A stretch of DNA of 64,000 nucleotides from NCBI RefSeq assembly GCF_020745735.1, contig NC_083435.1:11005201-11069200 (forward strand), given 5' to 3'. The notes under the pieces were generated by a model. The model was not told where the DNA came from. It saw nothing but the letters and a program-made list of their open reading frames with translations, and did no database searches. Every line of letters begins with the position of its first letter. Within the stretch, counting starts at the first letter, position 1. The position numbers and the translations under genes are program-made. The DNA is from Hemiscyllium ocellatum (taxonomy: Eukaryota). This document shows, piece by piece, positions 1 to 64,000 of the stretch.

Positions 1-1308
1 GCAAATTCAGCAGAACAATTTTTCCAGACTTGCTACCTCCTCCAGTCCAGAAGAAGGAGAACCAACAGAATGAATCCAGCAGCAAAGAGAGAGAGAGAAT
101 GTAAGCTTTTAGCAGCAACTAAGAGAGAGCTGTATCTTGCAGCTTCACTCCAAAACCCCAACTTCAACAACTGAAAGCAAAACTAAAACTCTGGGTCGTT
201 GAGAGCCTGACTCCATGTGCTCGGACTTCTTCAGCTTAATTTTTTTAAAGAAGCAGCTATTCACTCTGCTGTCCATGCAGCAGACATCTCGGCTCCAGGT
301 TTACAATTCCTCTCTTCAAGAACCAGGACAGAACAAATCCCTCTCAAAGGCACATCTCATCACAAAGGAAGCATTACAGTATAGACTGATGGGCTGAAAA
401 GCCTCTCCTGTATTGTATTCTTCTACATAGCCAACCTGTGAACAGCAAGATCCCACAAACAGTAACCAGGACAACGACTAGATCATTTGATTCCTCCAAT
501 GTTAATCGCATGATAAATATTGGCCAGGACACTGGGGAGCCCTCATCTGTTCTTCTTAGAGATACAGCATGTGCTTCCATTCATTCAAAGGCCACGCATT
601 GAAGCCTAATCTAAATGTCAGCTCCTCTGACAATGCAGCATTCCCTCAGCTCTGTGGAGTGTCAACCTGGAGTTTCGTCCCCAAATCCTGGATAGGAACT
701 TGAAGCCAAAACCTCATCATAGAACCACAATTCATTCAAGACATAAAACTCATCTTTGTAATGGAGAAAAACTGACTATTCCATCTTGCAGAACATATCG
801 ACAGTCTCGTCCTCCTTTCGCTTCTCAGTGCCAACCCACCCACAGTTCTGAAAACCATTCTTCCCGTTCAGGTCTGCAATGAGGAGAAATTTCCTCAATC
901 TATGGGCTGTGAATCTTGTGAATTCTTTGCCTCATCAATCAAAAATGCAGGAAAATAAAAATGTAGGCTCTTTATGTGAGATATTGCAGAGGAGTCAATC
1001 CTCCAAGATCAGACTGAACAGTGGAACAGCTCAACCTGCTCCAGCTGACCCCTGCTCTGGCTTCTCATTTTGTTCTCCACATCATTTTCGATAAAATGCA
1101 TTGAGATATTCTCAGAATGTGAAAGGTGTTACAGAAATGCAAATATTTCTTACTATTCATGCCATGAAGACCTTCAAACCCAAACTATTTGTTAACCGTT
1201 ACATCACCAGACCTAGAATTAGAGTTCTTCTCTCAAATGCTGTGACCATACTTCCACATCATTGGGTTTCCCATTCCCTTCACATTTAAGTTTCAAACAG
1301 CAACTTAC

Positions 1309-1335
1309 CCATGATATCCAGCAGCCTTTGATGTT
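1309..1335 (-). CDS. BTN-like gene A, 27-nt cytoplasmic mini-exon (E)HQRLLDIM; gene continues beyond the left edge
   Basis: cattacag|AACATCAAAGGCTGCTGGATATCATGG|gtaagt, phase 1-1. Paralog at 30961-30987. Confidence 0.8.
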
Positions 1336-1960
1336 CTGTAATGAGTCAAAGGAAAACGTTAAATCAGTGGCAGCGCTTTGCAACTCACACTTAACCCTTT
1401 CCCAATCCCAGAGCAGCATGCGTCATTCAAATCACATCACCCACTCTCCCCAACTGTGAAAAGTCTTAGAAGATATAAGGGAGGGAGAGGAGGGAGAAGC
1501 ACACAGGAAGGAGGAGCAAGAAGGAGTGTGGAGGAAAGGGGAGGGGATGGAGGAAAGGGGAGGGGATGGAGGAAAGGGGAGGGGATGGAGGAAAGGGGAG
1601 GGGAGGTGACATGTTTAAGATGGGTGAGAAGGAAGGAGGAGCAGTGAGAGAGGAGATAGGAAGGGGAGGATGAGAAAGAACAAAGGAGAAGGAGAAAGGG
1701 AAGGTGAAGGAGGGAGAAAAGGGAGAAGGAAGGATGGAGAGAAATAGGGAAGGAGAAGAGGTGGGAGAGCGGAGGAACAAAAGAACGAGGAGGAGGGAAA
1801 GATGAGGAGGAGGAGAGAGAGAAGGGAGAGAGGGGAAGAGGGGGTGGAGGAAGGGGAAGGACAAAGGAGAAGGGCCCAATATCTGGTTATCAGAGTGAAT
1901 AAACTGGAGAGAAACTAGGAGAGGGTCACTGACAGAGGATATGGACTCAAAACAATGGAA

Positions 1961-2275
1961 TAGTGGGCGGCATGGTGGCACAGTGGTTAGCACTGCTGCC
2001 TACAGCGCCTGTAGACCCGGGTTCAATTCCCGACTCAGGCGACTGACTGTGTGGAGTTTGCACGTTCTCCCCGTGTCTGCGTGGGTTTCCTCCGGGTGCT
2101 CCGGTTTCCTCCCAGTCACAAAGATGTGCGGGTCAGGTGAATTGGCCAAGCTAAATTGCCCGTAGTGTTAGGTAAGGGGTAAATGTAGGGGCATGGGTGG
2201 GTTGCGCTTCGGCGGGTCGGTGTGGACTTGTTGGGCCGAAGGGCCTGTTTCCACACTGTAAGTCTAATCTAATCT
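1961..2275 (+). mobile_element. HE1-type tRNA-derived SINE
   Basis: A box TGGCACAGTGG, B box GGTTCAATTCC, conserved central domain, CR1-like tail and (CTAAT)n. Confidence 0.9.
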
Positions 2276-3200
2276 AGAAACAGAAACAAGAGAGAGGTAC
2301 CAGAAGGTTTTTTTTCCCATGATCTTCAACAGGAAATTTCTGAAGGGAATCACTGAAATAGTTAAAAAGCACAAGAAGTAATTGCAGAAATATGTGGAAA
2401 GAGCAAGGAGTGAGGGAGATGGAGGGGAGACAGAGAGACAGAGAGACAGAGAGACAGGCAGTGTGAGGAAGGAAGAGAGAGGGAGGAGGAAGTAGAGAGC
2501 GAAGGTGAAGTTGGGAGAGGGGGAGAATGAGGGAGAGAGAGAGAGGAGTAGAGAGAAAGGTGTAGAGTGGGAAAAATAGAGGGACAGGGTAGGGGGGGAT
2601 GGGAAGGGAGTTGATGGAATGAGGAGTGCAGGTGGAAAGGGGCAAAGAAACAGAGAAGGGTAGAGAGATTCAGCTTCATTCTTTGAACCTCCAAAAATTA
2701 ATTCTAAGTGAACTAGTCTCCCTTCAGAGATCTAAGTGATCAAGTATTGTTATCCCACACAACAGTCTAATGAGCCGACATTGTGCTACATCCATAAGCA
2801 GAACACCTTTAGTCTGGTAAGCAGACAAACTGTACTCAATGCTCCAATCTCACCAAACTCCTGTACAACTCAAACAGGAAGAGAACAACGTGGAGGTGGG
2901 AAATGTGAGGGGTGGGAAGGCAGAGATTGGGGAGAAGAGATAAGGTAAAGACAGAGGAGGGGTGAAAGTGTGGGGGGAAATGGGGAAGACAGGGGAAGGA
3001 GATGGTATGGGGGGGGAAGAACATGTGGGGGTGAACAGACAGTGCAGAGAGAAGACAGAGTGTGGAGGGGGATTGGACACTGGGGGTGTAAGGGAGGGAG
3101 TGGGGAGAAGGGAGCATGCAGGAGGAAGAGAGGGTGCGGGGGGAAGAAATATTGCGGGGGAAAGAGAGTGCGGGGAGGGGGGCAAAGAGAGCACAGGGGA

Positions 3201-3480
3201 AGACAGCGCGGAGGGGGGAGGAGAGACAGCGCGGGGGGGAGGAGAGACAGCGCGGGGGGAAGAGGAGGAGAGACAGCGCGGGGGGGGAAAGAGGAGGAGA
3301 GACAGCGCGGGGGGGGAGAGGAGGAGAGACAGCGCGGGGGGGGGGAGAGGAGGAGAGACAGCGCGGGGGGGAGAGGAGGAGAGACAGCGCGGGGGGGGAA
3401 AGAGACAGCGCGGGGGGGTGGAGGAGAGACAGCGCGGTGGGGGAAGAGACAGCGCGGGGGGGGTGGAGGAGAGACCACGT
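3201..3480 (+). repeat. G-rich minisatellite, 11 copies of the GACAGCGCG(G)n core, about 20-30 bp units
   Basis: Directly visible. Source of the spurious overlapping ORFs at 2836-3648. Confidence 0.95.
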
Positions 3481-3874
3481 TGGGGGGGGGGGGGAAGGGA
3501 AAGCAAGTGCGTTGGGGAGGAGAAAAGAGTAGCGGGGGAGGGCAAAGAGTAGCAGGGTAGAGAGTTGGGGATTGCAGAGAGACAATTGGGTGAGAGGAAG
3601 AGACAGAAGGGGATAGGGAGTGTCTTGGGACAGAGGTGCGGGTACCAAGGCAGTGTTTATATGCTAGAATGCCCCAGCTGGATAATTGAGGGTTGGATCA
3701 GAAACTGACCGAGGGAACCTCCCGGAGACTGGTGAGATCAGTTACATACAGGAGGGGTCAGAGCCCTCTCAGGACAGAAACAGTAAAGGTCACAGTGGGA
3801 GTGTGAAAGTCCTCGACAGTAAGAGCCGGTGTAACATCAGCACATGTCCCATAGACTGAAGAAACATCACTTAC

Positions 3875-3901
3875 CAAGGAAACCATCAGACTTCTTGAGG
3901 C
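3875..3901 (-). CDS. BTN-like gene A, 27-nt cytoplasmic mini-exon (G)LKKSDGFL
   Basis: ttttctttgccag|GCCTCAAGAAGTCTGATGGTTTCCTTG|gtaagt, phase 1-1. Paralog at 32498-32524. Confidence 0.85.
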
Positions 3902-4181
3902 CTGGCAAAGAAAACCAAATAAGTTAATGAACCCAACGGGCACCATACCCTTGGGAGATCCAGTCAGAGTCAGACCGTAATGAAAAGGGTCCTCATTAAC
4001 ACTTCCCTAAAAATAAACTCCTATTTGCCCGAAACACTAACGCCGTCTCTCTCCCCACAGATTCTGCCTAATCTATGCAGTATTAAAAGCGCTGTCTGTT
4101 TTATTTTCTGTTAATGACTTTTAAGTTCTGTTTACGAATATTCTTGAAAAACATTCTGAGAGTTTGAGCAGAGTTTGTCAC

Positions 4182-4301
4182 CTTGAATCTTATTCTGTAA
4201 TTTCCGATGGTACCACACTGCGAGAGCAACTGCTGCAACAATCAGAGCAAACAGGATCCAGAACGCTATCAGCCATCCAGAAACATTGGGGAAGAAGGAA
4301 T
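4182..4301 (-). CDS. BTN-like gene A, transmembrane exon (D)SFFPNVSGWLIAFWILFALIVAAVALAVWYHRKLQNKIQ
   Basis: 120 nt after a long pyrimidine tract and gatacag. About 21 hydrophobic residues followed by a basic stop-transfer. Donor G|GTGACA. Near-identical paralog at 34323-34442. Not in the ORF track. Confidence 0.9.
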
Positions 4302-4990
4302 CTGTATCGAGAGAGAGAGAGAGAGATGAGGAGAGACAGAGACAGTCAGAGTGAGACAGAGATAGTGATAGAATGGGAGTAAGAGAGAGGGGGAGGACGA
4401 TGGGAGGGTGAGGGAGAGAGTAGGAGAAAGATAGAGAAGGAAAGGGAGAGAAGGAAAGAGAGGAGGAAAGAGACAGTGTATGAGGGAGAAAGAGAAAGAG
4501 GAAAAATGAGAGAGGGAAAGAGAGAGGAGGAGGTAGAGACAGAGAGAGAGGGAGAAGGAGGTGGCAAAGATGGGGAGGGAAAGAGAGAGGAGGAGAAGAA
4601 GGGAGAAAGAAAGTGGGAGAGAGGGACAGACAGAGAAGGGGGGAGATGAGAGATAGTGAGAGGGACAGAACAAGTGGAGGGGTTCAGAGGATGATGGGGA
4701 GACAGAGAGACAAAGAGTGAGGGAGAGAGACAGCAAGAGAGAGAATGGGCATAAAGGTGGAGGACCATGGGGAGATAGAAGGAAGAAAAAATAAGAAAAA
4801 TAAAGAGATAAGAATGAGAGATGGAGAAAGAAAGGGGTGTGAGGTGAAGGTGTGAAGTGGGAGAGGAGAGAAGGGAGAAAGAGTAAGGGTGAGAGAGGGA
4901 AAGAGAAAGCCAGAGGGAGAATGGAAGATATAAAGGGAGAGAATGGGGATGGGGGAAAACAGAAAAAGGGAGACTTTGAGAAAATGAACC
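4302..4990. repeat. Polypurine/polypyrimidine low-complexity tract (similar at about 1480-1870, 2400-2660, 31110-31620, 34445-34730)
   Basis: GA-rich plus strand. Gives S/L/P/F-rich artefact ORFs. Confidence 0.9.
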
Positions 4991-5515
4991 ATTCAGTTGT
5001 TTGAGTTAACACAAAGCCATTGTCACACCCCATTCCCAGTTTATATCACCCCTCTCCATCCATCAACCCTCCCCCCTTCTTTACTCATCTCCTTCTCCTG
5101 AACCCATCATTCCATTATTTCCCTCTTCCTCCAACACCCACTCTCTGTCTATCACCTCTCTCTCTCTTTTCGCTCTCCCTCCCCATTTCCGTCATACCCT
5201 TTCCTTCCCCGAGTCTGCATCACACTCTCTCCTTCTCTCTCCATCACACCCTCTCCTTCGCTTTCTGTTGCAGCCTCTCACTCTCCCTCAATCTCCATCA
5301 CTCCCTCTCTCCTGGTGAAATGCCTTTTGCTGCCACAAGGGGCAAGCTGTAGCCATGAGAGACTGACCTTTGCCACTTGTCTCTGACCAGGGCCACGAGG
5401 AGCCTGTTTCAATCACAGCATTTCCTCAGGATTTTATATTTCTCTATATTCTGATTCAAGTCCTTTCCCCCAGCCCGCTGAGTATCTGGGAAAGTCTTCT
5501 CCCACCGTGACAGAC

Positions 5516-5800
5516 CTGCGATCTGGATGTGAGCCTCCTGTGTCTCCTTCAGGATCACATTGTTAATGACACATCTGTACTTGTTGGGGGACTGCTTGGG
5601 GATCGCGATGGAGCTGCTGACTGTGAACAGCCCCTGAGGGTCCGGCTGGTACGTGATTTGCTGCTGGGCCGTCATGTTTACACCATCTCCGTCTACCCAC
5701 AGGATGGACGGGTGTGGGTACCACCCTTCGGATCTGCAGCCCAGTCTGATGCCATCGCCCATTTGGCCCTCCATCTCGATCCTGGGCTGGCGGCCTGTAC
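5516..5800 (-). CDS. BTN-like gene A, IgC exon
   Basis: 285 nt, acceptor gtgattgcag, donor G|GTCTGT, phase 1-1. G.QP.I...IRLGC.SEGWYP.P...W...GLFTV.SS...C is the butyrophilin IgC signature. Confidence 0.95.
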
Positions 5801-6239
5801 CTGCAATCACAGAGACATCAGGAAGGGGAGTAGGCCACAAAGCCTGTCATGGCCTCCCTGCACCACTCGGTCAGATTGCAGCTGACCTGTGCTTTCATAA
5901 TCCCCTCACACAGTTCAGCTCAATCACAATCTGTCAGGGCAAGGAGGGAGGAACAAACCGCACTCAGAGAGATGAGAGAGGAACAGTCCAGACAGGAATT
6001 ACCCAGGGAACAAATTAGACACCAGGGCAAAGTTTTTACAAATAACCTTTGTTTCTGGGCCTTCAAAGAGGCCACAGGATGAACTTTTTAAAAAAATATA
6101 GTCAGGTAGGACTTTTTAAATTGCATAAACATTGCAGAAATTATTAATTCACTGTAAATTCACTGAATGCATGGGTCAGAACATGGTTCTCTGGCATTGT
6201 TCTAAAGTCACTTTAACCCGATTTGAATCCAGAGTGCTC

Positions 6240-6985
6240 CATAAGACATAGTAGCAGAATTAGACCATTCAGCCCATCGAGTCTACACTGCATTCAATCA
6301 TGGCTCATATGTTTCTCATCCCCATTCTCTCATCTTCTCCCTGTAACCCTTCATCCCCCTGTGAGCCCATCCATCTATATGTTAAATACATTCAATGATT
6401 TAGTCTCCGCAACCATATGTAACAAGGATTATCACACTCTGGTCGAAGAAATTCCTCCTCATCTCAGTTCTAAAAGGTTATACTTTCTCTCTTAGGCTAT
6501 GCCCTTGGGTCTTGTCTCCTTTACTAGTGGAAACAACTCTTCCACGACAAATCTATCTAGGGCTCTCAGTATTCTGTAAATTTCAATCAGAACACCCCTC
6601 TCATCCTGCTAAACTCCATCCAGTACAAGTCCAGGATCCTCAACTGCTCCTATGTGAAAAGCTCTTCATCCCCAGGATAGTCATTATAAGCTTCCCCTGG
6701 ACCTGCAACAAACACCAGTACATTTTTCCTGAGAAAAGAGGCCCAAACCAGCCTACAAATTTTGAAATGAGGCCTAACCATAGCCTTATACGGCCTCCGC
6801 AATAAATCCCTACTCTTGTATTCTACCCAGCTTGAAGTGAATGCCAACAGTACATTTGTCTTCCAAACTACCAACTGAACTTGCACGTTAACCTTAACAA
6901 AATCAGGAACTTTGACTCCCAAGACCCTTTGCACTTCAGATTTTTGAAACCTTTCTCTGTTAAGAAAATAGTCTCCACACAAAAA
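6240..6985 (-). mobile_element. Decayed CR1/L2-like LINE 3' part
   Basis: ORF 6650-6982 (YKAMVRPH...WA..LRKNV) and tail. Confidence 0.7.
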
Positions 6986-7636
6986 GTGGACAACCTCACA
7001 AGGTGGACTCCGGTCTCTGGTTCAAAATTTCAGTGACTAAACACATTTGCAGGTGCCTATGAACTATTTAGTATTAGCAACTCGCAGATGGATTTTCCTG
7101 GAAACTTATGGAACTCAAGGCAGACCAAAGACATAATTTCTTTAACAGTAAGTTAATGCTGCCCTGACAATTATGCTCAAGACCAAAACTCTCGACCATG
7201 GTTTCAAAGAAATAAAATCACAATCCCAGATGGGAAGAATGGGTGGAATCCTCTGAATATTTCCCGCTTTAAAAAGTCTTACTAACTTGGTTTCTCTCCC
7301 TGTGCAGATGCTGTCAGATGTCCAGGTTTTCTCCAGCCCTTTTTTTTAAAATTGTTTTAGGTTTCCAGCATCTACAGCACTTTGTTTTTATTTAAAAATG
7401 CATGGTCTTGCTCTTAAAGAACAGTTTAGTCTGAGGAATTCTATTGCCCTGATTCCAAGTAAAAAAACTTCTAGGATATTCTGTGTGCATTTCTGGAAGC
7501 TACATTATAGGAGGGATGTGATTGTACTGAAGAGGGTACACAGAAGATTTACCAGAATGTTACCTGGGATGGAAAGTTTCAGTCATGAAGAGAGGCTAAA
7601 CAGATTGGAGTTGTTTCTGTAGACCAGAGGCCACTC

Positions 7637-7897
7637 AGATTAGATTAGATTACTCACAGTATGGAAACAGACCCTTCGGCCCAACAAGTCCACACTGACC
7701 CTCTGAAGAGCAACCCACCCAGACCCATTCCCCTACATTAACTCCTTCACCTAACACTACTGGCAATTTAGCATGGCCAATTCACCTAACCTGCATATGT
7801 TCGGACTGTGGGAGGAAACCAGAGGCCCGGAGGGTGCCCACGCAGACACGGGGAGAATGTGCAAACTCCACACAGACAGTCGCCCGAGGCTGGAACC
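7637..7897 (-). mobile_element. HE1-type SINE, 5'-truncated, inside a CR1 remnant
   Basis: Reverse complement of the SINE body and (CTAAT)n tail. Confidence 0.85.
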
Positions 7898-8532
7898 GAT
7901 AAAGATAAAGGTAGAGATAAAGGTAGACAGAAAGAAACTTTTTCCCTTGGTGGAGGGTTCAATGACCTGGTGACAGAGATTTAAGGTGAAGGGCAGGAGG
8001 TTTCAAGAGAATGTCAGAAAAAATGTTTTAATTCAGAGGGTGGTGGGAATCCACAACTCACTCCTTTAGAAAACCTAAGAATTATTTAGATGTGCATTTA
8101 CAGTACTGAAGCATACAGGTCTACGGGACAGGTGTTGGATACATCAGCAAACTTCGGCCATTTGGTCAATCCCTTCTGTTCCACCATTCAATCATGACCG
8201 ATATGTTTCTCAGCCTCATTTTCCTGACTTCTCCCCATAACACTTGATTCCTTTGCCAATCAAAAACCTATAAACCTCTATCTTAAATACACTCAACTAC
8301 TTGGCCTCCACATTAACCTCTCGTCTCTGTGCCAAGTGATGGTCCCCTTATTCAGAGTTTGCGTCCCTGTGTTCTACATTCCTCAATCAGTAGAAATACA
8401 CTCTCAGTGTCGATCCTGTCAGGGTCTCGAACTATTTGTGCTCTATCAGCGTTTAGAGGAATTTTTATCCTTCACCTTAATAAACCCTTCACTGAGGAAG
8501 TCAAACAGGGTGTTTCCAAAGTGGTCACTGAC

Positions 8533-8907
8533 CTGCCACATTCAGCGTGAGTTTGACCTCATGGTGTTTTTCATCAGATGCCACAAAGCACTTGTACAGT
8601 CCCCTGTCAGAGACTTGGACATCCTTGAGCCTGAGGGAGAGATTCCCTTGCGCCACTTCATTGAGAAACAGTTCAGTCCGGCCTCTGTAGGCCAAAGGCT
8701 GGAATGTCAAATCATCTGCTCCCTCCTTGTACATGTGGACAGGTGAGTTGTAGCCATTGACTATATTGATCCAGCGGACTTCCATATTCTGTGGGGCTTT
8801 GGCTGGCACCAACTGACAGTGCAGGACCACGTTTCCCTTGACAACCCCTATGATAGGGTTAGGTGGTCCTGTCACTGCAAAATCTGTCACCGCTTCTGCA
8901 GTAACCA
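8533..8907 (-). CDS. BTN-like gene A, IgV exon
   Basis: 375 nt, acceptor ctctctacag, donor G|GTCAGT, phase 1-1. V-set motifs VVLHC...MEVRW...YRGRTELF...GNLSLRL.DV..SD.G.YKC typical of the B7/butyrophilin IgV. Confidence 0.95.
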
Positions 8908-9205
8908 CTGTAGAGAGAATCAGATCAACTGGTCATCGCTTAGATTACAGCTGTATATTAACATTTGTTACAGAGTAAGAGGGAGAGGCAGAGAGGGAGA
9001 AACAGAGTGGTGGAAAAGGACAGGCAGAGGGACAGTGAGGGATAGAGGCAGAGATTGGAGACAGAGAGACAAAAAACAAAGTGAGGAATAGATAAACATG
9101 AAGAGTGAGAAACAGAAGAAATTCTAATGACTTGCCAAGTGATCCCAACAGCAAAATAGAAAAGAACAAACAGGTTTTTGTTATCTTGGAGATTTATTTC
9201 CCTAC

Positions 9206-9245
9206 CATGAAAGATCCAAACGAGAATCCAGAGCAGAAGAAACAT
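9206..9245 (-). CDS. BTN-like gene A, signal-peptide coding exon (MFLLLWILVWIFH + G)
   Basis: ATG at 9245 with an in-frame TGA upstream, hydrophobic leader, phase-1 donor G|GTAGGG at 9205. Putative acceptor ttttcgacag at 9290. Paralogous to 45018-45057. Confidence 0.85.
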
Positions 9246-10445
9246 TCCAGAAATCCAGTGTCAGGAGACGCAGGAATAATGTGTCGTACCTGTCGAAAAT
9301 ATTACCAGACAGTGTACATCAATAACACTGGGGAGAGTCAGCATCAGAGCAATTTATGGGCACACCGGGCAGTCAACTAGAACAGCAACATTTGGGTATC
9401 TAGATCAACATGTGCGGACATATACACTCAGTACTGAAACTTACATTCACTAACAAACACAGCAGGTCCATTCCCAAGTAGCGTTCCCAACTTTCATATT
9501 TTTCTCCTCTCTCAAAAATTTTTCACAAATTATTCATCTATGTGACTCTTCCAAAACTGCAAAATAGTAGAGATTGAAGAGACTCAGGTTGCTTCCCTTG
9601 GAGTAGAGCAGATTGAGCAGGCACATGATTGAGATGTAACAATGATGAGAAACATAGACAGGGCAAACAGGAAGAAACTTATCGCCTTGGTGGAGTGATC
9701 AATAGCTGGGGCCAGTGGTTTAAGGTAAAGGGCAGGATGTTTAGATGGGCTGTAAGGAAAATCTTTTTTTACCCAGAGGGTGGTAAGAATCTGAAATGCA
9801 CGGTAAAGGCAGAAATCCTCATGACTTTTAAGAAATATTTAGATGTGCACTTGCAATGTCAAGGCATATAAGGCCATGTACTGGAAAGTGGGATTAAAAC
9901 AGAAGGCTGTTTCAGACCAATACAAACTCAATGGGTCAAGGTACCTTTTACTCTCCAATAGACTTCAGTTTCAAATAAAAATTTATTACACCTCAATCTA
10001 TCACAATTATTATTGCTTGTGCAGATTGCGATTAAGCTCATCTAAGTAAATGGTGCAGGAGCACATCATGTAAGATTTATTAAACAATCAATTGTGCATC
10101 ACTGGATACACATTTTATAAAAAGAAGTGTAGATTGACATGAAATTACAATCTGCATCAGATTATTCCCCCAATGTAAAATAAGTCTATAATGATTAATG
10201 CAGAATCTTTATTCATACCAATGCATCATATTCATTTTTAAAACTTAATTGCTATGGAGCAGTGGGTGCATAAGGATAACCATAATGAGAAGGAAAGTAC
10301 TGGAGGGACTGACATCTCTGAACGTGGGTAAACCAAGAGACTAAGTAAGATTTTCAATACAATCTCATTGATCAGAGCACACCCCCAATACTGCAGCACT
10401 CCCTCGGTACTGCACTGGGGTGTCAGCCTGGGTGTTATGGTCAAG

Positions 10446-10656
10446 GAGAAAGTGAGGTCTGCTGATCCTGGAGATCAGAGCTGAAAATGTGTTGCTGGAA
10501 AAGCGCAGCAGGTCAGGCAGCATCCAAGGAACAGAAGATTCATCGTTTTGGGAATAAGCCCAATTCCTGAAGAAGGGCTTATGCCCGAAACGTCGAATCT
10601 CCTGCTCCTTGGATGCTGCCTGACCTGCGGCGCTTTTCCAGCAACACATTTTCAGC
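10446..10656. mobile_element. Palindromic non-autonomous Penelope-derived mini-element
   Basis: Inverted arms spanning 10479-10657. 13-bp TSD TGTTATGGTCAAG (10433-10445 / 10657-10669). Inserted in a Deu-type SINE. Confidence 0.85.
10563..10598 (+). ncRNA. Minimal hammerhead ribozyme motif (intact)
   Basis: ATTC-CTGAAGA-A-GGGC TTAT GCCC-GAAA-CGTC^GAAT. Confidence 0.7.
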
Positions 10657-11459
10657 TGTTATGGTCAAGTCCTGGAGTGGGACTTGAGCCGACAAACTCC
10701 TGATGTAAAGGAAGGAGTCACAGCCCTGATTCAAGGTGACACTGGGTAAGCTGCCAGCCTTCTCAAACCTATTCAATGTTTCCAGTCACCTGGTGAGTTG
10801 GGTTCAAAACTGGCTCAGCGACAGGAAACAAATGGTAATAGTCAATGGGTGTTTTTGTGACTGGGAGGCATCTTTCTCTGGTGTTTTGCAGGGCTCTATG
10901 TTGGGTCCCTATCTGATAGTGGTGCATATGAACAATTTAGATGTGAATGCCGGAAGCACAATTGGGATATTTCCACATGTTAAAAAAGAAGCATGTAATT
11001 ATTAGGGAAGAGAATGGCCGTTGACTGAAAAATGATATCAATGATATGGCTGAGATATCAATGAGGGAACTGGGAAGGGCAAAGCCAAGGAATGCACACT
11101 AAACAGGAGAGAACTGAGGGGCACAAAAGTAAGGATCTTAAAGTGCATGTCCACAGTCTCAGAGGACAGCTGGAGAGGTAGATTAGGAGGTAAAGAAGGC
11201 ATATATGATGCTTTTCTTCATCGGGTGAGACATGAATACAAATCAGGAAATAATTGCTGGATCAATATAACAACTCTGTCTAGTGATTGGAATTTGGTGT
11301 ATAGTTCTGGTCAGCTCATTACAGGAAGGACACAATGGTTCTAGACATTATTCAGAAGATTTACAACAATGTTGACAGTGCTTGGAGATTGCAGTAATGA
11401 GGAACGATCGAGTCGGCTAGACTTGTTTTCCTGAAGAGGCTGAGGGGGTGACTGAATTG

Positions 11460-12370
11460 AGTTTAGATCGGAGTAGTGCTGGAAAAGCACAGCATGTCAG
11501 GCAGCATCCAAGGAGCAGGAAAATCAATGTTTTGGGCAAAAGCCCTTCATCAGGAATAGAGACAGGAAGCTTCCAGGGTGGAGAGATAAATGATGAATGG
11601 GGGTGGAGATGGAGGTGATAGGTCAGAGGGGAGGGTGTAACGGATAGGTGGGAAGGAAGATAGGCAGGCAAGACAGGTCATGAGGACAGTGCTGAGCTGG
11701 AAGGTTAGAACTGAGACAAGGTGGGGGAGGGGAAGTGGGAAAACTGGTGAAGTCCACATTGATGCCCTGGGGTTGAAGTGCTCCGATTTGGAAGATGAGG
11801 TGTTCTTCCTCCAGGTGTCAGGTGATGAGGGAGCAGCAGTGGAGGCAGCCCAAGTTCTGCATGACCTTGTCAGAGTGGGAGGGGGAATTGAAATGTTGGG
11901 CCACGGGGCAGTGGGATTGCTTGGTGCGGGTGTCCTGGAGATGTTCCCTGAAGCACTCTGTGGGGAGGTGTCCAGTCTCCCCAGTGTACAGGAGACCATA
12001 TCGGGAGCAACGGATACAATAAAGGACATTGGTGGATATCCAGGTGAAATGTTGATAGATGTGGAAGGCTCCTTTAGGGCCTTGGATGGTGGTGAGGGAG
12101 GAGGTGTGGGCGCAGGTTTTGCAATTCCTGCGGTGGTAGAGGAGGATGCCAGGACGGGAGGGAGGTTTGTTGGGGATGTGTGGACTTGTGGCTAAATTGA
12201 GGTGTACTGAACAGGAGGCTCTGGGATAGAATGGACAGGGAAGACATGGTTTCTCCCCTCCCCCAAGTGCAATCAACTCCCAAGGGGCAGAGATTGAAGG
12301 TGATGGATAAAGGATGATAGGGGACATGAGCAGTGTCCCTTCCACTCGGAGGGTGGTCAGCATCTGAATT
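11460..12370 (-). mobile_element. Decayed Penelope-like element
   Basis: ORF 11818-12363 has GIY-YIG remnants (VLYCIRCSRYGLLYTGETG...FREH...HFNSPSHS). Degenerate HHR terminus near 11520-11560. Confidence 0.85.
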
Positions 12371-13029
12371 CTCTGCCCAATTTGATACTAAACGTGAAAA
12401 TACTCAACTCATTTAAAAAGTCACTGGATCTGGATGTGCATGGATATGAACCAGAAGCTGGGAGGTGGAAGGAGAATGTTTGGGATTGCATGGATGTATT
12501 CTGCCCACACAGACATGAGGGGCTGAATGGCCAGTTTCTGAAAGTTTTCTCGATTTCGCCTGGGGCACTGCACAGGAAATGAGAAATTCAACATCCTGAA
12601 ACAGAGACAGAGAGAGTGGGAGAGAAAGAGCACTCACATCAACCACTCCCCCTTTCTGGTTGAGGGAGTTGCTGCAGGGTTATCAGTTGGATTTATTAAT
12701 GACTGTCTTCCTTTCAAAAGCGCTAGTCACCAGCCCAAGGGAAAAACATCTCCGCAACACCGACCCTTGCAAGCTCCTGAATAACGTTGACTGGTGGAAA
12801 GCCTCGCATTTACATAGTACCTTGGATCGAAGTCCCAAAGCTAACGCAGTACTTCTGTACACTGAAAGCAAATCCCCTGCCGAGAGTGTGGTGCTGGAAA
12901 AGCACAGCAGGTCAGGTAACATCCGAAGAGCAGGAGAGTCGACGTTTCGGGCAAAAGCCCTTCAACAGGAATTAAGTAGGAGCCTCGGGATCGTTTAGAT
13001 CTACCAGCACATCAAAAGATCAAGTTTTG

Positions 13030-13185
13030 AATAAAAAGTCTCCTTGCTCAGAGCGCAGTCCCTCAGTACTGCACTGGAGTGTCACTCTGGGTTTTAATGG
13101 TCAAGTCCTGGAGGGGGACTTGAACCTACAACCTCCTGATGTAAAGGAAGGAGTCACAACACTTGATTCAAGCTGATACTGGACC
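13030..13185 (-). mobile_element. Deu-type (SacSINE1-like) SINE remnant; related copies at about 600-700, 10365-10790, 48280-48440, 58780-58865
   Basis: GGTTCAAGTCCC...GACACTCCAGTGCAGTACTGAGGGA motif. Family name from recall, not from a search. Confidence 0.55.
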
Positions 13186-13404
13186 ACACCTGTTCAATAT
13201 GACCAGCCTTGCCAAACCTGCTCAACATTCCCGAGAACCCGCTCTTTGGGGGCCAGGGCAGACTCACTCACGAGTTTGACTTCCATTTACTTTAAGATGC
13301 GGTCACTTGTTGTAAAGTGAGGACTCCAGTTCAGCGAAACTTGGGACCATCCCAGACACGAAGTGGGAATCTGTTTGGAGTTGGGAATACCCGCATTTCA
13401 CTTT

Positions 13405-13494
13405 CCCACACGGGAACAGACGGGTTAATAGTTACCCACACGGGAACAGACGGGTTAATAGTTACCCACACGGGAACAGACGGGTTAATATTTC
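13405..13494 (+). repeat. 30-bp tandem repeat x3 (CCCACACGGGAACAGACGGGTTAATAGTTA)
   Basis: Directly visible. Single copy in units B and C. Confidence 0.95.
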
Positions 13495-13689
13495 CCCACC
13501 CTGTCTCCGGCTTCCCGCTCTCCCCTTCACTCAGGCCCTGCGCTCCCACAGCCCGGCCCTCCCATTCCCCGAGCCGGGCCTCTGTTCGGTTCCGGGGCTG
13601 AGTGTGTGATCCAGGGGCTCCCCACCCTCAGGGAGACCGGAGTCAATTCCACCGAAACTGGCAGGGGCTGAAATTATCCCCAAACTCAC

Positions 13690-13747
13690 CCAGAAAGAAA
13701 ACTCCAAAATTCAGGGAGGGCGGCACCAAGGAGCAGCGATCAGCGCC
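13690..13747 (-). other. BTN-like gene A, putative non-coding exon 1 (5' end approximate)
   Basis: Consensus donor TGG|GTGAGT at 13689, conserved in the gene B paralog (48911). Lies directly downstream of the ISRE. TSS not determinable from sequence. Confidence 0.6.
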
Positions 13748-13960
13748 TTTCAGTTTCTATCTGAGGTCACCTCCGCTTCCCTTTTACGAGAAGTTTGAGG
13801 GCGTTAACTTCATAAACTGTGGAAGGATGGCTGTGTTTCAGAGTTTAATCCGGAGAATCTTGAGCTGAGCCTTCGCCAGGTTGTCTACAGCCTCTGTAAC
13901 ATTGAAATGTTTGTTCAACTTCCTGTCCCCTCGGGAATCCCGCTCGAGTTAATTTCCACC
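13748..13960 (-). promoter_or_regulatory. Gene A promoter: ISRE/IRF-E (13748-13757) and NF-kB site (13933-13941)
   Basis: Minus strand GAAACTGAAAG fits the IRF consensus GAAA(G/C)(T/C)GAAA. GGGAATCCC fits the kB consensus. A TGGAAATT NFAT-like motif is adjacent. All are conserved in unit C. Function inferred. Confidence 0.6.
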
Positions 13961-15079
13961 ATTCGCTGTTTCAGAAGAGGACGATCACTCCCTCCTTCCC
14001 CCACACGCACTCTTTTCCCCTGATTCTCCCCAGTGTTCGTTTATTTATACATACATTGTATGTGTCTTCCACACACGTGTACCTTCATAGGAGGTTCAGG
14101 GCACAAAGAGGGAGACCATTCGGCCCCTCGCCTCCGTGAACACCCGCCGAGTCTAACCCCACCTTCCAAAACGTTGTCTGTACACAAACCCCTTTTCAAA
14201 AAAACAGTTTCTTCGCTATACCTCTTTCAGTCAGGGAGATCCAGATCCGAATTCCCAGTCTCTGGGTCTAATATTCTTCCATTACTTTACATCCCTGGCC
14301 CTCTCTGTTAATGGGATCTGTCTAACCTGTTTACCTCGGCCTCTCTATTTCTACTCCACAGTTAAACATCTCGGTGACAAAAAGAAAACAGCCTATCCTG
14401 TTGCTAAAGTCTCCAGTCCAACAACACGTTTTAAGTCTCCTCTGTACTCTCATTGGTGTGATCACACCTTTCCTGGAGCAGGTCAGTAAAGGAGTTATGG
14501 TAATAAACAATGAACAGAAGCCAGGGACAGCGAGGAACAGGCCTTTGGCCCACCAAACCGGCGTTGGTACCTGATGCCTTTCCAAACAGAAAATGTTTTG
14601 CTTCTACTGATCCCTATCCCTATTTCTTCTGCCTTTTCATTTCTCTAAATAAGGAAACCTTTATTTACCACAGCCCAGAGAGTAAAAGCAGGATAATTAT
14701 CAGAGGAACCTTGATTATCCAAATTTCGGATAATCCAAAAAAGATCACAAGGTCCCAATGGTTGGCTAAGCTGTGTTATCTGGCATTCGATTATCCAGCA
14801 TTCGATTATCCGAACAAAATATTCCCCATCCATGTCCTTCAGATAATTAAGCTACCTCTGTAAAGCTCTCGAGAGACTGCAGAGTGCAGTGATCACTAAA
14901 ATGAACCAGGCCGGACCCCCTCAAAACATTTTTAAAAAACAGACCAGACCCTAACTTTGCGCGTTGTTTTCAGCAGGTGTTGAGTGGATATTTCAGGAGT
15001 GATGCAGCTGGCCCAACCACTTAGTCTTAAACAAGAGGAAATTCATTTTCAATATCTCATGATGAGAAAGATGAGGAAG

Positions 15080-15545
15080 CCTTAGAGAGGGTGAAGAGGA
15101 TATGTACCAGGATGCTGCCTAGACTGGGGGGCATGTTTTATGAAGAAACTTGAGGAAGCTAGGGTTCTTCTCATTGGTGCAAGGAGGATGGGAGGTGATT
15201 TGATAGGGGTGTACAGGATGTTGAGAGACCTAGATAGAGTGGATAGATAGAGACTTTCTTTCGCATGGAGGAAATGTCTCTTATAAGGGGACATAATTTT
15301 AAGGGAATTGGAGGAAGGTTTAGGGGAGATTTCAGAAAGTAGTGAGTGCATGGAATGTACTGCCTACAGTGATAGTACAGTCAGATACATTAGGGGCATT
15401 TAAGCAATTCTTGATAGGCACATGGAAGTTAGCACCATGTATGTAGGGGTATGTAGGTTTGTCGATCTTAGAGTAGGATAAAAGGCCAGCAACACATCGA
15501 GGACCAAAGGGCCTGTATGGTGCTGTACTGTTCTATGTTCTATTA
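15080..15545 (+). mobile_element. CR1-like LINE 3' fragment
   Basis: ERV.RR.TRMLP.L-like segment and tail. Confidence 0.7.
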
Positions 15546-15889
15546 TGATGAAACACAAACAAAAGAGAACAGAATACAGAATAACAACCGAAAACCCAAC
15601 TATCCCAACTTAATGATGTTGTTCTAACTACTTGCAACAATAACCATAAACACTCTTTGGCACAAAACATAAAATCAAACATAGGGTCTTGCAGGAGAGA
15701 GAATGATGGCAGAAATACTCAGCATGGAACACCTTCTTCCATGTAGCTGTTTCTTGGACCAGCAGCCTCACTATCTGGCTGGCTGCTTTCAGTGAACAGT
15801 CAGTCTGCTAAAAAAAACAAAGCAAAGCAAACCAAAAGTTGGCTGGGAGAATTGGCCACCACACTTTTATTGTACAAGGCAGATGTTCA

Positions 15890-18800
15890 CAGGTAAAAGT
15901 GCAGCTGGAAAATGGGAAGCCTTCAGAAATGAGATAATGAGAGTCTAAAGACAGTACACTCCTGTGAGGGTGAAAGGACAAGCTGGTAGGTGGAGGGAAT
16001 GCTGGATGATGAAAGAAATGTTCTCATGAGAGAGAGGGGCCAGCAAGAGGTCATTGTCCACATTGGAACATATGACATTAGAAGGGAAAAGGATGAGATT
16101 CTGAAGGGTGATTACAGAGAGTTAGGCAGGAATTTAAAAAGGTGATCATCGAGAGTAGTAATATCTGGATTACTCCTGCTGCTACGAGCTAGTGCAGGCA
16201 GGAATAGGAGGATCGAGCAGATGAAAGCAAGGCTGAGGAGCTGGTGAATGGAAGAAGGATTCACATTCGTTGATCATTGAATCTCTTCCGAGTGGCACAG
16301 TGGTTCGCACTGGTGCCTCATAACACCAGGGTCATAGGTTCGATTCGAGCCTCTGGGACTGTCTGTATGGAGTTTGCACATACTCCCTGTGTCTGCGTGG
16401 GTTTCCTCTGGGTGCTCTGGTTTCCTCCCACAGTCCAATGATGTGCAGGTCAGGTGGATTGGTCATGTGGAATTGCCCATAGTGTTAGGTGCATTGGTTA
16501 GAGGGAATTGGTCTGGGTGGCTAGTCTTCGGAGGGTCGGTGTGGACTGGTTAGGCCAAAAGGCCTGTTTCCACACTGTAGATAATCTAATCTTTTGGAGT
16601 AGCAGTGATTTTGGGAGAGGATTTTAACTCTCCAAACATGGACTGAGACTGCCATAGATTTAAGAGTTTAGGTGGAGAGGAATTTGTTAAGTGTGTACAA
16701 GACAATTTTCTGATTCAGTATGTGGATGTACCTATGAGAGAAGTTGCAAAACTTGACCTACTCTTGGAAAATAAGGCAGGGCAGGTGACTGAGGTGTCAG
16801 TGGGGGAGCACTTTTGGGCCAGTGTCCATAATTCTATTAGTTTTAAAATAGTAATGGAAAACAATAGAACAGATCCAAAAGTTGAAGTTCTAAATTGGAG
16901 AAAGGCCAATTTTGACGGTATTAGGCAAGGACTTTCGAAAGCTGATTGGGGGCAGATGTTCGCAGGTAAAGGGATGGGTGGAAAATGAGAAGCCTTCAGA
17001 AATGAGATAATGAGAATCCAGAGAAAGTATATTCCTGTTAGGGTGAAAGGAAAGGCTGGTAGGTATAGTGAATGCTGGATGACTAAAGAATTTGAGGGTT
17101 TTGTTAAGAAAAAGAAGGAAGCAAATGTAAGGTATAGACAGGATAGATCGAGTGAATCCTTAGAAGAGTATAAAGGCAGGAGGAGTATACTTAAGAAGGA
17201 AATCAGGAGGGCAAAAAGGGGGCATGAGATAGCTTTGGCAAATAGAATTAAGGAGAATCCAAAGAGTTTTTACAAATACATTAAGGACAAATGAGTAGCA
17301 AGGGAGAAACTAGGGCCCCTCAAAGATCAGCAAGGTGGCCTTCGTGTGGAGCCGCAGAAAATGGGGGAGATACTAAATGAGTAGTTTGCATGTGTATTTA
17401 CTGTGGAAAAGAATATGGAAGATATAGACTGTCGGGAAATAGATGGCGATACCTTGCAAAATGTCCAAATTACAGAGGAGAAGTGCTGGATGTCTTGAAA
17501 TGCATAAAGGTGGATAAATCCTCAGAACCTGATCAGGTGTACCCTAGAACTCTGTGGGAAGCTAGAGATGTAATTGCTGGGCCTCTTGCTGATTTATTTG
17601 TATCATTGATAGTCACAGGTGAGGTGCCGAAAGACTGGAGATTGGCTAACGTGGTGCCACTGTTTAAGGAGGGTGGTAAGGACAAGCCAGGGAACTATAG
17701 GCCAGTGAGCCTGATGTTGATGGTGGGCAAGTTGTTGGAGGGAATCCTGAGAGAGAGGATACACATGTATTTGGAAATGCAAGGACTGATTAGGGATAGT
17801 CAACATGGCTTTGTGCATGGGAAATCATGTCTCCCAAACTTGATTGAGTTTTTTGAAGAAGTGTATATATATATGGACATCAGTAAGGCATTTAACAAGG
17901 TTCCCCATGGGAGACTGATTAGCAAGGTTAGATCTCACAGAATACAAGGAGAACTAGCCATTTGGATACAAAACTGGCTCAAAGATAGAAGACAGAGGGT
18001 GGTGGTGGAATGTTGTTTTTCAGACTGGAGGCCTGTGACTAGTGGTGTGCCACAAGGATTGATGCTGAATCCCCTACTTTTTGTCATTTACATAAATTAT
18101 TTGGATGTGAGCATAAGATGTACAATTAGTAAGTTTGCAGATGACACCAAAATTGGAGGTGCAGTGGACAGCGAACAAGGTTACGTCAGATTATAACAGG
18201 ATCTTGACCAGATGGGCCAATGGCCAGAGAGATGGCAGATGGAGCTTAATTCAGATAACTGCGAGGTGCTGCATTTTGGGAAAGCAAATCTTAGAGGCAA
18301 TGGTAAAGTCCTGGGGAGTGTTGCTGAACAAAGAGACCTTGGAGTGCAGGTACATAGTTCCTTGAAAGTAGAGTCACAGGTAGATAGGATAGTGAAGAAG
18401 GTGATTAGTATGCTTTCTTTTATTGGTCAGAGTGTTGAGTACAGGAGTTGGGAGGTCATGTTGCAACTGTACAAGAAATTAATTCTGCCACTTTTGGAAT
18501 ATTGCATGCAATTCTGGTCTCCTTCCTATCGGAAAGATGTTGTGAAACTTGAAAAGGTTCAGAAAAGATTTACAAGGATGTTGCCAGGGTTGGAGGATCT
18601 GAGCTATAGGGAGAAGTTAAATAGGCTGGGACTGTTTTCCTTGGAGCGTCGGAAGTTGTGGTGTGACATTTTAGAGGCATGGATAAGATATCAAGACAAA
18701 TTCTTTTCCGTGGAGTGGGGGAGTCCAGAACTAGAGGGGATATGTTTAGGGTGAGTGGGAAAAGATGTAAGAGAGACCTAACAGGCAACTTTTTCAAAGG

Positions 18801-18995
18801 TGGTACATGTATGGAATGAGCTGCCAGAGGAAGTGGTGAAGGCTGGTACAATTGCAACATGTAAAAGGCATTTGGATGGGTATATGAATAGGAAGAGTTT
18901 GGACGGATATAGGGTGGTGCTGGCAGGTGGGACTAGATTGGGTTGGGATATCTGGTCAGGATGGATGAGTTTGGCATGCTATACATCGCTATGTC
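15890..18995 (+). mobile_element. CR1/HER1-like LINE, frameshifted, with nested SINE
   Basis: RT motifs YRPVSL, QHGF, SKAF.KVPH, GVPQG, KFADD (ORF 17390-18196), C-terminal RFTRMLPGLE and CR1 tail. Upstream esterase/endonuclease remnants. Confidence 0.9.
16290..16590 (+). mobile_element. HE1-type SINE nested in CR1
   Basis: A/B boxes and tail. Confidence 0.85.
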
Positions 18996-20249
18996 TCTAT
19001 AGTTAAGTTTTTTTTCAACATGAGAGCCTTTTGTCTGAGACTGTATCTGTTAACTATAATCAAATTGGCCCTAAAACCATTCAAAATTAGACTTTTCAGA
19101 ATTGCTGCTTTTATGACTTCTTAGAGGAAAAAAGCATAACTTCTTAAAGAAGCAGCATTGTCATACGCTATATTAACATGAAGAGGTAGACCAATGAACA
19201 GAGGTAGGCCATTCAAGCTCTCTAACCAATTTCAAACTTCAGTGGCTGATTTGTGGCCTAACTTCATATACCTCTCTTGTAACCTTACCCCTTAATACAC
19301 TTGCTTAACTTTAAATCTTAGATAACTAAACTTTCTTTAACAACTGATCTTGCATTCACTGTCATTTGTGGAAGAGCATTCCAAATATTCACCACCCTTT
19401 GTGCGTAGAAGTGCTGCTGAACATTTCTGCTGAATGGTCTGGCCCTAAGTCTCAGACTTACACCACTACTTTGGGAGTAGTTTATTTCTACTCACCCTCT
19501 CTTTTCCTGTTAATATCCTGAGAGCGGAAGGTTTAAACTGGGACGGTGGAGAGGGAAGAATTAGAGTGGGCAGTATGCTCATTCTGTTTCTGTCTCTATC
19601 CATCTCTGTTTGACTCTCCATCTCACTGCCTGTCAGTGCAGGAACAATCAGAGCATGGAGAGAATAATTTGAATTTTATGTACTTTTATCCTAAAGCTGT
19701 CATCACTATTTTTGTTTCTCACTTTTTGGTGAATGATGAACTAGACCATACACAGGAACAAAGGACATAAGAGCAGGAGTGGATCACTTGTTCTATCATG
19801 CTGTCTGACATTCAATGAGTTCTAACCTCCACTTTCCTGTATTTATACCTTAACCTTTCACTCCCTTGTCTGTGAAAAATCTATTGAACTTAATTTTGAA
19901 TAAATTTAAAGACCAGCCTCATGTACATACTTGAGAAGAGATTACCATACTTCATTGACCCTCTGAGAGAAACATTATTTGTCTCTCTGTCATTAAAGGC
20001 AGACTTCTCCACCACAACAGTAAACAACCTTTGGGTTTCCACCCTAACCAGTCACTCAGAACCCGATATCATTCCTCATTTAACCAAGACAGTCTTGTCC
20101 AGTTTGTCCAAATCTCTTCATTCTGTCTATGTGCCTATAAGATCACTGCATGTCACATTTCTGAACCTATTCTGTCATTTTACTATCATCCAGAAACATG
20201 GGAACACCACCATCTGCAAGTTCCCCTCCAAGTCACTCGCCGTGACACT

Positions 20250-20585
20250 CTGGAGGCAGGAAACATGTTTCCGCTGATGGGTGAGTGCCGAACCAGAGGA
20301 CACAGCTTAAAAGTACAGAGTAGACCATTTAGGACAGAGTTGAGGAGAAACTTCTTCACCCAGAGAGTGGTGGCTGTGTGGAATGCTCTGCCTCAGGGGG
20401 CAGTGGAGGCCCAGTCTCTGGATTCATTTAAGAAAGAGTTGGATAGAGCTCTCAAGGATAGTGGAATCAGGGGTTATGGAGATAAGGCAGGAACAGGATA
20501 CTGATTAAGGATGATCAGCCATGATCATATTGAATGTTGGTGCAGGCTCGAAGGGAAGAATGGCCTACTCCTGCACCTATTTTCC
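20250..20585 (+). mobile_element. CR1/L2-like LINE 3' end
   Basis: RTRGHSLK...RRNFFTQRVVAVWNALP...SFKKELD in ORF 20031-20504. Confidence 0.8.
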
Positions 20586-22495
20586 GTCCTAATTTCAAAC
20601 TGTAATTCAGCTCCTTCAGTGTCATTAAGGTGATATCATGGAACTCCCTCCCTGATAGCATTGGGCGTTCCAATAAAAACAGAAGCATTTCAGGATCATC
20701 CCTAATTACAAACCAGCTACCCAACCAACTGAGCTGACTAACCATCCTCTCTGACCACTCCAAAGACATGGGCATTGGTGATTTTGCTTCAATACATTGC
20801 TGGAGGTTTCACTACATATTCTCTGATCTTTAATTACCCCATCTGCCCTTTCCCAACCACTCTCTCCCATCACTGGTCATTTAGAACATCCATCCTCATG
20901 GTAACCACCTGTCCCCAGCCAACAAGAGAGTGAGCAGATCATTCAATTTCTGACTGGATGTAAAGCATTTCCCAGCTAATGAATGATAGTGTTAAGAGAA
21001 ACCAATTCTTTCCAAGCCCCTAATGATTTGTGTCCCACCCTGCAGCTGGCTGCCTACAGGATCCCCAGATGCTTGGTACTGGTCCAGGATGTGTGTTATG
21101 CCTCTGGCTGGACTTTGCCCAGAAACTGGAACTGGGCTCTGCCTTGACCTGGCCCAGTATCTGATGCAGAGCTCTGTCTGACCTTTAGGTAAGCAGGATG
21201 TCTTGTACTCACTAACTCATCAGCCATGGGGCCCACACAGTTACTGTCCATTGATACACCTGGGCTTAGGATCAAACTCTAGTAATCCCAATTAAAATCC
21301 CAATTAACCAACAAAAGATATCCACCTCAGTGATGTTGTTGGAAGTCACCTCAACGGACAACAAAAAGACTGAATTAGAAACTCATTAACATTGTTCTGA
21401 AGCTTCTCTGAAATAAAACCCAGCAAAAACACATTAAGAATGAGCAGTGACCAAGATTTCAGAGCTGGGAGAGTTATTGCAGTACATTTTAAAGACACAC
21501 TGCTGCTCCTGAACACAAGGGATGGATGGAGGTCCACCGGTACAGGCTCAACATTCTCAACCACTCCTCATATGACAATCCCTTCATCCCTGGGATCATT
21601 ATTGTACAAGTCCTCTGGACAGTCTCCAAGGCCATTGCATTCTTCCTTAGATTTGGTGGATATCGCAAAACTGATCACAAAATCATTGAAATGTAGAATG
21701 GTCAACAGAGAAAAAGGCCATTTGGCCCATTGTGTTTGTGTTGATCTATTCGAGGTGCAATTCACCCATACTTATTGCCCTGACCTTTGCCTGGAAAAAC
21801 ATTTTGATTTTTGCTGATCTGGCCATGTCCATTACTCTACTCTCGTAGACTCTGTCCCCCATGGGCTCTGGGATCTGGGTGTCTACATTGCATTTTACAG
21901 GCTGCTGTAACTGAGCTCAACTGTTCCTACTCTGAGTCTGATACATTTCTGTCTTTACCTTCTCAAAGATCAATGACTACTTCCTCTCAGTAAAACCTGT
22001 AAACTCTTTAATAACATTCTGATACATTGAATATTGATTATAGCTCTTTATTAATATTCTTCCAGTGCCCTCTTTGATGATTCTTGACAGCATGTCTCTG
22101 ACTCATGTCATATTAACATTATCATTAATATTTTCATTTCATTTTGCTATGACTTTCTCATTAGACAGCCCTGATTGGATCACCCTCCACCTGATTCTCA
22201 GGCAGTGGCTTTTAGTTCCTGACCTCTCACTGTTTCATTGAAACCTTTTTCCTGCTGTTGCTTTTGATTAATTTGCCAATCACTAGAAGTCCATCAGCTC
22301 TTGTTAGGGACACTTCTGTCAAAACAAACAGATTCTCATGCTTTCACTATTTTGTCCAGGCACCTGATAATTTTTATCAAATCTTGTAAACCTGCTCAGA
22401 ATTTTCTCTACCCTCAGGAGAATAACCCACCTCTCAGATCTATTCTGCAAACTGAGGTCTTCTTGCCCAAAACTATGGTCAATGTATTCATTGAC

Positions 22496-22804
22496 GGGCG
22501 GCACGGTGGCACAGTGGTTAGCACTGCTGCCTCACAGCGCCAGGGACCTGGGTTCAATTCCCGCCTCAGGCGACTGTCTGTGTGGAGTTTGCACGTTCTC
22601 CCCGTGTCTGCGTGGGTTTCCTCCGGGTGCTCCGGTTTCCTCCCACAGTCCAAAGATGTGCGGGTCAGGTGAATTGGCCATGCTAAATTGCCCATAGTGT
22701 TAGGTAAGGGGTATATGTAGGGGTATGGGTGGGTTGCGCTTCAGCGGGTCGGTGTGGACTTGTTGGGCCGAAGGGCCTGTTTCCACACTGTAAGTAATCT
22801 AATC
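22496..22804 (+). mobile_element. HE1-type SINE
   Basis: Full-length consensus-like copy. Confidence 0.9.
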
Positions 22805-23524
22805 ATATCCTTTGCAAAGTGCCAAGTCCAGAATTCAATAAAGCTCTCCTGTAGAGGTCAAACAATGTTTTGTAGAATTTCTTCATAATTTTTTTCATTT
22901 TGAACAGATATTTGATTCAAAGAGAAGGACCATGTAAACAAAAGGGTCAATTCTAAAGCAAGTGGAGGAACAAGCAGGCTTTGATGAATATGTGCACGCA
23001 TCATTGATGATGTAACACTGTGATCAAGAGCTTAAAACCAATAGGTACCATTTCACATAAATTACAGCTTCAAGATATCAGTTCATTCCACTGATACGTC
23101 TCTGTCCTCCAAATATCTATCACTGATCTATTTGCTGTTTAAATAATGCTGACTTTGATGACATCTATATTAGTCCCAATTCAGTCCACAGGCCTGCACT
23201 CAAGTCATTGACGTATACCAGAAAATCAGTGCTCCAGGAACTGACACAGAAGAAACATCACTGTAAAACTCATCCCATTTGCAAAATACCCATTCATGGT
23301 CACCCAGATGAATTCAGCTTTGGAAAATAAAGCACAAACAACTCTTCATGAAACAAAAACAGAAATTGCTGAAAAAAGCTCAGCAGGTCTGGCAGCATTT
23401 GCGAGGAGAGTAACTGAGTTGACGTTTTCAGTCCAGTGACCCTTCTTCAAAACAATGAAGCATTCATTTTCATAGTGTCACTGTCATTTCATTCAATGGG
23501 CTTTAACTTTGAATTATTTTCGAG

Positions 23525-24360
23525 TCATACAGCATGGAATAAACTTTTCCTTCCAACCAGTCTAGGACAACAATAATCTGAAACTAAACTAGTCCCACTT
23601 TCCTTTACTTGGCCCATATCCCTCCAAGCATTTCGTGTGCACGTACTTATCTAAATGTCTTTTAAATGTTGCAACTGTATCCGCATTCACTACTTTCACA
23701 TTCTAAGCACTCTCTGTGTAACAGAAAATTGCCTCATAGTTTTTTTCTCTCTTTCTCCTAGGAAAAAGACACCTGTCATTCACACTATTTATATCCCTTA
23801 CGATTTTATAAATCTCTATAAGGTCACACCTCAACCTCCTTGGCCCCAGTGAAAAATTTAAATTTTAAGTGACAATTTCTCAAATACCTTTTCCAGATTT
23901 ACAAGGATGTTGCTAGGTTGGAGGATTTGAGCTACAGGGAGAGGCTAAACAGGCTGGGGCTGTTTTCCCTGGAGCGTCAGAGGCTGAGTGGTGACCTTAT
24001 GGAGGTTTACAAAATTATGAAGGGCAGGGATAGGATAAATAGACAAAGTCTTTTCCCTGGGGTTGGGGAGTCCAGAACTAGAAGGCATAGGGTGAGAGGG
24101 AAAAGATATAAAAGAGACCCAAGGGGCAACTTTATCACGCAGAGGGTGGTACATGTATGGAATGAGCTGCCAGAGGATGTGGTGGAGGCCAGTACAATTG
24201 CAAATTAAAGAGGCATTTGGATGGGTATATGAATTGGAAAGGTTTGGAGGAATATGGGCTGGGTGCTGGCATGCGGGACTAGATTGGGTTGGGATATCTG
24301 GTCGGCATGGATAAATTAGACTGAAGGGTCTGTTTCCATGCTGTACATCTCTATGACTCT
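23525..24360. mobile_element. CR1 3' fragments in opposite orientation (minus about 23525-23830, plus about 23890-24360)
   Basis: ORF 23918-24208 (ERLNRLGLFSLE) and CR1 tail. Confidence 0.8.
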
Positions 24361-25452
24361 TTGACTTTAAGTCCAGAAATACATTCCCATCTCAATTATA
24401 ATTGTGTCTTCATGAGAAAGCTCAATTAATACAATTAAATGTGACTTGCTTTTAACAAACTCATGCTGGCTTTCCTCAATCAAACTATACTTGTCTAACT
24501 GCGTCCAAGATTATCTTTAAAAGTTCCCATCATGGAAGTTGGTCTCACTGGGCTGTTGCTGCTCATTTTGTGTTTACATTTTACTTTTGAACAAGTTGAA
24601 ACAATTACAATTTTACAATATTCAGACACCTAACTTTTAACCTGATTTGAATGAACACTTGAATAGAATCTTTAAATAAATGCAGGGCTGCATGGATGCA
24701 AACACTGGATGGGGAACTGCTGAACAGTCTTATCGAAGTGTGCCTACAGCCTCAAAGGTTGAAGCAGGTGGACGTTCCCACTGCCCACCTCATGACCAGC
24801 TCGACATGGCAATGACTGAGGAAACTTTCCAGGCAACTATCACTCCACGGCCTTCACCTGGGGACTCAAAATAATCCAGGTGAGTTGGGAATAGCAGATG
24901 TAAAGATACAAATTCTGGAGAAATTTGCAAATAAAACAACAGCAGGTTTATTTACTGTTTCTTGCATTTATTTAAGAAATTTTGTTTGTGCTCCAGTGAA
25001 ACTTAGATTTTTTGACTGAAGAAACTACTTTCAAGTATTATCCTGCACACTATTACAAATTTTAATTGTACAGGCACAAACGCAATCTGAACAGGTTATA
25101 TACAGAGAGTATTTGAGTAATGCTTTTATTAAAACGGACATTTACATTATGGCGATTTAAGGATCATTTCACTATGTACAGAACGATGAGAGAGCAAGAA
25201 ATGAGGGATAAATAATAGCAGTGACTCCACCCACATGCGTGTGCACCAACTGAACTGTTTATGAAATGGTTAAATATTATACGACTATGATATCCACAAG
25301 CGGCCAGTTCACCCACCATCTAAAGGTTTGCAAATCAGTACTTACAGCAATCTCACTCCATGTGGATACACAAATAGTCTCAAGGAAGTATCCCATTCTA
25401 ATATAAAACAAGCTCCCCATACTCATAGGAGTTTCCTTCCTTCCAAATTTGT

Positions 25453-25458
25453 TTTATT
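25453..25458 (-). terminator. Putative polyA signal (AATAAA) of gene B
   Basis: About 760 nt after the stop. Positionally conserved in the unit C paralog (55031-55036). Alternatives exist, e.g. 25125-25130. Confidence 0.5.
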
Positions 25459-25880
25459 TTCCTGGACAATATTTACAGACCTGAGCAAACTTAGTTAATT
25501 TTCTCCCTATTATTAAATCATGTATGGGATACGGATTACTGCAACATGGAGAAAGTTTGAAATCTCTTTGACATTTTTATTATGATTACAAGGAACAAAT
25601 CCAATTAACAGAAACAAGATACAACACTCAGTGGTCAAGGCAGCGCAAGAACGAGACGAGCTCCCTGCCTGATCCAAACTGAAGAGTTGAATATCACAGC
25701 AGTTCTCCTCCCAGCTCCCCTCCCCTCCTCCCGAAAGTAAATCTCAGCTCTGCACCATGAAAATGAGAATTCGGGAAGTGTGCGGGACTGCTGCTCCTGC
25801 AGGAATAACTCTCATTTCTGCAAATTTATAGTTAACAGGACGATCGTTTCTCCACATATTATTCTCTCTCCGCCTTGCGA

Positions 25881-25975
25881 TGAAATGATTTGGTCTCCCC
25901 CCTGGAAAGACTCCACTGACCCTGCAGTGAAATGATTTAGTGTCCCCCCTGGAAAGACTCCCCTGAGCCCAGTCT
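25881..25975. repeat. 47-bp tandem duplication in the gene B 3'UTR (also at about 55530-55615)
   Basis: TGAAATGATTT.GT.TCCCCCCTGGAAAGACTC occurs twice in both paralogs. Confidence 0.85.
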
Positions 25976-26216
25976 GAGACCCACTGACTGATTCATCTCC
26001 AACACCATCATGTAGCGCCACCTCCCGCCTGTGGAGCAACATTACAGGCAGGAAGGTCCCCGGGTTCCTGCAGCTCACAGCTCATTCTACCCAGTCAGTC
26101 CCTCTCTACAATTGAGCTTCTATTTGTTTCTTCTCTCCCCCAGACTGAGACCGACCCCCATCAGTTTACAGCTGTCAGGAGGCAGGGGGATGGGGTGAAA
26201 TTATGGGATGGATCTG

Positions 26217-26767
26217 TCAGTGCCCTTTAATCCCGCAGATTGTCAGCGGGGCGGAGTTTTTCCCGCCGTCATTCCATCCCGGATTGAAGATGGGAAAGAG
26301 CCTCTCAGTGAAAGTGTGGGTGAAAGTGTGGAGATGGGACATGGTGTCCGCATTGTAAAATGACACCTGTCCACCTTCATAGTCCAGGAAAACCCCGATC
26401 TTCCGGGGATTCACACTCGGGGAGAGGGGGGTCCGTGAGGGGGAGGTGGCGGCTAAATAACCGCATCCGGGATACAGCTCCACAATCCAGAATCCAGTCT
26501 CCGGGCTCGGGGTGATCCACCCTTTCCTCTTCACTGACTCTCGGGCCACTCCCAGAAACCACTCAGTCTTCTCCCCCACCTCCACCTCCCAGTAATGTCT
26601 CCCTGATGTGAATCCCTCTGATCCCAGATCACAGAGCCAGAAATCAAATCTCTCCGGGGAGTCAGGGAGCGGCTGCAGTTTGTCTCCGAGTCTCACACTG
26701 GTCCGGTCCTCAGACAGGATGAGCAGGGGATGCGCTGTGTTCGGATCCAGAGTCAGAGAGGCTGGAG
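26217..26767 (-). CDS. BTN-like gene B, terminal B30.2 (PRY-SPRY) exon
   Basis: Acceptor ctctcccccag at 26768. (A)[21 protein letters not shown]...RFD...[21 protein letters not shown]...[17 protein letters not shown]...FT..LFP.F, TGA at 26217-26219. Confidence 0.95.
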
Positions 26768-28439
26768 CTGGGGGAGAGATCAAATAATAGTCAGAGAGAG
26801 GGAGAGGGGAGGAAGGGGAGGGTAGAGGAGCCGGGTCTCCCGGGATCAGCGGCCCAGTATAGGGCGTGGTGAGTGGGAGCAGCCAGCGATCAGATCACGG
26901 AAAGGTCATCCCCCTACCCACCCCAAGCTCCACCTCACCTCCGCTGGTCTGCTGCAGGAAAGTCGTCGGTTGGAAAGTGGTCTTTGTCTTTTTCAACTCT
27001 GCTGCTTATTTTCTGACCTAAGGTTACGCTGCGTATAGCTGTAACGTAATTTTTTCTCCCTTCATCTCTATTCTGTTCTTTAGGGTTGTACCTAACATGG
27101 CGCTGTAATTGGCAATTTAGACATTTTCCAACCCAGAGATTGCTGGAAAAACTCAGCGGGTCTGGCAGCATCTGTGGGGAGAAATCAGCGTTACCATTTT
27201 GGGTGGAGTGACCCTTCCTCAGAATTCACCCTACCCGAGACTATTCCTCAAACTTTTCACGGTACTCATTTGAGCACCCAATAAAGCTAATCCAATTCAA
27301 GGGAAACAGGGAGGGAGAAGAGAGGGACAAGAAGCGGGAAGTGGGAAAATGGGGATCAGGAAGGGGAGGGAGAAGGAAATGTGGGGAAAGAAAGAATGGG
27401 AAGGGGTGAAAGAAAGAGTGGGATGAGGAGAGTGGTTTGGGCGCTTTAAAGCGGGAAGGAAGTGCTGGAAGGGGTTTGGCGGGATACAGGATGAGAGGGG
27501 TAAATATTCCTTGCTGTATTTTTATGGCATCTCCCTGACCAACCAGGATCTGGTCTGAGAATAAAGATTGACAGTTGTTGCTGCATCTCCACATCAAAGA
27601 TGGCTGAACGAATTAGCAACTTCCTCTCATGCTTTATAAAATGGGGTCTCTTTTTATCAGTCTGTAGTTATTCGTTTCATATTAATTCACAGGATGAGGG
27701 TGTCACTGGCCAGTCCAGCATTTATTGCCTGTCCATCATTGCCCAGAGGGCAGTTAAGAGTCAGCAACATTGCTGAGAATCTGGAGTCACATGCAGGCCA
27801 CACACAGGGTAAAAATTGTAGTTTCCTTCCTTCAAGGGCATCAGTGAATCAGTTGGCATTATTCCTGACAATTGGCATCTGTTTCATGGTCATCATTAGA
27901 CTCTTAGTTCCAGACTTTTAATTGAAACCAAATGGATCCATCCGCCATGGTAGGATTTGAACCCTGGTCCCCAGATCATTACTTGGTTCTTTAGATTAAT
28001 TGTCTGGGCATTGTTTCTCCATGTTGCTGAACCCAAATCCAAGATAAACTGAATTCCAATTCCACCAGTGCAGTTTGAGATTTTGAGAAATAATTTTTTA
28101 AAAAATTAGTGGAATAAAGATGTGATGTCCGCAAAAGTGACTGACGACAGTCAAATTGTCTTAAACCCCTGAGGAGGTCATGTGGTACAGTGAGTAACCT
28201 CACTGTCTCTGGTCCAGAAACTTCAGATTCAAGTTCCACTTCACAACTTGTGTCTGTGGAGTTTCTGTCATAACGTGGTCAAACAGATTGATAAGCCATC
28301 TTGTAAATCCTTCTGATAAGCCAAATGGCACAGGTAGGGGTAGCAGAGATTCCTGGTCAGGGTGTTGAAGATAGACAGCCAGTCCATGTGCTACTACACA
28401 GATACAAACACACACAGTCTGCTGCACTGAGAATTTTAC

Positions 28440-28466
28440 CTGCATAACTCTGTATCCTGTTCCACT
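28440..28466 (-). CDS. BTN-like gene B, 27-nt pre-B30.2 exon (E)WNRIQSYA
   Basis: ttaactttgcag|AGTGGAACAGGATACAGAGTTATGCAG|gtaaaa. Equivalent to the W-containing 27-nt exon that precedes B30.2 in mammalian BTNs. Confidence 0.85.
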
Positions 28467-28755
28467 CTGCAAAGTTAACATAAAAAGAGCAATAAGATTA
28501 ATCATACATAACACTCTCAAATGGAACAGCAGTGAAGGTACATTGTGATTTACAGTGAGCTAAGAACTTGAGGGTGAGTCACAGTGGGGAGCCATGAGCT
28601 TTACCTTGACAATGTGTAAAGACACACACACAAAGCTTTGGATTAAGTAAAGGTAGAGTGTAGCATAACATTGATGTTCACACCCTGCTTTTCTATTTGG
28701 TCAGTATGGGAAATTTCAATCTCAGAGTAAGGAAGTTTTGGGAATAATCTCTTAC

Positions 28756-28782
28756 CTAACTTCTGCTGAAGTTTCTCAAGTT
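28756..28782 (-). CDS. BTN-like gene B, 27-nt mini-exon (E)LEKLQQKL
   Basis: gtttttctctttag|AACTTGAGAAACTTCAGCAGAAGTTAG|gtaaga. Coiled-coil-like peptide. Confidence 0.85.
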   Translation of the reverse strand, partial: NLRNFSRS

Positions 28783-29355
28783 CTAAAGAGAAAAACAGAT
28801 TAGAGTGAGAATTCTCATAAGGGAAGCAAGGTAATTCATATCTTATATTAATTATACCAGGAATGTCACTGAAATACCAAGCATTATTTGATTAGAGATT
28901 TTTGAGGGGAAATGGAGTTAAGAAAATGTGTTTTTTTATAAAAAATGGTGATATATGCAATCCATTATTAAGGGAAAAGATAAGATAGATGCAGGAAGCT
29001 TGTTACCCTCACAGGTGCAATTCAAGTTAGGGGGCATAACATCAAAATAGAGAGGGAGCAGATTTCAGACTGATAGAAGGAGGAAATTCTTCACCCAAAA
29101 GATTGTGAAACTGTGGAATTCCCTCCCAAGTGAAGCAGCTGAAGATACCTCACTAAATGTTTTTAAAGCAAAGATAGGTTGATGTTTGGACAGTCAATGA
29201 ATTAAGGGTTACGCTGAGGGGGTGGGTAAGTGGAACCAAGTCCACAAAGAGATCAGCTATGATCTTATTGAATGGTGAAGTAGGCCTATGGGCTAGGTGG
29301 CTTACTCCTGCTCCTATTTCTTATGTTTTTACATATCCAGTGTGGCATTTCTCAC

Positions 29356-29376
29356 CTGTCAGATAATACATTATGT
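29356..29376 (-). CDS. Candidate 21-nt mini-exon of gene B, (D)IMYYLT
   Basis: gtgtaatatag|ACATAATGTATTATCTGACAG|gtgaga. Good donor, phase 1-1 and frame-preserving, but a weak acceptor and no paralog in the window. Confidence 0.35.
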
Positions 29377-30960
29377 CTATATTACACAACAGCATATATT
29401 TATAATTTTTTTTCTCTTAAAAATCACAAAATCATTCATACGCATATTATGAATAAAAATGTGACAGAGCTACACAGTGAGATGTTAGGTCAGGAGATCA
29501 AAGTTTTTTCAAAGAGATAGGTTTTTAAGGAGTGTTTTTAAGGGGGAAAGTGAGATGGGGGTGGGGGAGTAGGGTTTGGAATGGAGGCACCTGACACTGC
29601 ACCTCCAAATGAAGGAGCAACTATAATTGGGGTGTGCTAGAGGACACAATTAGAGGGGCACAGATAACTTGCAGGGTTGAAGGGCTGTAGGAGTTACAGA
29701 GTAGTGAAGGTAAGGACATGAAGGGATTGGAGAACTGGGTGAGAAATTAAGAAATGAGACATGGTTTAACTGGCAGCCAATGTAGGTCAGCAAGCAGGAG
29801 AGTGGGAATTGGAATGAGTGAAGACACAGGCAGCAGAGGGTCAGGTGGCCTCAAGTTTACAGGTTAGAATGTGGGAGCCGAGTCAGAAAGTGTTGAATTA
29901 GAGAAAACTGCTGTAAGGAATGCATTGTTGCATTCAGTGAGGTAGGTATTCCTCACATCAGAATGTTAGAAGGTTACAAATAATCAGAAGATACTGAAAT
30001 ATTATCGACATTATTTGGTTACTTGTACAATTGTGAAAAGTATTGTTGTGAAAGCAACTGGTTCACAAACACTTGCCCCAATAAAAGAAAAGAGGTGTGA
30101 TTCACTCAGTTACAGGGAGGAGGAGTAGTATGTGTTAATCTGAAGGTTATCTGGAGAGAAATTGACTATTCCAATTTATACACTGTCTTGACAGTCTCCT
30201 ATAAATTCAGATTCTCAATCCCAACTCACTGGCAGTTCTGAAACCCATCTTTCTCATTCATGGCTCTGATGGGGAGAAAGTTCCACACTCATAAGATTGT
30301 GAATCTTCCGAATTCTTTACCTTCTTCAATCCAAAATACAGAAAAATAAAAATGTAGAATCTTTATATGGGATAGTGCAGGGAAGGTAATCCATCATGAT
30401 CAGACTGAACAGTGAAACAGTTCAAGCCAAGTGGTTGATTCTTGCTCCTGGTTGTAATTGTCTTCTGCACATCATTTTTGACAAAATATATTCGGACATC
30501 CTCAGAATGAGAAAGGTGCTATAGGTATGTCAATTATTGACATGTGAAAATCTTTAACCTATTCATCAATATTCTTCTTTTCCAAATAATTATTTAATTG
30601 CTTTTCAAAGAACATTTTTGGCCCTGTAAAAAAATCTTCTAAGAAGAAATTGTTTCTTGCCTTGCTCTCAACTCTTTGGGATGCCGTGGAGTAATTTACA
30701 TGAATAAGGAAGAGCTCAAGGAATACGGGCCAAATGTAAGCAAATCAGTCTAGTTTACTTTGGGAAAATTAGTCAGCATCAATGAGTTCGACCAAAGTAT
30801 GGTTCCGTGTCTGTATGACGAAGACAGTCACTTTGTTATCCATTATATCACTAGCCTCAGGATGACAGTTTCAGAAATGTTCTTCTCTCAGATACATTTC
30901 CACATCACTGATTTTCCCATTCGCCTCACATCCAGCACTCGGTTACTAAGGGTTACTCAC

Positions 30961-30987
30961 CAGTTGCATCCAGCAGTCTTTGACGTT
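30961..30987 (-). CDS. BTN-like gene B, 27-nt mini-exon (E)RQRLLDAT
   Basis: ctgttacag|AACGTCAAAGACTGCTGGATGCAACTG|gtgagt. Paralog of 1309-1335. Confidence 0.8.
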
Positions 30988-31779
30988 CTGTAACAGGTCA
31001 AAAGAAAACATTAAATCAACAGCAGTGCTTTACGTCTCACACTGAACCCTATCCCATTCCCAGAGTAGCATGTACCTCCCAAATCACATTGTCCACTCTC
31101 ACTGACACTAAAAAGAGTCTGAAAAGGAGAAGGTTCAGAGAGAGGGAGAGGAGGAAGGGAAGGAGGAAAGAAGGAAGAACAGAAAAGGAATGGGTGTTTG
31201 GGAGAGGGGAAAGGAGGAGGGGAGAAGGACGGATGAGGGAGAGGAAAAGGATGAAGGAGAGGACTTGCACAATTGCAATTAGAAGAAAGCTGCATGGAGA
31301 AGGGGTGGGGGAGAAAGAGAGAGGGCATTGTGTGAGAATGAGAGAGGTGAGAGAAACAGATGAGAAAGGGTGGGGGGAGGGAGTAAAGGGTAAGAGAGAT
31401 AGGGGAAAGAAAAGAGAAATACTGAGCGGGAAGAGAAAAAGTGAAGAGGGAAAAGAGAGAAGGGAAGAAAGAGAGGGCACAGCAGGTGAGAATGAAGGGA
31501 TAAAATAGAAGGAAGAGAGCAGGAGAAATACGTGGAGAAAGAGTTTGGGGAGAGAGAGCACAGGTGGAAGGGGGAGAAGTGGAGGAGAGCACAACAGAGT
31601 AGAAAGAAACAGGAGACAAATGGGAGAGAATGCTACCTACCAGACCAGACTCCTCAACCCCATACAAAGTATTGTAAAAAGATAGCAGAGACACTCACAT
31701 TTATAATTATTTTACAGTTAGAGCAAGACACTGTATTTCAGATGTGATTTGATTGGTCCACTACTACGTTTTAATCAAA

Positions 31780-32395
31780 TAACTAGGCGAAAGCACATCC
31801 AAATGCCTCATCTACTGTCTCCATTGCTCTTGACATGGTCTCCTCTACATTGGGGAGACAGGACACCAACTTGTGTAAATCTTTAGAGACTTCTCTGGGA
31901 CGCACACACCAAACAACCCCACCTCCCTCTAGGCGACCACTTCAACTCTCCCTTCCACTTGGCCAAGGACATGAAAGTCCTGGGCCACCTACACTGCCAA
32001 ATCCTAGCCCCTCAATGCCTGGAGGAAGAATGACTCATTGTCCTCATGGCACCCTGCAACTGCACATGATTAATGTGAATTTCACCAATTTCCTCATCTC
32101 CCCTCCCCCAACCTTATTCCAAATCCAACCCTCCAACTCGGCCCTGCCCTCTTAAACTGTCCAATCATCTGCTCCACACTCCGATCCGACCTATCACCTT
32201 CCTCCCTCCCCTTCATCCACCTATCACATTCCTCACAACCTTCCCACCTTCCCCCGCTCCAGCCCCAGCCCCTCCCATTTATCTCTCAGCCCTCTTTGCC
32301 CCGCCCCGATGATGGGCTTATGCCTGAAACATCAACCCTCCTGCTCCTCGGATGCTGTCTGACTGGCTGTGATTTTCCAGCACTGCCCATCTTGA
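31780..32395 (+). mobile_element. Decayed Penelope-like 3' fragment
   Basis: Similar to the GIY-YIG C-terminus and terminal repeat of the 61.2-62 kb element, with a degenerate HHR near 32305-32335. Confidence 0.75.
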
Positions 32396-32497
32396 CTTTA
32401 ATCAAAAAAACCCTCTTGGCACAGAAACAGGAAAGGTCAGGACAAGAATCAGTGTAACATCAGCACATGTCCCATAGACTGAAGAAACATCACCCAC

Positions 32498-32524
32498 CAA
32501 GATTATCTTCAGATTTCCTGAGGC
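32498..32524 (-). CDS. BTN-like gene B, 27-nt mini-exon (G)LRKSEDNL
   Basis: ttttcttttccag|GCCTCAGGAAATCTGAAGATAATCTTG|gtgggt. Paralog of 3875-3901. Confidence 0.85.
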
Positions 32525-32708
32525 CTGGAAAAGAAAATCAAATAAATTAGTCAGTCCAATGGTCACCACGACCTCGGGAGAAACAATCAGAACAGACTGT
32601 GATGAAAGAGCTCCTCACTACACTGTTCATTACACACCTCACAAAAGATAAACTCTTATTTCCCTGAAATACTAAGTCTCTCTCTCCCTCTCTCTCTCTT
32701 ACTCTCTC

Positions 32709-32710
<2 letters not shown>

Positions 32711-32770
<60 letters not shown>
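32711..32770 (+). repeat. (CTAT)n microsatellite, about 15 units
   Basis: Directly visible. Confidence 0.95.
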
Positions 32771-32859
32771 CATGGCTTCTGTCTGACCTGTGGAGTATTT
32801 CCAACACTGTTTTAGTTTCTTTTAAGAAATTATTAAATTTGGTATCTGATTACTTAGAG

Positions 32860-34290
32860 AGTCATAGAGTTACAGAGATGTACAGCATGAAAACAGACCG
32901 TTCAGTCCAACCTGTCCACGACGACCAGATATCCCAACCCAATCTAGTCCCACCTGCCAGCACCTGGCCCATATCCCTCCAATCCCTTCCTATTCATATA
33001 CCCATCCAGATGCCTTATAAATGTTGCAATTGTAACAGCCTCCACCACTTCCTCTGGCAGCTCATCCCATACACGTACCACTCTCGGCGTGAAGCAATTG
33101 CCCCTTAGGTTTCTTTTATGTCTTTCCTCTCTCACTCTAACCTATGGTCTCTACTTCTGGACTCCCCAACCCCAGGGAAAAGACCTTGTCTATTTATGCT
33201 ATCCATGCCCCTCATGATTTTATAAACCTCTATGAGGTCACCCCTCAGCCTCCGACTCTCCAGGGAAAACAGCCCCAGGCTATTCAATCTCTCCCTATAG
33301 CTCAAATCTTCCAATCCTGGCAACATCCTTGTAACTCTTTTCTGAACCCATTCAAGTTTTGCAATATCTTTCCGATAGGAAGGAGACCAGAATTGCATGC
33401 AATATTCCAACAGTGGCCTAACCAATATCCTGTACAGCCACAAGATGACCTCCCGACTCCTGTACTCAATACTCTGACCAATAAAGGAAAGCATACCAAA
33501 CGCCTTTCTCACTTTCCTATCTACCTGTGACTCCACTTTCAAGGAGTTATGAGCTTGCACTCAAAGGTGTCTGTTCAGAAACACCCCCTAGGACCTTACC
33601 ATTATGTGTATAAGTCCTGCTAAGATTTGCTTTCCCAAAATGCAGCACCTTATGTTTATCTAAATTAAACTCCATCTGCCACTTCTCAGCCCATCAGCCC
33701 ATCTGATCAAGATTCCATTGTAATCTGAGATAATCCTCTTCGCTGTGCACTACACCTCCAATTTTGGTGTCATCTGCAAACTTACTAACTGTGCCTCTTA
33801 TGCTCACATCCAAATCATTTAAATGAATGACAAAAAGGAGTGGACCCAGCATCAATCCTTGTGGCACTCCACTGGTCACAGGCCTCCAATCTGAAAAACA
33901 ACGCTCCACCACCACTCTCTGTCCTCTACCTTTGAGTCAGTTCTGTATCCAAATGGCTAGTTCTGCCTGTATTCCATAAGATCTAATTATGCTAATCAGT
34001 CTCACATGAGGAACCTTGTCAAACGCCTTACTGAGGGCCATATAGATCACACCTACCACTGTGCCATCATCAATCTTCCTTGTTCCTTCTTCAAAAAGCT
34101 CAATCAAGTTTGTAAGACATGATTTCTCATGCACTAAGCCATGTTGACTATCACTAATCAGTCCTTGCCTTTCCTAATACATATACGTTCTGTCACTCAG
34201 GAATCCCTCCAACAACCTGCCCATACCGACATCAGTCTCTTTGGTCTATAGTTCCCTGGTTTGTCCTTACCACCTTTCTTAAACAGTGGC
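32860..34290 (-). mobile_element. CR1-like LINE 3' part
   Basis: ORFs 33132-33560, 33694-33915 and 33937-34134 with GVPQG/FADD motifs. Tail at left. Confidence 0.9.
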
Positions 34291-34322
34291 ACTTCTTGAA
34301 AAACGTTCTCAGAGTCTGTCAC

Positions 34323-34442
34323 CTTGAATCTTATTCAGTAATTTCCGATGGTACCACACTGCGAGAGTGACTGCTGCAACAACCAGAGCAAACAGGATCC
34401 AGAACGCTGTCACCCATCGGGAAACATGGGGGAAGAAGGAAT
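34323..34442 (-). CDS. BTN-like gene B, transmembrane exon (D)SFFPHVSRWVTAFWILFALVVAAVTLAVWYHRKLLNKIQ
   Basis: 120 nt, caatacag / G|GTGACA, hydrophobic helix plus basic tail. Confidence 0.9.
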
Positions 34443-35314
34443 CTGTATTGAGAGAGAGAGAGAGGAAGGGGTGAGAGAGAAATGGGAGGATGGGGTCGTG
34501 GTGGTGGTGGGGCGGAGAGAGAGAGAGAGAGAAAGAGAGAAAGAGTCAGAGCAATTAGGGAAATAGCAAGATTGAAGAGGAAAGGGTGCAAGTAAGTGGG
34601 GGCAAGGTGGAGGGGGAGGAGGGAGAAGGAGTCAGTGAGAGAAAGAGAGAGAGAAGGGGAATGGGGATAGCAAAGGAGAGAGAGGCGCCAGTGAAGAGGG
34701 AAAGGGGGCAGTGAGAAGAGACAGTGAGAAAGCGAGCCATTCAGTTGTTTGAAGTAACACAAACTCATTGTCACATCCCATACCCAGATTCAATCACCCC
34801 TCTCCCTCCATCAGCCCCTCTCCCGCCATTACTCATCTCCCTCTCCCAAACTTTAACTCCATTATCTCCCTCTTCCAACCTCAGTTCCACTAGCTCTCTC
34901 TCCTTCCATCACCCAATCTCTGTCCATTACCTCAATTCTTATTTGCAAACCCAAATCTACCCACTTACTCCCCTCTTCCACCACATTCTCTGCCTCCCCC
35001 AATCTGTATCACCAGCTCACCTTCTCCCTCCATCACATCCTCTCCTTCTCCCTCCATTACTTTCTCCTTCACAGCCTCTCACTCTCCCTCAATCTCCATC
35101 ACTCCCTCCTTCCCTGAGAAATGTCTTTTGTCGCCAGGAGGGGCAAGTTGTAGCCGTGAGAGGTTTATTTTTGCCGCTTGTCTCTGACCAGGGCCAAAAG
35201 GAACCTATTTCAAACAGTGTTTCCTCCAGATTTTATATTTCTCTACAATCTGATTCAAGTCCTGTCCCCCAGCCTGGTGAGTATCTGGGAATGTCTCCTC
35301 CCACCATGACAGAC

Positions 35315-35599
35315 CTGCGATCTGGATGTGAGCCTCCTGTGTCTCCTTCAGGATCACATTGTTAATGACACAACTGTACTTGTTGGGGGACTGCTTGAGG
35401 ATCACGATGGAGCTGCTGACAGTGAACAGCCCCTGAGGGTCCGGCTGGTACGTTGTTTGCTGCTGGGCTGTCACGTTCACACCACCTCCGTCTACCCACA
35501 GGACAGTCGGCTGTGGGTACCACCCTTCGGATGTGCAACCCAGTCTGATGCCATCACCCGTTTGGCCCTCTATCTCGATCCTGGGCTGGCGGCCTGTAC
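35315..35599 (-). CDS. BTN-like gene B, IgC exon
   Basis: 285 nt, gtgattgcag / G|GTCTGT. LGCTSEGWYPQP..LW...GLFTVSSS...YSCVI. Confidence 0.95.
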
Positions 35600-36387
35600 C
35601 TGCAATCACAGAGACATCAGGAAGGGGAGTAGGCCGCAAAACCTGTCATGGCCTCCCTGCACCACTCGGTCAGATTGCAGTTGACGTGTACTTTCACAAT
35701 TCCTTCACGCAGGGTAACCAGAGTTCGATCACAATCTGTCAGGGCAAGGAGGGAGAAAGAAACCCTACTCAGAGAGATGAGAGAGGAACAGTCCAGACAG
35801 GAATTCCTCATTAATTGAATTATTCACCAGGCAAGTTTCCACCAACAGGAATTGTTTCTGAACATTCAAAATGGTTCCATGCCGTTTTTAAGAAATGAAC
35901 ATTTTAAAGTTCATAAACACCGTTTAACAGACCAAAAAGTTTTGCTTTCATTTAAGAAACCGAGGTCTTGCTGTTAAAGTAGAGATGAAAACATATTTTC
36001 TCCCCAAGCACTGTTTACCTGTAGTCTATGGAATTGTATTCCTCAGATTTAAAAAACCCTGAGAATATTGTGTCCAGTTCTGGAATCCACATTTACCGTG
36101 AATGTGATTTCAGTGGAGAGGGAGAAGGACAGAATTTTTTTTGGAGAGTTAAATTTGTGAAGAGAGATTGGATAAACTGGGGAACAGAATAGAAATTGCT
36201 GGAATAACTCATCAGAGCTGGCACCAACTGTGGGAAGAAAGGAGTGTTACCCATTCACATCTGGTGACTCTTCATCAGAAGTTCGGAAAAACTAGTATTT
36301 ATGGTGAAGAAGAGAAAGAGAGAGAGAGAGAGATGAAAGAGATGGGTAAACAAGGAGATTATGGATAACAGGCCAGGACAAAAGAAA

Positions 36388-36434
36388 GCTGCAAATGTGT
36401 TGCTGGTCAAAGCACAGCAGGTTAGGCAGCATCT
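36388..36434 (-). mobile_element. 47-bp Penelope terminal fragment with 14-bp TSD CAGGACAAAAGAAA
   Basis: TSD at 36374-36387 / 36435-36448. Identical to the start of 61205-61255. Absent from the adjacent tandem copy near 36800. Confidence 0.8.
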
Positions 36435-38273
36435 CAGGACAAAAGAAAAGGTGAATAAGTGATAATAGGAGCAAAGAGTAGGAGAAAATGGGTGAATTGT
36501 ATGGTAGCAATTCAAATAATGTGATAACAGATCTTGGAGTTTGTGAGAAGAGGTGACTGTGCTAAAACCAACCCTATCAGTACAGGATGTGGAAGAAAGG
36601 AGTATTACTCATTGACGTCCAGTGACTCTTCATCAGAAGTTCAGAAGAAACATTATTTATGCGGAAGACAATGTTCAGTTTGAGGGAAGGAGTGGAAATG
36701 GGGAGATTGGAGGGGCATAGATTGCTGGAGATGGAGCCCAGAGACAGGCAGACAGAGAGATGAAAGTGGTGGGTAAACAAGGAGATTATGGATGGCAGGC
36801 CAGGACAGAATAGAAGCTGAATAAGTGATAATAGGGGCAAAGAGTAGGAGAAAGTGTGTGAGCTGTATGATAGCAATCCAACTAGTGTGATAACAGATCT
36901 TAGAGTATGTGGGAATAGGTGACTGTGCTAAAACCAACCCCTGTCAGTACAGGACCTGGTGTGGTATAGGTAAAAACACTGAAAGATGGAATCAGACTCT
37001 AAAGTTATTGAACTTAATGTTGAGCCCTAAAGGCTGCAGTGTCCCAAAGCTGAAAATGAGGTACTGTTCTTCAAGCTTGCACTGAGGCTCACTGGAACAC
37101 TGCAGCAGGCCTGAGACAGAGATATTGGCCAGGCATGTGGAAGTGGCAACTGGAAGCTCAAGGTCATTCTTGCAAATAGAATATTGATGTTGTGCAATGT
37201 GGTCATGCACATTGATTTCCTAATTTAGAAGGGACTGCACTGTGAACAGCAAATACCAGATTGAGTGAAGGGCAGGTAAATCATTGCTTCAGCTGGAAGA
37301 TATTTCAGGGGGCCTGGATCCAGAGGAAGGAGAAGGTATATGGGCAGGTTTTACATATTCTCTGATTCCTTGGGAAGGTGCCATGGGAGTGTGGGGAGAT
37401 GTTGGGAGTGGATGAGAAGTGGGCCAGAGTCTCCTGGAGGGATTGGCCCTTGCAGAGTTTTCAATTTCCACCCTACCGTCATGTTCACCTGGTCCATCCC
37501 TGACTCCCCCATTCCCTTCTCTGATTCCATTTTGGGGAATAGGCTGGCTATGAACAAACTCACCATCTCCCATAGTGACCATGTCTACACATCCTCACAC
37601 CCTGCCTCTTGTAAAGACTCCATCCCATTGCCCCAGTTTCTCCACCTCCATTACATCTGTTCTGATGATACCACCTTCCACATGGTGCTGCCTCCAAAAT
37701 GTTCACCCTTTTCCTCAATCAAGGATTCCCCACTACCTGGGGTTGCAGGGCCCTTCACTATGTTTAACCTATCTCCCGTTCTTCACCCACACCCCTTTTC
37801 TCTTCCCTCCAACAATGATAGAGTCACTGTACTCCTCATTTACCACTTGACCAGCTTATGCATCGAAACAATCTTTAGCTGCTATTTTCACCACATCCAG
37901 CAGGATTCTATCACCAGACACATATTCCCTTCTTCTACCTTGTCAGCTTTCCACATGGACCATTCCCTCTGCCACACACTGGTCTACTCCTCCTTCACTT
38001 CCAACACCCTCTCAGACCCCAAACACTTTTCCATGCAATTGCAGAAGGTTTAACACCAGCCTGTTCACCTCCCCCTCCTCACTATCCAGAGTGCCAGACA
38101 TACCTTTCTGGTAAAGCAGTAATTTACCTGCACCACGCCATCTAATCTACTGTATTTGCTGTTCACAATGTGGTCTTCTCTACATTAGGGAGGCGTAAAG
38201 CAAACTGGGCAACCACTTTGCAAAACACTTATTTTCTGTCCACAAAAATGACACTAAGCTTCTAGTTGCCTGG

Positions 38274-38309
38274 AATCCTGATGAAGGGCTAATGCCCGAA
38301 ATGTCGAAT
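38274..38309 (+). ncRNA. Hammerhead motif, partly degenerate
   Basis: AATC-CTGATGA-A-GGGC TAAT GCCC-GAAA-TGTC-GAAT. Core intact, stem I and the ACGT palindrome are mutated. Confidence 0.45.
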
Positions 38310-38464
38310 TTCCTGTTCCTTGGATGCTGCCTGACCTGCTGCGCTTTAACCAGCAACACATTTTCAGCTCAGAGGGATCAATGACCAGGGGACATAGATT
38401 TAAGGTAAGGGACCGGAGGTGTCAAGGGAATGTCCAGAAAAATGTTTTCATGCAGAGCGAGGTG

Positions 38465-41400
38465 GGAATCTCTTCTGAGGTAGAAGGGACCTGTACAAGA
38501 AGGATAGATTGCACCTGAATTGGAAGGGAACTAATATACTTTATTCGAGCTGCTTGGGAGGATTTAAACTAGTAAGGTGAGGGGGTGGGAACCAGGGAAA
38601 CAGTGAGGAAAGTGATCAATCTGAGACTGGTGCAGTTGGGAAAGGGAGCAAGTCAAACAGGGCAAGAAGGAACAAAGTAGAGAAGAAGGTACGACTGTTA
38701 AATGTAATGGCATTTGCTTCAATGCAAGAGGCCTAACGGGGAAGGCAGATGAACTCAGAGCATGGTTAAGAACATGGGTTTGGGATGTCATAGCAATCAC
38801 AGAAACATGGCTCACAATGGACAGGACTGGCAGCTTAATGTTCCAGGATACAAATGCAATAGGAAGGACAGAAAGGGAGGCAAGAGAGGAAGGGGAGTGG
38901 CATTTTTGATATGGGATAGCATTATTGCTAATTTAAGGAAGATATTACTGGGAATGCATCCAGGCAAGTTATTCGGGTGGAACTGAGAAATAAGAAAGGA
39001 ATGATCACCTTATTGAGTTTGTATTATTGACCACTAATAGTTAGTGGGGAATTGAGATATAGATTTGTAAGGAGATTTCAGTTATCTGTAGGAATAATCG
39101 GGTGGTTATGGTAGGGGATTTCAACTTTCCAAACACTGGGACTGCCATAGTGTTAAGGGTTGAGATGGAGAGGAATTTGTTAAGTGTGTACAACAAAATT
39201 TTGTGATTCAGTATGTGAATGTTCCGACTCGGGAAGGAGCAAAACTTGCCCTACTCTTGGAAAGTAAGGGAGGGCAGTTGACTGAGGTGTCAGTGGGAGG
39301 AGCACTTTGAGGCCAGAGACCATAATTCTATTAGTTTTAGAATAGTGATGGAAAAGGATAGACCAGATCTAAAAGTTGAAGTTCTAAATTGGAGAAAGGC
39401 CAATTTTGATGATAATAGGCAAGAACTTTTGAAAACTGATTGGGGGCAGATGTTCTCAGGTAAAGGAACGGCTGGAAAATGGGAATCCTTCAGAAATGAG
39501 ATAACGAGAATCCAGAAAAAGTATATTCCTGTTAGAGTGAAAGTAAAGGCTGGTAGGGAAAAGTAGGGAATGCTGGATGACGAAAGACATTGAGGGTTTG
39601 GTTAAGAAAAAGAAGGAGGCATAAGGATGATATAGAAAAGATAGATTAAGTGATTCCTTAGAGAGTGTAAAGATAGTGTTAAGGGTTTAGATGGAGAAGA
39701 ATTTGTTAAGTGCATACAAGACAATTTTCTGATTCAGTATGTGGATGTACCTGTTGAGAAGGTGCAAAACTTGACCTACTCTTGGGAAATAAGGCAGGAC
39801 AGGTGACTGAGATATCAGTGGGGGAGCACTTTGGGGCCAGAGACCGCAATTCTATTAGATTTAAAATAGTGATGGAAAAGGGTAGACCAGATCTAAAAGT
39901 TGAAGTTCTAAATTGGAGAAAGGCCAATTTTGACGGTATTAGGCAAGAACTTTTGAAAGCTGACTGTGGGCAGATATTCACAGGTAAAGGGATGGCTGGA
40001 AAATGGGAAGCCTTCAGAAATGAGATAATGAGAATCCAGAGAAAGTATATTCCTGTTAGGGAGAAAGGAAAGGCTGGTAGGTATAGGGAATGCAAGATGA
40101 CTAAAGAAATTGAGGATTTTGTTAAGAAAAACAAGGTAGCATATGTAAGGTATAGACAGGCTAGATGAATGAATCCTTAGAAGAGGAAATACGAAGTAGG
40201 AGTATATTTATACGGGATATCAGGAGGTCAAAAAGGGGACATGCGATAGCTTTGGCAAATAGAATTAAGGAGAATCCAAAGAGCTTTTACAAATACATTA
40301 AGAACAAAAGGGTAACAAGGGAGAAAATAGAGCCCCTCAAAGATCAGCAAGGTGGCCTTTGTGTGGAGCCGCAGAAAATGGGGAGATACGAAATTAGTAT
40401 TTTGCATCAGTATTTACTGTCGAAGAGGATCTGGAAGATATAGAGTGTAGGGAAATAATGGTGACATCTTGCAAAATGTCCATATTACGGAGGAGGATGT
40501 GCTGGATGTCTTGAAATGGGTGAAGGTGATAAATCCCCAGGCCCTGATCAGGTGTTGTGGGAAACGAGGGAAGTGATTCCTGGACCTCTTGCTGAGATAT
40601 TTGTATCATCGATAATCACAGGTGAGGTGCTGGAAGACTTGGTTGGCTAATGTGGTGCCACTGTTTAAAAAGGGTGGTAAGGACAAGCTAGGGAACTATA
40701 AACCAGTGATCCTGATGTCGGTGGTGGCCAGGTTGCTGGAGGAAATCCTGAGGGACAGGATGTACATGTATTTGGAAAGGCAAGGACTGATTAAGGATAC
40801 TCAGCATGGCTTTGTGCATGGGAAATCATGTCTCACAAACTTGATTGAATTTTTTGAGGAAGTAACAAAGAGGATTGATAACAGCAGAGTGGTAGATGTG
40901 ATCTATATGGACTTCAGTAAGGCCTTTGAGAAGGTTCCCCATGGGAGACTGATTAGCAAGGTTAGATCTCACAAAATACAGGGAGAACTCACAACTTAGA
41001 TACAGAACTGACTCAAAGGTAGAAGACAGAGGGTGGTGGTGGAGGATTGCTTTTCAGATGGGAGGCCTGTGACCAGTGCAGTGCCAAAGGATCGGTGCTG
41101 GGTTTTCTACTTTTTGTCATTTACTTAAATGATTAGGATGCGAGCATAAGAGGTACCGTTGGTAAGTTTGCAGATGACACCAATATTGGATAGCGAAGAG
41201 GGTTACCACCGATTACAACAGAATCTTGACGAGATGGGCCAATGGACTGAGAAGGGGCAGATGGAGTTTAATTCAGATAAATGCGATGTGCTGCATTTTG
41301 GGAAAGCAAATCTTAGCAGGACATATACACATAATGGTAAGGTCCTAGGGAGTGTTGCTGAACAAAGAGACGTTGGAGTGCAGGTTCATAGCTCCTTGAA

Positions 41401-42075
41401 AGTGGAGTCGCAGGTAGCTAGGATAGTGAAGAAGGCGTTTGGTATGCTTTCCTTTATTAGTCAGAGTATTGAGTACAGGAGTTAGGAAGTCATGTTGCAG
41501 CTGTACAGGACATTGGTTAGGCCACTGTTGGAATATTGTTTCACAATTCTGATCTCCTTCCTATCAGAAAGATATTTTGTAACCTGAAAGGGTTCAGAAA
41601 AGATTTACAAGGATGTCGCTATGATTGGAGGATCTGAGCTACAGGGAGAGGCTGAACAGGCTGAGGCTATTTTCCCTGTAGCATCAGAAACTGAGGGGTG
41701 TCCTTATAGAGGTTTCCATAATTATGAAGGGCATGGAAAGTGTAAATAGGAAAAGACTTTTCCCTGGGGTGGGGGAGTCCAGAACTAGAGGGCATAGGTT
41801 TAGCGTGAGAGGGGAAGATATAAAACAGACCTAAGGGGCAACCTTTCAAACAGAGGGTGGTATGTGTATGGAATGAGCTGCCAGAGGATGTGGTGGAGGC
41901 TGGTACAATTGCAACATTTTAGAGGCATTTGGATGGGTATATGAATAGGAAGGGTTTGGAGGGATATGGGCTGGGTGCTGGCAGGTGGGACTAGATTGGG
42001 TTGGGATATCTGGTTGACATGGACGGGTTGGACCGAAGGTTCTGTTTCCATGTTATATGTCTCTGTGACTCGATG
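38465..42075 (+). mobile_element. Near-full-length decayed CR1-like LINE with internal duplication (about 39130-39670 vs 39670-40200)
   Basis: Endonuclease, linker, RT fragments (ORFs 38762, 39782, 40622, 41159) and 3' tail. Lies in the IgV-IgC intron of gene B. Confidence 0.9.
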
Positions 42076-43213
42076 ACTCTATGTATGTTTGCAATATGAA
42101 AGCAAAGGGCCAAATGCAGGAAAATAGGATTAGAATAGTTACCTGCTTGTTATTGAATGGGGCAGATGGACCAAAGGCCCTTTATGCAAAGCCAGCCTCG
42201 ATGACTGCATTCCACCAGATGAATTGTGGGAAACAAAGAACTTAATGCAGAGAAGAGCTGGAGTGGTCCATTCAATCCCAGATGCCTGTCCCATTACTCA
42301 ATGTGATCATTGCTAATTCTCCACCTCAACTCCAAATTCCCACTCTTTCCACATGTTCTTTATATTACCTCAGCTTCCAAAAATATATTAATCTCTTTCT
42401 TAAATATATTTAATGTCTGGCCATCCCTGACTGAGGATGAAAAGACATGCCCCAAGTGTGGGTGCACGGGATTGATCAAGAGGATTGCTCTGTGAGCATT
42501 GATTGGACTGTTCTGTCCTTTCTAGGGGATAGACTTGTGAGAGGTGAAAGCATTCTGGTAGGATTTGAGAGGAACAGGAGCAGGTAATTCAGCTCCTCAA
42601 GCCTATTACAGTATTCTGTGAGATCATGGCTGATCTGTGGCCTCACTCACTGCCTTTGGCCAATATCCCTCAATCCATCAAAAAGTTAGTCTATCACAGA
42701 ATAAAAATAGGGTCTACATGGAGAGTTTGTTTCTCATGCTGACTGAGCTAAAACATCTTCTACTCCAGGGCTCTGGAAATACTCAGTATGTGAACACTCA
42801 CCTCAGAAATCTTTTCATTCCTGGTATTCAGGGATGTGAGGAGAGGACCTTGAATGTGGAAGTAAAATTCAAATCAGCCATAATAGTGAAATAAAATTAA
42901 AATATTGAACTGTGGGTCAGCTTGGAGGGACCGAATGGTCTTTTCTCACTTCAGTGGAATGAGACAGTGAGTCATAGGTTCCCAACGCTCTGAGTGAAGA
43001 ATTATCCCCCTGTCTCAGTGATAAGTGACCATCCCCTTATCCTGAAACTGCGTCCCCGTGTTCTAGATACTTCCATCAGCAAAAACAGCCTCTCAGGGTC
43101 TATCCTGTCAGATCGATTTGCATTCTGCTGGATTCTGACTCAATGTTTATCCTTCACCTCAATAACCTGTCCCTGAGGAGGTCAGCTAGTGTGTTTACAA
43201 AATGGTCACTGAC

Positions 43214-43588
43214 CTGTCACATCTAGCGTGAGTACAAACTCATCGGTCTTGATGCCAGAAGCAACGAAGCACTTGTACTGTCCCCTGTCAGAGACTCGGA
43301 CATCATTCAGCCTGAGAGAGATATTCCCCTTTGCCACTTCATCGAGAAACAGTTCAGTTCGGCCTCTGTAGACCAAGTGCTGGGATGCCAACGCGTCTGC
43401 TCCTTCTGTGTACAAGTGGACAGGTGAGCTATAGCCATAGACCACGTTGATCCAGCGGACCTCCATATTCTTTGGGACTTTGGTCATGACCAAAACACAG
43501 TCCAGGACCACACTGCCCCCAACAACCCCAGTGATGGGGGATAATGGTCCCTTCAGCTCTAAATCTCCCGCTGTTTCTGTAGGAATCA
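43214..43588 (-). CDS. BTN-like gene B, IgV exon
   Basis: 375 nt, ctctctccag / G|GTCAGT, phase 1-1. Both V-set cysteines, the Trp and the D.G.Y.C motif are intact. Confidence 0.95.
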
Positions 43589-43809
43589 CTGGAGAGAGAA
43601 TCAGATTGATTGGTCATAACTCAGGCTATTACAGCTGTATATTAATGTTTGGAACAGAGAAAGGGGGCGAGGCTGGGGGACAGAGAATGATCGAGGGAGC
43701 AACAGGAGCAACGAAGGATGGAGATGTAGAGGGAGAGATAAAGAGAGATAATGACAGATAGGAGGGGCAGGGAGGGATATATACAGAAATGGGGAACAGA
43801 GGGACATGA

Positions 43810-44400
43810 AAATTCAGAGAGTCATAGAGTTGTACAGCACTGAAACAGACCCTTTGGTCCAACTTGTCCATGCCGACCAGATATCCTAAATTCATCTGAT
43901 CCCATTTGTCAGCACTTGGCCCACATCCTTCAAATCCCTTCATATTTATATGCCCATCCAGATGTCTTTTAAATGCTGTAATTGTACTAGCCTCCACCAC
44001 TTCCTCTGGCAGCTCATTCCATAATAGCACTGCCTTTTGCATGAAATAGTTGCCCTTCAGGTAAATTTTAAATTTTTACCCTCTCAGCCTTAACCTCTGC
44101 CCTCAAGTTCTGGACTTACCCGACGCAGGAAAAAGACATTGTCTATTGCCCCTCATGACTTTATAAACCTTTATAAAGTCACTCCCCAGCCTCTGATGCT
44201 CCAGGGAAAATAACCCCAGCCTGCAGCCTCTCCCTCTCGCTCAAACCCTCTAACATTGGCAACATCCTTGTAAACTTTTTCTGAACCCTTCCAAGTTTCA
44301 TGACATCCTTCCTACAGAAGGGAGACCAGAATTGCACACAATAAGCCAAAAGTGGCCGAACCAATGTATAGTACCAACGTGAACGACCAACTACCTACAC
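43810..44400 (-). mobile_element. CR1 3' fragment
   Basis: ORFs 43629-44042 and 44179-44364 (VQFWSP..RKDV.KL.RVQK.FTRML). Confidence 0.8.
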
Positions 44401-44744
44401 TCGATGCTTTGACCAGTAAAGAGGGACAAAGAGTGAGTGGTAGAGAGGGACAGAAAAAAGTGAAGAATAGAGAAACACAGGGAGGAAAAACAGACAAAAA
44501 CTAAATTATTTTGCGTTCTTATTTCACCTGTCACATTTTCAGAATATTTTAATATTGCCTAGTCTGAAACACAACAGACAGTTTATTCTTTGTAAGGTAC
44601 CAAATAGAACAATGAGGTATAAGGCTGGATACCCTTTTTTAGTGTCTTAACATTCACCAGAGGACAGATGAGGCCAGTGTCTGATGGCTCAAATATCTAC
44701 AAATATTGGCAACTCTAACTTTGCAGCATCTTCTCAGTACTGAC

Positions 44745-44880
44745 CTTATCACAGTGAAGTATTCCCTCAGTACTGGCACTATGACAGTGAAATATTCTCC
44801 CAGTACTGACCCTATGACAGTGAAATATTCTCCCAGTACTGACCATATGACAGTGCAGCACTCGTCAACACTGACCTTCC
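44745..44880 (+). repeat. About 33-bp tandem repeat (CAGTACTGACC.TATGACAGTGAAATATTCTCC) x3-4
   Basis: Directly visible. Confidence 0.85.
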
Positions 44881-45017
44881 AATAGTGCAATATGCACTCA
44901 AACTAAACCTCTGACATTGCAATAGTCCCTTGGTAGCAAGGGAATCCACCCAGATTACATATTCAAATCTCTAGTGTGAGTACTGATTTTTAGTATTTTT
45001 GAAATTCATTTCCCTAC

Positions 45018-45057
45018 CATGAAAGATCCAAATGAGAACCTGGAGCAGAAGAAACAT
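45018..45057 (-). CDS. BTN-like gene B, signal-peptide coding exon (MFLLLQVLIWIFH + G)
   Basis: ATG at 45057 (agaATG), donor G|GTAGGG, putative acceptor ttttagacag at 45111. Paralog of 9206-9245. Confidence 0.85.
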
Positions 45058-45904
45058 TCTGGGAATTCAGAAATCCAGCATCGGCAGATCCGTGGAATGA
45101 TGTGTTGTAGCTGTCTAAAATGTTACCAGAGAGTCTACATCAATAAGAAGATATTCATGCGAGTCAGCATCAATGCAATTAATGGTCACCGAGAGCAGCA
45201 ACATTTGAGTATATATCAGTACAAGTGCTGACATATACACCCACATAAGCTGACATACACATACACATATACTGAAATATACAAATGCGTATGAACATAT
45301 ACACTCACATATACTGAAATATATGCCCACATGCTGACGCATACACTATGTACTGAAATGTACACATATGTACACATCCACATATACTGGCACAAACATG
45401 TTGACTTCCATCCAGTTACATGCATGCCTTCCCAATTTTCATATTATTCTCCTCTCCATTTATATATTTTTCACTAATTTGTCCATCTATGTTACTCTTC
45501 CAAAGCTGGCAAATAATAGAGATGGGACAGACTGAGTTTGTGATCCATGGAGCAGAGGAGACTGCAGGGAGACATAATTGAGATGTGTTAAACTAGGAGC
45601 GACATGGAGATGGTTGACAGGAAGAAGCTTTTTCCCCCTTGATGGAATGTCAATGATTTAAGGTAAAGTGAAGGATGTTTAGATGGATTGTGAAGAACAT
45701 TATTTTCACTTGGAGGATGGTGGGAATCTGGAACGCTCTGACTGGGAAGGCTGGTCGAGGCAGAAATATTCAGAACATTTCTGAAGGTCGTACATCACTG
45801 GGGTCAGATGAATTACATCCAATGCTGTTAAAAGTAAGTCGTGGATAAAAACAAAAGTCTCTCTGAGGGTCATCTTCCAGTCCTTACTAGATACTGGCAA
45901 GGTA

Positions 45905-46790
45905 CCAGATGATTTGAGTTCTGCAGTTGCTGAGATATCATTGATAGTCACAGGTAAAGTGCCGGAAGACTGGAGGTTAGCAAATATGGTGCCACTATTT
46001 AAGGAAGGTGGGAAGGACAAGCCAGGGAATTATAGACCAGTGAGCCTGATGTTGGTGGTGGATAAGTTGTTGGAGGGAATCCTGAGGGACAGGATTTACA
46101 CATATTTGGAAAGGCAAGGACTGATTAAGGATGGTCAACATGGCTTTGTGCATGAGAAATCATGTCTGACAAACTTGATTGTGTTTTTTGAAGAAGCAAC
46201 AAAGAGGATTGATGAAGGTAGAGTGGTGGACATGATCTAGTTGGACTTCAGTAAGGCATTTGACAAGATTCCCATGGAAGATTGGTCAGCATGTTTAGAT
46301 CTCATGGAATACAAGGAGAACTAACCAGTTGGATACAGAACTGGCTCGAAGGTAGGAGAACTAACCAGTTGGATACAGAACTGGCTCGAAGGTAGAAGAC
46401 AGAGGGTGGTGGTGAGAGTTGTTTTTCAGACTGGAGACCTGTGACAAGTGGTGTGCCACAAGGATTGATGCTGGACCAACTACTTTTCATTATTTATAGA
46501 AATGATTTGGATGTGGACATAGGAGGTATAGTTAGTAAGTTTGCAGATGACACCAAAATTGGAAGTGCAGTGGACTGCGAGATAGTTACCTCAGATTACA
46601 ACAGGATCTTGATCAGATGGGCCAATGGACTGAGGCGTGGCAGATGGAGTTTAATTTAAATAAATGTGAGGTGCTGCATTTTGGAAAAGCAAATCAGAGC
46701 AGGACCTATACTCTTAATGGCAAGGTCCTACACAGTATTGCTGAACAAAGAGACCTTGGAGTGCAGCGTCATAGTTCATTGAAAGTTGGA
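45905..46790 (+). mobile_element. CR1-like LINE RT fragment (gene B intron 1)
   Basis: ORFs 45914-46240 and 46441-46659. 40-bp internal tandem duplication at 46315-46394. Confidence 0.9.
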
Positions 46791-47410
46791 TGTGCTAAAA
46801 CAGTTTGACCAGGAACTAGAAAGTGGAATTAGAGCAGGGGAGAGGCAGCAAATTCAGTCTGGGCTGAATGGCCCATTTCTATTCTGTAATGTTTCTCTGG
46901 TTTGCCTGGGACACAGAACGGAAAACTGTGACATTGAGCAGCCTGAAATATCTCCAGTTGTGTATCGCAATAACAGAGCTGGGGAGAGTGGAGGAGGGAG
47001 AATCCAGCAAAGTAGAACAGGGATTACAGCTGTGAAACTGGGAACAGTGTGTGCTCATGTTCCTGGTGTTAACTCACTGCTGTGCAACTCACAGTATTAG
47101 TTACCAAGTCGCATAGAGACAGAGTCCTTGGTTAAATAGATAGTTCTTGTGGTCAGTGGTACAGCCCCAACATCTGGACCAGGAAAGACAAGTTTAAGAC
47201 CCACCTGCTCCAGCAGTGTGCTGTAATGTGCTGGTACAGGTTGATTAAAAATCTGTACCATGATCATGTTCAACAAGAGGTTTCTCTCCATCAATGTTCC
47301 CTCCCAACTCTCTTCCATATCCTTCTGTTCCTTCCCCCCTTCTGTGTGTTATCTAGCTTGTCCTGAAAACCATTGATGCTAAAACGTTCCTGCGGAAGGT
47401 CCACTTACAC

Positions 47411-47703
47411 CGGCCAACGGCACAGTGGCTCAGTGGTTAGCACTGCTGCCTCAGAGTTCAATTCCAGCTTCGGGCGACTGTCTGTGGGCAGTGTGCACAT
47501 TCTCACCGTGTCTGCGTGGGTTTCCTCCGGGTGCAAGCCCGAAGATGTGCAGGTCAGGGTGAATTGGCCATGCTAAATTGCTCATAGTGTTAGGTGAATT
47601 AGTCAGAGGGAAACGGGTCTGGGTGGGTTACTCTTCCGAGGGTCAGTGTGGACTGGTTGGGCCGAAGGGCCTGTTTCCACACAGTAGGGAATCTAATCAT
47701 CTA
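47411..47703 (+). mobile_element. HE1-type SINE
   Basis: A box, central domain, tail. Confidence 0.85.
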
Positions 47704-48911
47704 GCAACGACTGTCTTATATGTAAAACCTCTCGTCACCCACACAAACGATATCATCCGACCCAAAACAAAACCTTGATTGTTGGAAATCAAAAACAGAA
47801 ACTGCTGGGAAAGGGACTGAGCAAGTCTGGCAGCATGTGCAGAGAGAATTCCGAGTTCATTTTCGGATCAAGTGACATTTCTTCAGTTCAGAACCTGCTG
47901 AGTTTTTACAACAATTTCTGTATTTGTTAGCAACTCTATAAGCTCCTGAATAAAACTGACAGCCTCTCGTAGAATTTACATCGCACTTTTCATCACATCC
48001 TAAAGCACACGAAGTACATCTGAAGTGTAGTCCATGTTGGAATGTGGGAAATAAGGCAGGCGATCAGTGCACGGCAAGATCCCATGAACACTTCTTCGGA
48101 GAGTCAGTGTACACCTGTTGGGCCGAGTGGCCTGTTTCCACACTGTAGGGATTCTATTTTACTCCATCATTGTTATTCTGTTGATTGACGGATAAATATA
48201 TTGACCAGGTCATCCCTGCTACTCTTCGAAACAGCGGCCATGGGATCTTTTAGGTCGATCACATCGCCAAAAGGTCAAATGGGATTTTGAATAAAGTCTC
48301 ATTGATCACAGCGCACTCCCTCAGTATTGCACTGCGATGTCAGTCTGTGTTTTTATGGTCATGTCCTGGAATGGGATTTGAACCCACAACCTCCTGATGC
48401 AAAGGAGGGAGTGACAATACTCGATTCACTGCTAATCCTGGGCCAGCTACCGGCCTTCCCGAACCTGTGCACTAGTCCCCAGAACCTGCTCCTTTTCCAA
48501 TCTGGAGGGAGGGGCAGGGGGTTTCGCGTATTAATTTGACTTCCTTTACTTTAAGATGCGGTTTCTGTTGTAAAGTGGGGAGTCCTTATCAACCTGGGAC
48601 TATTCCAGCCATGGAACGGGAATCCATTTGGAGCTGGGAACACCCGTACTCCCCTTTCCCACACCGGACCAGACGGGTTGATATTTACCTTCCCTGTCCC
48701 CGGGAACCCCCTCTCCCATTCACCCAGACTCTGAACCTTTACCCTCCCACAGCCAGGCCTCCCAGTCTCTTGGCCGGGCCTCTGTTCGGTTCCGGGAATG
48801 AGCCTCCACTCCCCCCCGGGACTGAGTATAAGATCCAGGAGCTCCCCACCGACAGGGAGATCGGAGTCAATTACACTGAAACTGAGGAGCTGAAATTACT
48901 CCCAAACTCAC

Positions 48912-49183
48912 CCAGAAAGGAAAATCCAAAATTCGGGAAGAGTAATACAGAGCAGCAGCGATCAGAGCCCTTCAGTTTCTACTTGATATCGTCTGCACTC
49001 CTCATCTCCACAAATGAACAAGCGGAACATATTCGGGCGTCAACCTCATAAACTGTGGGAGGACAAAGTTCAGAGTTTGATCCAGAGAACTTTGAGCTCA
49101 GCTTTCATTAGTTTTTGTTTCCCCTGTAATGCTCCTGCACCCTCTGTAACACTGCAATATTGAAACGTTTGTTCAAATCCCTG
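48912..49183 (-). promoter_or_regulatory. Gene B exon 1 and promoter (degenerate ISRE, no kB site)
   Basis: Homologous to 13690-13925. Donor TGG|GTGAGT at 48911. ISRE reads GAAACTGAAG (48970-48979). The kB-containing segment is deleted. Confidence 0.55.
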
Positions 49184-50774
49184 CAGCAACACCATCCTAT
49201 CCCATTGCTAAAAGTCCCCAATCCTACAACACTGTCTTAAATCTGCTCCCCCACCCCCCTCTCCCGCACCCTCCTTCGTACCCTCCCTGGTGTGATCACA
49301 CCCTTTCTGGGAGGAGTCCAAAGAGTTATGCACAAAGTCCTCTGTAACCTCACGAAAGGTTTCTACAGTGATAATTTCCCTGTTTTGACACGCTGGGATA
49401 TGGTAAAGGAAGTGTCCCTTCCTTAGACATACCGAATGAATTGGTAGGGAATAGAGGGGTGCGTAACATGTAGAGACAAAAGAGATCTTTGTTTGGAATG
49501 GCATCATGTCTTGCTATGCCGAAGGGCCTGTTATTGAGTTGTAATGTCCTTTGTGCTTTGTTCGTTACCTTATAACCACCAGCCCTGCCGCCTGCAAGGA
49601 TTTGTGAATAAGCAAACAAAGCGCCCTCTGCTCTGATCCGAAGAAACGTCACTGGATCAGAAATATTTGACTCTGCTTTCTCTGTGCAGATGCTGCCCGG
49701 TGCAGACCCCGGATGTCTCCGAATGGAACCTATTTGCCGCTGTTCGTTCCCCGGCTCTCCGACTTCACAGAGGCAATTTAATCTGAACTGTCTTTCAAGG
49801 GGCTTAAGGGGCTGGGTGCAAGGCGATTTCACATTCTGTCCGTGTTTCCCTCTCATTGAATTCTCGAAACCAGCGTTCCTCTGGGATTCCTGGACAGAAC
49901 CAACTCGCGAACCAATCTGCACCACTTTTCTCTGAATGTTGTGTTGGTTTGAAATTTAGCATTCTTGCATTTGTCCTGAAGGAGTCGCAGATGAAAACAT
50001 TCAGAGACAGATCTCCCTTCTCAGGCTAACCGTGCAGTGTTGAATACAGCTGGTTGCTGTTTATGGTCCAGTGATATTGGTAGCAGCATGGATTGTTTTG
50101 AGCAAACAGGTTCATGCTTGAGCTGTTGCACAGCCTCTTAAAAAAAACCTCAGCACTGGTCAATGGAAATTAGTCCTTTCCATGATTCAGGCTTGCCTCT
50201 GTTAAATAAAATGTGAATAAAGCAGCAGAAGTAATTTGAAGGAATCCAATAATATCTGAGCATGCACAACTCAGTGATATTACATGGTCACTTGTGATAA
50301 GAACTGTAATGTTGTGCAGATGAGATAGAAGCTTAAGAACCAAAATTCAGAAGAGTAACATTCAATCCCTAATGGGCATGAGAGAACGAGTTGGCATTTA
50401 CAACAAGTATCATCACGATAAATGATTCCAGATATTTACAGCTAAACTGAGATTCTCAAATTCCCATTTGTTATTTAAGCTCACATACTCTTATTAGATC
50501 AGGCCTTTGAATTAATAAAATAACACTATGTTAAAGTGAAGAGGTAAATATAGGAACAAAGGTACTGGGGTAGGCAATTCAGCCTCTTGATTTGTTCCAA
50601 CATTCAATGAAATCATGGCTGATTTATGGCCTAACTCCATATAGCTGTCTTTCATCAATACCCCTTAGTACCCTTGTTTAACAAAACTGTAGCGATCTCA
50701 GAGTTAAGTTTAACAATGATCCTGCATTCACTGGCATTTGTGAAAGAGAGTTCTAACATCTACCACCCTTTGTG

Positions 50775-51118
50775 GTGACATGGTGGCTCAGTTGTTAGCA
50801 TTGCTATCTCCCAGCATGAGGGAGCTCAGGTTGATTCCAAACTTAATGAACTATCTGTGTGATGTTTGCACGTGCTCCTTGGGTTTGCATGGGTTTCCTC
50901 CAGAGGCTCCAGTATTCCTCCCACAGTCCAAAGATGTGCAGGTTTGGTGGATTGGCCGAGCTAAATTTCCCATAGTGTCCAGAGATGTACAGGTTGATGC
51001 TTTAGTCATAGGAAATGAAAGGAAATGGGGGTAGGTCTTGCTAGGATGCTCCTTGGACAAACGTTGTGGACTCGATTTGCAGAATGGCCTGCTTTCACAC
51101 TTTTGGGATTCTATGATT
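50775..51118 (+). mobile_element. Diverged HE1-related SINE
   Basis: A/B-box remnants, central domain, short TTGTG duplication. Absent from the paralog near 19400. Confidence 0.75.
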
Positions 51119-51950
51119 GTGTAGTACTGCCAAACATTTCTCTTGGACTGTTCTGTCCTAAGTCTCAGGCTCTGCCCATTACTATGAGAATCCTCAAATA
51201 GTTTCTCGGTACCTACCCTTTCTTTTCCCATGAATATTCTGTGAGGGAAATGTTTGAATTGGGAAATTGGAGATAGAAAAGTAAGAGGGAGCAGTATGCT
51301 CATTCAGTATCGTTCTCTGTCCACCTCTCTTTATCTCTCCCTCACAACTCAGGAACAACCCAGGCCTGGAGAGATTAATTTATATTTTATGAACCTTCCC
51401 TTTAAAACCAGGCTTCTGTTTTTGTTTTTCACTTCTTTGTGTATGATGTTACAGAACATACATAAGAACAAAGGAACACTCGAGGACTTGGTCTCCACAG
51501 CCTTCTATGGTAATGAGTTCCAAAGATTGAGCAACCTCTGGTTCAAGAAACACCTTCTCATCTCAGTTTAAAGGTTCGTTCCTTCCCTGAGGCTGTGCCC
51601 TGTCTCCCATGTCTCCCAAAAGTGAAAACATTTTCTCCACCTCCACTCTGTCCAGGCCTCTCAGTATTTTCTAAGTTTCAAACAGATACCACTTCATTCT
51701 TCAAAACTCCATCACATACAGACTAAGTGTCCTCAACTGCATCTCATATGGCACATGCTTCAACCCCAGGATCATTTATCTAATCCTCTGTGGACACCCT
51801 CCAAGATCAATACATCCTTCTTTAAAGATGAGGTCCAAAACTGTTCACTTTATCACTGAAATGTTGAATGATCAATTGAAATGTTGAATGATCAATAGGG
51901 AAAGAGGCTGGTTGGCCCATAGAGTTTGTGTTGACCCATTACTAGAGTAA

Positions 51951-52040
51951 GAGCTGAAAATGTGTTGCTGGAAAAGCGCAGCAGGTCAGGCAGCATCCAA
52001 GGAACAGGAGATTCGACATTTCGGGCATAAGCCCTTCTTC
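51951..52040 (-). mobile_element. 90-bp Penelope terminal fragment with 7-bp TSD AGAGTAA
   Basis: TSD at 51944-51950 / 52041-52047. Absent from the paralogous spacer near 21.77 kb. Confidence 0.85.
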
Positions 52041-52494
52041 AGAGTAATTCACCCACATACATTGCAATGAATTATGTTGGTCAGATCATGTTGATTTTTG
52101 CCGTCCTGGCCATATACATTTTATACCTTCATGGATCCAACATAGAGTCTGGGCACTGAGTGTTTGCACTGCAATTTAAAGGCTGCTCTACTGAGCTTGA
52201 CTGTTCCTGCTCTGAGTCTGCTACATTTCCGTCTCTCAGATTACCTATTGTCTGCCTCTCAGTAAATGCTGTAAACTCTTTTTTAAGCATTCTGAGATGC
52301 AGAATTTTGATTATAGCTCTCTGGCAATGTTCTTCTAGTCCCGTTTATGCCAATTCTCAATAGCATGTCTGTCTAATATCACACTAAATTACCATAAGCA
52401 TTTTCAATCCCATAAAGCTGAGATTTCCTTCCGACAGAATTTCAAGGAATGAATTCCAGATCCCAATGTCTCGCTATTCATGAAAGGCTAATGC

Positions 52495-53405
52495 TGCTGT
52501 TGCTTTTGATTAATTTGATGATCACTTTAAGTTATAGAGTCATAGAGATGTACAGCACGGAAATAGACCCTTCATTCCAACCCATCCATGCCTACCAGAT
52601 ATCCTAAATTAATTTAGTCCCATTTGCCACCACTTGGCCCATGTCTCTCTAAACCCTTCCTATTCATATACCCATCTAGATGCCTTTTAAATGTTGTAAT
52701 TGTACCAGTCTCCACCACTTCCTCTGGCAGCTAATTTCATAGCAATTACAGAAATGTGGTTCTGGGATGGACAGATCTGGCAGCTTAATACAAATGCCAA
52801 AGGAAGGACAGAAAGGGGAACAAGACAGCCCATCTGTTCTTGTTACGAACATTTCTGTTAAAACAAGCAGAGTCTCACTCGTCCTCTATTTTGTCCAGCT
52901 CCATGATAATTTTGAACAAAACTTGTAAATCTCTTTTCAAGTATGTCACCAGGGTTGGAGGGTTTGAGCTGTAGGGAGAGGCTGAATACAATGGGGCTAT
53001 TTTCCTTGCAGCATCAGAGGCTAAGTGGTGACCTTATAGAGGTTTATAAAATCATGAGGGACACGGATAGGAGATACAGACAAGACCATTTCCCTGAGAT
53101 GAGTGAGTCCAAAACTAGAAGGCATAGATTTAAGGTGAGATGGGAAAGATTTAGAAGGTACCTAAGGGGAAACACTTTCATGCAGAGGGTGGTGCATGTA
53201 TGCAATGAGCTGCCAGAGGAACTGGTGGAGGCTAGTACAATGACAAAATTTGAAAGGCATCTGGATGGGTGTGTGAATTGGAAGGGTTTAGAGGGATGTG
53301 GGCCAAGTTCTGGAAAATGGGACAAGATTAATTTAGGATATCTGGTCAGCATGGACAAGTTGGACTGAAAGGTTTGTTTCTGAGCTGTGCATCTCAATGA
53401 TTCTA
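52495..53405. mobile_element. CR1 3' fragments (minus about 52495-52740, plus about 52940-53405)
   Basis: ORF 52943-53368 and tail ctgtacatctctatgactct-like. Confidence 0.8.
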
Positions 53406-53914
53406 TGATTGCATATATATCAAAAGTTCAGCACTCCTGCAACTCACCTACAGGAAGCATCACTAAAACTCATGCCATTTGAAACATACCCATTCAATGT
53501 CACCCAGAAGAAAAAAAATTACATTCAAAGAGTAAAAAAAACTGTAGATGCTGGAAATCAGAAGCAAAAGCAGAAATTGCTGGAAAAAGCTCAGCAGGTC
53601 TGGCAGCATCTGTGGGAAGAGTAACAGAATTAATGTTTTGTGTACAGTGACCCTTCATCAGAACAATGAAGAAATCATTTTTATATTCTCATTGTCATTT
53701 CATTCCACGGACTTCAATGATACTTCTAATTCTTTAAAGTGACAATTTTTCCAATACCTCTTCAAATCTAGAAATACATTCACATCTCAATCCCAACAGT
53801 GCCTCCATTAGAAGGCTCAATCTATTTAGCTAAAGGTGATTTGGTTTTAACAAACCCACACTGTTTTCCTCAATTAAACCACACTTGCTTAACTCTGTCC
53901 AAGATATTCCTAAA

Positions 53915-54421
53915 TGATCTAGAAGAGGGCACTGTTGGTTTATGAGGATGTTGCCTGGTATGGAAGGTGCTAGCTATGAAGAGAGGTTGGGTAGGTTAGG
54001 TTCATTTTCACTAGACAAACGGAAATTGAGGGGGGGACCTGATTGAGGTTTACAAAATCATGAAGGGTATAGACAGGATGGATAGAGACAAGCTTTTTCC
54101 CAGGGTGAAGGATTCAATAACAAGAGGTCATGCTTTCAAGGTGAGAAGTGGAAAGTTTAACGGGGATACATGCGGCAAGTACTTCACGCAGAGGGCAATG
54201 GGCATTTGGAATGCATTGCCAGCAGAGGTAGTCGAGGCAGGCACGGGAGATTCATTTAAGATGCGACTGGACAGATGCATGAGTAGGTGGGGAGCAGAGG
54301 GATACAAGTGCTTAAGAATTGACTGACAGGTTTAGAGAGTACATTTGGATCGGCTCAGGCTTGGAGGGCCTGAAGGGCCTGTTCCTGGGCTGTAAATTTT
54401 CTTTGCTCTTTGTTCTTTGTT
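53915..54421 (+). mobile_element. 5'-truncated CR1-like LINE with short TSD CTAAA
   Basis: ORF 54060-54326. Flanks are contiguous in the paralog near 24515-24525. Confidence 0.8.
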
Positions 54422-54624
54422 CTAAAAGTCTCCATCACTGAGGTCGATCTCACTGAGTTGTTGATGCTTGACTTACACTTACACTTGTTTTGAACATGCT
54501 GAAGCATTTACGATTTTGCAAAATTATAACATTTCAATCTTATGACTCCTAGTCTCATTATACCCGCATCATCGATTCTCCTGCTCCTTGACTGCTTGCT
54601 GTGCTTTTTCAGCATCGCATTCTA

Positions 54625-54930
54625 GGGGTGGCGTGGGGGCTCAGCAGTTAGCACTGCTTCCTCACAGCATCAGGGTCCCAGGTTCAATTCCAGCCTTGGG
54701 TAACAATCTGTGTGGAGTTTGCACATCCTCCCCCTGTTTGCATGGGTTTCCTCTGGGTGCTCTGGTTTCTTCCCACACTCCAAGGATGTGCAAGTCAGGT
54801 GAAGTGGCCATGTTAAATTGTCCATAGTGTTAGGTGCGTTAGTCAGAGGGGAGTGGGTTAATCTTTGGAGGATCGTTGTGAACATGGGCCGAAGGGCCTG
54901 TTTCCACACTGTAGGGAATCTAATCTAATC
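54625..54930 (+). mobile_element. HE1-type SINE
   Basis: B box GGTTCAATTCC, central domain, (CTAAT)n tail. Confidence 0.85.
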
Positions 54931-55629
54931 TCACTTATAGTAATACCACCCCAGTTAAAGAGCCCCAAGAGAGCTTCCTATTCAAATGTAACATAGATTC
55001 CCAAATACATCGGAATTCCTTCACTCCAATTTTATTTCACTTAATTGGACAATATTCACAGACCTGAGCAAAATAAGTCATTTCTCATTGTTATTTAACC
55101 ATTTGTGGGAAAGACATTACTGCAGCATGGTAAGAGTTTGAATAAAATGTCTTTGACATTTTTAGTACGATGACAAGAAACAACCCGAACGAAAACAAAT
55201 GATGAAACGCCCAGTGGTCCTGGCAGTATGAGAATGACACGAGCTCCCTGCCAGAGTGCACATTGAAGGGAGCCGGGCATCACAGCAGCTGCTGGTCACT
55301 CAGTTCCTGTCCCCTCATCCCAAAAGGAAATCTGAGACTCCCCTCTGAAAACAGAAGAATTGCCCAATATGGTGAAGATAAGATTTTGGGAGGTTTGTGA
55401 GTGGAAATCTTTATAGCTGCTACTGCAGGAATAACATTCACTCCAGGATATTAGTAGAAAACGGGACAATTGTTTCTCCATTCAACTCTTCAAACTGTCT
55501 TCACCACTTCTCTGTCTCTGCCTTGCTGGGAAGTGATTTGGTGTCCCAATGGAAAGACTGCATTGTCCCTGCAGTGAAATGATTTGGTGTTCCCTGGAAA
55601 GACTGCACTGAACCCAGTCTGAGAACCAG

Positions 55630-56975
55630 TGACTGATTCATCTCCAGTATATCATTCAACCAGTTTATTTGGAAGCCGTCGCTTTCCAGGCGATGCTCCT
55701 TCATCAGGTGGTTGTGGAACTGAACAATAGGACACGGAATTTATTGCAAAAGATGACAGTGTCATGCAATGGAAATGATATTTTGAACAAACTAGATTGT
55801 TGTTAAGTCTTCCATCTTTTAGAATGAGTTGTAGGTTTCGGTTCATTAACATGTAAATCCCAGAAATTTTTTTCAATCACATTCTCGAGATAACTCAAGG
55901 TATATTTAAAAAGAAAGATGACAACTGAACTCGGACAATGCATTAAAGGTGTGAGGTTAGAGTCAGTCTGTATCCCATCTTGAGTCAGACTGGTTCTATT
56001 TCCAAAGTGGAATTTACAAAATACTACATGGATTGATGACTGCATTGACTGCCAGCAGATTATGCATTTTCTGAGCAAAATAGAATCTATCTCCAAATAT
56101 AATTCTATACATAGAAATTCGCCCCACAGACATGTCTGGCTGTGTGCACGCAGGAGAGAGAGAGAGAGAGAGAGAGAGCGTGTGTGTTTGCATGTGTGCA
56201 AGCTTGGTGAAGTGGGTGTGTGAGTGTGACGGGGTATAAGCCTGCAACAGGGAACCTGCGTGGATGTGTATAGTAGGTGTGTGAATGAGAGAGTTTGTAT
56301 GTATGAGAGTGCCTGTGAGAGTGTGTGAGTATGTAACAGTGTGTGTGTATTTGTGCTTGTGTGTGAAAGAGAGCGTATCATGTGGTGGGATCACCTGTAG
56401 TGTGACATGAACCCTGGGTCCCGGTTGAGGCCATTCTCATGGGTACCAAGCTTAGCTATCAGCCTCTGTTCAGCCACTTTTGCTGTGGCCTGTCTGAAGT
56501 CTGCCTTGGAGGATGGTCACCTGACAATCCGAAGCCAAACATCTCTGACTGCTGAAGTGTTGCCGGACTGGGAGGGAACAGCCCTGTCTGGCAATTGTTG
56601 CGCGGTGTCCATTCATCCATTATTGTAGCGTCTGCATGATCTCGTCAATGTACCATGTCTCGGGGCATCTTTGCATGCAGCGTGTAAGGTAGACAACATT
56701 GGCCAAAGGCAAGGATGCCTTGAGGCATGGGACATTGGCAAGACCATGCAGACACTACAACAACGGACGAATGGACAATGCGCAATAATCAGCAGCATGG
56801 GTGTTCCTTCCCAGTCAGCAAATACTTCAGCGGTCAGGAACATTTGGCCTCGGATCTTTGGGTGACCATCCTCCAAGGCTGACATTGGGGCAGCAACAGG
56901 GCAAAGCAGCCAAAAAGAGGCTGACAGCCAAATTCAGTACCCATGAGGATGGCCTCACCCTGGACCTTGTTTTTT
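55630..56975 (-). mobile_element. Decayed Penelope-like element of a second family, with inverted GIY-YIG segment
   Basis: 56410-56680 and 56715-56975 are inverted homologs. HHR remnant CTGATGAAGGAGC..GAAAGC at about 55675-55710. Contains (GA)n/(GT)n. Confidence 0.6.
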
Positions 56976-58615
56976 GGATCATTGGAATCTCTTTTGGGGT
57001 AGAAGTGACCTGTACAAGAAGGACCAATTGCACCTAAATTGGAAGGGGACTAATATGGAAGTTTGCTCGAGCTGCTCGAAAGGATTTAAACCAGTAAGTT
57101 GGTGGGGGGTGGAGAGGAGGGCGGGTGCAGTGAGGAAAGATATCAATCTGAGACTGGTACAATTGAGAACAGAAGAGAGTCAAACAGTTAAGGCTGGCAG
57201 GAACAAAGTAGGACTAATAAGTTAAACTGCATTTATTTCAATGCAAGGGGACTAAAAGGGAAGGCAGATGGACTCACAGCATGGTTAGGAACATGGAACT
57301 AGGAACTCAGGTTTTGTGCATGAGAAATCATGTCTGACAAACTTGATTGAGTTTTTTGAAGAAGTAACAAAGAGGATTGATGAAGGTAGAGTGGTGGACA
57401 TGATCTATTTGGACTTCAGTAAGGCATTTGACAAGGTTCCCCATGGAAGATTGGTCAGCATGTTTAGATCTCATGGAATACAAGGAGAACTAGCCAGTTG
57501 GATGCAGAACTGGCTCGAAGGTAGGAGAACTAGCCAGTTGGATACAGAACTGGCTTGAAGGTAGAAGACAGAGGGTGGTGGTGAGAGTTGTTTTTCAGAC
57601 TGGAGACCTGTGACAAGTGGTGTTCCACAAGGATTGGTGCTGGGCCGACTAGTTTTCATTATTTATAGAAATGATTTGGATGTGGACATAGAAGGTATAG
57701 TTAGTAAGTTTGCAGATGACACCAAAATTGGAAGTGCAGTGGACTGTGAGATGGTTACCTCAGATTACAACAGGATCCTGATCAGATGGGCCAATGGACT
57801 GAGGCGCGGCAGCTGGAGTTCAATTTAAATAAACGTGAGGTGCTGCATTTTGGAAAAGCAAATCAGAGCAGGACCTATAGTCTTAATGGCAAGGTCCTAC
57901 ACAGTATTGCTGAACAAAGAGACCTTGGAGTGCAGCGTCATAGTTCATTGAAAGTTGAGTCGCAGGTAGATAGGATAGTGAAGAAGCTGTTTGGTATGCT
58001 ATCCTTTATTGATCAAATCATAGAGTTTAGGCGTTAAGACGTAATGCTGCAGCTGTAGAGGGCATTGGTTAGGCCACTTTTAGAATACTGTGTGCAATTC
58101 TGGTCTCCTTCCTCTGGAAGGTTGTTGTGAAACATGAAATGGTTCAGTAAAGATTTACAATGATAGTACCAGGATTGGAAGAATTGAGTTATAGGGAAAA
58201 GCTGAATAGACTGGGGCTGTTTTCCATGGAGCTTCGGAGGCTGAGGGGTCACCTTAATGAGGTTTATGAAATCACGAGGGGCATGGATAGGGTAAATAGA
58301 CAAAGTCTGTTCCCTGAGGTGGGGGAGTCCAGAACTCAAAGGTGTAGGTTTCAGGTGAGAGGGGTAAGATATAAAAGAGACCTAAAGGGCAACCTTTTCA
58401 CGCAGAGGGTGGTGCGTGTATGGAATGAGCTGCCAGAGGTGGAGGATGGTACAATTATAGCATTTGACAGACACCTGGATGAGTATTTGAATGGGAAGGG
58501 TTTAGAAGGATATGGGCCAAGTGTTGGCAAATAGGTTGGGATATCTAATTGGCATGGACAAGTTGGATTGAAGGGTCTGTGTCCATGCTGTATATCTCTG
58601 TGAGTCTCTAACTGC
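56965..58615 (+). mobile_element. CR1-like LINE, internally deleted
   Basis: 5' remnant joined to the RT region at about 57310, then tail. Same 40-bp duplication (57484-57563) as the 46.3-kb copy. Confidence 0.9.
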
Positions 58616-59227
58616 CTGATATGCAAACTCCCTCCAAGTTATCCACAGAAGCGATAACGTCTCTCCAACACTAATCCTTCAAAAACAAATGAACTGCTAA
58701 TGCTGGAAATCAGAAACAAAAACGAAAATTGCTGGAATAGCTCAGCAGGTCTGGTAGTACAGATTTAGGGATAAAATCTCATTGATCAGAGCGCTCCCAA
58801 TACTGCAGCACACCCTCAGTAGTGCACTGGGGTGTACAGTCTGGGATTTTATGGTCAAGTCCTGCACAAGTTAACTTTTTTTCAGATGCGGTCACTGTTG
58901 TAACTTAGGGACACTAGTTCAGTGAAACTTGGGACCATCCCAGTCATGGAGCGGGAATCCGTTTGGCGCTGGGAACACTCAGAGTCTCCTGTCTCACACG
59001 GGACCAGATGGGTTGATATTTACCCTCCCTGTCTCCGGGAACCCGCTCTCCCCTTCACTCAGGCTCTGTGGCCCTTCATCCTACCACAGCCCGGCCCTCC
59101 CATTCCCCGGGGCCGGGTCTCTGTTCGGTTCCCGGGCTGAGTGTGTGATCCAGGGGCTCCCCACAGAAAGGGAGACCGGAGTTAATTCCACCGAAACTGG
59201 CAGGAGCTGAAATTATCCCCAAACTCA

Positions 59228-59511
59228 TAGTGGGCGGCACGGCGGTTAGCACTGCTGCCTCACAGCGCCAGAGATCCGGGTTCAACTCCCGCCTCAGGCG
59301 ACTGTCTGTGTGGAGTTTGCACATTCTCCCCGTGTCTGCGTGGGTTTCCTCCCGCAGTCACAAAGATGTGCGGGTCAGGTGAATTGGCCATGCTAAATTC
59401 CCCGTAGTGTTAGGTAAGGGGCAAATGTAGGGGTATGGGTGGGTTTCGCTTCGGCGGGTCGGTGTGGACTTGTTGGCCTGTTTCCACACTATAAATAATC
59501 TAATCTAATCA
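59228..59511 (+). mobile_element. HE1-type SINE inserted at the unit C exon-1 donor
   Basis: Splits caaactca|.ccagaaag, which is contiguous at 13681-13697. Confidence 0.9.
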
Positions 59512-59562
59512 TCCAGAAAGAAAACTCCATAATTTGATACCAAAGGAGCAGCGATCAGTGCC

Positions 59563-59779
59563 TTTCAGTTTCTATTTGAGGTCACCTCTGTCTCCCTTTT
59601 TGTAACTTTATGAGCGAGAATTTTGAGGGCGTTAACCTCATAAACTGTGGAAGAACAGTTGTGTTTCAGAGTTTAACACGGAGAATCTTGAGCTGAGCTT
59701 TCACCAGTTTACCTGCGTGTCTTCTGTAATATTGCAACACTGAAATGTTTGTTCAACTTCCTGCCCCCTCGGGAATCCC
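59563..59779 (-). promoter_or_regulatory. Unit C promoter: intact ISRE (59563-59572) and NF-kB site (59771-59779)
   Basis: Same motifs, order and similar spacing as the gene A promoter. Confidence 0.55.
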
Positions 59780-59859
59780 GCTCAGGTTAATTTCCACCAT
59801 TTGCTGTTTCAAGGAAAGAAAGGTCTCCCCCACACACGCTCTCTTCCCCTGATTCACCC

Positions 59860-61200
59860 AATGATACCCCCTTAAGTATATTCCTACTGCCTTTATACTC
59901 TCCTGAGGATTTACTCGATTTCTGCTGTCTATCCCTGACATTTACTTTCTTCTTTCTCTGAACCAAACCCTCAATTTCTGTCATCATCCCGCATTCCAAA
60001 CACCTACCAGACTTTTCTTTCATACTAACAGGAATGTACTGTCTCTGCAGTCTCGTTATTTCTGAAGGCTTCCCATTTTCCAGCCCTCCCTTTACCTGCA
60101 AACAGCTGCCCCAGCTTATGAAAGTTCTTGCCTTATACCGTCAAAATTTGTCTTCCTCCAACTTAGAGCTTCAATTTTCAGGTCCTGTCTATCCTTTTCC
60201 ACCAGTATTTTTAAATTTATAAAATTATGGCCGCGGGCCCCAAAGTGCTTCTCTGCTGACACCTCAGTCACCTGTCCTGCCTTATTTCCCATGAGTAAGT
60301 CAGGTTTTCACCTTCTCTAGTGGGTACATCCACACACACAGTCAGAAAACTTTCTTGTACACACGTAACAAATTCCTCTCCACCTAAACCCTTAAAACTA
60401 TGGGCAGTTTTAGTCTATGTTTGGAAAGTTAAAATCCCCTACCATAACCACCCTATTATTCTTACAGATAGCTGAAATCTCCCGACAAATTTGTTTCTCA
60501 ATTTGCCGCTGACTATTAAGGAGTTAATAATCCAATCCTAACAAAGTGATCGTCCCAGTCTTATCTCTCAGTTCCACCCAAAAACGTTCCTGGATGCATT
60601 CCCAGGAATATACTCCCTCAATGCAGCAGTAATAATATCCCTTATCAAAAACACCATCCCCCTCCTCCCTTGCCCTCCCTTTCTATCCTTCCTATAGCAT
60701 TGGATCCAGGAACATTAAACTGCCAGTCCTGTCCATCTCTGAGCCACACTTCTGTTATTGCTATGATATCCTAGTCCCATGTTCCTAACCTTACCCTGAA
60801 TTCTTCTACCTTCTCTGTTAGGCCTCTTGCATTGAAATAAATGCAGTTTAATTTATCAGTCCTACCTTATTCTCTACTTTGTTCCTTCCTGCCCTGACTG
60901 TTAACTCACTCCCTTTCCCAACTGTACCAATCTCAGATTGATCTCTTTACTCACTATTTCCCTGGTTCCCACCCCCTCACCTTACTAGATCAAATCATCC
61001 TGAGCAGCTTGAGCAAATCTTCCTGCCAGTATATATTTGTCCCCGTCCAATACAGGTGCAATCGATCCTTCTTGTAAAGGTCACTTTTACCCCAGAAGAG
61101 ATTCCAGTGATCAAAAATGTGAACCTTTCTCCCATGCACCAACTCTTCAGCCAAGCGTTCATCTGCTCTATCCACATATCCCTACTCATACCAGCTTGTA
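59860..61200 (-). mobile_element. CR1-like LINE fragment (esterase/endonuclease region)
   Basis: Reverse complement matches 38470-39600 and 16000-17200. Abuts the Penelope 3' end at 61205. Confidence 0.8.
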
Positions 61201-61204
61201 GCAC

Positions 61205-63122
61205 AGCTGCAAATGTGTTGCTGGTCAAAGCACAGCAGGTTAGGCAGCATCTCAGGAATAGAGAATTCGACGTTTCGAGCATAAGCCCTTCATCAGGAAT
61301 AAGAGAGAGAGAGCCAAGCAGGCTGAGATAAAAGGTAGGGAGGAGGGACTAGGGGGAGGGGCGATGGAGGTGGGATAGGTGGAAGGAGGTCAAGGTGAGG
61401 GTGATAGGCCGGAGTGGGGTGGGGGCGGAGAGGTCAGGAAGAGGATTGCAGGTTAGGAGGGCGGTGCTGAGTTGAGGGAACCGACTGAGACAAGGTGGGG
61501 GGAGGGGAAATGAGGAAGCTGGAGAAATCTGAATTCATACCTTGTGGTTGGAGGGTTCCCAGGCGGAAGATGAGGCGCTCCTCCTCCAGCCGTCGTGTAG
61601 TTGTGTTCTGCCGGTGGAGGAGTCCAAGGACCTGCATGTCCTCGGTGGAGTGGGAGGGGGAGTTAAAGTGTTGAGCCACGGGGTGATTGGGTTGGTTGGT
61701 TCGGGCGGCCCAGAGGTGTTCTCTGAAGCGTTCCGCAAGTAAGCGGCCTGTCTCACCAATATAGAGGAGGCCACATCGGGTGCAGCGGATGCAATAGATG
61801 ATGTGTGTGGAGGTACAGGTGAACTTGTGGCGGATATGGAAGGATCCCTTGGGGCCTTGGAGGGAAGTGAGTGTGGAGGTGTGGGCGCAAGTTTTACATT
61901 TCCTGCGGTTGCAGGGGAAGGTGCCGGGGGTGGAGGTCGGGTTGGTGGGGGGTGTGGATCTGACAAGGGAGTCACGAAGGGAGTGGTCCTTGCGGAACGC
62001 TGATAGGGGAGGGGAGGGAAATATATCCTTGGTGGTGGGGTCCGTTTGGAGGTGGCGGAAATGGCGGCGGATAATACGTTGTATGCGCAGGTTGGTGGGG
62101 TGGTAGGTGAGAACCAGTGGGGTTCTGTCTTGGTGGCGGTTGGAGGAGCGGGGCTCAAGGGCGGAGGAGCGGGAAGTGGAGGAGATGCGGTGGAGGGCAT
62201 CGTCGATCACGTCTGGGGGGAATCTGCGGTCCTTGAAGAAGGAGGCCATCTGGGCTGTGCGGTGTTGGAATTGGTCCTCCTGGGAGCAGATGCGGCGGAG
62301 ACGAAGGAATTGGGAATATGGGATGGCGTTTTTACAGGGGGCAGGGTGGGAGGAGGTGTAGTCCAGGTAGCTGTGGGAGTCAGTCGGTTTATAGTAAATG
62401 TCTGTGTTGAGTCGGTCGCCCGAGATAGAAATGGAAAGGTCTAGGAAGGGGAGGGAGGAGTCTGAGACAGTCCAGGTGAATTTCAGGTCGGGATGGAAGG
62501 TGTTAGTAAAGTTGATGAACTGTTCAACCTCCTCGTGGGAGCACGAGGCAGCGCCGATACAGTCATCGATGTAGCGGAGGAAAAGGTGGGGGGTGGTGCC
62601 AGTGTAGTTGCGGAAGATGGACTGTTCCACATATCCTACGAAGAGGCAGGCATAGCTGGGGCCCATGCGGGTGCCCATGGCAACTCCTTTAGTTTGGAGG
62701 AAGTGGGAGGATTGAAAAGAGAAGTTATTCAGGGTGAGGACCAGTTCAGTCAGTCGAAGGAGGGTGTCAGTGGAAGGGTACTGGTTGGTGCGGCGGGAAA
62801 GGAAGAAGCGGAGGGCTTTGAGTCCTTCGTGATGGGGGATGGAGGTGTACAGGGACTGGATGTCCATAGTGAAAATAAGGCGTTGGGGACCGGGGAAGCG
62901 AAAATCCTGGAGGAGGTGGAGGGCGTGGGTGGTGTCCCGAACGTAGGTGGGGAGTTCTTGGACTAAAGGGGACAGGACCGTGTCGAGGTATTGGGAGATG
63001 AGTTCGGTGGGGCAGGAGCAGGCTGAGACAATGGGTCGGCCGGGGCAGGCAGGTTTGTGGATTTTGGGCAGGAGGTAGAAACGGGCGGTGCGGGGTTGTG
63101 GGACTCCCAGGGGATCTCCCAT
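61205..63122 (-). mobile_element. Young Penelope-like element, left arm (RT + GIY-YIG endonuclease; ORF 61434-63122, 562 aa)
   Basis: Uninterrupted ORF with FYLLPKIHK, GRPIVS, MDIQSLYTSIPH, GVAMG, RYIDD, LPFLD and IIYCIRC...YIGETGR...RFREH. 3' terminal region contains a hammerhead motif. 5'-truncated. Confidence 0.95.
61265..61300 (-). ncRNA. Minimal hammerhead ribozyme motif in the Penelope terminal repeat
   Basis: ATTC-CTGATGA-A-GGGC TTAT GCTC-GAAA-CGTC^GAAT: complete core, stem II, palindromic ACGT stem III, GUC cleavage triplet, 4-bp stem I. PLE-associated minimal HHRs are established. Activity untested. Confidence 0.7.
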
Positions 63123-64000
63123 CCACCGCCTCCAACCTCATAGTCCCACAACCCCGCACCGCCCGTTTCTACCTCCTGCCCAAAATCCACAAACCTGCCT
63201 GCCCCGGCCGACCCATTGTCTCAGCCTGCTCCTGCCCCACCGAACTCATCTCCCAATACCTCGACACGGTCCTGTCCCCTTTAGTCCAAGAACTCCCCAC
63301 CTACGTTCGGGACACCACCCACGCCCTCCACCTCCTCCAGGATTTTCGCTTCCCCGGTCCCCAACGCCTTATTTTCACTATGGACATCCAGTCCCTGTAC
63401 ACCTCCATCCCCCATCACGAAGGACTCAAAGCCCTCCGCTTCTTCCTTTCCCGCCGCACCAACCAGTACCCTTCCACTGACACCCTCCTTCGACTGACTG
63501 AACTGGTCCTCACCCTGAATAACTTCTCTTTTCAATCCTCCCACTTCCTCCAAATTAAAGGAGTTGCCATGGGCACCCGCATGGGCCCCAGCTATGCCTG
63601 CCTCTTCGTAGGATATGTGGAACAGTCCATCTTCCGCAACTACACTGGCACCACCCCCCACCTTTTCCTCCGCTACATCGATGACTGTATCGGCGCTGCC
63701 TCGTGCTCCCACGAGGAGGTTGAACAGTTCATCAACTTTACTAACACCTTCCATCCCGACCTGAAATTCACCTGGACTGTCTCAGACTCCTCCCTCCCCT
63801 TCCTAGACCTTTCCATTTCTATCTCGGGCGACCGACTCAACACAGACATTTACTATAATCCGACTGACTCCCACAGCTACCTGGACTACACCTCCTCCCA
63901 CCCTGCCCCCTGTAAAAACGCCATCCCATATTCCCAATTCCTTCGTCTCCGCCGCATCTGCTCCCAGGAGGACCAATTCCAACACCGCACAGCCCAGATG
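63113..64000 (+). mobile_element. Penelope-like element, right (inverted) arm; runs off the window
   Basis: Reverse complement of the left arm, 2 substitutions noticed in about 860 bp. Open RT frame DLPSTASNLIVPQPRTARF... Confidence 0.95.

Follow-up and report, generated by a model that had tools for sequence, protein, structure and literature searches.

In the window, the whole stretch of 64,000 nucleotides analyzed here, the two butyrophilin-like genes A and B were found to be accompanied by a third, hollow unit, here termed C. Sequence comparison confirms that unit C has kept an upstream block and a 3' tail, whereas every coding exon is gone. Self-BLAST, alignments and tblastn bear out the initial annotation in that the coding body was lost while the promoter block and the polyA region were retained. 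Unit C is probably a dead, hollowed-out member of the tandem butyrophilin-like array of the epaulette shark. The parts of the unit are, by position in the window:

50616-53905, minus strand: downstream flank of unit C, collinear with the gene B flank 19243-24511 (self-BLAST)
54957-55646, minus strand: 3'UTR remnant, homologous to the gene B 3'UTR 25372-26001
55647-56120, no strand: single-copy filling, with no other match in the window (word size 7) and no Pfam match
56120-56400, no strand: decayed GA/GT microsatellite, read from the sequence (55647-56416 as a whole without a Pfam match or, at word size 7, another match in the window)
56417-56966, no strand: 550-bp fold-back palindrome, arms about 80% complementary, centre near 56691
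56972-57304, plus strand: LINE 5' fragment, matching 38465-38777 and 61117-60769 at 76%
57310-58613, plus strand: LINE fragment from reverse transcriptase to 3' end, RVT_1 (Pfam), antisense to the gene unit
58614-58879, minus strand: intron-1 residue, with short repeat matches only
58880-59227, minus strand: conserved block 3' of the predicted exon-1 donor (putative intron-1 start), 254 of 339 columns invariant
59228-59508, plus strand: tRNA-derived SINE, inserted at the CTGG|GTGAGT of A and B and absent from both
59509-59859, minus strand: putative promoter and short exon 1, aligning to A and B, with IRF/ISRE-like and kB-like sites

The tail of unit C matches the gene B 3'UTR over 690 bp (69% in BLAST, 75.5% without gaps, K2P 0.30), and the homology begins about 205 nt past the position of the gene B stop codon. 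The edge that had been placed at about 55630 exists, but the alignment runs on to 55646. The annotated minus-strand polyA signal (AATAAA, 55031-55036) is present, at the place where gene B has its own. Further downstream, the flanks of C and B share six collinear blocks (K2P 0.27-0.36), so unit C is a true third tandem unit and not a stray repeat. Nor does the 3'UTR match stem from a stray repeat, since it is single-copy and extends into the collinear flank. As for a duplicated gene remnant, the upstream block, the 3'UTR and the six flank blocks are directly seen to be collinear with A and B, with order and orientation kept.

The two upstream parts, 58880-59227 and 59509-59859 (about 700 bp together), align to A 13291-14030 (K2P 0.19) and to B 48550-49184 (K2P 0.35), and the former was found to be the best-preserved part across the three units. 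The block putatively acts as the promoter of A and B. In unit C its upstream limit is set by an inverted LINE 5' fragment (59845-61117). An origin of the promoter block as a solo LTR was ruled out, since the homology between A and B runs past the block into intron 1.

The initial annotation had proposed a tBLASTn of the A and B exons as a check. Run on 49200-64000, this search revealed no coding remnant: the IgV, IgC, TM and B30.2 exons gave no match there (local tblastn, best E 0.05), while the same queries matched A and B at E values from 1e-12 to 1e-150. For the IgV and IgC exons the best E in 49200-64000 was above 0.8, compared to 1e-46 to 1e-99 at their own loci, and for the B30.2 (PRY/SPRY) exon it was 1.5, inside a Penelope-like repeat. 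The absence of the exons is thus a direct observation. No open reading frame was found in unit C, and an exact look-up of the ORF across the 55646 junction returned no match.

Genes A and B carry V-set and C2-set_3 domains (Pfam), and the B30.2 exon of gene B matches PRY (1.7e-24) and SPRY (4.4e-25). Judged from these domain matches, A and B are true genes of the IgV, BTN-type IgC and PRY-SPRY kind. Gene B encodes the 492-aa Hemiscyllium ocellatum protein XP_060706374 (RefSeq), and its CDS extends over 26217-45057; the RefSeq range covers the CDS only and is therefore silent on exon 1. At least four RefSeq protein accessions share one identical gene B sequence, which implies that gene B transcripts differ outside the CDS. 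A HMMER search of representative proteins returned paralogues only, with at most 79% identity. In the 10 kb to each side of the gene B CDS no protein-coding gene is recorded; of unit C, this span covers the 3' edge alone.

The sequence between the two retained ends had been described as TE only. This was demonstrated for about half of the 3.2-kb filling, not for the remainder. The LINE segment 57310-57957 is 96.3% identical (K2P 0.037) to a LINE in intron 1 of gene B (46142-46788). The 3' end of the LINE, at 58613, adjoins what is left of intron 1, with the lost body formerly to the 5' side of the element; the LINE 5' end is separated from the 3'UTR remnant by 1.3 kb of other DNA, which bears on the possibility of a LINE insertion-mediated deletion. 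The claim that homology to A and B resumes at about 58620 did not hold, since this position is the end of the LINE; homology is weak from about 58771 and firm only from 58880. No alignment to A or B was possible for 58614-58770, 58771-58864 is collinear with, and weakly similar to, the SINE within intron 1 of A (13060-13110) and of B (48291-48368), and between 58864 and 58880 unit C lacks about 165 bp present in A and B.

Both candidate splice donors of unit C were found to be broken. The predicted exon-1 donor reads CTGG-[SINE]-ATGAGT, i.e., AT in place of GT, with the SINE directly observed at the donor. The second candidate, which reads AAA|GTAAAT in both A and B, was lost from unit C at the 3' edge of 58880-59227. 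The SINE differs from its closest copies by K2P 0.19-0.21 (compared with 59294-59354 masked). Since this divergence is as large as that of the whole C branch, the break of the donor is old.

Three-way comparison of the block gave 436 invariant columns, 113 specific to B, 46 specific to C and 41 specific to A, which results in the tree ((A,C),B) with A and C branches seen to be equal. In agreement with this, the K2P distance between A and C in the upstream block is 0.19, and both are about equally distant from B (0.34-0.35). The B-C distance is 0.35 in the block compared to 0.27-0.36 in the intergenic flank and 0.30 in the 3'UTR. Unit C thus shows a neutral-like divergence, a comparison with low power for few constrained sites. 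A C branch no faster than that of A would also fit equal constraint on both.

With respect to the putative promoter, unit C carries a kB-like site, GGGATTCCC, at 59771-59779 and an IRF/ISRE-like site, AGAAACTGAAAG, at 59562-59573, both identical to those of A, whereas gene B has GGTGTTGCT and AGAAACTGAAGG at the two positions. The initial annotation described a perfect kB and ISRE in C and eroded motifs in B. Both sites are indeed kept in C, but the kB-like site fits GGGRNWYYCC at 9 of 10 positions and is not perfect; B does differ at both positions, but has a consensus kB-like site of its own at 48702-48711. A and C agree fully in 28% of all 9-bp and 19% of all 12-bp windows, and two intact motifs are therefore unremarkable and compatible with chance. 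Even so, unit C shares both immune motifs unchanged with the intact gene A, while gene B, which is expressed, no longer has them at the corresponding positions.

Transcription was assessed by the share of sampled words in X17 and X21, two runs that are probably RNA data (RNA-like runs). Words of the last exon of gene B were found at 0.45 in X17 and 0.30 in X21. The corresponding shares for 54900-59900 were 0.07 and 0.04. In DNA-like runs (three samples from two studies) 0.39-0.60 of the words of the C region and 0.47-0.54 of those of the gene B last exon were present. The 4-7% of words seen in the RNA-like runs may reflect a short transcript of up to about 0.6 kb. The initial annotation envisaged a lncRNA of 4.6 kb, largely antisense to CR1; it gained no support, and antisense LINE would account for only 36% of this putative RNA.

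Based on this analysis the array arose by duplication, with C as the sister of A in the upstream block. After the split of A and C, an internal deletion would have removed the sequence between a point about 205 nt past the stop codon and the initial few hundred bases of intron 1, a span of about 22 kb in present-day gene B coordinates. The gap now contains 3.2 kb of unrelated DNA (LINE, fold-back, microsatellite and other sequence), and the upstream block is interrupted, precisely where the exon-1 donor is predicted, by an old SINE insertion. What is left would decay at a neutral rate, the kB-like and ISRE-like sites being intact through too little time for mutation and not through use. That a single deletion took place within a single unit, the order of the events and the lack of function are what we infer from the comparisons.

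It is highly improbable that the coding body is real and was collapsed or skipped in the assembly. The region is rich in repeats, but the window holds no N, the 3.2-kb filling is mostly single-copy or diverged with no junction of identical repeats, and the DNA-like runs hold the words of the region about as well as those of the gene B last exon. A larger deletion, from intron 1 of one unit across at least one whole unit into the 3'UTR of another, is unlikely. The promoter and the tail of C would then never have been parts of one gene. Its breakpoints would look just like those left by a deletion in a single unit. B lies between the sister units A and C, an arrangement suggestive of duplication in blocks of several units, and inter-paralogue deletions occur in the family, as in human BTNL8-BTNL3 (PMC3729544). 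However, measured against B, the tail and flank of C have diverged as much as the C block, so both ends appear to be of the same non-B type, and one deletion in one unit is the simpler account.

It is also quite unlikely that the orphan block is active, either as an NF-kB/IRF-responsive enhancer of gene B (10.6 kb further downstream) or as the promoter of an unspliced, partly LINE-antisense, HCP5-like ncRNA. The motifs shared with the intact unit A, a number of C-specific changes not above that of A, the kept polyA signal at 55031, the variation of gene B transcripts outside the CDS and the precedent of HCP5 (PMC6562477) are in line with activity. However, both candidate donors are destroyed, divergence is like that of the flank, motif retention is within chance, four minus-strand AATAAA hexamers precede the 55031 signal on the putative transcript path, the share of words in RNA-like runs is far below the 30-45% of the gene B last exon, gene B is expressed with its own consensus kB-like site, and no Rfam family was found in 54900-59293. 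The proposed exaptation as enhancer, alternative promoter or lncRNA gained no support, and the same features of the donors, rate, motifs, hexamers and RNA words weigh against it. Altogether, the most likely reading of unit C is a dead gene remnant of an ordinary kind, and we regard a living interferon/NF-kB-responsive element, be it a shark counterpart of HCP5 or a distal enhancer lending gene B an inducibility that its own eroded sites lack, as improbable.

As a dead remnant, unit C records how a butyrophilin-like array of a shark underwent birth-and-death turnover by duplication, SINE disruption and then loss of the gene body, and represents a dated example of such an array shedding members. 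It resembles unprocessed pseudogene fragments in tandem immune-gene arrays in its tandem origin, collinear non-coding parts, lack of an ORF, invasion by SINE and LINE and neutral-like divergence. Most pseudogene fragments keep some exons, whereas unit C has none, yet both transcript ends survive.

In human, a 56-kb deletion polymorphism between BTNL8 and BTNL3 fused coding exons and gave a new expressed protein (PMC3729544). The shark deletion is similar in lying within a butyrophilin-family tandem duplication and in joining the 5' part of one unit to a 3' part, but it left no exon. The fate proposed for unit C, a former coding locus persisting as a non-coding transcription unit, is that of lncRNAs that are fossils of protein-coding genes, which are defined by transcription conserved across species (PMC5577775). 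The human HCP5 lncRNA joins an HLA class I promoter, leader and intron-1 fragment to an antisense ERV16, and is transcribed, spliced and interferon-regulated (PMC6562477). Like HCP5 (PMC6562477), unit C has a promoter-bearing fragment of an immune gene, retaining the kB and interferon-response sites of the putative parental promoter, followed by an antisense retroelement, which is the very arrangement put forward in the initial annotation. Unlike HCP5, the shark remnant has both candidate donors broken, and antisense LINE would make up just over a third of its putative RNA. Unit C would gain in importance only with an active orphan promoter, and even then it would parallel the human HCP5 design in an early vertebrate and be no new principle; if the element were indeed living, promoters of dead immune genes would have been recycled for hundreds of millions of years.

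Self-comparison of the window revealed a third unit, C, in the same orientation as the two minus-strand butyrophilin-like genes, A and B. Gene A is incomplete, extending past the window start.

5412-5846, minus, gene A IgC exon
8528-8932, minus, gene A IgV exon
26220-26894, minus, gene B PRY/SPRY exon
near 34312-34545, minus, gene B transmembrane exon
35208-35645, minus, gene B BTN-type IgC exon
43209-43613, minus, gene B IgV exon
54957-55646, minus, unit C 3' piece, aligning with the gene B 3'UTR (25372-26001)
58880-59227 and 59509-59859, minus, unit C 5' piece, aligning with blocks upstream of A (13291-14030) and B (48550-49184)

The 3'UTR alignment begins about 205 nt past the gene B stop codon, and AATAAA is found at the equivalent place in both pieces (55031-55036 in C). 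The C piece is single-copy within the window, and six collinear blocks link its downstream DNA (50616-53905) to that following gene B (19243-24511), which rules out a stray repeat as its source. No coding remnant was found between the C pieces when every large exon of A and B was searched by local tblastn (best E 0.05); as positive control, these queries recovered A and B themselves at E 1e-12 to 1e-150. Unit C is therefore hollow, as the initial annotation had proposed. Homology was said to resume at about 58620; this is close to 58613, where a LINE has its 3' end, and firm homology instead starts at 58880. A weak collinear match to an intron-1 SINE of A and B is seen at 58771-58864, beside which about 165 bp are absent from C.

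The gene B product is an epaulette-shark RefSeq protein of 492 aa (assembly GCA_020745735.1), found through a protein search begun with a horn-shark homologue. The exons agree with the window at 95-100%, and the CDS spans 18,841 bp, the same as 26217-45057. Records list no further protein-coding gene up to 10 kb either side of this CDS, a range reaching only the 3' edge of unit C. Since at least four accessions (XP_060706374 to -377) share the one protein and an isoform X2 has 469 aa, gene B has several transcript variants differing outside the CDS, possibly in their first exons.

The DNA between the C pieces had been described as transposable element only. This holds for about half of the 3.2 kb, which is demonstrably mobile element, but not for the remainder.

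56120-56400, decayed microsatellite
56417-56966, fold-back of 550 bp, arms about 80% complementary
56972-57304 and 57310-58613, plus, LINE with reverse-transcriptase matches
about 470 bp, without assignment

No other copy of the fold-back was found within the window; it recalls the fold-back Penelope-like element (62001-64000), without sequence similarity. The LINE fragments at 57310-57957 in C and 46142-46788 in gene B intron 1 share orientation and are 96.3% identical (K2P 0.037), the remaining window copies being 74-79% identical. Their near-identity points to a young subfamily or, alternatively, to sequence recently transferred as a patch between C and B. The gene B copy (45927-46788) has no LINE 3' end, which would be unusual had it inserted independently. 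Two LINE fragments of opposite orientation, 59845-61117 (minus) and 56972-58613 (plus), flank the surviving upstream block of C.

This block (putative promoter, predicted exon 1 and intron-1 start) has 436 columns invariant in the three-way comparison, 113 B-specific, 46 C-specific and 41 A-specific, and from these counts C is the sister of A. K2P is 0.19 between A and C, and each is 0.34-0.35 from B. The C tail and flank differ from B by 0.27-0.36, the same as the C promoter block, so that both ends of C look like the same non-B type. Because they are equally non-B, a single deletion inside one unit is favoured over a larger deletion spanning units, which we consider unlikely. The LINE 3' end adjoins what is left of intron 1, and the missing gene body was on the LINE 5' side. 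A deletion mediated by LINE insertion would fit this arrangement, but with 1.3 kb of other DNA in between it is no more than a conjecture.

The best candidate exon-1 donor is CTGG/GTGAGT in the A and B blocks, and a second, AAA/GTAAAT, lies at the far end of the block in both; these are predictions from the sequence of A and B. In C the base following the predicted exon is A, not G, the second candidate is also absent, and exactly at the first site lies:

59228-59508, plus, tRNA-derived SINE of 281 bp

The initial annotation gave no account of donor loss in C, and the SINE at the predicted donor is newly reported here. As it is not present in A or B, its insertion postdates the C/A split. K2P to the two nearest SINE copies is 0.19-0.21, of which about 0.13 is assigned to its own branch; this equals the whole C branch in the block, so the break at the predicted donor is old.

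Distances, branch lengths and motif identity gave no sign of constraint on the C remnant. Between B and C, block K2P (0.35) does not fall below that of the intergenic flank (0.27-0.36); between A and B, block K2P (0.34) does not fall below that of introns (0.22-0.30). Changes on the C and A branches number 23 vs 19 upstream of the donor and 23 vs 22 downstream; since the block is unconserved overall, this equality says little beyond both drifting. A and C share identical kB-like and ISRE-like motifs, but 28% of 9-bp and 19% of 12-bp block windows are likewise identical between them, and the longest identical runs lie elsewhere (59134-59164 and 59084-59109). If the A sites are taken as constrained, untouched C sites have a chance of about one in four or five. 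Previously called perfect, the kB-like site of C fits 9/10 positions of GGGRNWYYCC. The motifs of gene B are eroded at these two positions, as claimed, but B has its own full-consensus kB site.

48702-48711, minus, extra consensus kB-like site GGGGGTTCCC, B only
13614-13623 (A) and 59153-59162 (C), palindromic consensus kB-like site GGGGCTCCCC/GGGGAGCCCC, A and C only

The extra sites look like motif turnover within the block. Invariant columns make up 254/339 downstream of the predicted donor (13291-13688, 48550-48910, 58880-59227) vs 182/312 in the kB/ISRE part, and B-specific changes are denser upstream of the donor (78 vs 35). The better-kept downstream part may hold the actual core promoter or first exon. 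A 30-bp unit in the conserved block has three tandem copies in A (13421-13510), one in B and one in C.

A lncRNA of 4.6 kb, largely antisense to CR1, had been proposed to start at the C promoter. The antisense share was overstated, the LINE being 36% of this RNA, and the AATAAA at 55031-55036 is present but preceded by four others on the minus strand (58005, 57232, 55740, 55664). No Rfam family was found in 54900-59293. Two sequencing runs, X17 and X21, are probable RNA and share organism and sample with one DNA set. Sampled words from the gene B last exon were present at 0.45 (X17) and 0.30 (X21), from which gene B is expressed, and words from 54900-59900 at 0.07 and 0.04. In DNA-like runs of three samples the fractions were 0.47-0.54 for the exon and 0.39-0.60 for the C region. 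By these word contents, the 4.6-kb RNA at anything near the gene B level is absent from both libraries; a piece of at most about 0.6 kb from 54900-59900 is possible.

Birth-and-death evolution of immune multigene arrays normally leaves gene fragments behind. Unit C is a genuine gene remnant, cleanly hollowed out and very probably inert; exaptation of its promoter as a regulator, suggested earlier, we hold to be quite improbable. Within the butyrophilin family, the human BTNL8-BTNL3 56-kb deletion fuses the 5' part of one paralogue with the 3' part of another (PMC3729544). A close precedent for the functional idea is human HCP5. It consists of a fragment of an HLA class I gene (promoter, leader and intron 1) that carries kB and interferon-response sites and is joined to an antisense ERV16; HCP5 is transcribed and interferon-regulated (PMC6562477). 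LncRNAs as fossils of coding genes have been described (PMC5577775), and a class-I-like module would be no novelty on butyrophilin genes, since NLRC5, the class I transactivator, drives the human BTN3A genes (PMC7753138). Were the exaptation true, unit C would only add another case to a known kind of system, not a new principle.
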